A DNA stretch of 64,000 bases from contig JAJPIG010000028.1 of the NCBI GenBank assembly GCA_021324855.1, positions 1,579 through 65,578 on the forward strand, given 5' to 3'. The stretch is from Pseudomonadota bacterium. Lineage in GTDB: Bacteria > Desulfobacterota > Binatia > Binatales > Binataceae. Below are positions 1 through 64,000 of this stretch, piece after piece. Numbering within the stretch: the stretch's first letter is position 1; the number at the start of each line of letters is the position of its first letter. Under the pieces are notes generated by a model. It saw only the letters and a program-made list of their open reading frames with translations, was not told where the DNA came from and ran no database searches. A program made the position numbers and the translations under genes.

Positions 1-1216
1 AACGATCGAACAACTCGATCGGCGCGCGATAGCGGTTGTAAACGATTGGCCGGCGATAATGTTGCGAATCTTCGCTGAAATAGTTCGCCCGGTCCTGACG
101 CAGATTCCATGCGAACTCGTCCGCGCCGAGATTCTCCTCGCACCACAGCGCCTCGAAGTAGGTCGCGAAGCCCTCGTTGAGCCAGGCATGCGACCAATCG
201 CGGCAGGTCACGAGGTCGCCCCACCATTGATGCGCCAATTCGTGGGCGACCAGCGGATCGCTGGAAAAATCGAGATGCGCGCGCTCATCGTGGAGCGTGT
301 CGGCAGTTTGGGTGGTGGCTGAAGTGTTCTCCATCCCCCCGAAAATGAAATCAGTAACGGCGACCTGCGAATATTTCGCATACGGATACGGCACGCCGAT
401 GATGCGTTCATAAAACTGGATCATGCGCGGCGTGTTTCCGAACGCGCGCCGCGCATCGTCCTCGCGTCCCGGATGAACGTAGTAGAGCACTGGGACGTCC
501 CCAGCCTGATCGCGGATCTCGACGAACTCGCCCGCCGCGAGCGTGATCAGATACGCTGAGTGCGGAACATCCTGCCGCCAATGAAAGGTGCGCGTGTCCG
601 GCAATGGTCCGGGAGTCGTCGCAACCAGCGCACCGTTCGAGATCGCCGTGAAACGCGACGGCGTCGTGACGATTACTTCGCTGGTCGCTTTATCGTTCGG
701 ATAGTCATAGCACGGAAACCAATAGCGGCTGTCTTCATCCTCGCCTTGCGTCCACGCCTCGATCGGCTTGTCGGGATAGGCGGCATCGGGCCCGACGAAA
801 TAGAGTCCGCGCCGCGGCTGGACCGCCGCATAATCAATCGCGATCTCGAGCTCTGCGCCCGCTTTGATCAGAGTCTCGAACATCACAGAGAGCTTGCCGT
901 CGTCGACCGAGAATTCGACCGGGTGGCCGTTCGCGCGCACCGCATTAATTTCGAGCTCGGCCGCGTCAAATTCGAGCCGCAAAAGATTGTCGACGATCGC
1001 AGTCAGGCGATGGGTCGCCGTCCCGCTTATTGCGCGTCGGCCAAAATCGAGCGTCAGTTCGAGCTTGATATGCCGGATGTCGGCCTGCCGATCGCGCGGC
1101 CATTGCGGCTCAACGTGATCGGGTTGAAATGGACGCCGACCGGCGACATTACTGCCGAAGGCCTCGCGATCGCCGAGCTCGGCGGCAAGCTGATCGAGAA
1201 ATCGGGGTTTGTGCAT
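1..1216 (-). CDS. M1-family zinc aminopeptidase (5' part; runs off the left edge)
   Basis: Not in the ORF track. Manual minus-strand translation from ATG at 1216 stays open to the edge: MHKPRFLDQL...WTQGEDEDSRYWFPCYDYPNDKAT...FGGMEN...HELAHQWWGDLVTCRDWSHAWLNEGFATY (GxMEN plus HExxH-x18-E). Confidence 0.93.
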   Translation of the reverse strand, partial: MHKPRFLDQLAAELGDREAFGSNVAGRRPFQPDHVEPQWPRDRQADIRHIKLELTLDFGRRAISGTATHRLTAIVDNLLRLEFDAAELEINAVRANGHPVEFSVDDGKLSVMFETLIKAGAELEIAIDYAAVQPRRGLYFVGPDAAYPDKPIEAWTQGEDEDSRYWFPCYDYPNDKATSEVIVTTPSRFTAISNGALVATTPGPLPDTRTFHWRQDVPHSAYLITLAAGEFVEIRDQAGDVPVLYYVHPGREDDARRAFGNTPRMIQFYERIIGVPYPYAKYSQVAVTDFIFGGMENTSATTQTADTLHDERAHLDFSSDPLVAHELAHQWWGDLVTCRDWSHAWLNEGFATYFEALWCEENLGADEFAWNLRQDRANYFSEDSQHYRRPIVYNRYRAPIELFDR

Positions 1217-1458
1217 GAAGAGTCATCGTAAAGAGCCGACGGATGCACGCGCAACCGGCTCGCCCTTGATGAGCAGGCAATAGATACGCGAGGCCGTTAC
1301 GCTGACGAGCAGAAGAAGCGAGTCGGAAGTTCACTGGCTCCTCGCGCCTCGAACGGCCCTGACTTTGGATTATTGCAAAATTCATTGAATCGCCGTCACC
1401 CGAAATCGAACGCAAATCGCGGGGTGGCGTGGAACTGTCGCATTGATCAGGAATCGAT

Positions 1459-1536
1459 TGGTGGACGCACCTGGACTCGAACCAGGGACCTCTTGCATGT
1501 GAGGCAAGCGCTCTAACCGGGCTGAGCTATGCGTCC
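1459..1536 (-). tRNA. tRNA-Val (anticodon CAC)
   Basis: Reverse complement GGACGCATAGCTCAG...CTTGC-CTCACAT-GCAAG...GGTTCGAGTCC...TGCGTCCACCA; cloverleaf with encoded CCA. Confidence 0.96.
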
Positions 1537-1606
1537 ACCGGGTACCGCGATTATCGCGCCGGCCTGCATTTTCAGCAAGAGCGCCGAACATCGGGCGGCA
1601 GCGCGA

Positions 1607-2599
1607 TTACTTTGACGGCTGGTTTGCGCCGGTTTCGAGTTGATGGCCCAGCAGGTCGAGCAACTTTTCCGCCGGCGCGCGCGCGACCTCGACCTGTGAA
1701 AAACCGGCCGCCGCGGCATGTCCACCGCCGCCGAAGGCGCGCGCCAGCGCTGAGAGGTCGACCTCGCAATCGGCGCTCCGCCGCAGGCTCACGCCCTGGC
1801 TTCGCAGATCGAACAGCGCGATCACCGTCCGGACGCATCCGGCGTAGAGTTCCGCCGCTACCTCGCTGCTATAGCCGAAACAGCAGGCGGCGCGCAGCTT
1901 GAGTCCGATGCCCAGCTCCCGCTCGACCATCGTGGCCCGTGCGATCTCCCCGCTATAAGCCATCGCCGCGCGCCCGGCTTCGAGCGCGGCGCGCAGCTTG
2001 CGCGTCATCCGCGGCTCTTCAAGTCGCATGATTTCACGATACGACTCGATTCCGCCGAGCGTCTGGACGGCGAGCGCCCAGTCGCCCGATTCGGGCAACT
2101 TATGGACCCAGCGATCGTGATCGTCAGCGATCGCAGCAAACGGCGCGAAGCTTTCGAATTTTCGCCGTCGCGCTGAATCGAGCGAGCGCGCCCTGCCCTT
2201 CAGATAGTTAAAAGTCAGCCGTGCGGCTGAATATCGCTCCGAGAGCACCCGGCCCTTGAACGCCACCTTGAATTCCGGCGCTTTGGCACGCGAGACCGCC
2301 GTGCGATGATGATCTATCCAGTAGATCTGCATGCCGTCGCGCGCGAGCGCGTTCAAATGTTCGCCGGTCGCGGTTGAGGTCCACGACAAATCGGTGATCC
2401 AGAGTTCGTCGGGGCCGCCTTCGTTGCGGGGAAGGATCGCCGAGAGCGTGCGATCGCTGTCCTGATTGGCGGCCAACGCGGTCCGAATCTTTTCGCCGGA
2501 ATAAAAGCGGGCAACCGACGCCGCCGCCATCACGCCGTCGAGGCAGGAGGGGCCGTGGCTTACAATCTGAATCGTCCTGCGTCGCTCCGCGCCCATCAC
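1607..2599 (-). CDS. DHH/DHHA1-family phosphoesterase (NrnB/oligoribonuclease-like)
   Basis: Motifs CLDG, ITDLS, WIDHH and C-terminal GGGGHAAAAGF. Confidence 0.88.
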   Translation of the reverse strand: MMGAERRRTIQIVSHGPSCLDGVMAAASVARFYSGEKIRTALAANQDSDRTLSAILPRNEGGPDELWITDLSWTSTATGEHLNALARDGMQIYWIDHHRTAVSRAKAPEFKVAFKGRVLSERYSAARLTFNYLKGRARSLDSARRRKFESFAPFAAIADDHDRWVHKLPESGDWALAVQTLGGIESYREIMRLEEPRMTRKLRAALEAGRAAMAYSGEIARATMVERELGIGLKLRAACCFGYSSEVAAELYAGCVRTVIALFDLRSQGVSLRRSADCEVDLSALARAFGGGGHAAAAGFSQVEVARAPAEKLLDLLGHQLETGANQPSK

Positions 2600-2745
2600 G
2601 CTCGATTCTAGTTGATTCGGCTGTCAACGACGACTCGCAATCCGATCGGGGTCTGGATGAAGCCCATCGGCGACCGTGCTAGATTGCACATGATTCGAGC
2701 CTCCTCTGGGACCCGGCTGGAGTTCGCTGCAGAGTTGGAGACCCA

Positions 2746-4056
2746 TTGATTCCGCGCATCCTCGACCGCTCCGCGCACCCAATCTCCCGGCGCGACATCG
2801 ATCCCAATGTCCTCAAGGTATTGTATCGCCTGGCCGGCGCCGGCCATCTCGCCTACCTGGTCGGCGGCAGCGTGCGCGACCTGATGCTGGGGCGGCGTCC
2901 CAAGGACTTCGACATCGCAACTTCCGCGCATCCGCATCAGGTGCGCGCATTGTTCCGCAACTCGCGTCTTATCGGCCGGCGCTTTCGGCTCGTACATGTC
3001 TTCTTCGGACCGCAGAACATCGAGGTGGCGACCTTCAGGCGCCGCAGCGAAGACACCGTCGATGACGGCGAGTTGCTGATCCGCCACGACAACACCTTCG
3101 GCACTCCGGAGGAGGATGCATTTCGGCGCGACTTCACGGTGAACGCGCTCTTCTACGACATCCGGACATTCCAAGTGATCGATTACGTCGGCGGCGTCGC
3201 TGATTTGCGGGCGCGAATCGTGCGCACGATCGGCGATCCAGAGATCAGGCTGCGCGAGGATCCGGTGCGGATGATTCGCGCGCTCAGGCTGTGTGCGCGG
3301 TTCGATTTCGAGCTTGAGCCCGCGACCGAGGCGGCGATTCGCGCGTATCGCGACGAGTTGCGCAAGACCTCGATGGCGCGGCTGGTCGAGGAGACTTACC
3401 GGACGCTCGGCATGGCCGGCGGGGCGCGCGCGCTCGAATTGATGCGCGACTTCGGTCTTATCGATTTGCTTCTGCCGCATCTCGGTGAACATCTCCGCCT
3501 GGAGTTATCGGAAGCCGGCCGTTCGCGAACTGCGCTCAACGTCGCCGCGCTGGAGCGCGCAACCGGGGCGGGAGCCGCTGCCGACCGCGCTTTGTTGCTG
3601 TCGGCGCTCTATCTCGATTTCTATCTGGCCCATCCCGAGCTTCATTCCGGCGACGCGATGCGCCGGGTGATAGCCGAACTGCGGATGCGGGGCTTTGCCC
3701 GGAGCGACACGGAGCGGATGCGGCTGATCCTCGATGCGTTTCCTCATCTGCTCGCTCCAACGCGGCGGACGCTCAGGATCGCGCGGCGGCCGTACTTCGC
3801 CGAGGCGCGAACATTTTACGAACTGATGGCGCCCAACTACGGCGGCGCGCCGGTGGAGCTCGACCGCATCGCGAGTGGTGCGACGCATGCCACTGGCGGC
3901 GCCCGGCCCGGCGGCATACCTGGCCGACGGCGCAGGCGGCGTCCGCGCCGCCGTCGCCGCCGGCCATCGATGGCCGCGCAGGCCGGGCACGGCGCGGCGG
4001 CGTCGGGCTCTTTTGCCGCCGGCCCGGACGGGCCGGCGGCAAAAGAGCCCGACTGA
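2746..4056 (+). CDS. pcnB: Poly(A) polymerase I
   Basis: VGGSVRD...DFD nucleotidyltransferase core, PAP-specific LIGRRFRLVHV signature, RRDFTVNAL, EDPVRMIR, Arg-rich tail. Confidence 0.92.
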   Translation: MIPRILDRSAHPISRRDIDPNVLKVLYRLAGAGHLAYLVGGSVRDLMLGRRPKDFDIATSAHPHQVRALFRNSRLIGRRFRLVHVFFGPQNIEVATFRRRSEDTVDDGELLIRHDNTFGTPEEDAFRRDFTVNALFYDIRTFQVIDYVGGVADLRARIVRTIGDPEIRLREDPVRMIRALRLCARFDFELEPATEAAIRAYRDELRKTSMARLVEETYRTLGMAGGARALELMRDFGLIDLLLPHLGEHLRLELSEAGRSRTALNVAALERATGAGAAADRALLLSALYLDFYLAHPELHSGDAMRRVIAELRMRGFARSDTERMRLILDAFPHLLAPTRRTLRIARRPYFAEARTFYELMAPNYGGAPVELDRIASGATHATGGARPGGIPGRRRRRRPRRRRRRPSMAAQAGHGAAASGSFAAGPDGPAAKEPD

Positions 4057-4185
4057 ACAGGCCATGCCGCCGCTCAGGCAACCGAACCAGTTCCATGCCT
4101 TGTCCGGTCCGCGCCTATCGATTAGTTTTCGGTTGCAGCTTTTACGGCGCTTTCGACGCCAATCTCATCTGAGCGAGGACAGCCC

Positions 4186-5115
4186 TTGGCAGCAAGCAGC
4201 TTGCGCACTGACAAAATCTGGATGGACGGTGGAATGGTTCCTTACGACGAGGCCAACATCCACGTCCTGACCCACAGCCTCCACTATGGCCTCGCGGTTT
4301 TCGAAGGAATGCGCTGCTACAAATGCGCCGATGGACGCTCCGCGATTTTTCGCGGCCGCGAGCATATTCGACGTTTGTTCGAGTCCGCACTGATCCTCGA
4401 AATGAAGATCCCGTTTTCGCCCGAGGAGCTGCTCAAAGCCTCCGCGGAAATCGTGCGGATCAACAAGCTCGAAGAATGCTACATCCGGCCCATTGCCTTC
4501 TATGGCGAAGGCGAAATGGGCCTCTCGGCCCGCGGCAACAAGGTGCGCGTCGCCATCGCGGCCTGGCCATGGGGCGCCTATCTGGGCGACGATGCGGTCA
4601 AACAGGGTGTGCGGCTCAAGACCTCATCGTTTGTGCGCTTTCATCATAATTCCCTCATGCCGCACGCCAAAGCTTCGGGCCAATATATCAACTCGATTCT
4701 CGCCGGCTACGAAGCGCGCCGCAGCGGCTATGACGAGGCGCTGCTGCTTGACGTCGAGGGCTTCGTCGCGGAAGGCAGCGGCGAGAACGTCTTTATCGTG
4801 CGCGATGGCAAGGTGCGAACTCCGCCGGTCAGCTCGATTCTGCCGGGCATCACGCGCGACGCAGTCATCAAGCTGATGCGGCGCAGCGGGATCGAAGTCA
4901 CCGAGGAACTTTTCCCACGCGATGCGGTTTATATCGCGGATGAGGCGTTTATGACAGGCACCGCGGCTGAGGTCACGCCGGTGCGCGAAGTCGACGATCG
5001 TCCGATCGGCAACGGACGTCCCGGCCCGATCACGGTTAAGTTGCAGGAGATGTTCCGCGCCGCACTCCGCGGACAGGATGCCAACTGTCGCGAATGGCTC
5101 TACTACATCTCATAA
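4186..5115 (+). CDS. ilvE: Branched-chain amino acid aminotransferase
   Basis: HSLHYGLAVFEG, YIRP, AKASGQY (PLP Lys), EGSGEN, ILPGITR, GTAAEVTP; TTG start. Confidence 0.95.
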   Translation: MAASSLRTDKIWMDGGMVPYDEANIHVLTHSLHYGLAVFEGMRCYKCADGRSAIFRGREHIRRLFESALILEMKIPFSPEELLKASAEIVRINKLEECYIRPIAFYGEGEMGLSARGNKVRVAIAAWPWGAYLGDDAVKQGVRLKTSSFVRFHHNSLMPHAKASGQYINSILAGYEARRSGYDEALLLDVEGFVAEGSGENVFIVRDGKVRTPPVSSILPGITRDAVIKLMRRSGIEVTEELFPRDAVYIADEAFMTGTAAEVTPVREVDDRPIGNGRPGPITVKLQEMFRAALRGQDANCREWLYYIS

Positions 5116-5130
5116 GAGTAGGAGGCTGAG

Positions 5131-5745
5131 ATGAGACTCACTTTTACGATCATTGGAATAATGCTGATCGTTGCTGCAGGTCTGATCCCACTGCTCCTCG
5201 CTCCAGGCAAAGCCAACGCTGCGCTGCTGAAGCCGGGCGAAACGGCGCCGGATTTCTCGACGCAGATGGTGGTCGGAGATCAGGTTCAGCCCGTAAAGCT
5301 CTCGGATTTCCGCGGCAAGACGGTCATTCTCTATTTCTATCCCAAGGACGATACGCCCGGATGCACGAAGGAAGCGTGCGCCTTCCGCGATGGCTATGCG
5401 CGCTTTCAGCAGGCCGGATTGGTCGTGCTCGGATGCAGCGTCCAAGCGGCCGACTCGCACAAGGCGTTTATTAAAAAATACTCAATCCCCTTTCCACTGC
5501 TGCTCGATCCCGACAAGAAGATTGCAAAGGCGTATGGAGCCGCGAACGGCATTCCGGTGCTGGGACTCGATGGCCGTATCACTTACGTGATCGACGGGCA
5601 GGGCAAAATCGAGAAGGTCTACCCGAAGGTTGACCCTTCCCGACATGCCCAGCAAATCCTCGAGGCGCTGAATGTTCCCTCGCAGTCTTCGGCCGCTCAG
5701 GCGGCGAGCGTCGCCCCCGCAGGCCAGCCCAAGCCTGCCAACTGA
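5131..5745 (+). CDS. bcp: Peroxiredoxin, BCP/PrxQ type, with N-terminal signal peptide
   Basis: YFYPKDDTPGCTKEAC motif; hydrophobic N-terminus ending in ANA. Confidence 0.9.
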   Translation: MRLTFTIIGIMLIVAAGLIPLLLAPGKANAALLKPGETAPDFSTQMVVGDQVQPVKLSDFRGKTVILYFYPKDDTPGCTKEACAFRDGYARFQQAGLVVLGCSVQAADSHKAFIKKYSIPFPLLLDPDKKIAKAYGAANGIPVLGLDGRITYVIDGQGKIEKVYPKVDPSRHAQQILEALNVPSQSSAAQAASVAPAGQPKPAN

Positions 5746-5864
5746 TATTGCTGCGCAGTTCGCCCCGGCCCCGCAGGCGGGCGCAGGGGCGGATTTCTGT
5801 CCGCACGACGGAAGTGCTAGATCCGAATGCTGGGACGCATCGAGGCAGGCAGGCGGGCTCCCCG

Positions 5865-7193
5865 ATGAAGAAATTCATACGATGCGGCAAGCTGTTCGAC
5901 GGCGCTAATCCTGCGATCTACTCCGATCAAACCCTAGTGGTCGAGCCGGATGGAACCATCGGATTCGTTGGACCATCGCATGCGGCTCCGCGGCCCGAGA
6001 GCGGCGACGAGACGATTGATTACTTCCAATGGTTCGTGATGCCGGGGATGATCGACGCGCATGTCCATCTTTCCTACGGCAACACGCAAAGCGCGGAACA
6101 GATCGATCTCTACTCGCCGGTTGAATTTCGCGCGCTTCGCGGTCTCGAAGGCGCGCAGCGGATGCTCGCGGCGGGCTACACCGGTATAGCCGATCCCTCA
6201 ACCACGGGCCTCGTCTCGCTCGCGATTCGTGACGCAATCGACGCCGGCCTGTTCGTTGGACCACGCATCAGCACCGCAGGCCGCGCGATCCTGACCGCGC
6301 AAGGTGTCGACTATTTCTACCCGCGATGGGTCCGGATGCCCGAACATTCCGTCGGTTTCCTGATGCGGGATGTAAGCGAAGGGATAGCGGAAATTCGCCA
6401 GGAAATTAAGGACGGCGTCGATTTCATCAAGCTTGCTGTGGATGGCGACCAGTTGGTTGCTGGCACCGGCCTGATTTCCGGGATGACCCAGGAGGAAGTT
6501 ACCGCCCTCGTCAGCGAGATCCATCGCCTCGGCCGCAAGGTCGCCGTCCACGCGCGCGGCGCGGAAGGGATTCGTTATGCCGCTCGCGCCGGAGTCGATT
6601 TCATCCTGCACGCCTCCTGGATGGACGAGGAAGGCCTCGAATGGGCGCTTAAGAATAAGTGCGCTCTATGTCCCACGCTCAGCCTGATTATCAACACTAT
6701 CGAGTTCACGCGCCCCGCTGATCCCGCCTACGCATTCGTTCCCGCCCAACAGCGCGAGCTCGAAGCAGCGATAGAAAACTTGAGCCGCGCAAAAGCCGCC
6801 GGCGTCCCCTTCATGGTCGGCAGCGAGGCGGGATTCGCGGTGACTCCATATGGCGAATGGCCGGCGCGCGAGCTTGAATATTACGTTAAGTACCTCGGCT
6901 TCACGCCGGCTGAGGCGTTGATCAGCACGACCGCCGTCAATGCCCGTATCTTGCGCGACAGCGATCGGCTGGGCACGCTCGCGCCGGGTAAGCTCGCGGA
7001 CCTGATCGCGATCGATGGCAACCCGCTCGACGACATCACGATTCTTCAGGATCGCAGTCGCATCAAGGCGATTCGCATCGCCGGGGAACCGGTTTCAGTG
7101 GCGCTGAACGATCGTCCGCGGCGCACCTGGTACGAAACCGGCGCGCGCTTTTGGGAAGAGGTCTACACGCGCGATCGCGTTAATCGCCGCTGA
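5865..7193 (+). CDS. Metal-dependent amidohydrolase (prolidase/imidazolonepropionase-like)
   Basis: PGMIDAHVH, DFIK, AVHA, ILHA, LGTLAPGKLADL; start placed at MKKFIRCG. Confidence 0.88.
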   Translation: MKKFIRCGKLFDGANPAIYSDQTLVVEPDGTIGFVGPSHAAPRPESGDETIDYFQWFVMPGMIDAHVHLSYGNTQSAEQIDLYSPVEFRALRGLEGAQRMLAAGYTGIADPSTTGLVSLAIRDAIDAGLFVGPRISTAGRAILTAQGVDYFYPRWVRMPEHSVGFLMRDVSEGIAEIRQEIKDGVDFIKLAVDGDQLVAGTGLISGMTQEEVTALVSEIHRLGRKVAVHARGAEGIRYAARAGVDFILHASWMDEEGLEWALKNKCALCPTLSLIINTIEFTRPADPAYAFVPAQQRELEAAIENLSRAKAAGVPFMVGSEAGFAVTPYGEWPARELEYYVKYLGFTPAEALISTTAVNARILRDSDRLGTLAPGKLADLIAIDGNPLDDITILQDRSRIKAIRIAGEPVSVALNDRPRRTWYETGARFWEEVYTRDRVNRR

Positions 7194-7314
7194 GTTCGCT
7201 TGTCGTTCGCTCCATCTTCTGTCAAGAAAGATGCCCAACTATTAAACAATGCGGCTGAGGTCCCGATCCGGGGACTCTCCGCGTGCCTTATTTGCCGAAT
7301 GGAGAGAGGCATCG

Positions 7315-8649
7315 ATGCGTCTGCGGAAACTCGTTATCCGCCTTATCAACCTAAGTCTTGTGCCAGCGATCATCACGATCGCCGTCGAATCGGCGAATGC
7401 CGCTGATGATGCCTCCAAGATAAACGGCGCCGATACCTGCTGGGTGCTTGTTTCGGCCGCCCTCGTCCTTCTGATGACTACGCCCGGACTCGCGCTTTTC
7501 TACGGTGGGATGGTTCGGCGCAAGAATGTGCTCTCAATCCTGATGCATAGCTTCATCCTGGCTGCGATGGTCACTGTGCAATGGATCCTGTTCGGTTACA
7601 GCCTGGCCTTCTCACCCGGCTCGGCCATCGTCGGCGGACTCGGATGGCTCGGGCTGCACGGCGTGAGCGCAACGCTTCCCAATCCCGACTATGCCGCGAC
7701 GATCCCGCATCAGGCCTACATGGCGTTCCAGTGCATGTTCGCGGTCATCACGCCGGCGCTAATCACCGGTGCGTTCGCCGAGCGCATTTCGTTCGGCGGT
7801 TTCATCCTTTTCAGCCTGCTGTGGACGACGCTGATCTACGATCCGCTCGCGCATTGGGTTTGGTCGCCCGCCGGTTGGCTCCATCAGCTTGGCGCGCTCG
7901 ACTTCGCAGGAGGCACCGTCGTGCACATCTCTTCAGGAATTTCGGCGCTCGCGTCTGTCCTGGTGATCGGACGGCGCCGCGGATTCATGCGCGAGCCGAT
8001 GCCGCCGCATAATCTGCCTCTGACTCTGATGGGTGCAGGACTGCTGTGGGTCGGATGGTTCGGATTCAATGCCGGCAGCTCGCTCGCCGCGAACGGGCTT
8101 GCCGTGTCGGCCTTCGTCGCGACGCACGCGGGCGCGGCGGCCGCCGCGCTCGGCTGGATGCTCGCGGAATGGACGATGACCGGCAAGCCAACCGTACTCG
8201 GCGCAGCCAGCGGAATCGTCGCCGGCCTGGTTGCGATCACGCCCGCCTCGGGCTACGTGGCGCCGATCCCGGCTTTGATCATCGGGTTCGTCGCTGGCGG
8301 GCTCTGCTTCATGGCGGTGCGGATGAAGACGCGCTTCGGCTACGACGATGCGCTCGACGTGGTCGGTGTGCACGCCGTCGGCGGCATCTGGGGCGCGCTC
8401 GCGACGGGCCTGTTCGCCGAAGTTGCGGTGAATGCGAATGGCGCCAACGGATTGCTGTTCGGCAATCCGCGCCAGTTACTGATCCAGGCCGCGGCGGTCA
8501 GCGCGAGCATCGCGCTCGCGTTCGTCGGCAGTTTGATTTTGCTCAAGGTCGTCGATGCGCTCGTCGGGTTGCGCGCTTCCGATGAGGACGAAGTGATGGG
8601 CCTCGATCTCAGCGAACACAACGAATCCGCCTACGCGCTGGAGGCGTAA
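7315..8649 (+). CDS. amtB: Ammonium transporter
   Basis: PGLALFYGG, FQCMFA, DFAGGTVVH, GWFGFNAGS, DDALDVVGVH; RBS-like GGAGAGAGG before ATG 7315. Confidence 0.96.
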   Translation: MRLRKLVIRLINLSLVPAIITIAVESANAADDASKINGADTCWVLVSAALVLLMTTPGLALFYGGMVRRKNVLSILMHSFILAAMVTVQWILFGYSLAFSPGSAIVGGLGWLGLHGVSATLPNPDYAATIPHQAYMAFQCMFAVITPALITGAFAERISFGGFILFSLLWTTLIYDPLAHWVWSPAGWLHQLGALDFAGGTVVHISSGISALASVLVIGRRRGFMREPMPPHNLPLTLMGAGLLWVGWFGFNAGSSLAANGLAVSAFVATHAGAAAAALGWMLAEWTMTGKPTVLGAASGIVAGLVAITPASGYVAPIPALIIGFVAGGLCFMAVRMKTRFGYDDALDVVGVHAVGGIWGALATGLFAEVAVNANGANGLLFGNPRQLLIQAAAVSASIALAFVGSLILLKVVDALVGLRASDEDEVMGLDLSEHNESAYALEA

Positions 8650-8681
8650 GACGGCGTCAGCCTTCGCGTTCAGCCGGACTC

Positions 8682-9464
8682 ATGAAAATCGCCACTTATA
8701 ATGTTAACGGGATCACCAGCCGATTACCGGTACTGATGCGATGGCTCGCCGAAACGAAGCCCGACGTCGCCTGTCTTCAGGAGCTGAAAGCGCCGCAGGA
8801 GAAATTTCCGATCGAAGCGATCCGCGATGCCGGCTACGGCGCGATCTGGCACGGCCAGAAGAGCTGGAACGGCGTCGCCATCCTGGCGCTCGGTTCCGAT
8901 CCGGTCGAGCGTCGCCGCAGCTTGCCGGAAGATCCGGAAGACACGCACAGCCGCTACATCGAAGGGGTCGTCAACGGAGTCATCGTCGGATGTCTATATC
9001 TTCCCAACGGCAATCCCGCCCCCGGGCCGAAGTTTGACTACAAACTCCGATGGCTCGCGCGTTTGACGAAGCATGCCGAAGCGTTGCTGGCAGAGAACGC
9101 GCCCGTCGTTCTGGCCGGCGACTACAATGTCATCCCGACCGAACTTGATGTGTACAAGCCGGAAAGCTGGATCGATGATGCGTTGTTCCGGCCGGAGGTG
9201 CGTGAAGCCTTCGCCCGCTTGATCGCGTTGGGCTGGACCGATGCGGTTCGAAAGCTGCATCCCGGCGAACGCATCTACACTTTCTGGGATTATTTCCGAA
9301 ACCATTGGAACCGCGACGCCGGCTTGCGCATCGATCACTTGCTGCTCAGTCCGGCGCTGGCTCCGTCGCTGGTCAGCGCCGGCGTCGATCGCGAGGTGCG
9401 CGGTTGGGAGAAAACCAGCGATCACGCTCCGACCTGGGCAACCATCGAATTAGCTTTCACGTGA
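8682..9464 (+). CDS. xth: Exodeoxyribonuclease III
   Basis: MKIATYNVNG, LQELK, YLPNGN, GDYN, GLRIDH, SDHAP. Confidence 0.95.
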   Translation: MKIATYNVNGITSRLPVLMRWLAETKPDVACLQELKAPQEKFPIEAIRDAGYGAIWHGQKSWNGVAILALGSDPVERRRSLPEDPEDTHSRYIEGVVNGVIVGCLYLPNGNPAPGPKFDYKLRWLARLTKHAEALLAENAPVVLAGDYNVIPTELDVYKPESWIDDALFRPEVREAFARLIALGWTDAVRKLHPGERIYTFWDYFRNHWNRDAGLRIDHLLLSPALAPSLVSAGVDREVRGWEKTSDHAPTWATIELAFT

Positions 9465-9486
9465 CGCCCGAGGTTTGCGATTCCGT

Positions 9487-9515
9487 TTGACAGATTCGCA
9501 CGGGAGCATATAGGT
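9487..9515 (+). promoter_or_regulatory. Possible sigma70 promoter
   Basis: Perfect TTGACA at 9487-9492 and TATAGG(T) about 16 nt downstream; the -10 is imperfect. Confidence 0.45.
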
Positions 9516-9528
9516 AGCTTGAACTGCG

Positions 9529-9693
9529 CTCCTGTTTAGAGACCGGAAAGGCGCGTCTGTAGTGCGCTCGAAGGGGTGATCTGGTCGGTCCGCTCAACCG
9601 GGCTTTCTTCATCCGGACACATCAGATATCCGAGTCGCAAACATCTCCGACTGCGCGAACTTTTGAGCAATTTGTGATCGGTTCGAAAGGGAG
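9529..9693 (+). ncRNA. Candidate structured leader or small RNA (long irregular hairpin)
   Basis: Hand-found nested pairings 9551-57/9649-56, 9563-70/9631-39, 9579-85/9621-27, 9588-92/9614-18; closing stem 9529-45/9679-93 covers the downstream SD. No family recognised. Confidence 0.35.
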
Positions 9694-9699
9694 GGACTC

Positions 9700-10035
9700 A
9701 TGAACGCGCGTCAATTATGCGTCTGGATGCTGTTAGGCACGGGGGCAGTGCTTGCGTTTGGGGAGGGCGGCGATTTCGACGTGCCGGCGCTGCTCCTGAG
9801 CTGCTCACTCTGCTACAGCATCGGTCGATTTCACGGGCGGCGATCCGCAGCTCGCCAGGCGCTCAAGATATGGACGATCTATGAATCGTCCGTCGGGAGA
9901 AGCTCACGCCCGGGCTCTGTCGCCGTCGTCAAGCCATTGTCGGGCGCTTCGTCTGCAGTGCTGAACACGCCTGGGCCGCCTCAGGACAGAGCTCCGGCGT
10001 GGGAAAATGCGATCGCGAGCGAAATGGTCCGATGA
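9700..10035 (+). CDS. Hypothetical small membrane protein
   Basis: Strong SD GGGAGGG before ATG; hydrophobic N-terminal half. Confidence 0.6.
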   Translation: MNARQLCVWMLLGTGAVLAFGEGGDFDVPALLLSCSLCYSIGRFHGRRSAARQALKIWTIYESSVGRSSRPGSVAVVKPLSGASSAVLNTPGPPQDRAPAWENAIASEMVR

Positions 10036-10105
10036 TTCCCGCGCATGGTGCGATGCTCCCGCTTCCACGGAACTGACGGAAACACGGCCTCGCCTGCGCA
10101 CTCAT

Positions 10106-10372
10106 TTAGTGCAGCGTCGCTTCGAGTTGATTGGCGCGGGTCTGCAGATAGGCCGCTTCCTGCCAGTAGTAGAGCGCGCTCTCGTGGTCGCCGGAGCGCT
10201 GCGCGGCATCGCCCCGCTCGCGGCAGTCGTCAGCCTGCGCGCGCAACGCGACGATCTGATGGCGCGCCGAGTCCTGTCCCCATCGCATCGGATTAAGGCT
10301 CGCACACGAAGCGCATCCGCAGAGCGCAACCGATACGATCAGAAGGAGCATCCAGCGGAACATGAGGTTCAA
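10106..10372 (-). CDS. Hypothetical small lipoprotein/exported helical protein
   Basis: Signal-like N-terminus with LCGC lipobox-like motif; follows the mre operon on the same strand. Confidence 0.6.
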   Translation of the reverse strand: MNLMFRWMLLLIVSVALCGCASCASLNPMRWGQDSARHQIVALRAQADDCRERGDAAQRSGDHESALYYWQEAAYLQTRANQLEATLH

Positions 10373-10400
10373 TCTTACATTCTGAGTGAGCGACGCTGAG

Positions 10401-10727
10401 CTATTGCTGCATCACGCGGAAGATGAGCGGCGCCGCCTCCGTCATGATTTCGCTGATGATCTCAGAGAGCGGCTTGCCCGGAGTCGCGAGCTTGGTGACA
10501 AGCGAACGCATCACGGTCAGGTAGTGGCCGCGGGTTTCGGCGCTGATGGTGAGCAGCCGGTCGTTCTCCATCACCTCGATAAACTGGCGATGAAGCTCGA
10601 AGACCTCGAGATCGCGCGGCGGAGGCGGCGCCGCTTCGAGATGCGAGTTTCGCGAGGTGCGCTTCCCGCGCGTCCGCTTGCCCGCGGCAGATGACGTCTT
10701 TTTGAATGTGCGTTTCTTCGGCGGCAT
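10401..10727 (-). CDS. Hypothetical protein with basic N-terminal tail
   Basis: Same strand just downstream of rodA; K/R-rich N-terminus, Pro linker, helical C-terminus. Confidence 0.65.
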   Translation of the reverse strand: MPPKKRTFKKTSSAAGKRTRGKRTSRNSHLEAAPPPPRDLEVFELHRQFIEVMENDRLLTISAETRGHYLTVMRSLVTKLATPGKPLSEIISEIMTEAAPLIFRVMQQ

Positions 10728-10779
10728 CGATTTCAGGATTCCCGGTGTTTTTCGCCGCTGCGAAATTAGCAGGCGGCGC

Positions 10780-11886
10780 TCAGAACAGGTAGCGGCGAGT
10801 GTTGATGCTGATCAGCACGCCCATCGCCGCCATCATCGCGATCAGCGACGAACCGCCGTAGCTCACCAGCGGTAGCGGGATGCCGACGACCGGCAGCATC
10901 CCGGTCGCCATCCCCATGTTGATCGCGACCTGCCAAAAGACCATCGCGGTAATGCCGCCGGCAAGCAGCGCGCCGAAGCGATCGCGGGCATGCCGTGCGA
11001 CCCATACGCCGCGCGCGATCACGAGCACATACAGGCCCATCAACAACATCGAACCGGCGAAGCCGAACTCCTCGGCGAAAACCGCGAAGATGAAATCGGT
11101 GGTCTGTTCAGGCAGGAAGTTGAGCCGCGCTTGCGTGCCCTTGAGAAAGCCCTTGCCGAGCTCGCCGCCCGAGCCGATCGCGATCTCCGACTGGATGATG
11201 TGATAGCCGCTGCCGAGCGGATCGGAGTGCGGATCGAGGAAGCTCACCAGCCGCTCGCGCTGATAAGGCTTCATGTAATGCCATGCGACCGGCGCCGCGA
11301 GCACAGCGGCCATCGCCAACACGGTGAGCGTGCGCCAGTTGAGTCCGCCGACGAACAGCAGCGTCGCCGTGATCAGGACCATGGTCAGCGCGGTGCCAAG
11401 GTCCGGCTGTTTCAGCACCAATCCGACCGGCACGGCCATCAGGAGCCCTGGTACGATCATGTGCTGCAGCCGCCATCCGCCTTTCGGCGGCTCCTCACGG
11501 AGATAGCGCACGAGCACGAGCACGAGCGCGAGCTTGGCAAGTTCGGAGGGTTCGAGATGAATCACGCCAAGATTGATCCAGCGCCGCGAGCCACCGGTGG
11601 AGTGGCCGGCGACAGCGACCGCCGCCAGCAGTCCGAGCGTCACCGCATAGAGCGGATAGGCGTACGCGCCGAGCACGCGATAATCGAAAAAAACCGCGCC
11701 GACCATGAACAGCATCCCGATCGCGATCCAGGTGAGCTGATGAATCACGAGCGGATCGAGCGCGTGATGTGGTCCCTGGTAGGTCGCGCTCAGCACGCTT
11801 ACGACGCCGATCGCGGCGAGACAGAGCGACAGCCCGAAGAGCGTCCAATCGAAATGGAGCACCAAGCGGCGGTCGATGGCCGCCAT
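10780..11886 (-). CDS. rodA: Rod shape-determining SEDS protein RodA
   Basis: EPSELAK, QPDLGT, GYHIIQSEIAIGSGG, LPEQTTDFIF, PLPLVSYGGSS; directly after mrdA. Confidence 0.97.
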   Translation of the reverse strand: MAAIDRRLVLHFDWTLFGLSLCLAAIGVVSVLSATYQGPHHALDPLVIHQLTWIAIGMLFMVGAVFFDYRVLGAYAYPLYAVTLGLLAAVAVAGHSTGGSRRWINLGVIHLEPSELAKLALVLVLVRYLREEPPKGGWRLQHMIVPGLLMAVPVGLVLKQPDLGTALTMVLITATLLFVGGLNWRTLTVLAMAAVLAAPVAWHYMKPYQRERLVSFLDPHSDPLGSGYHIIQSEIAIGSGGELGKGFLKGTQARLNFLPEQTTDFIFAVFAEEFGFAGSMLLMGLYVLVIARGVWVARHARDRFGALLAGGITAMVFWQVAINMGMATGMLPVVGIPLPLVSYGGSSLIAMMAAMGVLISINTRRYLF

Positions 11887-11891
11887 CGGAA

Positions 11892-13793
11892 TCAGTCCTC
11901 CCGTTGATCGCTCGCGTCGGCCTGAATTTGCGGATGAGCCGGCGCGGCGGAGGGCGTAGTCGGCAGACCGGCAGGATAGAGCGCGAAGAATTTTTCCAGC
12001 ACGTCCCGCACACCCGGCGCGGCCGCGCTGCCGCCGTGGCCGCCGTGCTCGATGATCGCCGCAACCGCGATCCGGGGATGATCCTTGGGCGCGAACGCGA
12101 TGAACCAGCCATTGTCGCGCTCTGCCGCGGACATGTTCTTTTCATCGATCCGCACGCCCTGCTTCTCCGCGACCACCTGTGCAGTGCCGGTCTTGCCGCA
12201 CACCACGATGTTCGGCAGGGCCGCCTTATGAGCGGTGCCGCCCGGTCCGTTGACCACGTCGCACATCGCGTCGCGGATGAAATCGAGATCGACCGGATTA
12301 AGCGGCAGCCGCCGCTCGACTACGGGAGGATAACTTTGGACGGGCGAGCCGTCGGGTGCGATGACCTCCTTGACGAACTGCGGCTTGTAGCGGATGCCGC
12401 CGTTGGCGACCTCTGCTGCGACCTGCGCCATCTGGATCGGCGTGACGCTTACGTAGCCCTGGCCGATCGCGACCGAGAGCGTCTCCGCCGGATACCATCG
12501 CTCGCCGTAGCGCTTGCGCTTCCATTCGCTGGACGGAATGATGCCGGTCTTTTCGTTGGCGAGGTCGATGCCGGTTTTATAGCCGAGGCCGAGTGCATGC
12601 GCCCATTCAGCGATGCGATCGACGCCGAGCCGCTCACCGACCTGGTAGAAATAGACGTCGCACGATTCGACGATCGCGCGATGCAGCGACAGTGTGCCGT
12701 GCCCCTGCTTGCGCCAGCATCGATATTCGCGGTTTCCGTACCACATCCCGCCCGGGCAGTTGTAGGTCGTGGACGGGGTAAGCGTATGGTCCTGCAGCCC
12801 GGCGATCGAATCGACAATCTTGAAGGTCGAGCCGGGCGCATAAATTCCCTGGATCACACGGTTCTCCAGCGGGTGGCTGGGATCGGTCATCAGGCGGCGC
12901 CAGTTGGCGGGGCTGATGCCGCCGGTGAAGATGTTGGGGTCGAAGGCCGGATGCGACGCCATCGCGATGATATAGCCGGTGTTGGGATCGATCGCGATGA
13001 GCGCGCCGGACTGCGGCCCCAGCGCTTGCTCGGCGGCCTGCTGCACGTCGAAATCGATCGTTAGCACAACACCGTCGCCGGGCTGTTCAGGAATCTCGCG
13101 CAGCAGGCGCAGTCGGCGGCCGACCGCATCGACTTCGATTTCCTGGCCGCCCGCGCCGCCGCGCAGAAAATTCTCCCATCCGCGTTCGAGTCCGAACTTG
13201 CCGATCTGATCGCCGTTCTCGTAGCCAACGAGATGCCGCAGATCGTTGCGCGTCACCTCGCCGACATAGCCGAGCAGATGGGCCGCCATCTCGCCGTACA
13301 AATAATGACGCCGCGGCGTCACCTGCAGGCTCACGCCGGGCAGTTCGAGCTGATGCGTCTCGAGCGCCACCACCTGGTTCCAGTTGAGATGCTCTTCGAC
13401 CGTGATCGGCTCGTAAGCCGGCCGCTCATCATCCTCAGCCTGCTGCAAGCGAACCGCGATGTTGCTGCCGCCAAGAAGCTTCTCGAGCCGCTCAATGGTA
13501 TCGGAAAGATCTTCGGTGTCCTCCGGAACGACAACCGCATCGAATGACGGCACTGTATCGACCAAAGGCCGATGATGCCGATCGAAGACCAGACCGCGGA
13601 GCGCAGGCAGGCGGCGAAGCCGAATCCGGTTGCGATCGGCAAGCTCGGCGAGACTCTGATGCTGAACGACCTGGAGATAGTAAAGCCGGCCGGCGATGAT
13701 TGTAAGTACGACGGCGATAAGGACCGACAGCCCGGCCATCCGCAACTCGAGCCGCGGCACTGCCTGATCCTTGCGCGAAGAACGAAACTTCAT
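11892..13793 (-). CDS. mrdA: Penicillin-binding protein 2
   Basis: PGSTFK (SxxK), SCD (SxD), KTGTAQ; N-terminal TM anchor; mre operon context. Confidence 0.96.
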   Translation of the reverse strand: MKFRSSRKDQAVPRLELRMAGLSVLIAVVLTIIAGRLYYLQVVQHQSLAELADRNRIRLRRLPALRGLVFDRHHRPLVDTVPSFDAVVVPEDTEDLSDTIERLEKLLGGSNIAVRLQQAEDDERPAYEPITVEEHLNWNQVVALETHQLELPGVSLQVTPRRHYLYGEMAAHLLGYVGEVTRNDLRHLVGYENGDQIGKFGLERGWENFLRGGAGGQEIEVDAVGRRLRLLREIPEQPGDGVVLTIDFDVQQAAEQALGPQSGALIAIDPNTGYIIAMASHPAFDPNIFTGGISPANWRRLMTDPSHPLENRVIQGIYAPGSTFKIVDSIAGLQDHTLTPSTTYNCPGGMWYGNREYRCWRKQGHGTLSLHRAIVESCDVYFYQVGERLGVDRIAEWAHALGLGYKTGIDLANEKTGIIPSSEWKRKRYGERWYPAETLSVAIGQGYVSVTPIQMAQVAAEVANGGIRYKPQFVKEVIAPDGSPVQSYPPVVERRLPLNPVDLDFIRDAMCDVVNGPGGTAHKAALPNIVVCGKTGTAQVVAEKQGVRIDEKNMSAAERDNGWFIAFAPKDHPRIAVAAIIEHGGHGGSAAAPGVRDVLEKFFALYPAGLPTTPSAAPAHPQIQADASDQRED

Positions 13794-14329
13794 GTGAGCC
13801 AGCGCCTGCCCGACTTATTATCCTCGCGCCGGCCGGTGGCGAGCAATCCAAGTACTTTCTTGCCCCGCGCCATCGCGGCAAAGACCAGCGGGGCCAAAAG
13901 CGCGCTAACCGCGGCCTGGCCGAACAACGTGCGCATCAGCGCGGGATTGCCGGTCAGGCCGGCGAGCCCGGAGCTGATCGCGATGCTGCCGAGATCCTTA
14001 ATGATAACGCCGACGAATACCGCCACCACCCCGACGATCACGTTGGTCACAAGCAGTTGTGTCGACAGCTCATATGCAAGCAGGAAAACCAGGGTGATCA
14101 TGAAAGCATTGAGGCCGATCTGCGTGCCCGAGAAGGCATCGATCGCATAGCCCATCACGAACGCCATCAGCGCGGCGATCGCGCTATGGTGCCGCATCCC
14201 GAGATCAACCGCGAGGATCAACACCAAGTCGGGGACGAACGGCCCCAGCGGCAGCCAATACGGCAGCATTGTCTGAAGGGCGAGCGCGGCCAGCGTGGCG
14301 GCGGCAAATAGTAGAACCAACCGCGCCAC
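13790..14329 (-). CDS. mreD: Rod shape-determining protein MreD
   Basis: Hydrophobic 179 aa with PDLVLIL and GYAIDAFSG, between mreC and mrdA. Confidence 0.9.
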   Translation of the reverse strand: MARLVLLFAAATLAALALQTMLPYWLPLGPFVPDLVLILAVDLGMRHHSAIAALMAFVMGYAIDAFSGTQIGLNAFMITLVFLLAYELSTQLLVTNVIVGVVAVFVGVIIKDLGSIAISSGLAGLTGNPALMRTLFGQAAVSALLAPLVFAAMARGKKVLGLLATGRREDNKSGRRWLT

Positions 14330-14333
14330 CCCG

Positions 14334-15182
14334 TCAGCCCTGATCCTGCGCGACGACCCTTGGCGGCGGCTCGATTACGACCAGCACCTGCTCGAGCCGC
14401 CGAAAATCCACCGCCGGCGCGACCAACACGTTGACGAAGAGCCCGGGCCCCTGGCGCTCGACGCGGCTGATCTCACCGATCAGCAGGCCGCGCGGAAACG
14501 TGCCGTCGAGACCCGAAGTCACCACTGAATCGCCGGGCCGGACGTCGGCCGTGCGGCCGACATACTTCATCGTGAGCCCGTCATCGACGACCCCGGCAAC
14601 GATTCCGCGCACCCGCGAGCGTTGATCGAAGGCGTCGAGCGCGGCGTTGTGATCGTCGATCAGCAGCACGCGCGAGGAGGTCGGGCTTACCGCGATCAAC
14701 TTGCCGACCACGCCTTCATTGGATAGCACCGCCATCCCGGCGCGCACCCCATCCCGGGAGCCGGCGCCGAGAATCAAGGTGCGCGAGAGCCCGGTCGCAT
14801 CGCTGCCGATGACGTTGGCCGCGATCGCGCGCATCCCGAGTGCTTCGCGCAATCCGAGCAGTTCGCTCAGATGGCGATTCTCAATTTCGAGTTCCGTCAG
14901 GCGGGCGCGTTCGTTCTGGAATTTGGCAAGCTCGGCGCGCAGCTTCTGGTTTTCGCGCTGGACCTGCACGAGCGCAATGTAGTCATGCCAAAAATCGTGC
15001 GCCGCTTCGACCAGATGGGAACTCGAGCTCTGAACCGGGCTCAGCACACCCATCAGGATCTCGTTTGGCCGCGCCGCCTGATCGCGCGGGCGCACGCCGG
15101 TGGTCAGCATATGGGCGGACAAAAGCAACAGCAGACCGCTGGTGAGAACTACACGGTTGCGCCATAGAAACGAGGAATTCAC
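14334..15182 (-). CDS. mreC: Rod shape-determining protein MreC
   Basis: TM plus coiled coil (RENQKLR...IENRHL), GVVGK, VVTSGLDGTFPRGL. Confidence 0.95.
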   Translation of the reverse strand: MNSSFLWRNRVVLTSGLLLLLSAHMLTTGVRPRDQAARPNEILMGVLSPVQSSSSHLVEAAHDFWHDYIALVQVQRENQKLRAELAKFQNERARLTELEIENRHLSELLGLREALGMRAIAANVIGSDATGLSRTLILGAGSRDGVRAGMAVLSNEGVVGKLIAVSPTSSRVLLIDDHNAALDAFDQRSRVRGIVAGVVDDGLTMKYVGRTADVRPGDSVVTSGLDGTFPRGLLIGEISRVERQGPGLFVNVLVAPAVDFRRLEQVLVVIEPPPRVVAQDQG

Positions 15183-15236
15183 CTTGATGCTCCCGGAGCG
15201 GGAGCCTTAGGCCCGATGCTTCAGCGTCAGCGTCCC

Positions 15237-16334
<1,098 letters not shown>

Positions 16335-16473
16335 TCAACTCACTTCCCGCCGCCTCGTCCAAACCGCCTCCGTACCGGCAAAACCGCCGATTGTCCCGAT
16401 GCGAGCACGCTAACAGACGCGCGCGCATGCAGGCAAGCTGTGCCGCCGAATTGCGCCCATTTTAGGTGCTGGT

Positions 16474-18402
16474 ATGATCGAAAACATGCTCGCCGCGATG
16501 CGCAAGCACGCCTATTCGTGGGTTATCCGAATCCTTCTGGGTCTCCTCGCCGCGGTCTTTTGCTTCTGGGGATTCGGTGCCGGAATGTTCAACCAGGTCC
16601 GCCCGGTCGCGACCGTCAATCATCAGCAGATTCTCCCCGACCAGGTCGATCGGCAGGCCGAGCAGATGCGCGCGCAGATGCAGCAGATGTATGGCGAGAA
16701 CGCAGGTCTGTTGCTGAAGGGCGTCAACCTCCGCCAGCAGGCGCTCGAAAGGTTAATCGATCAGCAGTTGATCGACGCCGAAGCGCGGCGCATCGGGCTC
16801 CGTGTCGACAATGCAGAACTGGAAGAAAGCATCGCGCTGATTCCGGCCTTCCAGGTTGACGGCCATTTCGATTTCGACCGCTACGAGCGGGTGTTGCGCG
16901 CCAGCAACCTGCAGCCTGCCGATTTCGAAGCGCAGCAGCGCGCGGGCCTGCTGGGCGAGATGTTGCAGAAGATGGTCTACGACGGCGTTCAGGTGAGCGA
17001 CGCCGAGGCGCGACGCGACTACGATCTTCAGAACGAAGTCATCACTTTGGCCTACTTCGAAGTGCCCTACGACAAGTTCGCCGCGGCAATCCATCCGACG
17101 CCTCAGCAAATTGAGCAGTACTATAAGGATCACGCCGAGGACTTCCGCGAGCCGGATAAAATCAAGATCGAGTACATCTATTACGATCCGATGAAGCTCG
17201 CGGCGAGCGTCCCGGTGCGCGAGGTCGACATCCAAGATTACTATGGCGACAACCAGAAGACGCTGTTCACGCATCCGGAAGAAGTTCGCGTCCGTCATAT
17301 CCTGATCGCCGCCGGCAAGGATGCAACGCCGGCCGAGCACGCCGCGGCGAAGCGCAAGGCCGAGAAGCTCCTCGACGAAATCCGGCACGGAGCCGACTTC
17401 GCGAAGCTCGCACGCGCCGACTCCGACGATCCCGGCTCCAAAGACAATGGCGGCGATCTCGGCTTCTTCCCGCGCGGCCAGATGATCAAGCCGTTCGAGG
17501 ATGCGGCGTTCGCGCTCAAACCGGGCCAGACCGTGATGGTCCAGTCGCCGTTCGGCTATCATTTGATTCAGCTCGAAGCGCGCAAGCCGGCGCATATGGA
17601 GACGCTGGCCGAAGCGCGCCCGGCGATCGTCGCCGCGCTCAAGCAGAAGTCCGGATCGGAAATCGCGCGCAAGGCGCTCGACCAGGATCTGTCGGCCGCC
17701 CTAAGCGGCAAGAGCCTCTATCAGCTTGCCAATGCACGCGGGCTCAGCGCGGTCGGCACCCCGTTCTTCGCTGTCGACGCTCCACCAAGCGGACTCAATA
17801 AGGAGCCGGCACTGATTCGCGAAGTAGCGAAGATGCAGAAAGGCGATCTACGCGCCGTCAATGGCTCGAATGGGCCATACCTCGTCGATCTCCTCGATCG
17901 CGACCCGTCGCATATTCCGCCGCTGAAGGAGATCCAGGAGCGCGTCACGGATGCCTATATACGCGAGACCGCGGCGGTTCAGGCCGAGGCGATGGCGCGC
18001 AAGCTCGCCCGCCAGATCCACAGCGTCGACGATCTGAAGCGCGTCGCCGCTCAAAACGGGTTCGAGGTCTATACCACTCCGCCCTTCCAGCGATCGACCG
18101 GGTCGGTGCCTGGGATCGGCGATTTCCGCGAGGTCACCGACGCCGCCGGCGTGCTTGCGAAGGTTCCCGGGGTGCTCGATCGTCCGATGCAGCGCGAGGA
18201 CAGTTCTTACCTGTTCGCCGTGGTGAGCCGCACCTTCCCCTCGGATTCGGATTGGGAAGCTGCCGCCCCCGAATTCAAGAAACAACTGCTCGAAGCGCGG
18301 CGCGAGCAGGCCTGGTCGAGTTTCCTTGACAATCTCAAACGTCATGCTGAGATCGCGATCGACACCAATCAGCTCGGCGGTACAGGCTCTTCCGCGATGT
18401 AA
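16474..18402 (+). CDS. ppiD: PpiD-like membrane-anchored parvulin chaperone (SurA N-terminal domain)
   Basis: N-terminal TM, SurA-like helical region, parvulin motifs RHILI, SDDPGSKDNGGDLGFF, SPFGYHLI; 642 aa. Confidence 0.88.
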   Translation: MIENMLAAMRKHAYSWVIRILLGLLAAVFCFWGFGAGMFNQVRPVATVNHQQILPDQVDRQAEQMRAQMQQMYGENAGLLLKGVNLRQQALERLIDQQLIDAEARRIGLRVDNAELEESIALIPAFQVDGHFDFDRYERVLRASNLQPADFEAQQRAGLLGEMLQKMVYDGVQVSDAEARRDYDLQNEVITLAYFEVPYDKFAAAIHPTPQQIEQYYKDHAEDFREPDKIKIEYIYYDPMKLAASVPVREVDIQDYYGDNQKTLFTHPEEVRVRHILIAAGKDATPAEHAAAKRKAEKLLDEIRHGADFAKLARADSDDPGSKDNGGDLGFFPRGQMIKPFEDAAFALKPGQTVMVQSPFGYHLIQLEARKPAHMETLAEARPAIVAALKQKSGSEIARKALDQDLSAALSGKSLYQLANARGLSAVGTPFFAVDAPPSGLNKEPALIREVAKMQKGDLRAVNGSNGPYLVDLLDRDPSHIPPLKEIQERVTDAYIRETAAVQAEAMARKLARQIHSVDDLKRVAAQNGFEVYTTPPFQRSTGSVPGIGDFREVTDAAGVLAKVPGVLDRPMQREDSSYLFAVVSRTFPSDSDWEAAAPEFKKQLLEARREQAWSSFLDNLKRHAEIAIDTNQLGGTGSSAM

Positions 18403-18425
18403 GCGCAGCGTGGAGGCTGGAGACC

Positions 18426-19280
18426 ATGAGCGCATCTGATTCTGCTTCCGATTCCAATTCCGACCCTGACGACCCTCACCCGCCGCTTACGAGAATCGAC
18501 ACCAGCGAATTTTTCTTCGCCGGCTCGGGGCTCAGCGTCCTGCTGATCCACGGTCTGACCGGTACGCCGTTCGAGATGCGTTTTCTCGGCGAGCGCATCG
18601 CGGATGCCGGGATGCGCGTGGCGGGCATCAGGTTGGCGGGCCATGCCGCATCGCCCGAGGACCTGCGCGTCACCGATCACGACCATTGGTATGAAAGCGT
18701 GGTGAGCGGGTTCGAGAAAATGCGCGCGTTCGGCGATCCGATCGCGGTCGTGGGTCTGTCGGCGGGGGCCGTGCTGGCAGCGCGTTTGACCGCGGATCAG
18801 GGCGCGGCGGTCGCGGGGCTTGCGATGCTCGCGCCGGCGTTCTTCCTGCCGCTATGGACGCGCGCCGCGCTCAGGGCCGCCGCCGCATGCGGCACGCTCG
18901 CCGATCGCATCTACCTGGAGAGCGGTTCATCCGACATCCACGACACCGCCGTCCGCGAGATGCATCCGCGAACCCGCCTGATGCCGTTACGGGCGCCGAT
19001 CTCGCTGCTCGAGCTTTCGGCGCTGGTGCGCGGGCGGCTCGGCAAAATCCGCCAGCCGACGCTCATCATCCACAGCCGGCGCGATCATGTTTGTCCATGG
19101 CGCGCGAACCTTTCCTACCTGCGAAGCCGTCTCGGCGGCGCGAAGCTGCGCTCGGTCGTCCTGAACGAAAGCTTCCACGTGATTACGGTCGATAGCGAGA
19201 AGGAACGCGTTGCCGACGAGGTGATCGATTTCCTCACGCCGTTGCGCGCCGCACCGGTCGCACCGGCGCTATCCGGATGA
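18426..19280 (+). CDS. Alpha/beta-hydrolase (carboxylesterase/monoacylglycerol lipase-like)
   Basis: LIHGLTG, GLSAG (GxSxG), DHV, SFHVIT. Confidence 0.88.
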   Translation: MSASDSASDSNSDPDDPHPPLTRIDTSEFFFAGSGLSVLLIHGLTGTPFEMRFLGERIADAGMRVAGIRLAGHAASPEDLRVTDHDHWYESVVSGFEKMRAFGDPIAVVGLSAGAVLAARLTADQGAAVAGLAMLAPAFFLPLWTRAALRAAAACGTLADRIYLESGSSDIHDTAVREMHPRTRLMPLRAPISLLELSALVRGRLGKIRQPTLIIHSRRDHVCPWRANLSYLRSRLGGAKLRSVVLNESFHVITVDSEKERVADEVIDFLTPLRAAPVAPALSG

Positions 19281-20450
19281 ACGCGAACCGCGCGCGGCGG
19301 CGATTGCTTCGTCGATAACCACCCGCAACGCCACCTGATGTGTCTCGGCGGCGCGCCGGCAATCCTCGTACTCGGGCGCGATCGTCAGCGCGGCCGCATC
19401 GCTCGTCCCGGAGATCTTCACTCGAATCGCGCCGAATCGCGTCGTCACTTCGCGGACCTCGCGATGCAGCTTCATCCGGCTTACCGGATGGAAACGCAAC
19501 CCGATCGTCGAGGTCTCCGTAAACAGGATCCCGGCCACCTTCTCTTTGAGCGCCGCTTCGGTGATTACGCCGACGATCACGCCCGGACGGCCCTTCTTCA
19601 TGATGGTCGGCGTGATCGTTACGTCGCGCGCGCCGGCGGTCATCAAGCGCTCGCTCAGATAGCCGTAAATCTGCGGATTCAGGTCGTCGATGTTGGCCTC
19701 GATCGAGACCATCGCGTCGCTTTCGTAAGGAACGCGCTCGCTCCCGATCAGGATGCGCAGCAGGTTCGGCCGATCGGCGAGTTCGCGCGTGCCCGCGCCA
19801 TAGCCGATGCGCTCGGCCTCGAAGAGCATCATCGGCGTGGCGGGGCGTCCAAGCGCCCTTACGATCGCGGCCCCCGTCGGCGTGACCATCTCGGCGTCGC
19901 CCGCGTTCATCCGGACCGGAAAGCCGGTCAGCAATTCCACGGTGGCGGGCGCCGGCACCGGAATCGTGCCGTGGCGCGAGCGCGCGAACCCGCGGCCCAT
20001 CGGGAGTTCGCCGACTATCAACTCGCCGATTTCGAGGTACTCGAGCAGCCAGGCCGTCGCGACCACATCGATGATCGAATCGACCGCGCCGACTTCGTGA
20101 AAGTGCACGCGGTCGCGGGTGGTGCGATGGACTTTCGCCTCGGCGTCGGCGAGCGCCTCGAAAATCGCGATCGCGCGCCGCGCCACATCGGCGGAAAGAA
20201 CCGCGCTCTCGATCATCTGTTTGATTTCGCCGAAATGGCGCTCGGGTTGCGAAGCGGCGACCTCGACGTCGAACTTCACCGCAGCGATACCGCTTGCGAC
20301 TTTGCGCGTGCTCGCGAGCTTGTATCCTTCGACTGGCAGCGCGCAAAGCGCCTTCGAGAGTTCGTCGAAGTCGCCGCCGCAATCGAGCAGCGCGCCGACC
20401 ATCATGTCGCCCGAAATTCCGGAGAAGGTATCGAGGTAGGCGCTTTTCAT
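19269..20450 (-). CDS. larC: Nickel-pincer cofactor biosynthesis nickel insertase LarC
   Basis: SGISGDM, HFHEVGAVDSIID, PVPAPAT, VTPTGAA, MKKGRPG, ETSTIGLR, PEYED. Confidence 0.93.
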   Translation of the reverse strand: MKSAYLDTFSGISGDMMVGALLDCGGDFDELSKALCALPVEGYKLASTRKVASGIAAVKFDVEVAASQPERHFGEIKQMIESAVLSADVARRAIAIFEALADAEAKVHRTTRDRVHFHEVGAVDSIIDVVATAWLLEYLEIGELIVGELPMGRGFARSRHGTIPVPAPATVELLTGFPVRMNAGDAEMVTPTGAAIVRALGRPATPMMLFEAERIGYGAGTRELADRPNLLRILIGSERVPYESDAMVSIEANIDDLNPQIYGYLSERLMTAGARDVTITPTIMKKGRPGVIVGVITEAALKEKVAGILFTETSTIGLRFHPVSRMKLHREVREVTTRFGAIRVKISGTSDAAALTIAPEYEDCRRAAETHQVALRVVIDEAIAAARGSRSSG

Positions 20451-20537
20451 CACCCTGAGCTTTACATAGCAGGCAGGTGGAACTACGATCAAAGTTCGGC
20501 CCGGTCGAAAACGGGTTTTTTGGCCGATGAGGTTTTA

Positions 20538-20906
20538 ATGCGGCAGCGGGAGTTGGAGCTCTTTCATCGACTGTTGGAGGAACGCAGGCGCGATCTGCTG
20601 CTCGAAGCCGAGCGGGCGCTGGGCGCGATGAATAACCGGCCCGAAGAGAGCTGCGCCGACCCCAACGACCGCGCCTCGCTGGAATCTGACCGTAATTTTG
20701 TGCTGCGGATGCGCGATCGCGAGCGCAAGCTGTTGTCGAAGATCGACGAAGCTTTCGCGCGCATCGAAGCCGGCAGCTACGGACGCTGCGAAGAATGCGG
20801 CGGCGACATCGGCATCGAGCGCCTGCGGGCGCGGCCTGTAACGACGCTCTGCATCACCTGCAAATCAGCCCAGGAAGCCCGCGAGCGGCAGAATCCCGCG
20901 CGTTGA
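20538..20906 (+). CDS. dksA: RNA polymerase-binding transcription factor DksA
   Basis: 3' part of ORF 19338..20906; DPNDRA coiled-coil tip, RDRERKL, CEEC...CITC zinc finger. Confidence 0.93.
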   Translation: MRQRELELFHRLLEERRRDLLLEAERALGAMNNRPEESCADPNDRASLESDRNFVLRMRDRERKLLSKIDEAFARIEAGSYGRCEECGGDIGIERLRARPVTTLCITCKSAQEARERQNPAR

Positions 20907-20925
20907 ACCAGTTCCGAATTGGTCG

Positions 20926-21795
20926 ATGAAAATTTCGCGCGCCGTCATCGTCGCGGCCGGCCTCGGCACCCGGATGCTCCCGGCCTCGAAGGCAATTCCG
21001 AAAGAGATTTTGCCGGTAGTCGATCGGCCGGCGATTCAATACGTGGTCGAAGAGGCGGTGGCCGCGGGTGTGAGCGAAATCATCGTGGTCATCAGCCCGG
21101 GCCGCACCACCGCGCTGGATCATTTCGAGACCGCGCCCGAGCTGGAGCGCCATCTGGAAATGCGCGGCAAGGACGAGATGCTCGACACCATCCGGCGGAT
21201 CGCCACGATGGCCCACTTGACGGCCGTCGAGCAGGCCGAGCCGCTCGGCCTCGGTCACGCCGTCCTCCAGGCTCGCGATGCGATCGGCGGCGAGCCTTTC
21301 GCTGTCATGCTGCCCGATGATCTGTTCGATTCCAAGCGTCCCTGTCTCGGCCAAATGATGGCGGAGGCGGAGCGGCTCGATGCGCCGGTGGTGGCGCTAC
21401 TCAGGGTCGCGAAGTCGGAGGTCCCGAAATACGGAATAGTCAGCGGCCGGAAAATCGCAGAGCGGCTCTATCGATTGACCGGAATGGTCGAGAAGCCCAC
21501 GGTAGACAAAGCACCGAGCGATTTAGCGATCGTCGGACGGTACATCCTGCCGCCGGAAATTTTCGAGATCCTTGCGCAGGGTCGTCCGGGCGCGGGTGGC
21601 GAGATCCAGTTGACCGATGGTCTCATCGAGCTGGCGGGGCGCAGACCGCTATACGGCTACGAGTTCGAGGGCACGCGCTATGATATCGGCGATCCGTTCG
21701 GGTTCCTGACCGCGCAGGTCGGGTTCGGCTTGAAACGGGCGGACCTCGCTGATAATTTTCGAGCCTATCTCAGGACGATTATCTCGTCGTCATAA
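20926..21795 (+). CDS. galU: UTP-glucose-1-phosphate uridylyltransferase
   Basis: AAGLGTRMLPASKAIPKE, PLGLGHA, LPDD, VEKP, GEIQLTD. Confidence 0.95.
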   Translation: MKISRAVIVAAGLGTRMLPASKAIPKEILPVVDRPAIQYVVEEAVAAGVSEIIVVISPGRTTALDHFETAPELERHLEMRGKDEMLDTIRRIATMAHLTAVEQAEPLGLGHAVLQARDAIGGEPFAVMLPDDLFDSKRPCLGQMMAEAERLDAPVVALLRVAKSEVPKYGIVSGRKIAERLYRLTGMVEKPTVDKAPSDLAIVGRYILPPEIFEILAQGRPGAGGEIQLTDGLIELAGRRPLYGYEFEGTRYDIGDPFGFLTAQVGFGLKRADLADNFRAYLRTIISSS

Positions 21796-21806
21796 CCACC
21801 CGGGTT

Positions 21807-21882
21807 GGGGCAGTAGCTCAGCTGGGAGAGCACTACGTTCGCAACGTAGGGGTCGAGGGTTCAAATCCCTTCTGCTCCACCA
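21807..21882 (+). tRNA. tRNA-Ala (anticodon CGC)
   Basis: GGGGCAG acceptor with G3:U70, anticodon arm CTACG-TTCGCAA-CGTAG, GGTTCAAATCC, CCA end; 76 nt. Confidence 0.96.
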
Positions 21883-21917
21883 TCCAGTCCGCCTGATTCG
21901 GGACATCGCAGAGAATC

Positions 21918-21980
21918 GATCGAAAATCGCACGTGTACGCGCGATTTTCGATCCGATACGTACCCGGAGAGCGTCTCCGG
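21918..21980. repeat. Two inverted repeats downstream of tRNA-Ala
   Basis: GATCGAAAATCGC (21918-30) with GCGATTTTCGATC (21941-53), 13 bp perfect; CCGGAGA/TCTCCGG (21964-80). Confidence 0.85.
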
Positions 21981-22095
21981 CGGCGCCATTCGCCAGAATT
22001 TGCCAAAACCTATCCGGGCGTGATTTTGCCTAAATCCATCTGCAAAAGCGCACGATGCGTGACAGAAGACTACACAGAGGCCAAGCCTCGCAGTT

Positions 22096-22295
22096 GTGCG
22101 GACCGTCTCGATTCGCATCAATCCGATTCTCCAGGTTCCACCGCGGAGTTACGAGGTCCATTGGACAGAGGAGAGCCGCGATCTCAACGGAGTTTCTGAT
22201 GGACAGCGGACTCAATGGGAGGCTGCGCTCCAGACCGAGATTGAACCACCGGACTCCAGCGACAGCATCGTGAACAAATCCGCGGCGTCTTTTGG
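22096..22295 (+). pseudogene. TrbF/VirB8-family conjugation protein fragment
   Basis: TVSIRINPILQVPPRSYEVHWTEESRD...WEAALQTEIEPPDSSDSIV, then a frameshifted NPRRL (degenerate NPLG); resembles the TrbF/VirB8 C-terminus; no N-terminus. Confidence 0.65.
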
Positions 22296-22380
22296 AAAGG
22301 AAACCGTGCCATCGCGAAGCGGCCCGTCCATGGCGCGATAACTTGGCCGCCGATCGTGAAAGAGCTGGGACCGTAGCGCG

Positions 22381-23235
22381 TTACTTTTTCTCCGGCGCGA
22401 AGAAAAGCAGGGCGCGGACCTCGATGCTCTCGCGCGGCGGCGCGTCGGGCGGGCTGGTTGGATCCTTGAACGAAGTATGGCCGGTGAAGCGCGCGCGCCC
22501 GTCGGTCATCGAATCGTAGCCCTTAAGCAGCACGACTTCATTGCGCTCCATCCGCGGGAAGTAGTACCAGCGATGCTTCGGGTTGTGCTTGATGGTGTAG
22601 ATCTCGCCGACGCGATTCGGGTAATGGCGGTACGTGGCGACGAAATCGCTCTGGTCCATGCTGCGCGCGTCGCATACCGCGAGCGGCCATTCCATCACGG
22701 GCCCGCTGATCGGACGCCATACGTTCACTTCGGTGAATCGATGCTTTAAGCGCTCCGCGGCCTCCTCGGGCGGCAGCAGTTCGCCGACGCGCTGCGGTCC
22801 CGAAGTCATCGTGTAGTCGTTATGCGCCGATTGTACCGGCTCCTTGACGCCGGCCGCCTTCTGCTTCGATGAGCCTGCACGGCGGACCGTGTGATCGAAT
22901 ATCACCACCTTCTCGGCGCCGGTAGTCTTTTTGAGCAGCTCGATTACCTCAGGATAGTAAACGCGCCGGACTTCTTCATCGTCATAAAAATCCTTCACCG
23001 CGGTTTCATGCCTGACCAGTTCGAAGCCCTGCACATCCAGCGAGAGTTTGCCGATGAGCGGGCGGCCGTTGATGATGGGCATCGTTTGCGGCGCGAAGCG
23101 CAGGTTGCTGTCCGGCCTGCCGTCCGGCGGCGTGTACGCGTACGTGGTCGGCGGCTCCTTCATCGGACCGAGATAGTTGAGCGATCCCTCGACGCGGTCG
23201 TACGCCTGCTCGATCGAAACTGCGCTGCTGGCCAT
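22381..23235 (-). CDS. CmcJ/NvfI/AsaB-family oxidoreductase (Fe/2OG-like)
   Basis: GFEL, YYPE, FDHTVR, AHNDYT, NVWRPI...[23 protein letters not shown]. Confidence 0.85.
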
Positions 23236-23253
23236 AACGATTAGCTCCCTCGC

Positions 23254-24228
23254 TTATGAGTGCTTGAGCTTTTTCAGTTCCTCGACCGTCTCCGGCACCG
23301 CCTTGAACAGATCGGCGACCAGGCCAAAGTCGGCGACGCTGAAAATCGGCGCGTCGGGATCCTTGTTGATCGCCACTATGGTCTTCGAGTCTTTCATCCC
23401 CGCGAGATGCTGAATCGCGCCCGAGATGCCGACCGCGATATAGAGTTCCGGCGCGACCACCTTGCCGGTCTGGCCGACCTGCAGATCGTTCGGCACGAAC
23501 CCGGCATCGACCGCGGCGCGGCTGGCGCCCATCGCGGCGCCAAGTTCATCGACCAGCGGCTCGAGCACGGTCTTGAAGTTTTCGCCCGAGCGCAGGCCGC
23601 GCCCGCCGGAAACCACGATGCGCGCCTCAGTGAGCTGCGGACGATCGCTCTTGGTCTGATTGAAGGCGACGAACTGCATCTTGAGCGCGCCGTCATCGAG
23701 TTCGGCGGGAACTTTTTCCACCGGGGCGACGCTGCCTGAAGGCTGTGCGGCGTCGAATGCGGTGGCGCGCACGGTCACGACCTTGATCAGACCCTCCATC
23801 TCGATGGTCGCTAGCGCATTGCCCGCGTACATCGGGCGGACCAGCGTATTGTCGTCATTGATCGCCACGATATCCGAGGCCATCGGCGCGTCGAGACGCG
23901 CTGCAAGCCGCGGCATCAGGTCCTTGCCGACCGCCGTTGCAGTCGCGAGCAGGTACTCGGAGCCGAGCTTTTTCACCAGCGCCGAAATCGCAATTGCATA
24001 GGCATCGGCGAGGTAGTCTTTGAGCGCCGGATGCTCTAGCGCGATTACCTTGCTCACGCCAAACTTGGCGAGCTCGGAAGCGAGCGCACCGACATCGGCG
24101 CCGGCCACGACCGCTAGGCAGCTTCCGCCGCGCTTTTTCGCGAGCTCGAGGCCCGCATTCACCGCGACCAGCGTGGTCTTGGGAAAATGTTCACCGAAAT
24201 ATTCGGCGAAAACCAGTACGTCACCCAT
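23254..24228 (-). CDS. etfA: Electron transfer flavoprotein alpha subunit
   Basis: [54 protein letters not shown]. Confidence 0.97.
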
Positions 24229-24254
24229 CGATCGCTCCCGAAACCGTCGCAGGT

Positions 24255-25004
24255 TCAGATGACTTTGGCATCACTATGCAGTAACTGGACCAATTCGGCG
24301 GCCGATTCGACCTTGCGTCCGGCCTCGCGCTTGGGCGGCGCGGTCAGTTTCTTTATGCGCAGGCGTGGAGCGAGATCGATGCCGAGGCTCTCGGCCGCGA
24401 TTTCCTTCAATTCTTTCTTACGCGCTTTCATGATGCCGGGCAGCGAAGCGTAACGGGGTTCATTCAGGCGCAGATCGGTCGTGACCACCGCGGGAAGTGG
24501 AAATGCGATGGTTTCAAGGCCGCCGTCGACTTCCCGCGTCACCTTGCATTTGCCATCTGCGAATTCAATTTGCGAAGCGAACGTCGCCTGTGGCCATCCG
24601 AGCATCTCGGCCATCATCTGGCCGACCTGATTGGAGTCGTCATCGATCGCCTGCTTGCCGAGGATGACCAGGTCGGGTTTTTCGTCGTTGACGACCTTCA
24701 CCAAGATGCGCGCGATCGCGAGCGTGTCGAGCGGCTGATCGGATTTGACCAGGATCGCGCGATCCGCGCCCATCGCCAGCCCGGTCCGTAGCTGCTCCTG
24801 CCAGGTTATCTGGCCGATCGAGCAGAGCACGATCTCACCGGAGCCCTGCTTCTCCTTGATGCGCAGCGCCTCTTCGATCGCGATTTCATCAAAGGGGTTG
24901 ATTACCCACTTGATGTTGTCGGTGGCGATCCCGGAACCATCGGGCAGCACGCGGATGGTGGTGGCCGGGTCGGGAACGCGCTTGACGGGAACCAGAATCT
25001 TCAC
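24255..25004 (-). CDS. etfB: Electron transfer flavoprotein beta subunit
   Basis: VKRVPD, NPFDEIAIEEA, AMGAD, GKQAIDDD, REVDGG, DLRLNEPRY. Confidence 0.97.
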   Translation of the reverse strand: MKILVPVKRVPDPATTIRVLPDGSGIATDNIKWVINPFDEIAIEEALRIKEKQGSGEIVLCSIGQITWQEQLRTGLAMGADRAILVKSDQPLDTLAIARILVKVVNDEKPDLVILGKQAIDDDSNQVGQMMAEMLGWPQATFASQIEFADGKCKVTREVDGGLETIAFPLPAVVTTDLRLNEPRYASLPGIMKARKKELKEIAAESLGIDLAPRLRIKKLTAPPKREAGRKVESAAELVQLLHSDAKVI

Positions 25005-25151
25005 GAGCGTCGCTCCAATCGTTTCATGATGACCGGAAATTCGCCTGCCGGATGGCCCACAAGGGCTTTTTACGCCGGTGGGATAATAGCCGGGCGAATC
25101 TTGATCATACAGCGTGATGCTGGAGTCGGCATGCCCCGGAGCCGCCGACCA

Positions 25152-25934
25152 CTACTCATTGTAGCCCAAACGATGCGATAGTTCGCGGCCCGCTTCGAGA
25201 ATCAGCGGCGCGATCTCAGTGCCAATGCGCTCATGCGTCACCCGGTACGCGGGGCCCGCAACGCCAAGCGAACCGACCACCGAGCGCGTGTAATCGCGAA
25301 TCGGAACTGCGACCGAAGCGACGTCTTCGAAGTATTCGCCTGAGTCGACCGAGTATCCATCGCGAACCACATTGCGGAGCTGTTCAAGCAGTACGGCGCG
25401 ATCGACAATCGTGCGGTCGGTATGCCGGGGAAGCTGCTCCGGCAACATCGCCTTCACCTGCTCCTCGGGATCGAACGCGAGCTGCGCCTTGCCGGCGGCG
25501 GTGCAATGCAGCGGCAATGCTTCGCCGATCGGAGTCGTAATCTTGACGGCGCGGCCTTCGGGCTCAGCGGCTTCCAACGGTACGATGCCGTCGCGGCGCA
25601 GGATCGCAACAAAGGCGCTTTCGCTGCATCGCTTGGCGACGTCATTGAGGATTGGCCGGGCCTGGCGCACGAGTCCCATATGATGGATATAGCGGCGGCC
25701 AAGATGGAGGCATTTGACGCCCAGCCGATAATTTTCGGAGGTTCGATTCTGTTCGATGTAGCCGCGCGCCTCGAGTGTCGCGAGCAGCCGAAAGACGTTG
25801 TTCTTATGCAGCTTCAGGCGCTTCGACAACTCGGTGACGCCGAGTTCATCGAGATCGCCAAAGTATTGCTCCAGCACGTCGAGCGCATGGGCCACAGATT
25901 GGATGATGTAGTTCGTCTTATCCCGCCTAACCAT
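25152..25934 (-). CDS. IclR-family transcriptional regulator
   Basis: QSVAHALDVL, GVTELSKRLKLHKNNVFRLLATL HTH, PLHCTAAGK, SVAVPIRD. Confidence 0.93.
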   Translation of the reverse strand: MVRRDKTNYIIQSVAHALDVLEQYFGDLDELGVTELSKRLKLHKNNVFRLLATLEARGYIEQNRTSENYRLGVKCLHLGRRYIHHMGLVRQARPILNDVAKRCSESAFVAILRRDGIVPLEAAEPEGRAVKITTPIGEALPLHCTAAGKAQLAFDPEEQVKAMLPEQLPRHTDRTIVDRAVLLEQLRNVVRDGYSVDSGEYFEDVASVAVPIRDYTRSVVGSLGVAGPAYRVTHERIGTEIAPLILEAGRELSHRLGYNE

Positions 25935-26083
25935 GCGGTTTTTCCTCCATTGGACGCGGATCGGAAAAGCTGGCGACGTCCTCTGAAAAGGCGTTTTAAT
26001 CTAGGCGTCATGCTGACTCGATGTCAACGACGAACCGTGCAGATTCACGAAATTGATGTAAACCCTTGTTTTGATTACGTTTT

Positions 26084-26731
26084 ATGACCATGCCACGCTC
26101 GCCACATGGCCCCACCTTCGGACCCGAGCAGTTCCGCCGGATCGACGAATTCGATGATGAAATCTTCTATGATGGTCCGCGTCTGACCGTCCATATCGAT
26201 GACTCCGCGCTTGCGGCAGTCAGCGAAATCTACGGCAATCGCATTCGCCCAGGCGCCGCCATCCTCGATTTGATGAGCAGTTGGCGCTCGCACCTGCCCG
26301 AAACTCTTCATCCTGTACAGGTCGCAGGTCTCGGACTTAGCCGCGTCGAAATGGAAAACAACCCGGCGCTCACTGAAATCGTGGTCCACAACGTCAATCG
26401 CGAGCCGCGGCTGCCATTCTGCGCTCTCACGTTCGACGCTGCCGTGATGACTGTCTCGGTCCAGTATCTGATTCATCCAATCGAGACCTTTGCCGAGATC
26501 GGCCGCGTCTTGAAACCGGATGCACCGTTTATCGTCACATTCTCCAACCGGATGTTTCCGACCAAGGCCGTCGCGATCTGGGTCAACTCATCGGAGCGCG
26601 AGCGCGTGGCCCTAGTCGAGCGCTATTTCGATGAGAGCGGAGTCTTTCGTGATGTCGAATTCATCGATCGAAGCCGGCGCCCGGGTCCGCCGTCGGATCC
26701 GATTTACGCCGTGCTCGGAATACGCGAGTGA
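26084..26731 (+). CDS. Class I SAM-dependent methyltransferase (type 11)
   Basis: FYDGPRLTVHIDD, LDLMSSWRSHLP, VSVQYL, TFSNRMFPTKA. Confidence 0.85.
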   Translation: MTMPRSPHGPTFGPEQFRRIDEFDDEIFYDGPRLTVHIDDSALAAVSEIYGNRIRPGAAILDLMSSWRSHLPETLHPVQVAGLGLSRVEMENNPALTEIVVHNVNREPRLPFCALTFDAAVMTVSVQYLIHPIETFAEIGRVLKPDAPFIVTFSNRMFPTKAVAIWVNSSERERVALVERYFDESGVFRDVEFIDRSRRPGPPSDPIYAVLGIRE

Positions 26732-26787
26732 TTGATGAAACCGATTGCGAATCGAGTAAATTCGATACTATGGAGGCGAGTTGATCG

Positions 26788-27507
26788 ATGCCCGCGCTCG
26801 AAATCGAACCGCTCGATGCTCCGCCGAGCGAGGCCGGGCCCGATAGGCGCACGCGGCGCGAGCAGCCGCTGCCGATCCGGCTCACGCACTGGTTCAACGT
26901 CCCGCTGCTCGTCCTGATGGCTGCGAGCGGGCTGCAGATCTTTTATGCCTATCCGGAGCTGGGTCCGCGCGGCGCGCTCTACCGATGGTATCCGCTTCAA
27001 GGCGTGCAACCGCCGTCGTGGATTCGGTTCGGCGGATGGCTCGCTGGCGCGCGCCATTGGCATTTCGCGCTGGCCTGGTTCCTGATGCTCAACGGCGCTG
27101 TCTATCTCGCGTATTTTTTCTGGAGCGGCGAATGGCGCCGGCGGTTGTTCCTTCCGAAACGCGACGCCGCCAACGCGTTGCGGATGTTCGCCTACTACAC
27201 GCACATCGCACGCACTCCGCAGCCTGACGATTTCTACAATGGTCTTCAGCGGCTCGCGTACACGATTGTGATTATCGTCGGCATCGTGATGGTCCTCTCG
27301 GGGCTGGCGATCTACAAACCGGTGCAGCTTCATTGGCTCACGATGCTCTTCGGCGGCTACGACGGCGCGCGCGTGGTTCATTTCGCCGGACTGTGCATCC
27401 TGGCGATGTTCGTCGCGACGCATCTGGTGCTCGTCGCGGCTCATCCGCGCGACATCATCAAGATGATCACCGGAGGCGGCCGTGCCGCGCTCGATAGACC
27501 GTCGTAA
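26788..27507 (+). CDS. Cytochrome b/b6-domain membrane protein (YdhU/PhsC-like)
   Basis: RLTHWFN, SGLQIF, WHF, YNGLQRLAY, SGLAIYKPVQ, RVVHF, H in last helix. Confidence 0.88.
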   Translation: MPALEIEPLDAPPSEAGPDRRTRREQPLPIRLTHWFNVPLLVLMAASGLQIFYAYPELGPRGALYRWYPLQGVQPPSWIRFGGWLAGARHWHFALAWFLMLNGAVYLAYFFWSGEWRRRLFLPKRDAANALRMFAYYTHIARTPQPDDFYNGLQRLAYTIVIIVGIVMVLSGLAIYKPVQLHWLTMLFGGYDGARVVHFAGLCILAMFVATHLVLVAAHPRDIIKMITGGGRAALDRPS

Positions 27508-28174
27508 GTTGATTTTGGGCGGCACCGCCGCATCGCTCCTCGCCGGATGCGACAATCGGGCGAGCGCGTGGTTCCTCAAGGCGATGGAGCGCTGGAACGA
27601 GCATTTCCAGGCAGCGCTCTTCTCGCCTCATCGGCTTGCCCCCGAATTACCGCCCGGAACCGAGACGCCGCTCAGGGATTTCCCTCAGTACTACATCTCC
27701 GACGATCTGCCGGAGGCGCCCGACGATTGGACGCTCAAGGTCGGCGGCATTGTAAGGCGCCCGCAGGTTCTTACGTTGGACGAGCTAAAAAAAATGCCGC
27801 GCACGGCGATGCGCATCCAGCATCATTGCGTCGAAGGATGGTCGGCGGTGGCGGCCTGGGCCGGCGTGCGAGTCAGCGACATCGCACACCTAGCCGGACT
27901 CGATCCGCGCGCGCGCTATGTCGAGTTCCGCTCGTTCGATTCGGGATACTGGTCGTCATGGGATTTGCCAAGCGCGTTTCACCCGCAGACCATCCTGGCT
28001 TACGAGATGGACGGGATGCCGCTGCCGCCCGGCCATGGCGCGCCGCTCCGGCTCTATTCCGCGGTCAAGCTCGGCTACAAGATGGTCAAGTATTTGACCG
28101 AGGTGAATTTTCTTCCGAATCGCACAGGCGGCTACTGGGAAGATCAGGGCTACGAATGGTTCGCCGGCGTCTGA
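27482..28174 (+). CDS. Molybdopterin-dependent oxidoreductase (sulfite oxidase/MsrP-like), putative Tat lipoprotein
   Basis: DRRKLI twin-arginine plus LLAGC, HHCVEGWS (Mo-ligating Cys), HPQTILAY, HGAPLRL, GYKMVK, GYWEDQGY. Confidence 0.9.
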   Translation: MPRSIDRRKLILGGTAASLLAGCDNRASAWFLKAMERWNEHFQAALFSPHRLAPELPPGTETPLRDFPQYYISDDLPEAPDDWTLKVGGIVRRPQVLTLDELKKMPRTAMRIQHHCVEGWSAVAAWAGVRVSDIAHLAGLDPRARYVEFRSFDSGYWSSWDLPSAFHPQTILAYEMDGMPLPPGHGAPLRLYSAVKLGYKMVKYLTEVNFLPNRTGGYWEDQGYEWFAGV

Positions 28175-28280
28175 TCGCCCTGATGGACAGCCGGGGCCAG
28201 CCCGAATACAAGTGGAGCGAAGCATCCGACCGCATCACTGCAAGAAAAGCGGTGCGGGTTGCGGTCAGTCGCTTATCATT

Positions 28281-28676
28281 ATGATTGCCAATCGAGGATT
28301 GCGCCATCTTGCCATCCGCGTCGCCGACGTCGAGCGCGCGAAGGAGTTTTATTCGCGCGTATTCGGGATGAAGCTCGTTTGGCAGCCCGATCCGGACAAC
28401 GCCTACCTGAGCGGCGGATGCGACAATCTTGCGCTCCATCGCGGAGAGGGCGGCGACCCCCAGGCCCAACGCCTCGATCATCTAGGGTTCGTCGTTGCCT
28501 CGATTGCCGAGGTGGAGGCGGCGTGGGAATGGGCGAATCGCAACCAGCTTTCGATCGTGCACCCGCTGCGGCGTCATCGTGATGGCTCAGTCTCGTTCTA
28601 CATCGCAGATCCGGACGGCAACGTGATCCAGGTGCTCTACGAGCCCGCCATCAGCCCGCTGCGCTTCGAAGGCTGA
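28281..28676 (+). CDS. VOC/glyoxalase-family protein
   Basis: LRHLAIRV...AKEFYSRVFG, LDHLGF, FYIADPDGN. Confidence 0.88.
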   Translation: MIANRGLRHLAIRVADVERAKEFYSRVFGMKLVWQPDPDNAYLSGGCDNLALHRGEGGDPQAQRLDHLGFVVASIAEVEAAWEWANRNQLSIVHPLRRHRDGSVSFYIADPDGNVIQVLYEPAISPLRFEG

Positions 28677-28707
28677 CCGCCTAGCCCGGTAGAGGGTAGA
28701 GGTCACG

Positions 28708-29820
28708 ATGATCAGGAATCGCGTCAGCGCCGAAGCGACGGCCGCATATGCCCGCCGCTTCCCGAAACTCGACGGCAACTACCGCCCGATGCTCGGGCTG
28801 TCGGTGTCGTCGATCGGAATCGGCACCTATCTCGGCGACCACGATGATCGCACCGATGCCGAGTACGAGGCCGCGCTGCGTGTCGCGCTGCTCGGCGGCA
28901 TCAACCTGGTCGACACGGCGGTGAATTATCGCTTCCAGCGCAGCGAGCGATGCGTGGGGCGCGTGATCAAGGAACTGGTCGGGAGCGGCGAGTTGCGCCG
29001 CGAGGAGATCGTGGTCGCGACCAAGGGCGGCTACATCACGTTCGATCGCGAGTTGCCGGCGAATCCGCGCGAGTGGTTCAACGAGAACTACGTCAAGCCG
29101 GGAATCATCGGAGCGGGCGAGCTGGTCGAGGGCTCGCATTGCATGACGCCGCGGTATCTCGATCGGATGCTCGCGATGAGTCTCGAGAATCTCGGCCTGG
29201 AGAGCGTCGACATCTATTACCTGCATAATCCCGAGACTCAGCTTGCGGCGGTCAGCCGCGATGAATTTCGCGCCCGCATTCGCCGCGCCTTCAAGCTGCT
29301 GGAAAGCAAAGTTGCGGAGGGCAAGATCGGCGTCTATGGCGCGGCGACTTGGAACGGCTTCCGCGTCGCGCCGCGCGATCAGTCGTATCTGTCGATCGCC
29401 GAGCTGGTCGGCCTTGCACGCGAGGTCGGCGGCGCGGACCATCACTTCCGCGTCATCCAGATGCCGTACAATCTCGCGATGCCCGAGGCGTTCACGGTCA
29501 TCAACCAGGCCACGCCCGATGGCGAGAACTCGCCGCTCGCCGCCGCCGGCGCGATGGACCTCGCGGTCTGCGCCAGCGGGTCGCTGCTGCAAGGCCGATT
29601 GACCAAGGACTTGCCGCCGGTGGTTGCCGAAGCGATGGCCGGGCTCGCGAGCGACGGACAGCGCGCAGCACAGTTCGTCCGTTCGACGCCCGGCATCAAC
29701 GTTGCGCTGGTCGGGATGAAGACCGTCAGACACGTGCGCGAGATGCTCGAGCTCGCGAGCCATCCGCCGGCTACCCGCGACTCCCTGATGAAGCTCTTCA
29801 AGCCTGCTCCTCAAGACTGA
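28708..29820 (+). CDS. Aldo/keto reductase
   Basis: IGIGTY, INLVDTAVNY, ATKGG, DIYYLHNP, GKIGVYG, IQMPYN. Confidence 0.9.
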   Translation: MIRNRVSAEATAAYARRFPKLDGNYRPMLGLSVSSIGIGTYLGDHDDRTDAEYEAALRVALLGGINLVDTAVNYRFQRSERCVGRVIKELVGSGELRREEIVVATKGGYITFDRELPANPREWFNENYVKPGIIGAGELVEGSHCMTPRYLDRMLAMSLENLGLESVDIYYLHNPETQLAAVSRDEFRARIRRAFKLLESKVAEGKIGVYGAATWNGFRVAPRDQSYLSIAELVGLAREVGGADHHFRVIQMPYNLAMPEAFTVINQATPDGENSPLAAAGAMDLAVCASGSLLQGRLTKDLPPVVAEAMAGLASDGQRAAQFVRSTPGINVALVGMKTVRHVREMLELASHPPATRDSLMKLFKPAPQD

Positions 29821-29952
29821 TTCCGATCGCAATTGGTCGGAGGGGGGTGTTGTCTGCTCGCGGGAGGGTTACAATGGCGCCGTCGCATCGCTTGGCGATC
29901 CGGAATTAGCAGGACCGCTCTGGACGGAGCGGTGCGCAAGGACTTCGAGAGG

Positions 29953-30867
29953 ATGATTGATCGTCGGGCGAACGCTGGATGTCTCCTTGCCTGGGCGCTG
30001 GTTGCGGCGTTCTCCGCGATCATCGGGCTTTCGCCGGGTGTGCTATGCGCCGACTGGGCTGATTTCCCTCCGACCGCGTTTAAGATCTATAGCGAAGACG
30101 GCAGCCAGCTTGTCGGCGATAGTCACTACCAGGTCGAGCGCCTCGGTCCGGACCGATTGCAGTTGCATGGCGAAAATCATTATCGGAACGGCCAGTACGA
30201 CATCGAGAGCGACACGCTGGAACTGCACCCCGGCCAACCGGTTCCACTGCTGAAGAAGTTCAGCCACGTCTTCTACAAGCCGAACGGTTCCGTCTTCATA
30301 GCCGGCACCGCCAACCTCCAGACTGGCGAGGCGGTCTGCATCAACGATCAGAACGGCAAGAACGAGCGCTACACCGACCACTTCGATTTTCCAACCGATA
30401 CGTACGCGGGCGCATCGATCCTGATTCCGATGGTGCACGCGCTCCGTAAGGGCATCACCACGCCGATTCGGATGCATTTCTTCGATTGCACGCCGAAGCC
30501 GAAGCTCCTCACGATCGAAGCGACACCGAATTTATCGACCCCGGGATGGCAGTACTATCCGGGTCAGCTCGTTGAGATACAGGCCAAGCCGGATCTCGGA
30601 TGGCTGGACCTGCTGGCGGCTCCGTTTCTGCCCACGATGCACGCGTGGTTCAATCCGGCTGAGGGCTTTAGCTACGTCGGCGGCAGGATCAATCGATATT
30701 TCTACAGCAAGGCGCACGTGATGCTCGTGAAGGTAAAGCCGGGCGAGCAGATTGCCGCGCCAATGGCCACGGGTTCATCGAGCGCAGTTGTGGGCACCAA
30801 CGAGGTTGCTCCGCCGGCCGCGACCTCCGCGGCGCAGACTGATGCGACGCCGCCGCGCCAACCCTGA
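29953..30867 (+). CDS. Hypothetical exported protein (beta-rich, DUF3108-like appearance)
   Basis: SD GAGAGG, signal-peptide-like N-terminus, typical codon usage, low-complexity A/P/T tail. Confidence 0.7.
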   Translation: MIDRRANAGCLLAWALVAAFSAIIGLSPGVLCADWADFPPTAFKIYSEDGSQLVGDSHYQVERLGPDRLQLHGENHYRNGQYDIESDTLELHPGQPVPLLKKFSHVFYKPNGSVFIAGTANLQTGEAVCINDQNGKNERYTDHFDFPTDTYAGASILIPMVHALRKGITTPIRMHFFDCTPKPKLLTIEATPNLSTPGWQYYPGQLVEIQAKPDLGWLDLLAAPFLPTMHAWFNPAEGFSYVGGRINRYFYSKAHVMLVKVKPGEQIAAPMATGSSSAVVGTNEVAPPAATSAAQTDATPPRQP

Positions 30868-30914
30868 CAGCGCTGCGGTTATCGAAACTGACTCGTGGGA
30901 GTCAGACCAGCGGC

Positions 30915-31133
30915 TTAAAAGTGAGTGACGCCTTCACCGTCATAATGGCGGACAGTGGAAGGCTTGGGCTTGCGATACTGGAACGCGGTCTGGCAGGTGG
31001 TGCAGGTGCCTTCGATTTCGGTGCTGCCGTGCCGGCGAACCAGTTTGACGTAACGTACGACTCCGTCGCTGCAAAGGTGACCCGCGACCGGGAAGTCGTA
31101 CACCGTGCGAACGGTGTTGGTTGAGTCTGCCAT
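30915..31133 (-). CDS. Small hypothetical protein, possible zinc ribbon
   Basis: 72 aa with HLC...CTTC; upstream GGAG/AGGG SD-like sequences. Confidence 0.6.
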   Translation of the reverse strand: MADSTNTVRTVYDFPVAGHLCSDGVVRYVKLVRRHGSTEIEGTCTTCQTAFQYRKPKPSTVRHYDGEGVTHF

Positions 31134-31262
31134 CGTTTCCCTAATGCTCCTTCATGCAGAAATCCTTGCATCGGTTATCGGTTACGGGTAACTGCCTCAC
31201 TTGCCACATCCACGTCGCCCCGGATGCAACGGGGAGTTTTTAACTTTAGTGAATTGCGCACG

Positions 31263-31314
31263 TCGATCAATATTTTTTTCGTTCGATCAAAAAATTTTTC
31301 GTAAAAATCTTCGT
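31263..31314. repeat. AT-rich 20-bp tandem repeat in a divergent promoter region
   Basis: TCGATCAATATTTTTTTCGT / TCGATCAAAAAATTTTTCGT (17/20 identical) plus a partial third unit AAAAATCTTCGT. Confidence 0.75.
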
Positions 31315-31364
31315 GACGCGCGCCGCGGCGGGCTGTGCTACACTCGGGCGCATCCGTAAACCGC

Positions 31365-32846
31365 ATGCGCAAGCTCCTGGTCGCCAATCGTGGTGAGATC
31401 GCACTTCGCATCATCAGAAGCGCGCGCGCCCTCGGGATTGCGACGGTCGCCGTCTACTCCGATGCCGATGCGGGCGCGACGTATCTCGCCGCCGCCGACG
31501 ACGCCATCCGCATAGGCGCTCCAGAAGCGGCTGCGAGCTATCTCAACTCCGACGCGATCCTCGCCGCGGCGCGCGCCGCGGGCGTCGATGCCATCCATCC
31601 CGGCTATGGATTCCTCTCGGAACGTCCCCAGTTCGCCCGTGCGGTCGCGGAGAGCGGCTTCACCTTCGTCGGTCCGCCGGCCGCCGCGATGGCCACGTTG
31701 GGGAACAAGGTCGCGGCGCGCCGGCTTGCGGTGCAATCGGGCGTGCCGGTCGTCCCGGGTCTCGATGTTGCCGATCCGACTGCGGCTCGCCGCCTCGGCG
31801 CGGCCGTCGGATACCCGCTTTTGGTCAAAGCGGCGGCGGGCGGCGGCGGGCGCGGAATGCGCGTGGTCAAAGCCGAGCGCGAACTCGATGGAGCGTTGGA
31901 AGCGGCCGCGCGCGAGGCGCAGGCCGCGTTCGGCGATGGCCGCCTGTTCCTCGAAAAGTATCTCGCCCGTTCGCGCCACATCGAAGTGCAGGTGATCGGG
32001 GACCAATTCGGGAAGCTGGTCACGCTCGGCGAGCGCGATTGCTCGATTCAGCGGCGTCATCAAAAGATCATCGAGGAGTCGCCGGCGCCGGGACTCGATG
32101 CCGCGATGCGCACGCAGATGGCGGAAGCGGCGATTCGCCTGTTTCGCGCTGCCGGGTACGTCAATGCGGGTACGGCCGAGTTCCTGGTCGACGGCGACAG
32201 CTTTTATTTCCTCGAAGCCAATACGCGCCTGCAGGTTGAGCATCCGGTGACCGAGATGCGCTTCGGATGCGACCTGGTGGCGGAGCAACTCAGGATCGCA
32301 GACGGCGAAGCGCTTGCCGACCCGCCAACGCCGGCCGGCCACGCGATCGAATGTCGGATCTATGCTGAAGATGCCGAGCGCGGTTTCCATCCCGTCGCAG
32401 GACGTGTTGAGTATCTGAATCTGCCCGCCGGACCGGGCATCCGCATCGATACGCATCTCGCAACCGGACTCGAAATCTCGACCTGGTATGACGGGATGGT
32501 CGCGAAGCTGATCGCCTGGGGCGCCGATCGCGCGCAGGCCCGCACGCGTCTGCTCGGCGCGCTCGCGGAATTCTCGTTGCTCGGCGTCGGCCATACTGCT
32601 GCCTTTCTCTACGACATCATCGCCAGCAAGCCGTTTGGCGACATCGATCTTTCGACGCACTTCATCGATGAATTCTTCACCGGCTGGCGTCCGGCGGAGA
32701 CCGATCTCGAAACGGCGCTGATCGGTTGCCTGCTTGCTGCCGACGCCGCCACGAACGTTGATCGCACCACGCCGTCAAGAGCGCCGGCGGAGTCGCGCTC
32801 GCCGTGGGAGCGGCTGCCTCGATTCGAGCCGTGGGGTGGCCGGTGA
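31365..32846 (+). CDS. Biotin carboxylase subunit of an acyl-CoA carboxylase (MCC/PCC alpha-like)
   Basis: KLLVANRGEIA, HPGYGFLSE, GGGGRGMR, RHIEVQ, ERDCSIQRRHQK, NTRLQVEH, RIYAED. Confidence 0.92.
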   Translation: MRKLLVANRGEIALRIIRSARALGIATVAVYSDADAGATYLAAADDAIRIGAPEAAASYLNSDAILAAARAAGVDAIHPGYGFLSERPQFARAVAESGFTFVGPPAAAMATLGNKVAARRLAVQSGVPVVPGLDVADPTAARRLGAAVGYPLLVKAAAGGGGRGMRVVKAERELDGALEAAAREAQAAFGDGRLFLEKYLARSRHIEVQVIGDQFGKLVTLGERDCSIQRRHQKIIEESPAPGLDAAMRTQMAEAAIRLFRAAGYVNAGTAEFLVDGDSFYFLEANTRLQVEHPVTEMRFGCDLVAEQLRIADGEALADPPTPAGHAIECRIYAEDAERGFHPVAGRVEYLNLPAGPGIRIDTHLATGLEISTWYDGMVAKLIAWGADRAQARTRLLGALAEFSLLGVGHTAAFLYDIIASKPFGDIDLSTHFIDEFFTGWRPAETDLETALIGCLLAADAATNVDRTTPSRAPAESRSPWERLPRFEPWGGR

Positions 32847-33373
32847 AGGTTAAGCGCTTTTCCGATTCCCACGAATTCGAGGTCGAGTTGGTTTCACGCG
32901 AAGGCGCGAAGCTGCACGCGCGCATCGACGGACGCGAAGTCGAGGCCCGTGTCGAGCCGCTCTTCGACGGCAGCACGATCGTCACGCTCCACGGGCGGCG
33001 CATACGCGTGGCCGCCAGGCGGCGCCGGGAATCGATCCTCGTTGCCGCGGGGCCCGCAGCCTTCGAGTTCCGCGCGATCGAGGAGCGCACCGCGCGCGCC
33101 GCTTATGGTCTGGTCACGCCCGAGGTGACCGCCCCGATGCCCGGGAAGGTGCTCAAGGTAATGGTCCATGCAGGCGAGCGGGTCGAGGCGGGCCGGCCGC
33201 TGGTCGTAATGGAAGCGATGAAGATGGAGACGACGCTCTATGCCGAGGGCGCCGCGATTGTGAAGCGAATTGCCGTCGCGCCCGGCGACGCGGTCGACCA
33301 TGGCGCGGTGCTGATCGAACTCAGCCCGGTTTCGCCCCCGTCATCGCCCGCATCTGATCGGCAAGATTCCTGA
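32843..33373 (+). CDS. Biotin carboxyl carrier protein (with BT-like N-terminal domain)
   Basis: APMPGKV...EAMKME biotinylation motif; GTG overlaps the upstream TGA. Confidence 0.9.
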   Translation: MKVKRFSDSHEFEVELVSREGAKLHARIDGREVEARVEPLFDGSTIVTLHGRRIRVAARRRRESILVAAGPAAFEFRAIEERTARAAYGLVTPEVTAPMPGKVLKVMVHAGERVEAGRPLVVMEAMKMETTLYAEGAAIVKRIAVAPGDAVDHGAVLIELSPVSPPSSPASDRQDS

Positions 33374-33557
33374 GCCATGCGTCGAATTCGGCGTCGTCGC
33401 GCTCGACAATAATCTCGAACTTGCCGCCCGGCAGACGACGTATTCGTCCCGGATGCTCCGGTCGCAGCGGGATGACGACCGCCTCGCGCGAGATGCCGAG
33501 AGGCTCCAGAAGGGCGAAGATTTTTTCGATCTCAGCGAGCGTCACCGCTTTCGGCAT
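33321..33557 (-). CDS. Small hypothetical protein
   Basis: SD AGGAG before ATG 33557; MPKAVTLAEIEKIFALLEPLGISREAVVIPL..., 78 aa. Confidence 0.65.
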   Translation of the reverse strand: MPKAVTLAEIEKIFALLEPLGISREAVVIPLRPEHPGRIRRLPGGKFEIIVERDDAEFDAWLRNLADQMRAMTGAKPG

Positions 33558-33661
33558 CGTCCGGTCTCCTGCATCGGTTCGCTCGGGCGAGCGTCCGATG
33601 GTTATGATAATCTCAGTAGCAGCGAGCTCAACGCCAACGCGGGGCTCTGGCGGAGGCGAAT

Positions 33662-33865
33662 GTGTACGGCACAATCAAGAAAGTGATCAAGGACAAGGGC
33701 TTCGGCTTCATCATTCCGGACGACGGCGGCGACGAGGTGTTCTTCCATCGCTCGCGGCTCTCACCGAAGGTTTATTTCGAGGATCTGCGCGAAGGCTCCG
33801 AGGTGCAGTTCGAGGTCCGGCCGGGCGAGAAGGGCCGCCAGGCGTTCAACGTCCGCCTGCGGTAA
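33662..33865 (+). CDS. Cold-shock domain protein
   Basis: KGFGFI (RNP1), VFFH (RNP2), GEKGRQAFNV; 67 aa; SD GGAGG. Confidence 0.93.
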   Translation: MYGTIKKVIKDKGFGFIIPDDGGDEVFFHRSRLSPKVYFEDLREGSEVQFEVRPGEKGRQAFNVRLR

Positions 33866-35006
33866 GCGCAAAACCGCTCGACCGCTCCTCGGCTTCCAGT
33901 TTGTAAAACCGGCGGGCGTTGTCCGCCATGATGTTGCGGCGCGCGCTGTCCGGAAGCCCTTCGCACGCCTCCTCGATCTCGCGCACGATGCCCGGATAGG
34001 CGCAATCGAAGTGCGGGTAATCGGAGCCCCACAGGATGTTGCGCTCCGCTCCCAACTCGACCATCGCTTTTAGCGTCCGCTCGTCCGGATCCATCGAGAT
34101 CCAGCAGTTGTTCAGGAAATATTCGGTCGCAGATTTCTTCATCCACGGCACGAACGAGCGCATCTTGTCGTAGTGCCCATCGAGGCGATCGAGCCAATAG
34201 CCGAGCCATCCGACGCCTGATTCGAGGAATCCGATTCGGAGCTTGGGAAATTTCTCCAGCACGCCGCCGCAGATCACATCCATGCAGGCGCCCTGCTGCT
34301 CAAACGGATGACATACGATGTGGTACGAGAAAACGTCGCGATAACGATCCTCGCCCAGCGTCGGCATGTGCGTGAAATAGCTGCTATGCACCGCGACCGC
34401 GACATCCAGCGCCTCGGCCTCGCGCCAGAACGGATCATACGCGGGATCGTGCAGGCGGCGGCCGTTGTACGGATTCGGCCTGATAAAGACTGCCTTGAAG
34501 CCCAGTTCCTTCACCGCGCGGCGCATCTCGGCCACCGCGAGATCGACGTCGCGCAGCGGCATCGGCGCGACGCCGTAAAGACGCCGCGGATCGGTCTTGC
34601 AGAAATCGGCCATCCAGTTGCTGTAACCACGGCAGATCGCGGCCGATGCCTTCGTGTCGGTAATGTCGCCGTAGATCAGCCAGAGGGTCGGATAGAGGAC
34701 CGCCACGTCGATGCGCTCCTCGTCCATCAGCTTGAGCCGCGCGCGCGGATCGTGGGCCGCGGCCGGAAAGTCGTCCGAGTTGATCTTTTCGGCCCGCGTC
34801 GGATCATCGAGGCCGCGCGGAATCAATGAGGCGGCAAAGTTAATCGTGGGATCGTCGCGATTCTCGCCATTGACCCAGAGCTCGTCGCGCCCCGCGGGTG
34901 TGCGCCGAAACTGCATCGCGAGATGCCGGTAGGCGGGCTCGACATACTCGGTCCAAACCTCGCGCGGCTCGACGATATGCCCGTCGCCATCGATCACCTG
35001 GGCCAT
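33846..35006 (-). CDS. Amidohydrolase_2-family protein
   Basis: IDGDGHIVEP, VLYPT, YDPFW, AVH, FLESGVGW, WGSDYPHFD, NARRFY; SD GGAGG before ATG 35006. Confidence 0.9.
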   Translation of the reverse strand: MAQVIDGDGHIVEPREVWTEYVEPAYRHLAMQFRRTPAGRDELWVNGENRDDPTINFAASLIPRGLDDPTRAEKINSDDFPAAAHDPRARLKLMDEERIDVAVLYPTLWLIYGDITDTKASAAICRGYSNWMADFCKTDPRRLYGVAPMPLRDVDLAVAEMRRAVKELGFKAVFIRPNPYNGRRLHDPAYDPFWREAEALDVAVAVHSSYFTHMPTLGEDRYRDVFSYHIVCHPFEQQGACMDVICGGVLEKFPKLRIGFLESGVGWLGYWLDRLDGHYDKMRSFVPWMKKSATEYFLNNCWISMDPDERTLKAMVELGAERNILWGSDYPHFDCAYPGIVREIEEACEGLPDSARRNIMADNARRFYKLEAEERSSGFALTAGGR

Positions 35007-35136
35007 TACGCACCTCCGTTGTCTGCTCGGCGGTTGGTTCGAGCCACAGAATCCGACTAACAAAGCGAGGGCCGCGGTTTCAAGCCGAGTCCATCGCACT
35101 TAAACGCGCTGCCCCGATGCTATAATTTCAAGGCAG

Positions 35137-35634
35137 GTGGCGGCTCACGAACATCATCGGCACGACAAGACCGCGTTGCGTATCGGGATCGTCACGCTGA
35201 GCGACACCCGCACGGCCGATACCGATGAGAGCGGCCGGCTGATTCGCGATCTGGTCGAGCGCGCCGGGCATCGCGTGGTCCGTTATGAGATCGCGCCGGA
35301 TACGCCGGGTTTGATCGAGCATGCGATCGCGGCAGGAATTCCGCACGTCGATGCGCTGATACTCAACGGCGGCACCGGGATCGCACCGCGCGATTCGACG
35401 ATCGAGGTGGCGCGGCGCATGATGGACAAGGAGCTGGACGGCTTCGGCGAGCTGTTTCGGATGCTTTCATACAACGAAATCGGCCCGGCAGCGTTTCTGA
35501 GCCGGGCGCTTGCCGGCGTGATTCGCGGTAAGATCGTGGTGGCTTTGCCGGGGTCGCCAGCCGCGTGCCGGCTGGGCCTGGAAAAGCTGCTGTTGCCCGA
35601 ACTCGGCCATATGGCGCATCTTCTCGGTCTATGA
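35137..35634 (+). CDS. moaB: Molybdenum cofactor biosynthesis protein MoaB/MogA
   Basis: TLSDTRT..DESG, GGTGIAPRD, GFGELFR, SRA, LPGS. Confidence 0.9.
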   Translation: MAAHEHHRHDKTALRIGIVTLSDTRTADTDESGRLIRDLVERAGHRVVRYEIAPDTPGLIEHAIAAGIPHVDALILNGGTGIAPRDSTIEVARRMMDKELDGFGELFRMLSYNEIGPAAFLSRALAGVIRGKIVVALPGSPAACRLGLEKLLLPELGHMAHLLGL

Positions 35635-36341
35635 ACCGGATCACGATAAAACTGTTCGCCACGCTCCGCGAGCGGGCGCGCACCGGGGAAATCGATCGCG
35701 AGTTTCCCGACGGCGTCACGATCGATGAAATATGGCAGAGCCTGCTGGCGGAATTCCCGGAGCTCGCCGGTCATCATGACAGCGTCGCTTTCGCGGTGAA
35801 TCACGAGTACGTCGATGGCGACTACCGGCCGCGCGGCGGCGACGAGGTTGCATTCATCCCGCCGGTCAGCGGCGGCAGCGAGCCGCCCTGGCTCGGACCG
35901 GTGAAGATTGTCACCCGGAAAATCGATCTCGAGGAGCTGCAGCGCGCGGTCGCCGATCCGCGCTCCGGAGCGACGGCGACCTTCGCCGGCACTACGCGGA
36001 TCGATAATGCCGGACGCCGCGTGACGCGGCTCGAGTACGAAGCCTACGAGCCGATGGCGCTCAGCGAGATGCGCAAGATTGCGCGCGCCGCAGGCGAACG
36101 TTTCGCGATCGTGCGTATCGCAATTGCCCATCGTATCGGCCGCGTCGATATCGGTGAGACCTCGGTCGCAATCGCGGTCTCGGCGGCCCATCGCGGCGAA
36201 GCCTTCGAGGCGTGTCGGTTCGCGATCGATCGCATCAAGGAGATCGTTCCGATCTGGAAAAAGGAGTACTTCGAGGGCGGCGAGTTGTGGGTCGGATGCC
36301 AAACCTCGCATCCGCCGCTCCCGCATGGCCACGCCCATTAG
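35631..36341 (+). CDS. MoaD-MoaE fusion (molybdopterin synthase, MoaX-like)
   Basis: MNRITIKLFA...AVN...GDEVAFIPPVSGG (MoaD) continues in frame into GATATFAGTTR, LEYEAY, HRIG, HRGEAF, PIWKKE (MoaE). Confidence 0.92.
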   Translation: MNRITIKLFATLRERARTGEIDREFPDGVTIDEIWQSLLAEFPELAGHHDSVAFAVNHEYVDGDYRPRGGDEVAFIPPVSGGSEPPWLGPVKIVTRKIDLEELQRAVADPRSGATATFAGTTRIDNAGRRVTRLEYEAYEPMALSEMRKIARAAGERFAIVRIAIAHRIGRVDIGETSVAIAVSAAHRGEAFEACRFAIDRIKEIVPIWKKEYFEGGELWVGCQTSHPPLPHGHAH

Positions 36342-36401
36342 GATTGCGTCGAAACCGGCCGCGTTGACGGCCCCGTAGCTATCGGATAATCAACCCAAGC
36401 G

Positions 36402-37346
36402 ATGCCTACCGCCCTTGAACACTGCGTTGAAAGGATAATCCTCGCGGAGCCGCGCGGCTTTTGCGCCGGGGTCGATCGCGCCGTTGAGGCGGTGCGCGAG
36501 GCGCTCCGCAGTTTCGGCCGTCCGCTCTATGTTCGCCATCAAATCGTCCATAATCGCTTCGTCCTGGAACGGCTCGAGACTGAGGGCGCGATTTTCGTCG
36601 AAAGCCTCGACGAGGTGCCTGCCGGCCAACGCGTGATTTTCAGCGCCCACGGCGTCGCACCCAGCGAATGGGATCGCGCGAAGGACCGCAACCTGCGGGT
36701 GATTGATGCTACGTGCCCGCTGGTCACGAAGGTCCATCTGGAGGTCCGCCGCTATGCCGACGAAGGGCGCACCGTGATTCTCGTCGGCCACGCCGGCCAT
36801 GAAGAGGTCAAGGGCACGCTCGGCGTCGCGCCCGGTCAAATGCTGCTGGTGGGCAGCGTCGAGGAGGCCGAGCGCGCCGAGGTGCCGGATAGCGAGCGCG
36901 TGGCGGCGGTGACACAGACCACGCTCAGCGTCGATGACACGCGCGAAATCATGGAGACTCTCAAGCGCCGTTTTCCCGCGCTCCGCACGCCCAAGACCGA
37001 TGACATCTGCTACGCCACCCAGAATCGACAGAATGCGGTCAAGGAGCTGGTGAGCGTGAGCGACGCGATCTTGGTGGTCGGCTCAAAGCAGAGCTCGAAT
37101 GCGAATCGCCTGGTCGAGGTGGCGCGCACGCGCGGCGCGCGCGCCTACCTGGTCGACTCGATCGCCGATGTCGAGCCGGCGATGGTCGCCGGCGTGAGCG
37201 CGCTCGGACTGACCGCCAGTGCTTCGTCGCCGGAATGGTTGGTCGAGGAGATCATCGGCGCATTCGCACGCGGCGGCGCCACCGTCGAGCTCCTGAGCGT
37301 AGCCAAGGAACGCGTCCACTTCCCGCTCCCCTCGCCTGCCAACTAG
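36402..37346 (+). CDS. ispH: 4-hydroxy-3-methylbut-2-enyl diphosphate reductase
   Basis: PRGFCAGV, IVHN, SAHGV, DATCPLV, HEEV, TQTT, ICYATQNRQ, SSN. Confidence 0.97.
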   Translation: MPTALEHCVERIILAEPRGFCAGVDRAVEAVREALRSFGRPLYVRHQIVHNRFVLERLETEGAIFVESLDEVPAGQRVIFSAHGVAPSEWDRAKDRNLRVIDATCPLVTKVHLEVRRYADEGRTVILVGHAGHEEVKGTLGVAPGQMLLVGSVEEAERAEVPDSERVAAVTQTTLSVDDTREIMETLKRRFPALRTPKTDDICYATQNRQNAVKELVSVSDAILVVGSKQSSNANRLVEVARTRGARAYLVDSIADVEPAMVAGVSALGLTASASSPEWLVEEIIGAFARGGATVELLSVAKERVHFPLPSPAN

Positions 37347-37382
37347 CCTCCTCGGAAAGCCGGGGCTGAGCCGTCCAAGAGG

Positions 37383-38060
37383 GTGAGTGACGAGACCACG
37401 GCGGGCCCGGCGGCGCGCAGGCGCGGATACATCGCGGTCGAGGGGCCGATCGGCGTCGGCAAGACCTCACTCGCCCGCATGCTCGCTGAAAAACTCGGCG
37501 CGCGCCTGGTCCTCGATGAATCCGGCAACAACCCGTTTGTCGCGCGATTCTATGAAGATCCCGACAAGTACGCGTTTCCCGCCCAGCTCTATTTTATGCT
37601 CATCCGCTACCGCCAGCAGCGCGAGCTGATGCAGCAGGAGTTGTTTCGGCAGGCGACGGTATCCGATTATCTCTTCAGCAAGGATCGGATTTTCGCCAAC
37701 CTGAATCTCACCCCCGACGAGCTGGTTCTTTACGATCAGGTTTTTCGGCTGCTCGATGCGCAGATGGCGAAGCCGGATCTCGTCGTCTACCTCTGGGCGC
37801 GCGCCGAAGTCCTGATCGATCGGCTGCGTAAACGCAACCGCGATTTCGAGCGTCACATCAGCATCGAATACCTGGAGCGGGTCTCCGCCGCCTATCGCGA
37901 CTTCTTTTTCTACTTCGAGGAAACTCCGTTGCTGGTGGTTGATACTTCGGAAATGGATTTCATTGAGCATCCGGAGGATCTCGAGGAGTTGATGCGCGAG
38001 ATCGATCGCACGCGCGCCGGCATCCAGCATTACGTGCCGAGGCTGCGCCCGGGGCGCTGA
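37383..38060 (+). CDS. Deoxynucleoside kinase
   Basis: IAVEGPIGVGKT P-loop, NPF..FY.DP, QLYF, DRIFA, PDLVVYL, R.R.FE lid. Confidence 0.9.
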   Translation: MSDETTAGPAARRRGYIAVEGPIGVGKTSLARMLAEKLGARLVLDESGNNPFVARFYEDPDKYAFPAQLYFMLIRYRQQRELMQQELFRQATVSDYLFSKDRIFANLNLTPDELVLYDQVFRLLDAQMAKPDLVVYLWARAEVLIDRLRKRNRDFERHISIEYLERVSAAYRDFFFYFEETPLLVVDTSEMDFIEHPEDLEELMREIDRTRAGIQHYVPRLRPGR

Positions 38061-38078
38061 AACCTCCGCATCTCCGGC

Positions 38079-38987
38079 ATGGCTGCGAGGGAGACATCGG
38101 AAGAGTTCATCGCGCGCCACTGTGCGGCGCTCGCGGACGTGTACGAGCGCGGGATGGCGAGAGCCTATCGCGTCGCGCCCGAGACGATGGCCGCGGCGCT
38201 GTATCGCGGCGCGTGCTCGCTTCCGGAAAACGCGAGCGAAACCGTCGAGCATTATCTCGCGAGCGTCCATGCCGGGGATTTGGCGCTGGCGTGCGCACTG
38301 ATCGCCGGCGATGCGGCGGCTTGGGATGAATTTGTCGCGCGCTATCGTCCGATTCTCTACGCCTCCGCGCGCGCAATCGCAGGCGACGAACTCCGCGCCC
38401 GCGAGCTGGCCGATTCGCTGTGGGCGGAGCTCTACGGAATCCGCGGCCAGACCGGCGCGCGCCGTCCGCTTCTCACCTACTTTCACGGCCGTAGTTCGCT
38501 CGCGACCTGGCTTCACGCCGTGCTCGCCCGGCGTCATATCGATGCGCTCCGCGCCGAACGGCGCCATTCTCCGCTCGAAAGCGTCACTGCCGACCCGGCG
38601 ATTAATTCCGATCCGCCGAATCCCGAACAGCCGCGCTATATCGAATTGATTGGCCGCGCGCTGAACGATGCACTCGACACGCTGAAGCCGCGCGATCGTC
38701 TTCGGCTCGCCTATTATTACAGCGACGGGCTTACCCTCAAGGAGATCGGCGCACTGATGGAGGAGCGCGAATGGACGGTTTCGCGCCGTCTCAAGCGCAC
38801 GCGCGAAGCAATCCGCAGGCGCGTCGAACTGAGGCTGCGCGCGGCGGGCCTCGGGACGGAAGAGATCCGCCAATGCTACGATTATGCGATGGAAGGATGG
38901 TCGTCCGAGCTGAAACCCGCGACCGGCGCAGCGGCGGGAGGCGATGCAACGAAAGACGGCCGGTTCGTTCAAAGTATAAGGAAGTAG
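38079..38987 (+). CDS. ECF-type sigma-70 factor with N-terminal extension
   Basis: DLALACA...GDAAAWDEF, region 2 (YFHGRSSLATWL), region 4 (LKPRDR...YYSDGLTLKEIG...TVSRRL). Confidence 0.85.
   Translation: MAARETSEEFIARHCAALADVYERGMARAYRVAPETMAAALYRGACSLPENASETVEHYLASVHAGDLALACALIAGDAAAWDEFVARYRPILYASARAIAGDELRARELADSLWAELYGIRGQTGARRPLLTYFHGRSSLATWLHAVLARRHIDALRAERRHSPLESVTADPAINSDPPNPEQPRYIELIGRALNDALDTLKPRDRLRLAYYYSDGLTLKEIGALMEEREWTVSRRLKRTREAIRRRVELRLRAAGLGTEEIRQCYDYAMEGWSSELKPATGAAAGGDATKDGRFVQSIRK
38944..38973 (+). promoter_or_regulatory. Putative ECF promoter, copy 1 (before the anti-sigma gene)
   Basis: ATGCAA-N16-CGTTCAAA, ending 17 nt before TTG 38991; same motif and spacing as at 40070. 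Confidence 0.65.
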
Positions 38988-38990
38988 GAT

Positions 38991-40037
38991 TTGGCGCGGA
39001 TTGACGAAAACGGCGATCGCTTCGGCGCGCTTATCGGCGCGCAATTCCGTGCGCGCGATCGTGAGCATCGCGGCGACTGTCCCGAGAGCGAAACCGTCGC
39101 GGCCTACCACGAACGCTCGCTCGCCGGCGACGAGCGCGATGGCGTCGAGCGTCATCTTGCCGGATGCGCTGCGTGCCGCGAGGAGCTTGCAGCGATCGCG
39201 CGCGCATCGCGTGACAGCGCTGCTGTTGGCGCGAAACCCGAATCCGGTATGCGCCGATGGTGGACGAGCGCGCCGGTCGGATTTGCGATCGCGGGCGCGA
39301 TCGCAATCGTGGTCGCAATCGGACTCGGACGCGATTACTACAACCAGGAGTCACGCGAGCAGCGCCAGCAGCTTGCGATGCTGTCGGCCAATCGAACCAC
39401 GATAACGGCCGGGCAAGAATTGCACGCGATGAAGCGCGCCTCAGTGGCAAAGAAGGCCGCCGAATCTAGTAACGTCGCCGTACCCCCATCGCCACCGTCT
39501 CAGCCCGCACAGGCGTCGCTCGCGAGCCGGGCGGTCACGCCGGAGCAAATGCAGGCCACGGGCGCGGCGTCATCCGCAATACCCGGTTCCGGGCCTGCTA
39601 CGGCTCCGGCGATTCCGGGAGCCGCAGTTGGTGCGGCGACAGGCTCAACCCTTGCGCAGAATCAACCTTCGACCTTCGCCCGCTTGTGGCGGCATACGAC
39701 TGTCATCTCGCCCGACGGCTCGGTGCGATGGGAATTCGGGAGCGGGGGAATAATCCAGCGCTTCGGCCCGGGCGGCATGACCGCGATCCGCGTGCCCGGG
39801 GTGACTGCCGACCTGCTGGCCGGCTCCGCACCCTCGTCGGCGGTCTGCTGGATCGTAGGCCAAGGGGGCGTTGTCCTGCGCACGATCGATGGCTTCGACT
39901 GGGAGAAGGTCAATTCGCCGACCTCGAGCGACCTCATCGCTGTGACCGCCAGCGGTCCGGATGCCGCAGTTGCAACCGCGCGCGATTCGCGACGTTATGC
40001 GACGTCTGACGGCGGTCAGACCTGGCAGCCTCAATAG
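38991..40037 (+). CDS. Putative anti-sigma factor: zf-HC2 zinc finger, TM helix, extracytoplasmic Asp-box/YCF48-like domain
   Basis: C..(x)..HLAGCAAC (HxxxCxxC), single TM, low-complexity linker, RTIDG.DW and TSDGGQTW repeats; directly after the sigma gene. Confidence 0.82.
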   Translation: MARIDENGDRFGALIGAQFRARDREHRGDCPESETVAAYHERSLAGDERDGVERHLAGCAACREELAAIARASRDSAAVGAKPESGMRRWWTSAPVGFAIAGAIAIVVAIGLGRDYYNQESREQRQQLAMLSANRTTITAGQELHAMKRASVAKKAAESSNVAVPPSPPSQPAQASLASRAVTPEQMQATGAASSAIPGSGPATAPAIPGAAVGAATGSTLAQNQPSTFARLWRHTTVISPDGSVRWEFGSGGIIQRFGPGGMTAIRVPGVTADLLAGSAPSSAVCWIVGQGGVVLRTIDGFDWEKVNSPTSSDLIAVTASGPDAAVATARDSRRYATSDGGQTWQPQ

Positions 40038-40069
40038 TTTTTCAGCCGCTTCCGCTTTCTCAAAAAAAA

Positions 40070-40099
40070 ATGCAAGAGGCCGCGCCGGCCTCGTTCAAA
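40070..40099 (+). promoter_or_regulatory. Putative ECF promoter, copy 2 (before the RnfD-like/DUF2330 operon)
   Basis: ATGCAA-N16-CGTTCAAA with an A9 tract upstream, ending 19 nt before ATG 40119. Confidence 0.65.
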
Positions 40100-40118
40100 C
40101 AGACGAGGACGGACGACG

Positions 40119-41129
40119 ATGACCTCGAATGCGGCGGGTTTCGCAGGGTGGGCGCGACAACTGGGCGCGATCCGCCTGCCGAACGACCCGCGAATCGCGC
40201 AGATGGCGATGCTCGGGACGATCCTTGCCGCAGGCGCATACCTTTACGATTTTGCGCTCGATCCCCGCCAAACCGTCCTGACCTTCGCCGCCGCGCTCCT
40301 CACCCAGGCGATCACTGATCGGATCAATGGTCGGGAAGCCATCAACTACCGAAGCGCGCTGATAACCGCGCTCAGTATCGCGCTGCTGCTTCGCGCCGAC
40401 TCATTGTGGGTGCATCCCGCCGCCGCCGTGGTCGCGATCGGGTCGAAATCATTGTTGCGCCTTCGCGGCAAGCATCTCTTCAACCCCTCCTGCTGCGGCG
40501 TGATCGTTGCGCTGCTCGCGATGCCCGGGGTGTGGGTGTCGCCGGGCCAATGGGGCAACGGAATCGCGATCGCGGGATGGATCGCGGTCGCCGGCACGAT
40601 GGCCGTCTCGCGGGCCGCGCGCGGCGATCTCAGTTCGGCCTTCATGCTGTTCTACGGCGGCGCGATGCTCGCACGGGTGCTGTGGCTCGGTCAGCGGCTG
40701 GCTGTTTTCGCCCATCGGATGGCAAGCGGATCGCTGCTGCTGTTCGCCTTCTTCATGATTTCCGATCCACGCACCTCGCCCGACGATTGGCGCGGGCGCC
40801 TCGTGCATAGCGCGATCGTTGCGGGCCTCGCCTTCGTTCTGGGCGCACATTTCTATGCCAACAACCCGCTGCTTTGGGCGCTGTTCCTGGCCGCCCCGGC
40901 CGTTCCGCTCTGGGACACGATCTTCAAGGCGCCTCAATTTGAATGGAAAGTCAAAGGAGAAAGCGATGTTTCCGAAATTCAAACGTCTCTCGTTTGCGAT
41001 GATTGCGATAAGTCTCTGCGCCGCATTGCTCCGGCCGACTCCGGCGCGCGCCTTCTGCGGCTTCTACGTCGGCAAGGCGGAGGGCACGCTCCGCAACAAA
41101 ACCTCGAAGGTCGTGTTGGTTCACCATGA
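40119..41129 (+). CDS. Stand-alone RnfD/NqrB-like integral membrane protein
   Basis: SALITALS, IGSK...KHLFNPS, SPGQWG, FFMISDPRTSP; multiple TM helices. Confidence 0.8.
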   Translation: MTSNAAGFAGWARQLGAIRLPNDPRIAQMAMLGTILAAGAYLYDFALDPRQTVLTFAAALLTQAITDRINGREAINYRSALITALSIALLLRADSLWVHPAAAVVAIGSKSLLRLRGKHLFNPSCCGVIVALLAMPGVWVSPGQWGNGIAIAGWIAVAGTMAVSRAARGDLSSAFMLFYGGAMLARVLWLGQRLAVFAHRMASGSLLLFAFFMISDPRTSPDDWRGRLVHSAIVAGLAFVLGAHFYANNPLLWALFLAAPAVPLWDTIFKAPQFEWKVKGESDVSEIQTSLVCDDCDKSLRRIAPADSGARLLRLLRRQGGGHAPQQNLEGRVGSP

Positions 41130-42357
41130 CGACAAGACCGTCATCAGCATCATGAGCGACTATCAGGGCGACCTCTCGCAGTTCGCGATGGTCGTGCCGG
41201 TGCCGACTGTCCTGCAGCGCGGACAGATTCATATCGGCGATCCCGGCGTGGTGAAGCATCTCGATGACTACAGCGCTCCGCGTCTGGTCGAGTATGACGA
41301 TCCCAACCCGTGCCAGATGTTCTATCCGGGCGCGGAGGCGGGGATGAGGATGAGCCGGATGGCCGCTCCGGCTCTAGCAGAGCGCAAGTCGGCCAACGCG
41401 CTCGGAGTCAAGATCGAGGCGCAGTACACCGTCGGCGAGTACGACATCGTGATTCTCTCCGCCCGGCAATCCGACGGCCTCGAGACCTGGCTGAATGAAA
41501 ACGGCTACCGGATTCCATCGGGAGCGTCGGCGGCGCTCGCGCCGTACATCCGCGACGGAATGAAATTCTTTGTCGCCAGGGTGAATCTCAAGGAACAGGC
41601 AAAGACCGGCCTCGATTACCTGCGCCCGATCCAGTTCGCATTCGAATCGCCCAAATTCATGCTGCCGATCCGGCTTGGGATGGTGAACGCCGCCGGACCG
41701 CAGGACCTCGTGATCTATCTGCTGACTGAGAACGGTCGTGTCGAGACGACGAACTATCGAACCATCGAGATGCCGACCGGGATCGACGTGCCGCAATTCG
41801 TGCGCGATGATTTCTCGAAAACCTACTCCGCGATTTTCGATCGCCAGGTGAAGCTCAATGATCTGCGCGGGATCTTCACTGAGTACGTCTGGAATATGAA
41901 CTGGTGCGATCCATGCGCCGCGCCGCCGCTCAGCCATGAGGAACTGAAGCAGCTCGGTGTCTTCTGGCTCGATGAACAAAATCCTCCGCCCGGATGGGGC
42001 GGTGCGCCGCGTCCGATGTATAGACCGCAGATGTTTATCGCGGCGACCGCGGGCGTCGTCCTGACCCGCCTTCACGTCCGATACACCGCTGCGACCTTCC
42101 CCGAAGACCTGTTTTTCCAGGAGACGGGAGATTCCAACAACTTCCAGGTGCGCTACGTGCTGCATCGCCCGTGGGACGGATCGCCGCAGGCCTGCGCCGC
42201 CGCGGCAACGTACTTCCAGGAACTCGATCAACGGCGTGCGACGGAAGCACGCAATTTGGCCGATCTCACCGGCTGGGATATTGCCGACATCGACCGGCGG
42301 ATGGGCCTCAATCCGAGTAAGCCGTCACCAGCGTGGTGGCAGAATCTCTGGCATTGA
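40966..42357 (+). CDS. Exported DUF2330-family protein
   Basis: SD AAGGAG; signal peptide ..PARA/FCGFYV; FAMVVPVP, SAPRLVEY.DPNPC, VGEYDIVILSA, WL.ENGY, LPIRLG, WCDPC, TRLHVRY. Confidence 0.82.
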   Translation: MFPKFKRLSFAMIAISLCAALLRPTPARAFCGFYVGKAEGTLRNKTSKVVLVHHDDKTVISIMSDYQGDLSQFAMVVPVPTVLQRGQIHIGDPGVVKHLDDYSAPRLVEYDDPNPCQMFYPGAEAGMRMSRMAAPALAERKSANALGVKIEAQYTVGEYDIVILSARQSDGLETWLNENGYRIPSGASAALAPYIRDGMKFFVARVNLKEQAKTGLDYLRPIQFAFESPKFMLPIRLGMVNAAGPQDLVIYLLTENGRVETTNYRTIEMPTGIDVPQFVRDDFSKTYSAIFDRQVKLNDLRGIFTEYVWNMNWCDPCAAPPLSHEELKQLGVFWLDEQNPPPGWGGAPRPMYRPQMFIAATAGVVLTRLHVRYTAATFPEDLFFQETGDSNNFQVRYVLHRPWDGSPQACAAAATYFQELDQRRATEARNLADLTGWDIADIDRRMGLNPSKPSPAWWQNLWH

Positions 42358-42388
42358 TGATGGCCGATGCGCTAAACATAGAGCATCG

Positions 42389-43291
42389 GTGTACGCCGTT
42401 AGTGCCAGGCGGCAGCAATGCGAGAGGGGGATTAAGAATTGGTCGCGGCTGATTATTGCCGCGCTGGTGGCGACCGCCTTTGCCGGATGCGCGGCGCAAC
42501 CGAAGCCGGCGCCGCTCGGAAGCGCGTCATGCACAGTTGATCAGCTCGGTCAGAGCGCGATTCCGGTAAGCGTCGCCGGCCGCGATTCGATGATAAGCGT
42601 CGCCCAGGCACTGGCCTCGGCTGCTGCAGGTACCTATCCGGACGCGCAACCGTTCGCCTATAAGATTCGCTTTCATAAGCCGTTGATGCCCTATGCGGAG
42701 GGTGCGCCGCCGTTCGTGATGACCGGACAGTTCGAACGGGCATGCGATCGAAACAATTACCTGGCTCTCGGATGGGGCTACTCGCGGCGCCAGGACGATC
42801 ACGCTTACGCGGCGATCGCGCCCCTCGATCCGCCGCAGGATTGCCCGGGCAAGCAGACTATCGTGCCATCGATCGAGGCGATCTATTCGCCGTCGGTGAC
42901 CGAGCCCGAAACCGACCATAGTCCGATCCGTGGATGGCAGGTCGATCTCCCGCAGATTACGGAAATTCTGCGGAAGAATCATGTCTCGTTCGCCAATGGC
43001 CTCGAAACTATCGAGGTTGCCAGCGCGCGGCGGCTCCGGCTCGATGACGCGCGTCCATCTTCCGGCTGCGTCCGTACCTTCTACGGCCGGGGCGGCCATC
43101 GGCGGCTCGATGCGATCGACGGCTCGCGGACCGTGATGGAGCTGGCCGAAGCCGGACGGCCATCGCGCAGGGCGAGTCTCGCCGGCTACTGCACGGCGGG
43201 TCATTATCTGATCCTCGATGCGATTACGGCCGAGGTGGTTGAGCGCGGCAAATATCGGCGCTGCGAATACTTCGCCTCCGAGCAGATCTAG
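42389..43291 (+). CDS. Hypothetical Cys-rich lipoprotein (start uncertain)
   Basis: LIIAALVATAFAGC lipobox; six further Cys; first in-frame GTG after the upstream gene is at 42389. Confidence 0.65.
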   Translation: MYAVSARRQQCERGIKNWSRLIIAALVATAFAGCAAQPKPAPLGSASCTVDQLGQSAIPVSVAGRDSMISVAQALASAAAGTYPDAQPFAYKIRFHKPLMPYAEGAPPFVMTGQFERACDRNNYLALGWGYSRRQDDHAYAAIAPLDPPQDCPGKQTIVPSIEAIYSPSVTEPETDHSPIRGWQVDLPQITEILRKNHVSFANGLETIEVASARRLRLDDARPSSGCVRTFYGRGGHRRLDAIDGSRTVMELAEAGRPSRRASLAGYCTAGHYLILDAITAEVVERGKYRRCEYFASEQI

Positions 43292-43514
43292 GCTTCGCTC
43301 GCGTCCAGACTCCGATTTATCGCATCAATCCCTTTCGCTGGGCGGATTGAACCCCGCGCACCGCGCGAACCGCGACCGGATTGGAATTCGATGTTCGCGA
43401 TGCGTTGAATCGCTACAATTGCTTCGATGCGTGGCAGTTCACCGATTAACGCGACCTGGCGCAGAAGTTAGTGGGCGGGCGATTTGAATTATCCGGCGGG
43501 TGCGCGAATCTTCG

Positions 43515-46067
<2,553 letters not shown>

Positions 46068-46073
46068 TATCAC

Positions 46074-46490
46074 TTGAAGAAAAGCAACGGGCGGTTCACG
46101 GTGCTTAGGCAGACGATACGCAAGCGGTTGCAGGCCAAGCTGAGCGCGATGAAAACCGAGCTCAAGCGGCCATGCACGCTCCCATCCCGGAGGTCAGCAG
46201 TGGTTGAGGGCCGTCGTGGATGGGCATACCTGCTACTATGGGGTCACCATGAACGGACCGGCGCTCTTGCTGTTTCGGTTCCGAGTAGGCCGGCTCTGGT
46301 ATAGAGCTCTGTCCCGTCGTAGTCAGAACGGTCGCCTCAACTCGGATAGAATGACGCAACTCATTGACCACTGGTTGCCACCCGCTCGCATCTGTCATCC
46401 CTATCCTCTGCGCGGTCTCGGCGTTATTACCTGAGGCAAGAGCCGGATGCTGCAGTTCCGCCTGTCCGTATCCGTTGAGAAGGTTATCGG
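46074..46490 (+). mobile_element. Degenerate group II intron 3' remnant (maturase X-domain pseudogene plus domain V)
   Basis: Across two frameshifts: GRFTVLRQTIRKRLQAKL...MHAPIPEV.QWLRAVVDGH..YYGV..N...W.RALSRRSQ...WLPPARICHPYP; then GAGCCGGATGC...GC.GTCCG.ATC (domain V with AGC triad) at 46440-46472. Confidence 0.85.
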
Positions 46491-47570
46491 CTATGATTCA
46501 GGCACATAGTCTGCAGCGGCTTTTATCAAGCGCGCGTTGTCGAGGGGCGAGCGCACGCCGATACGGTAAAGACCGGGGCCACACCCGGGCAGTGCGGCGA
46601 GGTCTCGAATCGCGATTCCTCGATTTCGCATGTAGCAGCCGAATGCGCCTCGGACCTTTTCGTGAGCAATCGAAAACATCAGGAAATTCGCAGCCGAGGG
46701 GAACACTTTCATACCCAGCCGGCAGCGTAATTCGCCCTCGAGTATCTGGCGTTCCTCCGCGATAAGAGCGCGAGTCCGGGCAATAAAAGGTCCGGCAGCA
46801 TCCAGGCACGCAAGGGCGACATGCTCGGCGATCGCATTCACGGACCATGGTTCGATGGCCTCGCGCAGCTCGCGAACAACATCTGGGGATCCGAGCAGAT
46901 ATCCCAGGCGCAGGCCCGGAATCGCAAAGATCTTTGTGAGCGAGCGAAGCACCAGCAGCTTCGGAATCGAGCCGAGGAGCGAGCAGACTGAGCGCGGGTC
47001 ATCGGCAAACTCGATAAACGCCTCGTCAATCACGCACCACGCGTTCCGCCGCGCGCATTGCCGCGCGATGGCGGCGGTTTCGTCCAGCCCGAGCAGAGTG
47101 CCCGTCGGGCTGTTCGGTCTGCCAAGGAATACGCCGTCGGCTCCCATCTCGAGCGCGGCGCACAGTTCTGCGAATTCCAATCGGAAGTGGTCTTCGGGTC
47201 TCAGGAAGATCGGGAACGGCGCTGCCCCGGCGGCGCATAGGGCATTGGCAATCTCGCTGAATGTGGGAATGACCACAAATGGCGAGCGTAACCGGAGCAC
47301 CCGTGCAGCAAGGTAAAGAAGCTGCGTGCTGCCATTGGCCGCGATCACCATCGCGGGATCGACGTCGAGCCAGGCGCCGAGGCGGTTTTCTAGGCGATGC
47401 GGGTAGGGAGATGGGTAGTGCGAGATGCGGCCAATAGCGTCGTGGTATGCGCGCAATGCTTCGGCCGGAGGCCCGAGCGGATTAAGACTCGTGCTGAAAT
47501 CGATGCAGTCCCCCGGGAGATTGCCACCATGGGTGTGGTCGATAGGAATCGGCACCGATAGGCGGTTCAT
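46491..47570 (-). CDS. cobD: L-threonine-O-3-phosphate decarboxylase
   Basis: HGGN, DFSTSLNPLG, NGS, PNSPTG, IDEAF, RSLTKIFAIPGLRLGY, SAANF; cob operon context. Confidence 0.9.
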   Translation of the reverse strand: MNRLSVPIPIDHTHGGNLPGDCIDFSTSLNPLGPPAEALRAYHDAIGRISHYPSPYPHRLENRLGAWLDVDPAMVIAANGSTQLLYLAARVLRLRSPFVVIPTFSEIANALCAAGAAPFPIFLRPEDHFRLEFAELCAALEMGADGVFLGRPNSPTGTLLGLDETAAIARQCARRNAWCVIDEAFIEFADDPRSVCSLLGSIPKLLVLRSLTKIFAIPGLRLGYLLGSPDVVRELREAIEPWSVNAIAEHVALACLDAAGPFIARTRALIAEERQILEGELRCRLGMKVFPSAANFLMFSIAHEKVRGAFGCYMRNRGIAIRDLAALPGCGPGLYRIGVRSPLDNARLIKAAADYVPES

Positions 47571-47571
47571 T

Positions 47572-48549
47572 TCAGCGACCCCACGCCCACGCGAGCGTCG
47601 TACGCGTCATGACGAGCGCGGCAAGCATCAGGGCGCTCGCAGCCCACATCAGAATTCGCGACGTGGTGAGCGCCGGAATGTCTAGCGACACTTGCGGGCA
47701 GCCCATGCGCGGTCGAAACTCCAGTTCTCCGCCATAAGACGCCTGACCTCCTAGTTCCACACCGAGCGCACCCGCCATCGCCGCTTCCGGGTAGCCGGCG
47801 TTGGGGCTCTCATGCTTACGCGCGTCGGTGAGTATCGTGCGCAGGCTCTGGATGCCCCGGCCGGTCAGCACCGCGGCGCTAAGCGCGATAAACACCGCGG
47901 TCAAACGGGCGGGAATAAGATTCGCGATATCGTCGAGCCGCGCGGCGCATCTGCCGAAATACAGGTAACGCGAATCCTTGTAACCGATCATAGAGTCCAA
48001 CGTGTTAATCGCCTTGTAGACGATCGCTCCCACGGGACCGGCCACGGACAGAAAAAACAACGGCGCGATAATGCCGTCACTTGTGTTCTCGGCAACCGAT
48101 TCAATGGCCGCCCGAATTAGACCTTCGCGGTCCAACGCCTGCGGGTCGCGACCCACCAATGCAGGTATCGCGCGTCGCGCCGAAGCCTCGTCGGCCAGAA
48201 GCAGATGTCGCTCGACGCTTTGTGCGGCGTCGTTCAGTCCACGAGCGGCCAGCGTGGTCCACGCGATCAGAGTCGCGGCGAGCGCACCCAAAGGTGCGGC
48301 TATAGCCTGCAGGGTTCTCACGACCGTCCACACGGTCGCACCCGACAGCACAATAATCCCAGTTACGAGCAAGGCCCCGCCCACCAGTTCCTGACGCGCA
48401 CCGCCCCGCCGAATAAGTCGCTCCCCAAACGCCACGGCACGACCAATCAACCTGACCGGATGTGGGAGCCAATCGGGATCGCCGCACACAAGGTCGAGAA
48501 TCACGGCGGCGATGATTAACGGGGTCGGCAGGTAAAGAGCATAGCTCAC
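47572..48549 (-). CDS. cbiB: Adenosylcobinamide-phosphate synthase
   Basis: GDP..PHPV, VGRD, ESVAENTSDG, YKAINTLDSMIGY, DD.AN..PARL, SPNAG.PEAA.AGAL. Confidence 0.96.
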   Translation of the reverse strand: MSYALYLPTPLIIAAVILDLVCGDPDWLPHPVRLIGRAVAFGERLIRRGGARQELVGGALLVTGIIVLSGATVWTVVRTLQAIAAPLGALAATLIAWTTLAARGLNDAAQSVERHLLLADEASARRAIPALVGRDPQALDREGLIRAAIESVAENTSDGIIAPLFFLSVAGPVGAIVYKAINTLDSMIGYKDSRYLYFGRCAARLDDIANLIPARLTAVFIALSAAVLTGRGIQSLRTILTDARKHESPNAGYPEAAMAGALGVELGGQASYGGELEFRPRMGCPQVSLDIPALTTSRILMWAASALMLAALVMTRTTLAWAWGR

Positions 48550-50093
48550 GAGCGGACCCTGCCGTTCGAGAATGGCCCGATGGATTTGATTCCCAATAAA
48601 GCCGCAACCGTAGCCAGATCCAGGTTGGCCGCGAGAAGGTCTGCAAACCGGTCGTACGCACGCAGTCGCACCGTCCTGGCACTTTCGAAATCGCCGGCAT
48701 TCAGAGACCGCAGTCCCTTGCCTCGGCCGATCCGCGCGAGATACTGGCGGCGAAAGCCGGGCTCGTCGAACAGGCCATGAATCGAGGTGCCCAGAACGCG
48801 GCCATCGTCGGAGACGCTCCCCTCGGACTCGTCCACGATTCGTCCGTCTCGTTCCCGAATCCGAAACGCGACCGCTCCCGCATGTCGGCAGACGCGGCCG
48901 CTATGAATCTCGTAACCGGAAATTTCATTGCCGGAAGAAGGATCTATCGCCCGCACCAGGGCGGTAATCTTCTCATCGTCGAAAACTGTCTCGACATCGA
49001 GCAAACCCAGGCCCGAAGCCTCCGAGAGCGAGCTTTCAACATGCTCCGGGTCGGCGACGCGACGCCCTAACATCTGGTACCCGGCGCAGACTCCCAAGAC
49101 CTGCCCGCCGTCGCGGTAGTGATCGAGAATGCGCCACTCCCAACCGGACTCGCGCAGCCAGGCCAGATCGGCGATCGTGCTCTTGCTGCCGGGCAGACAC
49201 AGGACATCAAAGTCGCCTGCGCGCCGCGGGTCCTCAAGGTACTGCAAGTCAACTTCGGGCTCGCGCGCGAGCGCCTCGAAGTCGGTGTAATTGGCGATTC
49301 GGGGAAGACGCACGACGCCGATCTTGATAGGGCGCGTATCACGGGCATCACGTGCGCTCAGGCTTGCGCTGTCTTCGGCCGGAATGTCGAGCCCGTTCGC
49401 ATACGGCAGGACGCCGAGGATTTTGATGCCGGTTCGCTGCTCGATGATCTGCAAGCCGTCCGAGAGCAGTTCAAGATCACCGCGAAACTTGTTGATGACC
49501 AAGCCCTTTACACGATCGCGCTCGGAAGGCGATAGAAGCTCAACTGTCCCTACCAGCGCGGCCAGCGCGCCTCCCTTGTCGATATCGGTGACGATAAGCA
49601 CCGGAGCGTCCGCCAGTTCCGCCACGCGCCAGTTCACGACGTCGCGCTCGCGCAGATTAACTTCGGCTGCGCCGCCGGCGCCCTCGATGACGATTAATTC
49701 GAAATCCGAAGCCAGGCGTGTGTAGCTTTTGACGATCTCCGGCCACGCTCGTTCCCGATAATGGCTATGTTCACGAGTCGTCATGCGGAACTGTACGCGT
49801 CCGCCGATCACGACCTGGCAGCCGCGTTCGCTTTCGGGCTTCAGAAGAACGGGATTCATGTCCACAGTCGGCTCGAGGCCGCAGGCTTCGGCTTGGACCG
49901 CCTGGGCGCGCCCGATCTCGCCGCCGCCGGGACATACCGCCGCGTTGTTGGACATGTTCTGCGACTTGAACGGAGCGACGCGCATTCCAGCACGAGCGAA
50001 CAGCCTGCAAAGACCCGTGACCACCACGCTCTTGCCCACATCCGAGGCAGTCCCCATTATCATCAGGCTTCGGGCCTTTGCGGCAGTGTTCAT
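48546..50093 (-). CDS. cbiP: Cobyric acid synthase (CbiP/CobQ)
   Basis: GTASDVGKS, PFKSQNMS, NPVLLKP, EGAG, INKFRGD, LPGSK, GVCAGYQMLG, GYEIH, HGLF. Confidence 0.96.
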   Translation of the reverse strand: MNTAAKARSLMIMGTASDVGKSVVVTGLCRLFARAGMRVAPFKSQNMSNNAAVCPGGGEIGRAQAVQAEACGLEPTVDMNPVLLKPESERGCQVVIGGRVQFRMTTREHSHYRERAWPEIVKSYTRLASDFELIVIEGAGGAAEVNLRERDVVNWRVAELADAPVLIVTDIDKGGALAALVGTVELLSPSERDRVKGLVINKFRGDLELLSDGLQIIEQRTGIKILGVLPYANGLDIPAEDSASLSARDARDTRPIKIGVVRLPRIANYTDFEALAREPEVDLQYLEDPRRAGDFDVLCLPGSKSTIADLAWLRESGWEWRILDHYRDGGQVLGVCAGYQMLGRRVADPEHVESSLSEASGLGLLDVETVFDDEKITALVRAIDPSSGNEISGYEIHSGRVCRHAGAVAFRIRERDGRIVDESEGSVSDDGRVLGTSIHGLFDEPGFRRQYLARIGRGKGLRSLNAGDFESARTVRLRAYDRFADLLAANLDLATVAALLGIKSIGPFSNGRVRS

Positions 50094-50136
50094 CGCATTT
50101 CCGAATATCTATCCGGATTACCAATCGATTGTGTGG

Positions 50137-50670
50137 TCAGAACTCGATTCCTTTTTGCGCGCGAACCCCGTCGCGGTAGGGATGTTTCACGGCGCGCATT
50201 TCCGTGACCAGGTCGGCAAGCGCCACCAGTTCCGGATGCGCGGCGCGGCCCGTCAGGATTACGTGAAGTCCTTCACGCCGCGATTTCAGAGCCGCAACCA
50301 CTTCTTCAACCGGGACGAAGCCGTAGTTGACGACGTAGGTAATCTCGTCCAGCACGATTAGGTCGAAATCGTTGCCGTTGAGCCATTGACGCGCCGTTTC
50401 CCAAGCGGCAGCCGCCGCGGCCCGATCCCTGGCCAGGTCTTCGCTCTCCCAAGTAAAACCCCGCCCCATCGTAAGCCAGGTCAGATTTGACGTGTTCTCC
50501 CCTAGCCTGCGCTCGCCGGTACGCCATTTGCCTTTGATAAACTGCAGCATTCCAACCCGCATGCCGTGACCGAGCGCCCGGAATGCGACACCGAGCGCAG
50601 CCGTGGTTTTCCCCTTGCCGTCGCCCGTGTTTAGCAGAATGAGACCCTGCCTGCGCTTAGGTCCGTCCAT
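50137..50670 (-). CDS. cobO: Cob(I)yrinic acid a,c-diamide adenosyltransferase (CobO/BtuR)
   Basis: TGDGKGKTTAA, QFIKG, LDE, LTGR, ADLVTEM, KHPY, GIEF. Confidence 0.96.
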   Translation of the reverse strand: MDGPKRRQGLILLNTGDGKGKTTAALGVAFRALGHGMRVGMLQFIKGKWRTGERRLGENTSNLTWLTMGRGFTWESEDLARDRAAAAAAWETARQWLNGNDFDLIVLDEITYVVNYGFVPVEEVVAALKSRREGLHVILTGRAAHPELVALADLVTEMRAVKHPYRDGVRAQKGIEF

Positions 50671-51349
50671 CGGCAAACCCAAGAGTGGTTGCGTTTTTGC
50701 GACTTCTCGCGAACAAATATCCCGCCGCGATTCCGATTATCAGCCAGAACGTCAGCATGCTCGCGAGCGCCCGTATGATGAAAATCTGGTCGATAGCCGC
50801 AAGCGCCTGCGACGACGTGTGCGCCGGGGCAATCGGCAGCACGGTTCGAAATACCATCGGCGCCAGCGCAATAACCAAAATGCCGGCAAGCCTGGCCGGA
50901 CCCCTGGCCCTATAAATCGCGGCGATACCGACAATGGCCGATACCGCGGCCGCCAGCCATCCGATTTGCCTGAGCAGGAGCGGCGCCACCTCCATTCCGG
51001 GCACCGCCGGAGGCACGACCATCGCCGGCGCCGCGTGGAACACGGCAAAACCGGCGGCGCCGAAAAGCAAACCGGCCAGCCATCCTTCCCTGCCGGTCAG
51101 GGCGAAGACTCCGGTCAGAATCAGACCGAATCCAATTCCCACAAATACGTCGCCGAGCAATGTCGACAGCGAGCGCATCGGTTCACTCGCGAACGGATCG
51201 GGCGCCGATTCGTTGCTCATCGCCTTCTCGAAGGTTTCCGCCTTGTGGATCACCGGCAGAGTCAACGACCGTTGGACCAGGAACAGGCACAAGCCTGCGA
51301 ACACGCCGGCGATAAGCGCGGTCGAAATCATGCGGGAAAGCATGCGCAC
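50657..51349 (-). CDS. cbtA: Predicted cobalt transporter subunit CbtA
   Basis: Multiple TM, P.I..AE.FE, PP.VPG, RQ..W; directly after cbtB in the cob operon. Confidence 0.85.
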   Translation of the reverse strand: MRMLSRMISTALIAGVFAGLCLFLVQRSLTLPVIHKAETFEKAMSNESAPDPFASEPMRSLSTLLGDVFVGIGFGLILTGVFALTGREGWLAGLLFGAAGFAVFHAAPAMVVPPAVPGMEVAPLLLRQIGWLAAAVSAIVGIAAIYRARGPARLAGILVIALAPMVFRTVLPIAPAHTSSQALAAIDQIFIIRALASMLTFWLIIGIAAGYLFARSRKNATTLGFADGRT

Positions 51350-51562
51350 TCAGTGGCAGGGAAATCCCGCGGCGTGCCGGACATCATGCGCCGCCGCATG
51401 GAGAAGATCGGAGTGTGAAAATCCGACGACGAAGATTATCGCGGCTCCCAGCGTAATCGCCGCCATCGCCGCAATCATCGCCTTCGCAGTAGTCCCGATT
51501 CGGAGCTCCGCGTCTGCCCGAGTCTTCGCGATGCCCGAAACAGCCGATCTGCTGTTCACCAT
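51350..51562 (-). CDS. cbtB: Predicted cobalt transporter subunit CbtB
   Basis: One TM plus LHAAAHDVRHAAGFPCH C-terminal signature; SD GAGGAG. Confidence 0.92.
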   Translation of the reverse strand: MVNSRSAVSGIAKTRADAELRIGTTAKAMIAAMAAITLGAAIIFVVGFSHSDLLHAAAHDVRHAAGFPCH

Positions 51563-51605
51563 TTTCTTCTCCTCTTTGAAAGCCGTCCGTTGGCGAGCGG
51601 CGGAT

Positions 51606-52997
51606 TCACCCGTTTGTTTTTCCGCCGGCATGAACGCACGCCTCCACCATCGCCTGCGCCATGGTTGGATTCGACGCCCAGTGCGCGTGCACGTAGGAGG
51701 CGATAACGTTGTTCAGGCTAAAGCCCTCTTCGATCTCGGCGCCATCGCGTCTGCGCCGAATTGCAAAGGCTGGCGCTGTATTCCTCGACAGTGATTCGAG
51801 CCTGGAATATCGGAATTGATGGCCGCGAAAACCAAGTCCGGCAGGGCCGAGAATTGAGTCGTTCAGCGTCCGGGCTTCAACGTAGCCAAGCGCCTGCAGG
51901 CGTTCGCACATGATAGTCCGCGCCGGCACGACGCCGCACATCCGGTAAATACTTCCGTCCAGCGTCTGGAGCTCGGAACACAGGTACATCAGCCCGCCGC
52001 ATTCGGCGTAGATTACGCCGCCTCGCGCGGCAAACTCGGCGATCTGCTCTCTCATCGCGGCGTTGCGTTCAAGTTCGGCCGCATGCGCCTCGGGATAGCC
52101 GCCGCCCAGGTAGAGCCCGTCGACGACGGGCAATCGAACATCACGTATCGGAGAGAATCGAATCAGTCGTGCGCCTGCATTCTCAAGCCGCGTAAGATTA
52201 TCCTCGTAGTAAAAATGGAAGGCCTCGTCGTAGGCGACGCCGATGGCACATTTGCTTTTGCGTCGGATTGCCTGGGCGATCAGAGCATCGGTTTGCAGAG
52301 TTCCGGCTTTTGCCGCGAGCGAGATTATTTCGTCGAGATCGCACCATTCGTTGACAAGCTCGCCCCATCGCGAGAACAGCGCGTCAGCGACAGCAAGCTC
52401 ATCGGCGCTTCGCAGGCCAAGGTGCCGCTCCGGGAATTCCGCCGACGCCTCTTTCGGCAGCCCTCCAATCACTGGCGGGTGAGCGGACGCTTCCCGCAGG
52501 ATCTCAAGATGCCCTTTGCTTCCGACGCGATTGCAGATTAGCGCGACAACCCGCAATTCGCGGTCGAACTCGGCAAACCCGCGCCCCACGGCAGCGATTG
52601 AACCGGCCATCCCAGAGGCGTCAGCCACCAGCAGCACTGGCGCCTCAAGCCATTTTGCGATTTCCGCCGTCGATCCGCTCTGGTCAGTCGCCGACGCTCC
52701 GTCAAACAGGCCCATGACGCCTTCGATGATCGCGATATCGGCTCCAACTGAAGCCCGCACGAAAGTGGAAACAACCGCCTCGCGGCCCATCATCCAGCCG
52801 TCGAGGTTGTGCGAAGTCGCACCAGCGGCGCGTGCGTGATAGGTCGGATCCAAATAGTCCGGGCCGCATTTGAAGACCGCGACCTTCAACCCGCGCGAGC
52901 GAAGCGCGCGCACAAGTCCCACGGTGAAAGTGGTCTTGCCGACGCCGCTCGACGTGCCCGCGACGACGATCCGCGGTATTACAATTTCAGACCTCAT
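51606..52997 (-). CDS. cbiA: Cobyrinate a,c-diamide synthase (CbiA/CobB)
   Basis: SGVGKT, FKCGPDYLDP, EGVMGLFDG, ERHLGL, AFHFYY, GGGYPE, AECGGLMYL. Confidence 0.96.
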   Translation of the reverse strand: MRSEIVIPRIVVAGTSSGVGKTTFTVGLVRALRSRGLKVAVFKCGPDYLDPTYHARAAGATSHNLDGWMMGREAVVSTFVRASVGADIAIIEGVMGLFDGASATDQSGSTAEIAKWLEAPVLLVADASGMAGSIAAVGRGFAEFDRELRVVALICNRVGSKGHLEILREASAHPPVIGGLPKEASAEFPERHLGLRSADELAVADALFSRWGELVNEWCDLDEIISLAAKAGTLQTDALIAQAIRRKSKCAIGVAYDEAFHFYYEDNLTRLENAGARLIRFSPIRDVRLPVVDGLYLGGGYPEAHAAELERNAAMREQIAEFAARGGVIYAECGGLMYLCSELQTLDGSIYRMCGVVPARTIMCERLQALGYVEARTLNDSILGPAGLGFRGHQFRYSRLESLSRNTAPAFAIRRRRDGAEIEEGFSLNNVIASYVHAHWASNPTMAQAMVEACVHAGGKTNG

Positions 52998-54206
52998 TCA
53001 CCAGCTCACTCGGTTTTTAAGCTTCCCGTTCGCGGCGCGCGTCAGTTCAAGATTGGGAGCCACAAGCTTGCGAAGAGCCTGGATCGTGTTGGAAACCGCC
53101 GATTCGATACTATTAGCCCGCAGAGACAACACCTTTTGTGCTCCATGAAGCCGGGCAGCCGCTTCAGTCGTGGGGCCAAACGCAAGCATGGGAACAGCGC
53201 TCAATAACTTTCCGTTTTCCCCGCTGAGCAACCGGCGCGCTGCGCTTGAATTGGGAAGTACAATCAATTCGGGAAGTTCCCCGTCGGGTGCCTCCGTCCT
53301 GCACCAGTACTTGCAGGCGGGTATTCCTTGCTCCCACGCAGAATCAGGCGCAGCGCCGTCAGCATTGCCGCCGACCGCCACTCCCGGCCTCTCGAGTACG
53401 TAGGCGCCCAAGGCGCGAAGCTGAGCGGCGATCTTTGAAGGTCCCGGACCGGCGAGCGCGACGAGCACGCGGCGCCCCCGCAGCGGCATCTTTTCCAGCC
53501 ACAGGATTCGATCGCGCAGCGACACCACACTGCCCACGATGACCAGTGCGGGGTCGGACCGGCGCTTGGGCTCGACTTTGTCCGCAAGATTGGCCAGCGT
53601 TCCCGAAATCACAAGCTGTTTTGGCGTGGTGGCCGCCGCAATGTATGCCGCGGGTGTTGACGGGTCGTAGCCATCGGCAATCAGGCGGTCGAGGTTTTCC
53701 TTCAGCCGGTGGGCGGCCATGTACAGGACGACAGTTTCATGCGCGGGACCGGCGGGCTCCGCGCGATGGCCGGTTGCGAAAGTTACCCGCGGCGCGTGGC
53801 AGCGATGGGTCAGAGGGATGCCTGCGTAAGCGGCCGCACCCAAGGCTGCGGACACACCGGGGACAATTTCAAACGGAATCCCGGCGTCGGCCAATTCCTC
53901 GGCCTCCTCCGCGCCGCGGCCGAAGATCAACGGGTCGCCGGACTTCAACCGCACCACCACGCGCCCCGCCCGCGCGCGCTCGAGCACGAGCGGATGGAGA
54001 CGATAATCGATCTTTCCGCGCCCGTGCCGGCGGCCCACCGCGAGCAGCTCGGCGCCGGATGAAATGAGTGCAAGTATCTCCGGCGATACCAATTCGTCAT
54101 GGGCGACAACCTGCGCCGAGCGAATCAGTTCAAACGCTCGAAGGGTGAGCAGGTTCGGATCGCCCGGACCCGCGCCGACGAGATATACGATGCCCTGCGC
54201 GGACAT
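52998..54206 (-). CDS. cobA: Uroporphyrinogen-III C-methyltransferase with shortened HemD-like C-terminal domain
   Basis: VGAGPGDP.LLTL, RLKSGDP.IFGRG.EE, VPGVS; C-terminal LRGRRVLV...LRALGA and ..NSSAA...FGPTT segments. Confidence 0.88.
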   Translation of the reverse strand: MSAQGIVYLVGAGPGDPNLLTLRAFELIRSAQVVAHDELVSPEILALISSGAELLAVGRRHGRGKIDYRLHPLVLERARAGRVVVRLKSGDPLIFGRGAEEAEELADAGIPFEIVPGVSAALGAAAYAGIPLTHRCHAPRVTFATGHRAEPAGPAHETVVLYMAAHRLKENLDRLIADGYDPSTPAAYIAAATTPKQLVISGTLANLADKVEPKRRSDPALVIVGSVVSLRDRILWLEKMPLRGRRVLVALAGPGPSKIAAQLRALGAYVLERPGVAVGGNADGAAPDSAWEQGIPACKYWCRTEAPDGELPELIVLPNSSAARRLLSGENGKLLSAVPMLAFGPTTEAAARLHGAQKVLSLRANSIESAVSNTIQALRKLVAPNLELTRAANGKLKNRVSW

Positions 54207-54212
54207 TGGCGG

Positions 54213-54980
54213 TTACCCTGCTTTGACCTTCGCCCTGCGGAAACGATGGCTGAAGTCGGGGGCGTACAGGCGTGAATCGGCAAAATCCGTGGCGGTGAGC
54301 GTTCGGCCCACGATGATTATCGACTGTGTCTTTATCCCCGCCCGCCTGACCCGCTCCAGGATGTCTTTGAGCGTGCCAAGCACTATCTTCTGTTCAGGGC
54401 ACGTGGCCTTGTAAACGACGGCGACCGGGCAATCTGCGCCGTATTCGGGAATCAGCGACTCGCAGACTTCGCGCAACAATGTGATGCTTAGGAAAAGAGC
54501 CAGGGTTGCGTGATGGCGCGCAAGATCGCGAAGTTTCTCGCCCTCGGGCATCGGCGTTCGCCCCTCGGCCCGCGTCAAAATCACGGTCTGGCTGAGTTCA
54601 GGCAGGGTCAGCTCCCGGCGCAACGCCGCGGCCGCCGCGCTGAAGGACGACACGCCAGGCACCACCTCGTATTCAATCCCCAGCCGATCCATTCGCCGCA
54701 TCTGCTCCGCGGTCGAGCCAAAGATCAGCGGATCGCCGGTATGAACCCGGGCTACATCCTGACCGGCATCTCGAGCGGCCACGATTACTTCGATAATTTC
54801 ATCCAGCGTCATTCCTGAGGAGTCGATCACGGCGGCGTCGGCCCGGGCCATCGCGATTACGTCGCGCGGCACCAGCGAGCCGGTGTAGAGCACCACCGGG
54901 CAGGACGAGATCAGCTCAGCCGCGCGGATCGTCAGCAGCTTGGGGTCGCCCGGACCGGCGCCGATGATGTAAACCTTCAT
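54213..54980 (-). CDS. cbiF: Cobalt-precorrin-4 C11-methyltransferase (CbiF/CobM)
   Basis: IGAGPGDP, YTGSLV, RVHTGDP, ELTLPELSQTVILTR, SRLY...FSH.FR. Confidence 0.95.
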   Translation of the reverse strand: MKVYIIGAGPGDPKLLTIRAAELISSCPVVLYTGSLVPRDVIAMARADAAVIDSSGMTLDEIIEVIVAARDAGQDVARVHTGDPLIFGSTAEQMRRMDRLGIEYEVVPGVSSFSAAAAALRRELTLPELSQTVILTRAEGRTPMPEGEKLRDLARHHATLALFLSITLLREVCESLIPEYGADCPVAVVYKATCPEQKIVLGTLKDILERVRRAGIKTQSIIIVGRTLTATDFADSRLYAPDFSHRFRRAKVKAG

Positions 54981-54988
54981 CGTTCCTC

Positions 54989-55405
54989 CTAAAGGCAGCG
55001 CAGCACCGTATCCCGGACGATGTTCCAGATCGGCGCGGGAATCTCACCCAGCCAGCGCACATCGACGGGCTGCTTCAGAGGGAACTCCGCCTGTCCGCTC
55101 GGATCCATCAACAGACGCCACAGCCGCTCGCTGACCGAACCATTGCGCTCGATAAGCAAGCGCTCAGCAAGCGTGGCAGCCAGCGATTCGTCCTCCAGAT
55201 CGAGCGTCAGGCAGGGCGGGGATATCTCGACCGGGCGCCGTGGAGTCAATGCAATGTAAGGACGCTTGAGCGCGTCGATTGCCTCGGGCGGCTCGAAGCC
55301 GGCAGCTTCGAAATCGCATGGCTCCTTCGTATTCCCGATCAGAAAGAACCTGCCGCCAGTCTCGGCGAGAATCGCGCCGGCCAATCGTCCAACCCGAGCC
55401 ATCAT
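54989..55405 (-). CDS. Hypothetical protein within the cob operon
   Basis: 138 aa; overlaps the cbiH stop and ends 8 nt before cbiF; GNTKEPC, ERNGSVSERLW, C-terminal RCL. Confidence 0.8.
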   Translation of the reverse strand: MMARVGRLAGAILAETGGRFFLIGNTKEPCDFEAAGFEPPEAIDALKRPYIALTPRRPVEISPPCLTLDLEDESLAATLAERLLIERNGSVSERLWRLLMDPSGQAEFPLKQPVDVRWLGEIPAPIWNIVRDTVLRCL

Positions 55406-56247
55406 TCAACCTCCGGATGGTCGGCCGGCGGTTCCAGCACCAGAGAACGGCCCGGCCGTTGACCCGGCAGTGGGTTGCCGTCGGCGGTGTATTTGTTCGA
55501 ATAGCCGCGCGGCGTAACCATGTAACCCTCAAACACGAAAGTGTTGCTTGATCCCACGATCACCGTGGTGAGCATCCCGATCTCGTAGTCGAGAAAATGG
55601 CTGAGATCGGTAAGCACAGTTTGCTGCAGCTTCCGATATGCGCTCTTCACAAGCGCGACCGGCGCTGTCGGCTGACGATACTTGCTGATTATTGAATGCG
55701 CTTCGACGATCTGGCGCGTGCGCCGGCCGCTTGCCGGATTGTAAAGTCCAATCACGAAATCGGCGGCCGCTGCCGCTTCGATTCGGCGCGCGATCACAGG
55801 CCACGGCGTCAGCAGATCCGACAGCGAGATGGCGCAGAAATCGTGGACCAGCGGCGCGCCCATCAGCGAGGCGCACGAACTGAGCGCAGTGATGCCGGGT
55901 ATGATTTGCAGCTCGGGCGAATCGCCGCGTTTCCATCCGATATCGCGCAGCACCTGGAACACCAGCCCAGCCATCCCGTACACGCCGGCGTCGCCCGACG
56001 AAATCAAAGCCACCCTGGCGCCTGCTCGCGCGCGTTCGACCGCCGCCCGCGCCCTGCCAATCTCCTCCGTCATCCCCGTGCGCACGATCTCTTTGCCGCG
56101 AATCAGATCGGCCACAAGCTTGATGTAGGTCGTGTAGCCAACAATCAACTCAGCGTCGGCAATCGCACGGGTTGCGGCAGTAGTCGCGTGGTCGTGCGCA
56201 CCCGGCCCAATTCCTACGACGTACAGAACGCCCTTGGCTTCAGACAT
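55402..56247 (-). CDS. cbiH: Cobalt-precorrin-3 C17-methyltransferase (CbiH/CobJ)
   Basis: VVGIGPG, VGYTTY, SSGDAGVYGMA, HDFCAISLSDLLTPW, LYNP.S, TPRGY. Confidence 0.96.
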   Translation of the reverse strand: MSEAKGVLYVVGIGPGAHDHATTAATRAIADAELIVGYTTYIKLVADLIRGKEIVRTGMTEEIGRARAAVERARAGARVALISSGDAGVYGMAGLVFQVLRDIGWKRGDSPELQIIPGITALSSCASLMGAPLVHDFCAISLSDLLTPWPVIARRIEAAAAADFVIGLYNPASGRRTRQIVEAHSIISKYRQPTAPVALVKSAYRKLQQTVLTDLSHFLDYEIGMLTTVIVGSSNTFVFEGYMVTPRGYSNKYTADGNPLPGQRPGRSLVLEPPADHPEVE

Positions 56248-57394
56248 CGGCAACCTCCATAGGTCGCTTTGCGAACGGGATGCGCGCAATTGCTACCGTC
56301 ATCGAGCGCCCGGCGCCCGGCTCGGTATAGACCTGCTTGGGAACGAGCAGCCGCTCGGCGCCGGCTCCGAGCAGCGCCGCGGGTTCTGCTACGCCGCGGG
56401 TGCCGACGTAACGCCTGACGGTTTCGGAAGGGTTCTCAATTCCCGGTACGGCGTCGAGCTCGTCGGCCGAATGGAATTCGAGCGGCCATCCGTGACGCTC
56501 GGCGAGCGCCGCGATCGCCGGCTCGCCGCGCTTTTTGTCGATAGTGACGAGCGTCCTCACCGATTTGAGCGAAAGCCGATTGGCTTCGAACGCCTTCGCG
56601 ACCCCCCTCTCCACCAGCTCTTGCGGCGTGTTTTTGTCGCAACCGATTCCGACCACGAGGCTCCTCGGGCGATAGATCACCGCCTTTCCCCAGTGTCGCG
56701 GATGCGTCTGGCGAAAATCGCGGTCTGAGGCGACCAGGAGAATCTCGAACGCGCACGGGTCAACGTCGTCCAGGCTCGTTGAGTAGCGAACCCCGGGCGG
56801 CAACGGCCGATCCAACGGCCACCAGTCGGGTTCTCCGGTTTCTTGCACGAACATTACCGGCGCGGCGTTGACCACGGCGGCGCATCCGCGTGTCACGTTG
56901 CGATCGGGATCGTCGAGCGTCCAGCCCAGCTCACGTCCGAGGATGTCCACCGTGAGGGTGCCAATCGCGTCGGAGGCGGTCGTGACCACGGCTTGGGCAC
57001 TCAGCGCGACGGCGACACGCTCGGTGAAAACGTTGCCGCGCCCGACGTGCCCGGAAAGGACGCAGACGGCGAAGCGCGCGCCGTCGTCCACGCAAATCAC
57101 GGCCGGGTCGGTCTTCTTGTCGCGCATGAGCGGCGCGAGCATCCTTACCACTGCGCCGATGCTGACGATGAACACGTGGCAGTCATAAGCGAAGAATGTT
57201 TCGGCAAGCGCCGGCCCCATCGGCAGCTTCAGCGCCAGGGCGTTCACCATCCGGGGGTCCTCGCGCGCCGCCGACAGCAGTTTTTCCGAAACGTAGATGT
57301 CGGCGTCAGTGAGGGACTGTGCCAGCCGGGCGGCGATTTCCAGCCCATGGCGGGTAATGGCGTAAATTGCAAAAGGCTTGCGCGGCACCTTCAT
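56240..57394 (-). CDS. cbiG: Cobalt-precorrin-5A hydrolase
   Basis: GAVVR..AP...K..DPAV, LSGHVG..N, VTTASD, VVGIGC, GVAEPAAL. Confidence 0.93.
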   Translation of the reverse strand: MKVPRKPFAIYAITRHGLEIAARLAQSLTDADIYVSEKLLSAAREDPRMVNALALKLPMGPALAETFFAYDCHVFIVSIGAVVRMLAPLMRDKKTDPAVICVDDGARFAVCVLSGHVGRGNVFTERVAVALSAQAVVTTASDAIGTLTVDILGRELGWTLDDPDRNVTRGCAAVVNAAPVMFVQETGEPDWWPLDRPLPPGVRYSTSLDDVDPCAFEILLVASDRDFRQTHPRHWGKAVIYRPRSLVVGIGCDKNTPQELVERGVAKAFEANRLSLKSVRTLVTIDKKRGEPAIAALAERHGWPLEFHSADELDAVPGIENPSETVRRYVGTRGVAEPAALLGAGAERLLVPKQVYTEPGAGRSMTVAIARIPFAKRPMEVADV

Positions 57395-58170
57395 CCCACT
57401 TGCGGCTGCGCCAATACGGCATTCGGAGAGACCTCGCCTGCAAGCACGCCGCTGCGCTCGCGGCGCGTGACCACCACCATCGCGAAGCAGTCGCCGCGCT
57501 CGGTGCAAACCTCTTGCAGGTCGGCGGCGACTCTCTGCTCCGGCATCGTGGCCTTGGCCACGTAGGCCGCTTTGTGCAGAAGCCCCGTGCGCTTCAGTGC
57601 GTCGACGATCTTCGGCATCTCGGAGCCGATTTTCATGAGAATCGTCGTATCGAAGCTGTTCAGGATGGTGACCAGATCATCGACGCCGTAGTTCGCCGGA
57701 ATAATTGCAATTCGCTCCAGCCCATCGGCGAGCGGGACACCGAGCACGGCGGGCACGGCGGCTATTGATGACACGCCGGGAACCACTTCGACGCGAATGC
57801 CCGGCCATCGACGCTGCGCCTCGCACAGTAGGTAGCCGAACGTGCTGTACAATGAGGGATCGCCCTCGGTGGCGAACGCAACGGAGCGGCCGTTTTCAAG
57901 CCGTTCGCCGATTTTGGCAAAAGCAGTGTCCCACGCCTGACGCAGCCGCACTGGTTCCTTGCTCATCGGGAAGGTTAGAAAAAGTCGTTCCTGATCACTC
58001 CTTTTGCCGATGACCGGTTCGATTATTCGCCAGGCCATCGACGCGCCGTAATCCGAGCTGCGTGGCAGTGCAATAACGTCGGCATGCTTGAGCGTTTCGA
58101 TCGCGCGGAGAGTTAGAAGGTCCGGCGCACCGGGGCCAACCCCGACGCCATACAGCGTTCCATATCTCAT
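57391..58170 (-). CDS. cbiL: Cobalt-precorrin-2 C20-methyltransferase (CbiL/CobI)
   Basis: LYGVGVGPG, FPM, TEGDPSLYSTF, VPGVSS, LMK. Confidence 0.94.
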   Translation of the reverse strand: MRYGTLYGVGVGPGAPDLLTLRAIETLKHADVIALPRSSDYGASMAWRIIEPVIGKRSDQERLFLTFPMSKEPVRLRQAWDTAFAKIGERLENGRSVAFATEGDPSLYSTFGYLLCEAQRRWPGIRVEVVPGVSSIAAVPAVLGVPLADGLERIAIIPANYGVDDLVTILNSFDTTILMKIGSEMPKIVDALKRTGLLHKAAYVAKATMPEQRVAADLQEVCTERGDCFAMVVVTRRERSGVLAGEVSPNAVLAQPQVG

Positions 58171-59420
58171 AGCGAGCTGCCTCCGGTTGATGGTTTTTCG
58201 GCGGCGAATATCTGGATCGGATTGAGCGCCTCAAAACGTAGATAGCGGGCAAGCGGTTGAGCGCGCGAAACCTGCAGCAGAGTCACCTCCGGAACGATCC
58301 CGCGCTTTCGCAAGGCGGCATGGATCTCCGCTGAGTTTTCCAGCGTGATTGCGTTTGCCACTAGTCGGCCGCCGGGACGCAACCGCTCCAGTGCGGTTTC
58401 AACGATCTCGTCCATGCTTCCCTTGCTTCCGCCGACAAACACGGCATCGGGCGCTTCGATATCGGCAAGAACTTCCGGGGCGCGTCCGGCGATCACGCGG
58501 ACATTGTCAATCGCATGGGCGCGCAGATTCTCGCGGCAGATTTCAACCCCCTCAGGATCCATTTCAATCGCGTACACACGTCCGTGTGGCGCAAGCATCG
58601 CCGCCTCTATCGAAACCGAGCCCGAGCCGGCTCCAATATCCCAGACCACGCTGTCGCACCGTATCCGCATCGCGGCCAGCGAAAGCAACCGCACCTCGCG
58701 CTTTGTGATGAGGCCTTTTTTTGGCATGCGCTTGGCGAAGTCATCCTCATGGATGAAGGGAATCGCCGGCGGGGGCGTCCAAGCCGGCTCTTCGCGGACA
58801 AGGAGCAAGACATTGAGCGGCTCGATATCCATACAGTTGGCTAGTTCGTTGATTGAAAACGTCCTGACCCGTTCGTCGGGGCCGGCGAGATTTTCGCAAA
58901 CCCAGGCCCGCCACCCGGTCTGACCGTGCTCAAGCATCGAGGCCGCGAGGCGCGCCGGCGTGTTCTCGGGATCGGTGAAAACGCCGGCCTTGGCGCAGTT
59001 TCGAAGACGTGTAAGAAAGCCCTCCGGGCTTCGTCCGTGCAGGGAGATGAAAACCGCGTCGTCCCATTTCATCCCGGCGCGAGCGAATGCCCATTGCATC
59101 GAGCTTGGATGGGGCAGTATCTCCACGTTCTCCGCGCCGAGCCGCTTTATCACCGCGGCCCCAACGCCGAAGAACATTGGATCGCCGGAAGCGAGAATGC
59201 AGACGTTGTTCTCGTTGGCGGCTTCGGCGATGGATTCGAGCGCGCGCGCCAAGCCATCCTTGAGAACGATCCGTTCGCCCTCGAATTGGGGAAAAAATGC
59301 GAGATGCCGCTCGCCGCCCGCGAGTACACGCGCGGCCGACACCGCGCCGATCGCGCGGCTCGACAGCCCAGCGCAGCCATCGTCGCCGATTCCCACAATG
59401 GTGATTGGACGCTGCCTCAT
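58167..59420 (-). CDS. cbiET: Bifunctional cobalt-precorrin-7 C5-/6B C15-methyltransferase (CbiET/CobL)
   Basis: VGIG, GGERHL, LASGDP.FFG, SLHGR, TKREVR, WDIGAGSGSV, PDAVFVGG. Confidence 0.94.
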   Translation of the reverse strand: MRQRPITIVGIGDDGCAGLSSRAIGAVSAARVLAGGERHLAFFPQFEGERIVLKDGLARALESIAEAANENNVCILASGDPMFFGVGAAVIKRLGAENVEILPHPSSMQWAFARAGMKWDDAVFISLHGRSPEGFLTRLRNCAKAGVFTDPENTPARLAASMLEHGQTGWRAWVCENLAGPDERVRTFSINELANCMDIEPLNVLLLVREEPAWTPPPAIPFIHEDDFAKRMPKKGLITKREVRLLSLAAMRIRCDSVVWDIGAGSGSVSIEAAMLAPHGRVYAIEMDPEGVEICRENLRAHAIDNVRVIAGRAPEVLADIEAPDAVFVGGSKGSMDEIVETALERLRPGGRLVANAITLENSAEIHAALRKRGIVPEVTLLQVSRAQPLARYLRFEALNPIQIFAAEKPSTGGSSL

Positions 59421-60067
59421 TGCTCGGTCTCCCTGGCAAGAAGGAGAAGCGCGTGAATTATCGCAACCGCGATCGCGCTGCCGCCCTTGCGTCCGCGCGC
59501 GACGATATGTGGAACGTCAAGGCCGAGGGCGGCCTCTTTGGACTCGGCCGCCGACACGAAACCGACGGGCACGCCAATTACCAGCGCCGGGCGGATTCCT
59601 TCCTTCTCGACCAGCCGAACGGTCTCGAGCAGCGCCGTGGGCGCGTTGCCGATAGCGACGATCGCGCCATCGAGGACGCCCTGGCGCTGCGCCTTGCGCA
59701 TCGCCTCTATCGCGCGGGTGCTGTTATTGGCTTTCGCCGCGGCGATTACGTCATCGTCGGAGATGAAGCAGTGCGTCGAGCATCCGTAAAACTTCAGACG
59801 ATCCTCGTTGAGACCGGCGGTGATCATTTTGACGTCCACTACGATCGGGGCGCCGCCGCGTAGCGCCGCCGTGCCCGCGCTGATGGCGTCGGGATGAAAA
59901 CGCATCAAATCCTTGAACTCGAAATCCGCGGTAGCATGAATGACCCGACGGACGATCTGCCATTGCGCGGGGTCGAAGTCGTGGCGGCCCGCTTCGCGGT
60001 CGATGATGGCGAAACTACCATCTTCGATGTTGCGACCCAGCGCGGTCATCTGACGCATATCGCTCAT
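59417..60067 (-). CDS. cbiC: Cobalt-precorrin-8 methylmutase (CbiC/CobH)
   Basis: IE..SF.II, RVIHATAD, IGNAPTAL, PVGFV.AAESK, GRKGGS. Confidence 0.96.
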   Translation of the reverse strand: MSDMRQMTALGRNIEDGSFAIIDREAGRHDFDPAQWQIVRRVIHATADFEFKDLMRFHPDAISAGTAALRGGAPIVVDVKMITAGLNEDRLKFYGCSTHCFISDDDVIAAAKANNSTRAIEAMRKAQRQGVLDGAIVAIGNAPTALLETVRLVEKEGIRPALVIGVPVGFVSAAESKEAALGLDVPHIVARGRKGGSAIAVAIIHALLLLARETEQ

Positions 60068-61188
60068 GTTGCTTGCTCCAATCCGATGGCGCCGGGCGGG
60101 TAATGGCTGAGCAGCCGGCCGTCGAAGTCCACCATCCAGGCCTGAACTTCAAGGTCTCCACCGGCATGACGCGTTCCATTCTCGACAACGCGACAGCAGA
60201 CAAGCGACGCGATCGCGAGCTTTTCCGCCGAGCACAGCTCGAGCACGCGGCGGGCGGTCGCCGCACTACGAATTTCCGCGCACAGGGCGTCACTCGCGCC
60301 CAGTTGCGCGGCGAAGCTCGCGAGCAGCTCCATGTTGACCTCGGAGCCGGCCGCATGAGTCTGCATTCGTCCGTCCGCCATCTTTGACAACTTGCCGATC
60401 ATTCCCACGATGATCGCCCGCCTGAGCCCGCGGCGCTCGCAATGCTTGAGCGCGGTGCCCACGAAGTCGCCCATCTGGATGAAGGCGTCCTCAGGCAACC
60501 GAGGGAACAGCTTCATGGCGTATGCCTCCGACTTTCCGCCGGTCGTCAATACCAGGTCCGTAAGGCCGCGTTCGGCAGCCACGTCGATCGCCTGCACCAC
60601 GCTCGCCTTGAACGCTGCGGTGGAATATGGGCGGACGATACCGGTCGTGCCGAGTATCGAGATTCCGCCGAGCAGGCCGAGCCGGGCATTGATGGTCTGT
60701 TTTGCCATTTCCTCGCCGCCGGGCACGCTGATCATCACTACGGCCCCTCTGCGCGCGCTGCCGGCAAGCTCCTCTTCGACCATCTCAACGATGTTCCGGC
60801 GCGGAGGCGCTGTAATCGACGGACCGCCGACTTCCAGACCCAGTCCGGGCTTGGTCACGATCGCAACGCCGGCGCCGCCGCGCACCTCGACGCCGGGCGC
60901 GTCTCGCAGTTCGACTCGGGCCACCAGCTCCGCGCCGTGAGTGCAATCCGGATCGTCGCCGGCATCTTTGATCACGCTGCAAACGGCATCGGCATCCGAA
61001 CGTTCGCAGCGCTTGAGCGCAAACGTTACCTTCATGCGGTTGGGCAAAGTGGTTTCGATTTCGGTGAGCGTAACGTTCCTTACCAGGCAGCGGGCGGCAG
61101 CTTTCGCCGCCGCGGCCGCGCAGGCACCGGTCGTAAATCCGGTCCTGAGACCTCTTCGATTTCGCGGTGGGACGCTGGTTTCAGCCAT
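60064..61188 (-). CDS. cbiD: Cobalt-precorrin-5B C1-methyltransferase
   Basis: LRTGFTTGACAAAA, KDAGDDPDCTH, N.RLG..GGISILGTTG.V.PYS, GDFVG, GKLSK. Confidence 0.96.
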   Translation of the reverse strand: MAETSVPPRNRRGLRTGFTTGACAAAAAKAAARCLVRNVTLTEIETTLPNRMKVTFALKRCERSDADAVCSVIKDAGDDPDCTHGAELVARVELRDAPGVEVRGGAGVAIVTKPGLGLEVGGPSITAPPRRNIVEMVEEELAGSARRGAVVMISVPGGEEMAKQTINARLGLLGGISILGTTGIVRPYSTAAFKASVVQAIDVAAERGLTDLVLTTGGKSEAYAMKLFPRLPEDAFIQMGDFVGTALKHCERRGLRRAIIVGMIGKLSKMADGRMQTHAAGSEVNMELLASFAAQLGASDALCAEIRSAATARRVLELCSAEKLAIASLVCCRVVENGTRHAGGDLEVQAWMVDFDGRLLSHYPPGAIGLEQAT

Positions 61189-61936
61189 CACTGAGCCGCG
61201 ACCCTGCGATTGGGATTCTGCGCTGCGGATTGTTAAAGAACGCCTCGAGGCGGATGTGTTCGCGCGGCACACCGGCGTCCGCCAAATGATCGCGCATTGG
61301 GTAAATCAGCGCTCCGTCGCCAGCCAGATAGGCCCAATCGGGCCGCTGCGTTGCCAGGACGCGGTCGACCGTGGCACGAGCGCAGGCCAAGCGCTCCGGA
61401 TGTCCAACCGCAGGTGCTGCAACGGTTTCGAAGCTGACGCGTTCCGCTTTTATCGACTCGCGGGCGAAGGAGGTCGGGAGAAAGTAGTCGTCCGCCTCAA
61501 CGAACCAGACCACGGTCGTGTCGGCTGCTGGCTCGCGGAACAGGCGTCCGCGCAGCAGGCCAAGTGCCGCCGTGATCCCTGTGTCCGTGGCAAAAACGAG
61601 CTTTGAGCCCGAAGTCGTCTCGGGAAGAAATTTTCCCCACGGTCCGCTGAAGGACACCTCGGCGCCGACGGCGATCCGATGCATGAAGTTCGAGCCGGGG
61701 CCCTCGCCAATGCGGCGCACGGCCAGTTGAAATTTGGTTTGTTCAGCGTCACTGGAAACGATCGAATAAGCCCGTTTCGCCAGTTTGCCGCCGTCGAGCT
61801 CGATGCCGGTGTTGACGATAATGTACTGGCCACCGGTAAACCTGAGCTCGCCCTCTGCCATCGCGAGGCTGAGCAGCCGAGCCTGCGGTCCGATTCGTTC
61901 GGCCCCGATTACGTGCGCAAGCCGGGCATCAGCCAT
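61181..61936 (-). CDS. FNR-family FAD/NAD(P)-binding oxidoreductase
   Basis: GGQY, RAYSI.S (RxYS FAD motif), GPGS, SGPWG.F, ATDTGI (variant of GTGI), LAG, EAFF. Confidence 0.85.
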   Translation of the reverse strand: MADARLAHVIGAERIGPQARLLSLAMAEGELRFTGGQYIIVNTGIELDGGKLAKRAYSIVSSDAEQTKFQLAVRRIGEGPGSNFMHRIAVGAEVSFSGPWGKFLPETTSGSKLVFATDTGITAALGLLRGRLFREPAADTTVVWFVEADDYFLPTSFARESIKAERVSFETVAAPAVGHPERLACARATVDRVLATQRPDWAYLAGDGALIYPMRDHLADAGVPREHIRLEAFFNNPQRRIPIAGSRLSDG

Positions 61937-61938
61937 CT

Positions 61939-62313
61939 TCAGTCCACCGGGTAGATTTCGTGTACGAAGTCGTGCATCTGTTCAAGGTCATTGAATAAGC
62001 GAGTCAAAGCGTCGAGCTGGTTTGAAAGATCAAGTTCGATTTTCTTGGCGAGGATGATCAGGCTCCTCAAATAAGGGAGCTTCGGGTCACTGGGATCGGT
62101 CGTCGCGACCCCCTGCTCGAGCGCCGACACCGCCGCTTCGTAAAAGCGGCACAGGCTTTTCAGGTCGTCCGCGTCGCACATCGAATGGACCGGTCCCGGC
62201 GCGGTGGCGCCGTCGCCCAGCTCCGCGAGTTCGTGTTGCCGCGCGGCTTCGTCGTTGACGCCAAGCAACCGCATCAGCCCAAGTCGCAACGCCGCTATCT
62301 CATTACAAGCCAT
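61939..62313 (-). CDS. DUF3209-like protein
   Basis: MACNEIAALRLGLM..LG N-terminus, YLRSL, DL..MHD; resembles DUF3209 from memory. Confidence 0.75.
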   Translation of the reverse strand: MACNEIAALRLGLMRLLGVNDEAARQHELAELGDGATAPGPVHSMCDADDLKSLCRFYEAAVSALEQGVATTDPSDPKLPYLRSLIILAKKIELDLSNQLDALTRLFNDLEQMHDFVHEIYPVD

Positions 62314-62325
62314 TTCATTCCGCCT

Positions 62326-63510
62326 TCACTGCATGATCGCGTCGATCAGCCGTCCAACCAATCGATCGCCGACCAAGTGACAATCCACCAGTTCATTCGC
62401 ATCCGCCGGGGTCACGCCCCGGTACCAGATTCCATCCGGATAAACGGCAACGGTTGGTCCCTCGCCGCATCGGCCCATGCATGATGTTCTGGTGACTCTG
62501 ATTTCGCGCTCGCGCCCGACGCGCCTGAGCGCTCTGCGAAGTTCCGCCATTAGCGCGATACTGCCGCGCGACGCGCAGTCGACATTTCCGCACACCAGGA
62601 CATGCCTGCGCATCGGCCGATGCGCATGCGCGTGCGGCACGGCCTGCGCGTGAGTTTCCATATGGCGAGCGCTCCATAACAAAGAACGGAATCCGCCGAC
62701 ATTCTCGGCGATCGCGCCGATGGGCACCCGATATTGGCAATTGTCGCAGGGAAGTGACGCCCGCTCGCTCAACGCCTCGTCGATACGCTCATCGAGGGCT
62801 TCGAGCAGTTTCGGATGGACGCCGAGATGGGGCGCGAGAGTCGTCCTGATCCAGGGATAACGCGCGTGGAACTCCTTAACCTGTGCCTCGAGTTGGGAGA
62901 TCAGGCGGCCAGCAAACAGAAAGTACGGGACCACCAGGATTTTTTTTGGACGTACACGAGCAATCAACTCGATCGCTTCGGTGAAAAGCGGCCTGGTGAT
63001 GCCAATAAAAGCTGGCGCCACCCATCCGAAGCCGTGCCCCTCTCCGAGCAGCCTCGCCAACTTGAAAAAATCGCCATTCGCATCGGGGTCGCTGGAGCCA
63101 CGTCCGACGATTACGAGCGCGGTCTGCTTCGCGTCGGCAAGGCCATTGCCAGCTTCATGCGCTCTTTGGTAGGCCAACTCCACCATCGCGGGATGCACAC
63201 CAAGCACGCGTCCGGCCGTGAATCGCACGGCGGGAAACTTGCGCCGCGCGCCTGCAAGCGCCAGCGGGATGTCGTTTTTCACATGACCGGCAGTGAACAG
63301 AAAGAACGGCGCCACCACGACTCGCTCATTATGGCTCGCCATTGCGTCGAGCCCGCCAGGAAGCGAGGGTTCGGCCAGTTCCACGTACGCGTGCTGGACA
63401 TCGAAATTGGTCCGCCGCTTGCGCACGTAATCAACCAGCCCTTCGAACTCTTGGTTAGCGGTTCGGTCACGGCTTCCGTGGCCGACAACCAAGATGCCCG
63501 TGCGTTGCAT
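62326..63510 (-). CDS. cbiX: Long CbiX cobaltochelatase fused to a thioredoxin-like [2Fe-2S] ferredoxin (CbiW-like)
   Basis: VGHGS, YVELAEP, GHVKNDIP, GRGSSD, PYFLF, CDNC, His-rich linker, then VCGNVDC...SCMGRC.EGP..VYPDG.WY. Confidence 0.92.
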   Translation of the reverse strand: MQRTGILVVGHGSRDRTANQEFEGLVDYVRKRRTNFDVQHAYVELAEPSLPGGLDAMASHNERVVVAPFFLFTAGHVKNDIPLALAGARRKFPAVRFTAGRVLGVHPAMVELAYQRAHEAGNGLADAKQTALVIVGRGSSDPDANGDFFKLARLLGEGHGFGWVAPAFIGITRPLFTEAIELIARVRPKKILVVPYFLFAGRLISQLEAQVKEFHARYPWIRTTLAPHLGVHPKLLEALDERIDEALSERASLPCDNCQYRVPIGAIAENVGGFRSLLWSARHMETHAQAVPHAHAHRPMRRHVLVCGNVDCASRGSIALMAELRRALRRVGREREIRVTRTSCMGRCGEGPTVAVYPDGIWYRGVTPADANELVDCHLVGDRLVGRLIDAIMQ

Positions 63511-63588
63511 CTTGCTATCCCCTGAAAATTGCGCACGACGCCACATTCCACGACACGGCATCGGCACCTTCCAGAAAAGATCGCGGCA

Positions 63589-63622
63589 TTAAAAAACCCC
63601 CGCTTCGCATGGAAACGAGGGT
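63589..63622 (-). terminator. Intrinsic terminator of the cobalamin riboswitch expression platform
   Basis: Minus strand ACCCUCGUUUC-CAUGC-GAAGCGGGGGU stem followed by a U tract. Confidence 0.85.
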
Positions 63623-63682
63623 CGTTCAGGCCGGAACAGGGCTGATGGACTCTCCGTTTCCACGCGGAGACTTACGTCCGAA

Positions 63683-63869
63683 CGTTTTGGGTAGGTCTCC
63701 TGGCTCGTGGTTTCAGAGAGCCTCCAGACTCTCTTCACCGCCCTTCAGCCTTCCCCAAGTCAACACGACCTGAGTGGTTCTAATGAAAGGCGGCTTCCCA
63801 CTTACAGTGGCGGGACCGCGCCGGTCTTTCACCGGCTTCCCTGTTATGCCCTAACGGGCACCCAAAACG
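63683..63869 (-). ncRNA. Cobalamin riboswitch
   Basis: Minus strand: P1 CGTTTTGGGT/ACCCAAAACG, AACAGGGAAGCCGGTGAAAGACCGGCGCGGTCCCGCCACTGT, B12 box GAGCCAGGAGACCT; upstream of the cob operon. Confidence 0.96.
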
Positions 63870-63890
63870 GTCAACAACTACGATGTAATC

Positions 63891-63918
63891 AGTATCGGAC
63901 GCAACCTCTGCCTGTCAA
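63891..63918 (-). promoter_or_regulatory. Putative sigma70 promoter for the riboswitch/cob operon
   Basis: Minus strand TTGACA-N16-GATACT, about 20 nt upstream of riboswitch P1. Confidence 0.6.
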
Positions 63919-64000
63919 TCCTTCGCTGGAAAGGACAAATCTGCCACCAGCGCTTTGACAGGATGGTCTGCACCCTAACTTACCCGCATTCATAGGTAGA

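Follow-up and report, generated by a model that had tools for sequence, protein, structure and literature searches.

What does a membrane protein with the RnfD/NqrB fold do when no other Rnf or Nqr subunit is encoded beside it, and is it controlled by the sigma factor whose gene lies upstream? These questions are raised by four genes at positions 38079 to 42357 of the window, the whole 64,000-nucleotide stretch of Binatia DNA analysed here. The initial annotation took them for a self-contained module, in which the RnfD-like protein and a cysteine-containing DUF2330 protein would transfer electrons across the membrane. The reading favoured here, with a probability of about 0.6, is a two-layer regulated envelope module made up of an ECF/anti-sigma switch and an RnfD-like/DUF2330 complex.

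Organization of the locus

All four genes lie on the + strand, as first described. The first encodes an ECF (group 4) sigma factor of 302 residues (38079..38987) and the second a zinc-finger (ZAS) anti-sigma factor of 348 residues (38991..40037), which starts 3 nt past the sigma stop. The same pairing is found in orthologous loci; an adjoining cognate anti-sigma gene is typical of ECF factors. A promoter-like motif, TGCAAG-N15-CGTTC (40071..40096, + strand), picked out by its in-register conservation and its co-variation with the sigma orthologue, lies about 23 nt upstream of the ATG of the third gene, which encodes an RnfD/NqrB-fold polytopic membrane protein of 336 residues (40119..41129). 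The fourth gene encodes a DUF2330 protein of 463 residues, exported or membrane-anchored (40966..42357), and overlaps the third by 164 nt. Its ribosome-binding site, AAAGGAG (40953..40959, + strand, read from the sequence), is located within the RnfD-like open reading frame and places the true start at ATG 40966 and not at TTG 40819.

Profile matches confirm the composition of the co-oriented set as first described. The sigma factor, which has only regions 2 and 4 as is usual for group 4 of the sigma-70 family, matches TIGR02937 (79.2 bits, cut-off 42.9) and Sigma70_r4 (34.9 bits, cut-off 24.1), with a weak Sigma70_r2 match of 19.4 bits, under Pfam's 24. The anti-sigma factor matches zf-HC2 (26.8 bits, cut-off 22.2), the RnfD-like protein PF03116 (52 bits, gathering score 27.7) and the DUF2330 protein PF10092 (245.3 bits, gathering score 24.7; profile positions 2-278 of 279). 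The RnfD-like gene does stand apart from rnf and nqr genes, as had been noted: none was found at 34-47 kb of the window, and no second PF03116 gene is present in the genome, which is 96% complete.

The RnfD-like protein

PF03116 is the only Pfam match of the RnfD-like protein. The best-matching stretch is confined to the C-terminal third of that profile; in the genome search, the N-terminal part gave a second stretch. The AF2 model (pLDDT 82.1) matches RnfD (8rbq_D, TM 0.60, E 4.2e-7) and NqrB (TM 0.53), the next folds being those of urea transporters (TM 0.41-0.43) and AmtB. The modelled core, at about residues 1-280, is predicted to have ten helices with both the N terminus and the C terminus inside, and is followed by a disordered tail (pLDDT <50 over most of 281-336), in which the overlap with the DUF2330 gene falls.

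The protein shares with RnfD and NqrB (PF03116; PDB 8rbq_D, 9eri_D, 7xk3_B) the fold and the motifs FNP and FFMxSDPxTSP, but it is shorter, has no family paralogue in the genome and lacks the FMN-attachment loop. In the alignment of 50 relatives, WVSPGQWG replaces the FMN loop of RnfD, and the (S/T)GAT-type loop, on whose Thr ApbE attaches covalent FMN, is absent. DPRxYQI, WVSPGQWG and H199 are characteristic of the family, and six invariant polar residues (R92, K110, H119, R168, D216 and N249) are located in or beside the membrane helices. The aligned relatives have no conserved cysteine, and the protein has no cytoplasmic electron-input domain.

The DUF2330 protein

The AF2 model of the DUF2330 protein (pLDDT 85.8) consists of a signal or anchor helix, an AFCGF N-terminus, a P35-like beta-sandwich, a WCDPC motif between a strand and a helix, and C-terminal helices. 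The signal peptide is of the Sec type, with no twin arginine. A loop of about 30 residues (117-147) is hypervariable in sequence, conserved in length and disordered in the model.

The cysteines to which the initial annotation drew attention are kept in 52-71 of 72 aligned relatives (C31 in 60, C116 in 71, C314 in 52, C317 in 54 and C410 in 66). Both cysteines of the CxxC are present in 52 of the 72 and the motif is absent from the other 20. The CxxC and a CxC at the N terminus almost exclude each other, the CxxC being missing in 9/10 sequences with the CxC and in 11/62 others; since the CxC group is probably a single clade, this pattern counts as one event. Eleven of the 72 relatives have neither motif. 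WCDPC is reminiscent of the thioredoxin active site. A thioredoxin-type CxxC oxidoreductase was rejected, since there is no thioredoxin-fold protein among the fold-search matches listed and only 52/72 relatives have both cysteines.

The closest structural likeness is to the baculovirus P35/P49 caspase inhibitors (PDB 1i4e_A, 1p35), whose beta-sandwich core it resembles. VIA aligns P35 over 223 residues with Z 10.6 and an rmsd of 5.3 Å, the next row having Z 7.6. With Foldseek, P35 comes up in the PDB (E 1e-3), as do relatives of P49/P35 in BFVD (E 2e-4 to 3e-3), although the TM is just 0.22-0.38 and the sequence identity 7%. M1 peptidase N-terminal domains and a 'putative nutrient binding protein' (4g2a, Z 7.6) are also similar, at a Z of 7-8 that is common background for this fold search.

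A predicted complex

The two genes adjoin in 15/15 loci of the same class and in 73/80 loci of a wide sample from many phyla. They are fused in 9/64 loci and in 10/12 long representatives. No third gene family recurs near the pair in more than 7 of the 80 wide loci. Prediction of the complex gives a median ipSAE of 0.68, compared with 0.00 for the best of three controls, a mark that was reached by 116/157 solved complexes and 2/215 mismatched pairs, counts that are only rough because our own alignments were used. Between runs, at least 84% of the contacts agree, and the pLDDT of the partner is at least 70. The predicted interface coincides with the most conserved residues, at 136-148 and 189-203 of chain 1 and 260-268 and 376-391 of chain 2; its loops lie on one common side of the helix map, and no cysteines are among the named interface residues.

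Adjacency, fusion and the predicted complex all argue for a two-part unit, as had been suggested, and RnfD-like and DUF2330 proteins appear to form a widespread, uncharacterised inner-membrane complex. Linkage to the other two genes is another matter. The sigma gene is near the pair in 7/15 class loci and in 3/80 wide loci, and most lineages that have the pair do without this sigma factor. Of the proposed four-gene module, the pair recurs widely, mostly by itself; the full set is confined to Binatia and a few members of the Acidobacteriota. The sigma/anti-sigma system is a lineage-specific addition to the pair in Binatia and some Acidobacteriota.

Electron transfer or transport

The pair was first proposed to carry electrons, on the grounds that RnfD and NqrB handle flavin and quinone and that DUF2330 has a CxxC. 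Neither ground is supported: the flavinylation loop and an electron-input domain are missing, ApbE (PF02424) has no match in the 96%-complete genome, whereas control genomes did match, and the CxxC is absent from more than a quarter of the relatives. Flavin-type Rnf chemistry is unsupported. The pair could still represent a simplified relative of the two-subunit Nqr/Rnf-like complexes, passing electrons by flavin or quinone from the RnfD-like protein to the CxxC of DUF2330. Huang et al. (mSystems 2024, PMC11334425) describe two-subunit systems whose NqrB/RnfD-fold membrane subunit also lacks the flavinylated Thr. In those systems, the membrane subunit is fused to a cytosolic NAD-binding domain (PF00175), which is absent here, and it pairs with an NqrC/RnfG-like protein (FMN-bind) that ApbE flavinylates, while DUF2330 is an unrelated beta-sandwich. 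Electron transfer is unlikely on balance. The RnfD/NqrB fold, the predicted docking of DUF2330 at the place of the RnfD FMN, the thioredoxin-like look of WCDPC and the near exclusion of CxC and CxxC speak for it, but the last is probably one event in one clade, NAD-binding and Fe-S input domains are both absent, as are the FMN-bind partner and ApbE, and no cysteine is conserved in the RnfD-like protein. Moreover, the Sec-type signal without a twin arginine makes export of a folded cofactor protein unlikely.

If the absence of a redox signature is given more weight, the RnfD-like protein could be a channel or transporter for a small solute, with DUF2330 as its periplasmic cap, gate or delivery subunit. 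The fold matches to urea transporters and AmtB, the invariant polar residues in or near the helices and the likeness of DUF2330 to M1 peptidase N-terminal domains and 4g2a are consistent with this, even though a Z of 7-8 is background for the search. Transport is a rather doubtful reading, as the neighbouring genes give no clue to a substrate and it leaves the conserved cysteines and the hypervariable loop unexplained.

The sigma and anti-sigma factors

The sigma factor has, as first noted, an N-terminal extension; it comprises about 75 residues ahead of region 2. The extension is conserved, the alignment of sigma orthologues beginning at about residue 5 and including it. The anti-sigma factor has a putative zinc motif, HxxxCxxC (H-LAG-C-AA-C), in its N-terminal anti-sigma domain, predicted to be cytoplasmic, followed by a single hydrophobic, transmembrane segment and a low-complexity linker. 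Its C-terminal 115 or so residues (about 232-348) form a partial propeller of the Ycf48/BNR type, probably periplasmic; it is weak in Pfam, the Atlas assigns PSII_BNR to residues 230-348, and structure rows give a TM of 0.84-0.91 by query.

RsrA-SigR and ChrR-RpoE are examples of ECF sigma/ZAS anti-sigma pairs with adjacent genes, HxxxCxxC and a two-block promoter. The present pair has in common with them the near-abutting genes, the HxxxCxxC motif and a promoter-like motif of two blocks, the -10 element being of the CGT type. It differs in the extension of its sigma factor, in the periplasmic propeller of its anti-sigma factor and in the lack of the motif ahead of the sigma genes. Autoregulation is frequent among ECF sigma factors.

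The promoter-like motif

The motif is in register at 8/8 sigma-linked loci and is found at 11/15 class loci and 13/76 wide loci. Overall, it is present in 25/92 upstream regions; the reverse complement occurs in none, and shuffled sequences give a mean of 0.31 and a maximum of 2. Its form is ECF-like, with two blocks, a constant 15-nt spacing, a constant distance to the start codon and occurrence on a single strand. In two phyla, a sigma orthologue is present in 16/17 motif-bearing genomes tested and in 0/9 without the motif, counts that overstate the case because related genomes are not independent. In the class, the orthologue is found in 11/12 motif-positive and 0/4 motif-negative genomes, and it is also found in 5/5 motif-positive Acidobacteriota genomes and in none of five motif-negative genomes tested, which were chosen by us from 63. 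One motif-positive genome (G260) gave no sigma match at E <= 1e-25; in two genomes (G225 and G249) the sigma gene is about 25 kb away from the pair. A search of 121 class genomes found 13 with the sigma factor, 11 of which have DUF2330, the others being G163 and the 65%-complete G192. In Acidobacteriota, an identical motif is also located upstream of another gene.

The motif was not found upstream of the sigma genes and is therefore not the shared motif on which the regulatory link was originally based. The link itself stands on other evidence: with a conserved ECF-type motif that tracks the sigma orthologue in two phyla, control of the operon by this sigma factor is well supported at the sequence level. 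The motif is a proposed target of the ECF sigma factor, but it could instead be an operator or leader element. Six further matches in the genome lie within a long open frame on their own strand (three) or are followed by no or a short open reading frame (three), and the RnfD-like/DUF2330 operon looks like the sole clear target here. That the sigma and anti-sigma genes are chance neighbours that regulate other genes, the motif being a repressor site or leader, is very improbable, even though the sigma gene is often distant from the pair, the motif does not precede it as autoregulation would lead one to expect, and in Acidobacteriota the motif precedes a different gene too, since the motif tracks the sigma orthologue, has the two-block, fixed-distance form and lacks such a setting at its six other matches.

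Proposed mechanism

In the regulated envelope module, the anti-sigma factor would span the inner membrane with its Ycf48/BNR-type domain in the periplasm, and would keep the sigma factor in check until a signal at the envelope releases it. Once free, the sigma factor would recognize TGCAAG-N15-CGTTC, and the two-gene operon would be transcribed. Its product would be a 1:1 inner-membrane complex, a step that is partly supported, of a ten-helix RnfD/NqrB-fold protein that has lost the covalent-FMN loop and a periplasmic DUF2330 protein, which would dock on its partner's periplasmic loops (WVSPGQWG and around H199), the equivalent of the RnfD flavin site. A small molecule bound by the membrane subunit may be handed to DUF2330, or the transfer may run the other way, and this exchange may act on the cysteines (the N-terminal Cys and WCDPC). 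Candidates for the molecule are a flavin or quinone in non-covalent form and a transported ligand. Such an exchange would make the pair a thiol-based device for envelope repair or modification, and not an Rnf-type ion pump; the supposed cysteine chemistry has almost no support.

To our knowledge, the P35/P49 fold has so far come only from insect-virus caspase inhibitors, whose reactive-site loop is cut by a cysteine protease that thereby becomes trapped. P35 has a Cys as residue 2 of the mature chain and a long exposed loop, and DUF2330 has both; it differs in being bacterial, periplasmic, bound to a membrane partner in the prediction and extended by C-terminal helices. On the basis of the modelled fold, DUF2330 might, as a long shot, be a bacterial counterpart of P35/P49, a membrane-tethered periplasmic 'bait-loop' protein. 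If so, an invading protease or toxin would cut its loop or engage it in some other way, and the nearby cysteines (at residue 2 of the mature protein, in the invariant NPC and in WCDPC) would trap the attack or signal it. Its RnfD-like partner would be an anchor, or would relay the event across the membrane, and the ECF system would raise the level of DUF2330 when the envelope is under attack.

Gene organization

The four genes of the module are co-oriented on the + strand, and all four open frames are present as the initial annotation described them. The sigma gene (38079-38987) matches the ECF model TIGR02937 at 79.2 bits (cut-off 42.9); in the profile matches region 4 is present, region 2 is weak and about 75 residues lie ahead of region 2. 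The anti-sigma gene (38991-40037) encodes a zf-HC2 domain with an H-x3-C-x2-C motif, a single hydrophobic segment and a low-complexity linker. A partial propeller of the Ycf48/BNR type is assigned to the C-terminal ~115 residues; the Pfam match is weak, and the ESM Atlas supports the assignment by features and structure, the top structural neighbours being zf-HC2 + PSII_BNR proteins of Acidobacteriota. The RnfD-like gene (40119-41129) matches PF03116 at 52 bits, and the DUF2330 gene, which starts at an ATG at 40966 preceded by an AAAGGAG ribosome-binding site, matches PF10092 at 245 bits.

The RnfD-like frame extends 164 nt into the DUF2330 gene (40966-41129). The tail that it encodes is disordered in the model, and its apparent conservation arises because the conserved N terminus of DUF2330 is read in another frame. 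Close relatives, many likewise 336 aa long, also keep this out-of-frame tail open. A one-base shift within the overlap would yield the fused form known from other lineages.

Genes for IspH/LytB and a deoxynucleoside kinase (36402-38060) lie directly 5′ of the sigma gene. With 18 nt between the kinase stop codon and the sigma start, co-transcription of sigma with these housekeeping genes is possible. Between the anti-sigma and RnfD-like genes, a hairpin at 40076-40092 was rejected as a terminator: it sits in the promoter spacer, has no T-run and is not conserved in relatives. The open frame 3′ of the pair (42236-43291) contains a lipoprotein-like signal (…LVATAFAGC…), which places its likely true start near 42440; no Pfam family is assigned to it, tblastn gave no match in any of 95 loci, and the frame is not counted as a member of the module.

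Conservation of the RnfD-like/DUF2330 pair

A DUF2330 gene is present in 16 of 121 genomes of the same class, Binatia, and in all 15 of the other class loci the RnfD-like gene is directly 5′ of it. For a wider view, species-representative genomes were searched with a 13-sequence alignment, which confirmed 608 relatives. The best 80 of these loci come from Acidobacteriota, Nitrospira, Myxococcota, Verrucomicrobiota, Proteobacteria, Bdellovibrionales, Leptospiraceae and Binatia, and an RnfD-like gene adjoins DUF2330 in 73 of them (upstream in 66, downstream in 7); in three of the remaining seven, the side in question has hardly any flanking sequence. The linkage thus recurs, as expected of the two-part unit first proposed. 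The RnfD-like frame continues into DUF2330 in 9 of 64 full-length RnfD-like ORFs. A separate DUF2330 search returned 6024 representatives of 50%-identity clusters (E <= 0.001), and PF03116 precedes DUF2330 in 10 of the 12 long representatives, where DUF2330 starts near residue 250-330. The pair is very common; a full-text literature search found no paper mentioning DUF2330, PF10092 or IPR019283.

A conserved third gene was sought with Pfam on 150 flanking ORFs from 35 loci and by clustering the flanks of the 80 loci, and none recurs; the flanks show lineage-specific synteny only, with no family in more than 7 loci. In four Nitrospira loci (L056, L060, L061 and L062), for example, a gene for a small DUF3015 protein lies downstream of the pair, and a gene for a universal stress protein often comes next.

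Promoter-like motif and its proposed link to sigma

The promoter-like motif lies at 40071-40096, ahead of the RnfD-like gene. In all eight sigma-linked loci the elements are in register: TGCAAG and CGTTC are separated by 15 nt (16 in one locus), and a ribosome-binding site of GAGG type and then the start codon follow. Of the 15 class loci, 11 have the motif ahead of the pair, as do 13 of 76 wide loci, namely all 7 from Binatia, 4 from Vicinamibacterales and 2 from other Acidobacteriota. Overall, 25 of 92 windows contain it, with two genomes entering twice, compared with none for the reverse complement and a mean of 0.31 (maximum 2) for shuffles. Six other strict matches in the genome have no comparable promoter setting, three being inside a long open frame on the same strand and three being followed by no ORF or a short one.

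The motif and the sigma factor vary together. A sigma orthologue (E <= 1e-25) is present in 11 of 12 motif-positive genomes of the class sample versus 0 of 4 motif-negative ones, and outside the class in 5 of 5 motif-positive Acidobacteriota versus 0 of 5 motif-negative genomes (hand-picked from 63), counts that cover related, non-independent genomes. In two class genomes sigma is ~25 kb from the pair, and the motif is nonetheless at the pair. Conversely, 11 of the 13 sigma holders among the 121 class genomes have DUF2330; the others are G163 and G192, the latter 65% complete. In class genome G260 the motif is present and no sigma was found at E <= 1e-25. The sigma orthologue of G225 (C1:2490196-2491112; L129, L131) is split over two frames with one TGA within the second piece, which may reflect a frameshift, pseudogene formation or misassembly; the motif at its RnfD-like/DUF2330 pair is intact despite this.

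The initial annotation held the motif to be common to the sigma and RnfD-like genes. This is unconfirmed, and an autoregulatory promoter was rejected as well, because no copy was found ahead of the sigma genes: with a loosened pattern, the upstream regions of eight sigma genes gave one poor match (L037), and the strict motif is absent from three remote sigma loci, about 1.5 kb having been covered on each side of the match. Within the 64-kb window there is just one motif site at the module, and the three matches to the loose pattern are at chance level (27 of 100 shuffles reach 3).

Several Acidobacteriota show a wider arrangement. In the Vicinamibacterales/Acidobacteriota loci L135, L136, L132 and L137 the sigma/anti-sigma genes are remote from the pair. 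In these loci and in the downstream stretches L138-L141, a second motif copy (TGCAAGAAA...CGTTC) follows the anti-sigma gene, and ~60-140 nt beyond it is the start of a secreted protein. This protein is ~485 aa long, or 349 aa in L139, and matches DUF4139 weakly, at a sub-threshold 27-29 bits. It is probably a second regulon member; it was not found in the genome of the window, and homology to DUF2330 was rejected (BLASTP E 0.49, hhalign probability 0.1). In L133, L135, L136, L137 and L132 the sigma and anti-sigma genes have a motif variant (CGCAAGGAA-N-CGTTC) between them. The position of this variant suggests, at the sequence level, sigma-dependent transcription of the anti-sigma gene and thus negative feedback in Acidobacteriota. 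In the window the gap between the two genes is only 3 nt, and it contains no motif variant.

Predicted complex

Complex prediction, which had been suggested as a check, favours an association of RnfD-like with DUF2330: the median ipSAE of three runs is 0.68 (0.68, 0.58 and 0.76), versus 0.00 for the best of three controls. Of 157 solved complexes 116 attain this ipSAE level, as do 2 of 215 mismatched pairs; both counts are only rough because the alignments were self-built. The runs share at least 84% of contacts, with partner pLDDT of at least 70. These models support binding, short of showing it. The predicted interface is formed by the most conserved residues of both proteins: on the RnfD-like side the WVSPGQWG loop (136-148), the H199 loop (189-203), R92 and residues 245-248, and on the DUF2330 side residues 260-268 (ETTNYRT) and 376-391 (FPEDLFFQET). 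Since the RnfD-like interface loops are all on one side in the model's helix map, the protein is taken to have ten helices with both termini inside. This topology agrees with the natural fusions, which retain the former signal peptide of DUF2330 as an additional membrane helix.

The RnfD-like subunit

The RnfD-like model (pLDDT 82.1) has a TM score of 0.60 to RnfD and 0.53 to NqrB, urea transporters being next at ~0.42. It has the FNP and FFMxSDPxTSP motifs in common with RnfD but differs in the FMN-carrying loop, whose counterpart is WVSPGQWG in 50 of 50 aligned relatives and has no (S/T)GAT-type site. Neither a second PF03116 gene nor ApbE, which was matched in control genomes, was found in the 96%-complete genome, and no cytoplasmic domain was found in the RnfD-like protein. 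Rnf-type electron transfer by covalent flavin is unlikely. The closest described systems are two-subunit Nqr/Rnf-like complexes (PMC11334425). Their membrane subunit likewise lacks the flavinylated Thr; their NAD-binding domain and their flavinylated NqrC-like partner, however, are both absent from the RnfD-like/DUF2330 pair. Homologues of the RnfD-like protein carry the JGI label 'enediyne biosynthesis protein E5', a name of that source's own.

The DUF2330 protein

The DUF2330 model (pLDDT 85.8, pTM 0.83) consists of a signal/anchor helix, a beta-sandwich and C-terminal helices. Five cysteines, whose conservation had been in question, are kept in most of 72 relatives: C31 in 60, C116 in 71, C314 in 52, C317 in 54 and C410 in 66. 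Cleavage at the predicted A-x-A site would leave C31 as the second residue, and C314 and C317 form the WCDPC motif. The CxxC is absent in 9 of 10 sequences with an N-terminal CxC, versus 11 of 62 others; this subgroup is probably one clade. In a lipobox the residue before the Cys is G, A or S; here it is F or M, and DUF2330 was rejected as a lipoprotein.

Comparison with PDB sequences gave no match. In the structural search against representatives, baculovirus P35 is the top match (Z 10.6, rmsd 5.3 Å over 223 aligned residues, 7% identity), and the rows below it have Z <= 7.6 (4g2a, OST ribophorin-type subunits, M1 peptidase N-domains and ITIH1). With Foldseek the PDB yields P35 at E 1e-3, and BFVD yields giant-virus proteins and members of the P49/P35 family at E 5.5e-6 to 3e-3. 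Because the Foldseek TM scores are just 0.22-0.38, the likeness of the modelled fold to P35 is probable, not proven. As an alternative to a thiol-based role, DUF2330 would be a P35-like bait-loop protein. The loop at 117-147, directly after the invariant NPC, is disordered and keeps its length (median 32, range 16-36); it is also the second-least conserved part of the protein. Literature searches on the P35 fold and similar, or on DUF4139, found nothing relevant.

Functional implications

The evidence for the regulatory architecture and for a two-subunit membrane complex is reasonably good, unlike that for the chemistry; new here are the ECF sigma/anti-sigma, the promoter motif and the co-variation of both. 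The best guess for the pair is a thiol-based function, which would draw on a small molecule bound by the RnfD-fold subunit. Alternatively, the RnfD-like protein would be a channel and DUF2330 its periplasmic cap. The window offers an experimental handle, a dedicated sigma/anti-sigma switch with a defined promoter, which opens a direct route to the inducing condition of the complex. Judging from the models, the pair would represent an RnfD-fold protein re-used outside respiration, with a protein docked at the former flavin position.

Follow-up and report, generated by a model that had tools for sequence, protein, structure and literature searches.

The window, a stretch of DNA of 64,000 nucleotides, carries on its minus strand a cobalt-early B12 operon with a riboswitch at its head, which we confirmed by Rfam, Pfam and NCBIfam searches. 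Its features are:

63673..63880, minus strand: cobalamin riboswitch, at the operon head (Rfam RF00174, 110.4 bits)
62326..63567, minus strand: cbiX cobaltochelatase, with two CbiX domains and a fused thioredoxin-like [2Fe-2S] ferredoxin (PF01903, E 3e-55; PF01257, E 7e-8); coordinates of the longest ORF, the likely start being at 63507
61939..62313, minus strand: DUF3209 protein (PF11483, E 1.5e-46)
61181..61936, minus strand: flavoprotein gene (251 aa, FNR fold) of a family specific to B12 clusters (PF00970, E 4e-12, with motifs and structural model)
60064..61188, minus strand: cbiD, 374 aa, of the Asp241 type (motif Q-x-G-D-F; PF01888, E 5e-88; NF000849, 473 bits)
55402..60067, minus strand: cbiC, cbiET, cbiL, cbiG and cbiH (Pfam/NCBIfam)
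54989..55405, minus strand: 138-aa orphan without Pfam or NCBIfam match
46491..54980, minus strand: cbiF, cobA, cbiA, cbtB, cbtA, cobO, cbiP, cbiB and a cobD-like gene (Pfam/NCBIfam)

The RF00174 match and the gene assignments agree with the first-pass annotation, which had described a corrin-ring operon running from a riboswitch to cobD. The best match of the cobD-like gene is TIGR01140, with 260 bits, below the family cut-off of 291. The same annotation had pointed to a layout cbiX-DUF3209-oxidoreductase-cbiD in Leptospira, and this is indeed the gene order there. The Leptospira protein LB_163, a "flavodoxin reductase" of the cob I/III cluster (PMC4758666), belongs to the same family as the flavoprotein of the window (33–35% identity). 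The accessible part of that paper tabulates LB_163 and reports its deletion in two strains; it gives the protein no function and does not discuss the absence of CbiJ.

The operon had been noted to lack CbiJ/CobK, and a genome-wide HMM search had been proposed. We found no CbiJ in the whole source genome, either with PF02571 (best E 0.4) or with an unfiltered search of 22,300 six-frame ORFs using a profile built from six CbiJ proteins (best E 0.019). A true absence is therefore likely, short of proof because the genome is 96.2% complete. The flavoprotein itself had no PF02571 match. A missing precorrin-6 reductase has been noted in delta-proteobacteria since 2004 (PMC545781), and the same gap was again reported for haloarchaea (PMC8305020). 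The haloarchaeal pathway shares with the source operon the CbiX-ferredoxin and DUF3209 (HVO_B0053, there a candidate for the gap), but Haloferax also lacks CbiD, and no FNR-like gene is present in its cluster.

At E ≤ 0.01, PF00970 (E 4e-12) was the only Pfam match of the flavoprotein. Its predicted model has the FNR fold, with an FAD beta-barrel and an alpha/beta domain (pLDDT 89.9), and could be aligned with T4moF over 216 residues (VIA-align, Z 23.2, rmsd 2.8). It shares this two-domain fold with T4moF, BenC, bacterial Fpr and the reductase domain of flavohaemoglobin (Z 20–23, 16–22% identity), as well as the motifs R-x-Y-S, G-x-x-S, G-P-x-G and the C-terminal E-x-F. The FAD motifs are retained (R55-x-Y57-S58, G79-x-x-S82, G98-P-W-G101, E231-x-F233) and conserved in the family: R55 in 125/131, Y57 in 122/131 and S58 in 118/131 members (plus nine with Thr), G98 in 126/130, P99 in 127/130 and G101 in 129/130. 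In contrast, the nicotinamide side is remodelled (D118, A123, A205-G-D207, W144, R182): G-T-G-I-x-P of FNR is replaced by D-T-G-I-T-A, and C-G by [ASVC]-G-D, with Cys at 205 in only 13/131 members. D118 is found in 119/130, A123 in 108/130 and D207 in 123/131. The atypical ATDTGI and LAG (LAGDG) motifs pointed out earlier are thus family-wide. The G-G/T-G-I-x-P and C-G motifs that characterise canonical NAD(P)H-dependent FNR are absent from the family, which also has no NAD_binding_1 match and is restricted to cbi clusters; the exception is the basal member L082, which retains ATGTG and matches PF00175. These motifs suggest that the flavoprotein binds FAD and transfers electrons, while the replaced NAD(P)H motifs point to no particular electron source. 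A complex predicted for the flavoprotein with CbiD and FAD scored 0.00 in two runs, which counts neither way.

Relatives of the flavoprotein were found at 75 loci, 73 of which have cbiD, and at 52 of these 73 the two genes lie within 150 nt. None of the 73 genomes carries CbiJ, including the closed chromosomes of Nitrospira moscoviensis, Sorangium, Archangium and Cystobacter. Among the 150 representatives listed we found seven full-length FNR-CbiD fusions, all with Asp-type CbiD and with the flavoprotein at its N-terminus, an architecture that mirrors CbiJ-CbiD fusions such as that of Parabacteroides. These fusions may reflect mere adjacency. Two other members are fused to CbiG_C instead, and none of the 14 long members scanned is fused to CbiX. 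The CbiX-fused ferredoxin domain occurs at 64 of the 73 loci; at five Elusimicrobia loci the flavoprotein gene is retained beside a CbiX without this domain, each genome holding a similar ferredoxin or domain at an unlinked position. The 8-nt overlap between the flavoprotein gene and the start of cbiD (ATGGCTGA), noticed in the first pass, is real in the source genome, but it is not family-wide, since the genes of relatives are merely close. It requires a lineage-specific, low-confidence C-terminal tail (residues 240–251, pLDDT <50), and we rejected it as evidence of coupling.

A test of anticorrelation with cbiJ/cobK had also been suggested. The 0/73 count agrees with it, but carries little weight because CbiJ is rare in the background: among 80 CbiD-positive genomes of the source phylum (Desulfobacterota), nine have CbiJ, none has the flavoprotein family and 71 have neither. 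Hence, we do not take the anticorrelation as proof of replacement. Nor is the flavoprotein present wherever CbiD occurs without CbiJ (0 of these 71 genomes). Both genes are also missing from several proteobacterial clusters and, with CbiD present, from the Thermus cluster and genomes G021, G400, G401 and G411. In two quick trees of CbiD, the flavoprotein-bearing clusters nest within a larger CbiJ-less clade. We scanned 49 of 130 unassigned ORFs, judged inside or near operons, from 20 stretches for a shared reductase. The CbiJ-less Desulfobacterota clusters yielded a single flavin reductase of the GGR type and a single Fe-S protein, and nothing shared, so we rejected a common replacement; 13 or 14 of the 15 CbiJ-less Desulfobacterota stretches had no redox gene among the scanned ORFs.

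The Leptospiraceae provide cases of both retention and loss. The flavoprotein gene is present in 30 of the 33 genomes with a full cbiD and in none of the 67 without cbiD, and in Leptospira it is under purifying selection (dN 0.024–0.038, dS 0.35–0.42). Three Leptospiraceae genomes have lost it cleanly from an otherwise intact operon, with no CbiJ gained and all ring genes open. In a gene-less pair, dN/dS is 0.163 (95% 0.123–0.217) downstream of the step, versus 0.078–0.095, and 0.109 upstream, versus 0.074–0.087. The deletion junctions differ among the losses (30, 100 and 12 nt). Given the raised dN/dS and the differing junctions, the gene may have been lost only recently, from a pathway that may itself be decaying. 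Together with the 71 of 80 genomes that have neither gene, the clean losses make the flavoprotein look dispensable.

Residue 241 of CbiD covaries with the presence of CbiJ. In the defining set it is Asp in 39/39 CbiJ-less genomes and Asn in 11/12 CbiJ-positive ones. Among further sequences from three phyla, four of whose genomes overlap the earlier sets and in which kin are not independent, it matches the CbiJ status in 81 of 83, i.e., 29/29 Asn with CbiJ and 52/54 Asp without. By phylum, these are 36/36 Asp (CbiJ-less) and 4/4 Asn (CbiJ-positive) in Desulfobacterota, 16/16 Asn with CbiJ and 15 Asp plus two Asn without CbiJ in Spirochaetota, and 9/9 Asn and 1/1 Asp in the phylum of G051. The exceptions are G461 and G475, with Asn and no CbiJ match, and Azospirillum, with Asp despite a CobK-type gene. 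The Asp241 type is usually accompanied by Thr216, Ser220 and Arg313. As judged from these sequences, the absence of CbiJ is tracked better by residue 241 than by the presence of the flavoprotein. Because Asp and Asn mostly separate along two deep clades of CbiD, the residue may be a lineage marker without functional role; yet misplaced members of the clades still obey it (L091, Asp without CbiJ; L136, Asn with a fused CbiJ). Structure 1SR8 aligns poorly around this residue.

Our preferred reading, which we hold at slightly less than even confidence, is that routes with Asp-type CbiD take their reducing electrons from flavin or Fe-S carriers, the flavoprotein being a dedicated, replaceable donor. 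The operon would be a CbiJ-independent variant of the cobalt-early pathway, and this independence would reside in the widespread Asp241 subtype of CbiD, not in the flavoprotein. The two electrons, which CbiJ takes directly from NADH (accessible part of PMC7242693), would be delivered to the cobalt-precorrin by such carriers, either in the CbiD reaction or in one adjacent to it, with an acidic residue donating the proton. The flavoprotein, acquired by one branch of these operons, would bind FAD, be reduced by ferredoxin or non-canonically by NAD(P)H, and donate electrons at the CbiD step. Its loss would be tolerated because housekeeping reductases could take its place. What we observed directly is gene content and order, the fusions, the altered motifs, the covariation of residue 241 and the clean losses, whereas FAD binding, the donor, the acceptor and any role of Asp241 are inferred.

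The first-pass annotation had proposed a non-orthologous replacement of CbiJ, an interpretation that our results support in part. CbiJ/CobK (PF02571; EC 1.3.1.106 / 1.3.1.54) and the flavoprotein are candidates for the same step, and both occur fused at the N-terminus of CbiD, but they share no sequence similarity, and the flavoprotein has the FNR fold and is dispensable in some lineages. We consider it unlikely that the flavoprotein is a free-standing cobalt-precorrin-6A reductase doing the full job of CbiJ alone, with other, unlinked replacements in other CbiJ-less lineages. The cbi-cluster position, the fusions at CbiD and the 0/73 count fit this, as do its retention without ferredoxin domain, DUF3209 and orphan in the five Elusimicrobia, the strongest relaxation downstream of the step where the gene was lost, and a different flavin reductase in one CbiJ-less cluster (L092); the near-invariant D118 and D207 at the nicotinamide site could donate protons. 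A one-for-one swap is nevertheless contradicted by the rarity of CbiJ in the background (9/80, with 71/80 having neither gene), the nesting in an already CbiJ-less clade, the three clean losses with open ring genes, and the Desulfobacterota stretches without redox genes. The electron donor that had been offered as alternative fits better, except for its tie to the CbiX-fused ferredoxin. An NAD(P)H:ferredoxin reductase serving that domain in early steps (cobalt insertion, CbiH ring contraction) is very unlikely: the domain is at 64/73 loci, thioredoxin-like ferredoxins recur in CbiJ-less clusters, and K51/K54 match the K-x-x-K preceding R-x-Y-S in plant-type FNR, where it has a docking role, but the NAD(P)H-binding motifs are precisely the replaced part, no CbiX fusion was seen among the 14 long members, and the gene is kept beside the ferredoxin-less CbiX of Elusimicrobia.

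It is also unlikely that the flavoprotein is a cobalt-redox helper that, like siderophore-interacting proteins (SIPs), reduces a metal chelate, holding cobalt intermediates at Co(II) in oxygen-exposed cells independently of C18-C19 reduction. Many host genera are aerobic (Nitrospira, Sorangium, Leptospira), and an accessory role would explain the losses; yet the aerobic Thermus lacks the gene, and most fusions are to CbiD. SIPs (PF04954; 6GEH, 7LRN) share the FNR fold and acidic residues in the same two loops (ATDT aligning with GDET, AGDG with AGES), and hold Foldseek ranks 1–2. However, VIA-align places oxygenase reductases and FNRs above them (Z 23.2 for T4moF versus 20.7), identity is 18–24%, the C-terminal motif differs and there is no iron-uptake context. 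With no PF04954 or PF08021 match, the flavoprotein is not classed as a SIP. SIPs reduce ferric chelates using bound flavin (PMC11965169, accessible part). Finally, a highly diverged or unassembled CbiJ, making the gap an artefact, is highly improbable. Most genomes are drafts, and the Asn-type G461 and G475 also lack a match, but closed chromosomes are among the 73 negatives, the same search gives CbiJ with E 1e-44 or better wherever else CbiD is Asn-type, and the gap was already in print (PMC545781).

More broadly, it is possible, if somewhat doubtful, that a large fraction of cobalt-early B12 producers (among them most Desulfobacterota sampled, Leptospira, Nitrospira, myxobacteria and Thermus) follow a route without CbiJ that has gone unrecognised. 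Asp-type CbiD would here couple C1 methylation to ring reduction with electrons from a partner; the remodelled FNR would be the earliest such dedicated partner to be identified, and the route of a genome could be predicted from a single residue of CbiD. The long-noted reductase gap would thereby be narrowed to a specific flavoprotein family and a predictive Asp/Asn switch in CbiD. If so, genome-based calls of B12 producers should not require CbiJ alongside Asp-type CbiD, and engineered B12 pathways would gain an alternative step. A literature search, with most subscription papers outside its scope, turned up no earlier proposal on either this family or a CbiD subtype.

The DUF3209 protein is homologous to Thermus TTHB059 (PDB 2EHW) and Haloferax HVO_B0053, and its gene travels with CbiX-ferredoxin. 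We rejected it as partner of the flavoprotein, as it occurs without the latter in Thermus and Haloferax; it was not found in the five Elusimicrobia genomes having the flavoprotein. The 138-aa orphan and cbtBA are operon genes absent from the earlier gene list. A fold search with the orphan against 48,161 chains gave no match with Z ≥ 5, which is not proof of a new fold, and its Atlas matches were below 0.9 (DUF4238). The orphan is conserved directly 3' of cbiH in this operon type (54/73 loci) and is fused to CbiH in several lineages.

The B12 operon at the window's end, described in the first-pass annotation as lacking CbiJ/CobK, gave no sign of either elsewhere in the 96.2%-complete host genome, where the best Pfam match had E = 0.4 and the best match to an unfiltered custom profile E = 0.019. 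The main features of the window are:

63673-63880, minus strand: cobalamin riboswitch, the operon head, at the window's end
61181-61936, minus strand: FNR-like gene, between the DUF3209 gene and cbiD
60064-61188, minus strand: cbiD, downstream of the FNR-like gene
54989-55405, minus strand: gene of a 138-aa orphan protein, between cbiH and cbiF
52998-54206, minus strand: cobA, with a C-terminal extension of ~165 aa without Pfam match
1462-1536, minus strand: tRNA gene
21807-21879, plus strand: tRNA gene

After the riboswitch the genes, all on the minus strand, are cbiX-ferredoxin, DUF3209, FNR-like, cbiD, cbiC, cbiET, cbiL, cbiG, cbiH, orphan, cbiF, cobA, cbiA, cbtB, cbtA, cobO, cbiP, cbiB and a cobD-like gene; cobS is encoded outside the operon, elsewhere in the genome. 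The nearest named homologues are from Candidatus Binataceae. The 8-nt overlap reported between the FNR-like gene and cbiD is real, but rests on a disordered tail peculiar to this lineage. At about 490 aa, the cobA product of relatives is longer still than the window's.

The FNR-like gene encodes a flavoprotein with a confidently predicted two-domain FNR fold (pLDDT 89.9), whose nearest structural neighbours by VIA-align are oxygenase reductases and bacterial FNRs (16-22% identity), with siderophore-interacting proteins (SIPs) at ranks 1-2 in Foldseek. Across 131 family representatives the FAD side is kept (R55, Y57, S58, G79, S82, G98-P99-G101, E231, F233), as are K51 and K54, the counterparts of the lysines just ahead of R-x-Y-S in plant-type FNR, where they serve in ferredoxin docking. 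The nicotinamide side is altered: Asp118 replaces the first Gly, Ala123 the Pro and a variable residue the Cys, Asp207 follows Gly206, and Trp144 and Arg182 are conserved. In SIPs, too, the two loops corresponding to Asp118 and Asp207 are acidic, but the flavoprotein has no SIP Pfam match. Descent from a canonical reductase is suggested by the motifs of a basal member, locus L082, which retains ATGTG and a NAD-binding Pfam match. This Methylomirabilota gene (L082:3351-4502), with near-canonical NAD(P)H motifs, is fused to CbiG_C and adjoins a basal CbiD; it may show the ancestral state of the family.

Scanning GTDB genomes brought up 75 flavoprotein loci, of which 73 contain cbiD; L084 and L086, which do not, match weakly and over part of the length, and later counts leave them out. 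Among the 73, we found CbiX in 70, DUF3209 in 65, a ferredoxin domain in 64, the orphan directly after cbiH in 54, and cbiD adjacent in 52, several absences being contig ends. Hosts include Binataceae, Nitrospira, Myxococcota, Elusimicrobia, Leptospira, Bdellovibrionota, Acidobacteriales, Omnitrophota and Planctomycetales. A profile search retrieved 158 representatives (E <= 1e-30); the 14 longer ones scanned included seven full and two partial FNR-CbiD fusions, with the domain order of the CbiJ-CbiD fusion of Parabacteroides, and one FNR-CbiG_C fusion. In 101 Leptospiraceae genomes (orthologue threshold E < 1e-50), an orthologue was present in 30 of the 33 with full cbiD; the sole genome with partial cbiD had none, nor did any of the 67 that lack cbiD. 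The gene therefore serves B12 synthesis. Its flavoprotein family is real and B12-specific, so far uncharacterised, and part of a pathway variant that is free of CbiJ. The literature searched contained no proposal for this family or for the CbiD subtype described below, though an earlier mention elsewhere is possible.

CbiD itself differs with CbiJ status. Five alignment columns separate 39 CbiJ-less from 12 CbiJ-positive CbiDs (for six plasmid-derived sequences, CbiJ-less refers to the stretch read), most cleanly residue 241 (numbering of the window's CbiD): Asp in 39/39 CbiJ-less and Asn in 11/12 CbiJ-positive sequences. In the host's phylum it was Asp in all 36 CbiJ-less sequences (35 genomes) and Asn in 4/4 with CbiJ. 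Spirochaetota had Asn in 16/16 with CbiJ, and 15 Asp and two Asn without (G087 belongs to the defining set, G391 was left out, and G400, G401, G411 and G414 had been met in earlier sets). In the phylum of genome G051, sampled for 10 of 37 CbiD-positive genomes, Asn occurred in 9/9 with CbiJ and Asp in the one without. Together, these further tests agreed in 81 of 83 cases, counting kin that are not independent. The split runs mainly along two deep CbiD clades; in loci of the L091 type and locus L136, though, CbiJ status goes with residue 241 and not with the clade. Exceptions are the divergent Asn-type CbiDs of contigs G461:C13 and G475:C2 (L219, L220), with no CbiJ match in the genome, and, in the defining set, Azospirillum, where Asp is found together with a CobK-type gene and the cluster is laid out differently. 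Every flavoprotein-family member checked is accompanied by an Asp-type CbiD. The Asp/Asn switch in CbiD is a sharper lead than the flavoprotein.

CbiD methylates C1, giving cobalt-precorrin-6A, which CbiJ then reduces with NADH (PMC7242693, PMC8123684). The earlier proposal that the flavoprotein replaces CbiJ held in part. The suggested anticorrelation check found no CbiJ in the 73 genomes carrying the flavoprotein gene (the positive controls Synechococcus and Methanocaldococcus were detected), though the CbiJ background is low: in a sample of the host's phylum, where CbiD occurs in 107/251 genomes, only 9 of 80 CbiD-positive genomes (taken from the 106 other than the host, G000) have CbiJ. 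None of these 80 has the flavoprotein. That most delta-proteobacteria lack cbiJ was already stated in PMC545781. Three controls, Thermus, Sulfolobus and Methanosarcina, likewise gave a CbiD match but none for CbiJ, and clusters of Thermus, Manganitrophus, Methylibium, Methylomonas, Thiodictyon and Acidovorax have neither gene within the stretch read. That a CbiJ is hidden in these genomes is very improbable. In the host's family, five of the six CbiD-positive genomes (24 in total) carry the flavoprotein gene; the sixth, G021, has neither it nor CbiJ. In quick CbiD trees, clusters with the gene nest inside a larger CbiJ-less group, so that few independent events stand behind the anticorrelation. 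The flavoprotein is plausible as a replacement candidate without being the general answer.

Our leading, still tentative, reading is that Asp-type pathways would be supplied with these electrons independently of CbiJ, with flavin or Fe-S carriers as the probable source at the step of CbiD, and that the flavoprotein would be a dedicated donor, acquired by one operon lineage, which housekeeping reductases could replace. The Leptospiraceae genomes G400, G401 and G411 have lost the gene by clean deletion, at least twice separately by a quick CbiD tree; their ring-synthesis genes are still open and no CbiJ was found in them. The table in PMC4758666 lists the Leptospira gene as 'flavodoxin reductase' (LB_163), with no role beside it, as deleted in two strains, such losses being ascribed to subculture. 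The pair G400 and G411 has a dN/dS of 0.109 for genes upstream of the 6A reduction and of 0.163 for those downstream, against 0.074-0.095 in gene-bearing pairs: the pathway is still under purifying selection, though relaxed. Relaxation is strongest where a CbiJ-like role predicts, but as the losses may be recent, this cuts both ways. A free-standing cobalt-precorrin-6A reductase we consider unlikely. Slightly less likely again is a cobalt-redox helper, and a reductase for the CbiX ferredoxin, frequent as that domain is in these loci, seems improbable. The same gap occurs in haloarchaea, for which PMC8305020 suggests a non-canonical order and names a candidate, identified through PMC12091111 as the DUF3209 gene.

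Other proteins recur in these clusters. In Leptospira, Bacteriovoracales and one more Bdellovibrionota genome the orphan forms a single protein with CbiH; its model is confident (pLDDT 92.6), matches nothing in the PDB at Z >= 5, and has invariant G10, G24, P29, R87, S92, R94, W118, P123, W127, L135 and C137. In one Elusimicrobia locus (L023:10732-11121) the flavoprotein is followed by a free-standing ChuX/HutX-like haem-utilisation domain, which in Methylomonas is fused to CbiH (L133:10307-11668); Nitrospira and some Myxococcota have ORFs of similar size and look that separate the flavoprotein from cbiD (L025, about 10727-11100). Such domains are possible tetrapyrrole carriers. In the CbiJ-less cbi operon of genome G132, a geranylgeranyl-reductase-family flavoprotein after cbiH (L092:8724-9884) is a further candidate for the reduction that CbiJ would perform. 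Thioredoxin-like [2Fe-2S] ferredoxins occur repeatedly as separate proteins in CbiJ-less cbi clusters of proteobacteria and Manganitrophus (L111, L133, L135, L090), and DUF7676 proteins adjoin cobalt/B12 genes in Elusimicrobia (L023:4132-4716; L029:6888-7442).
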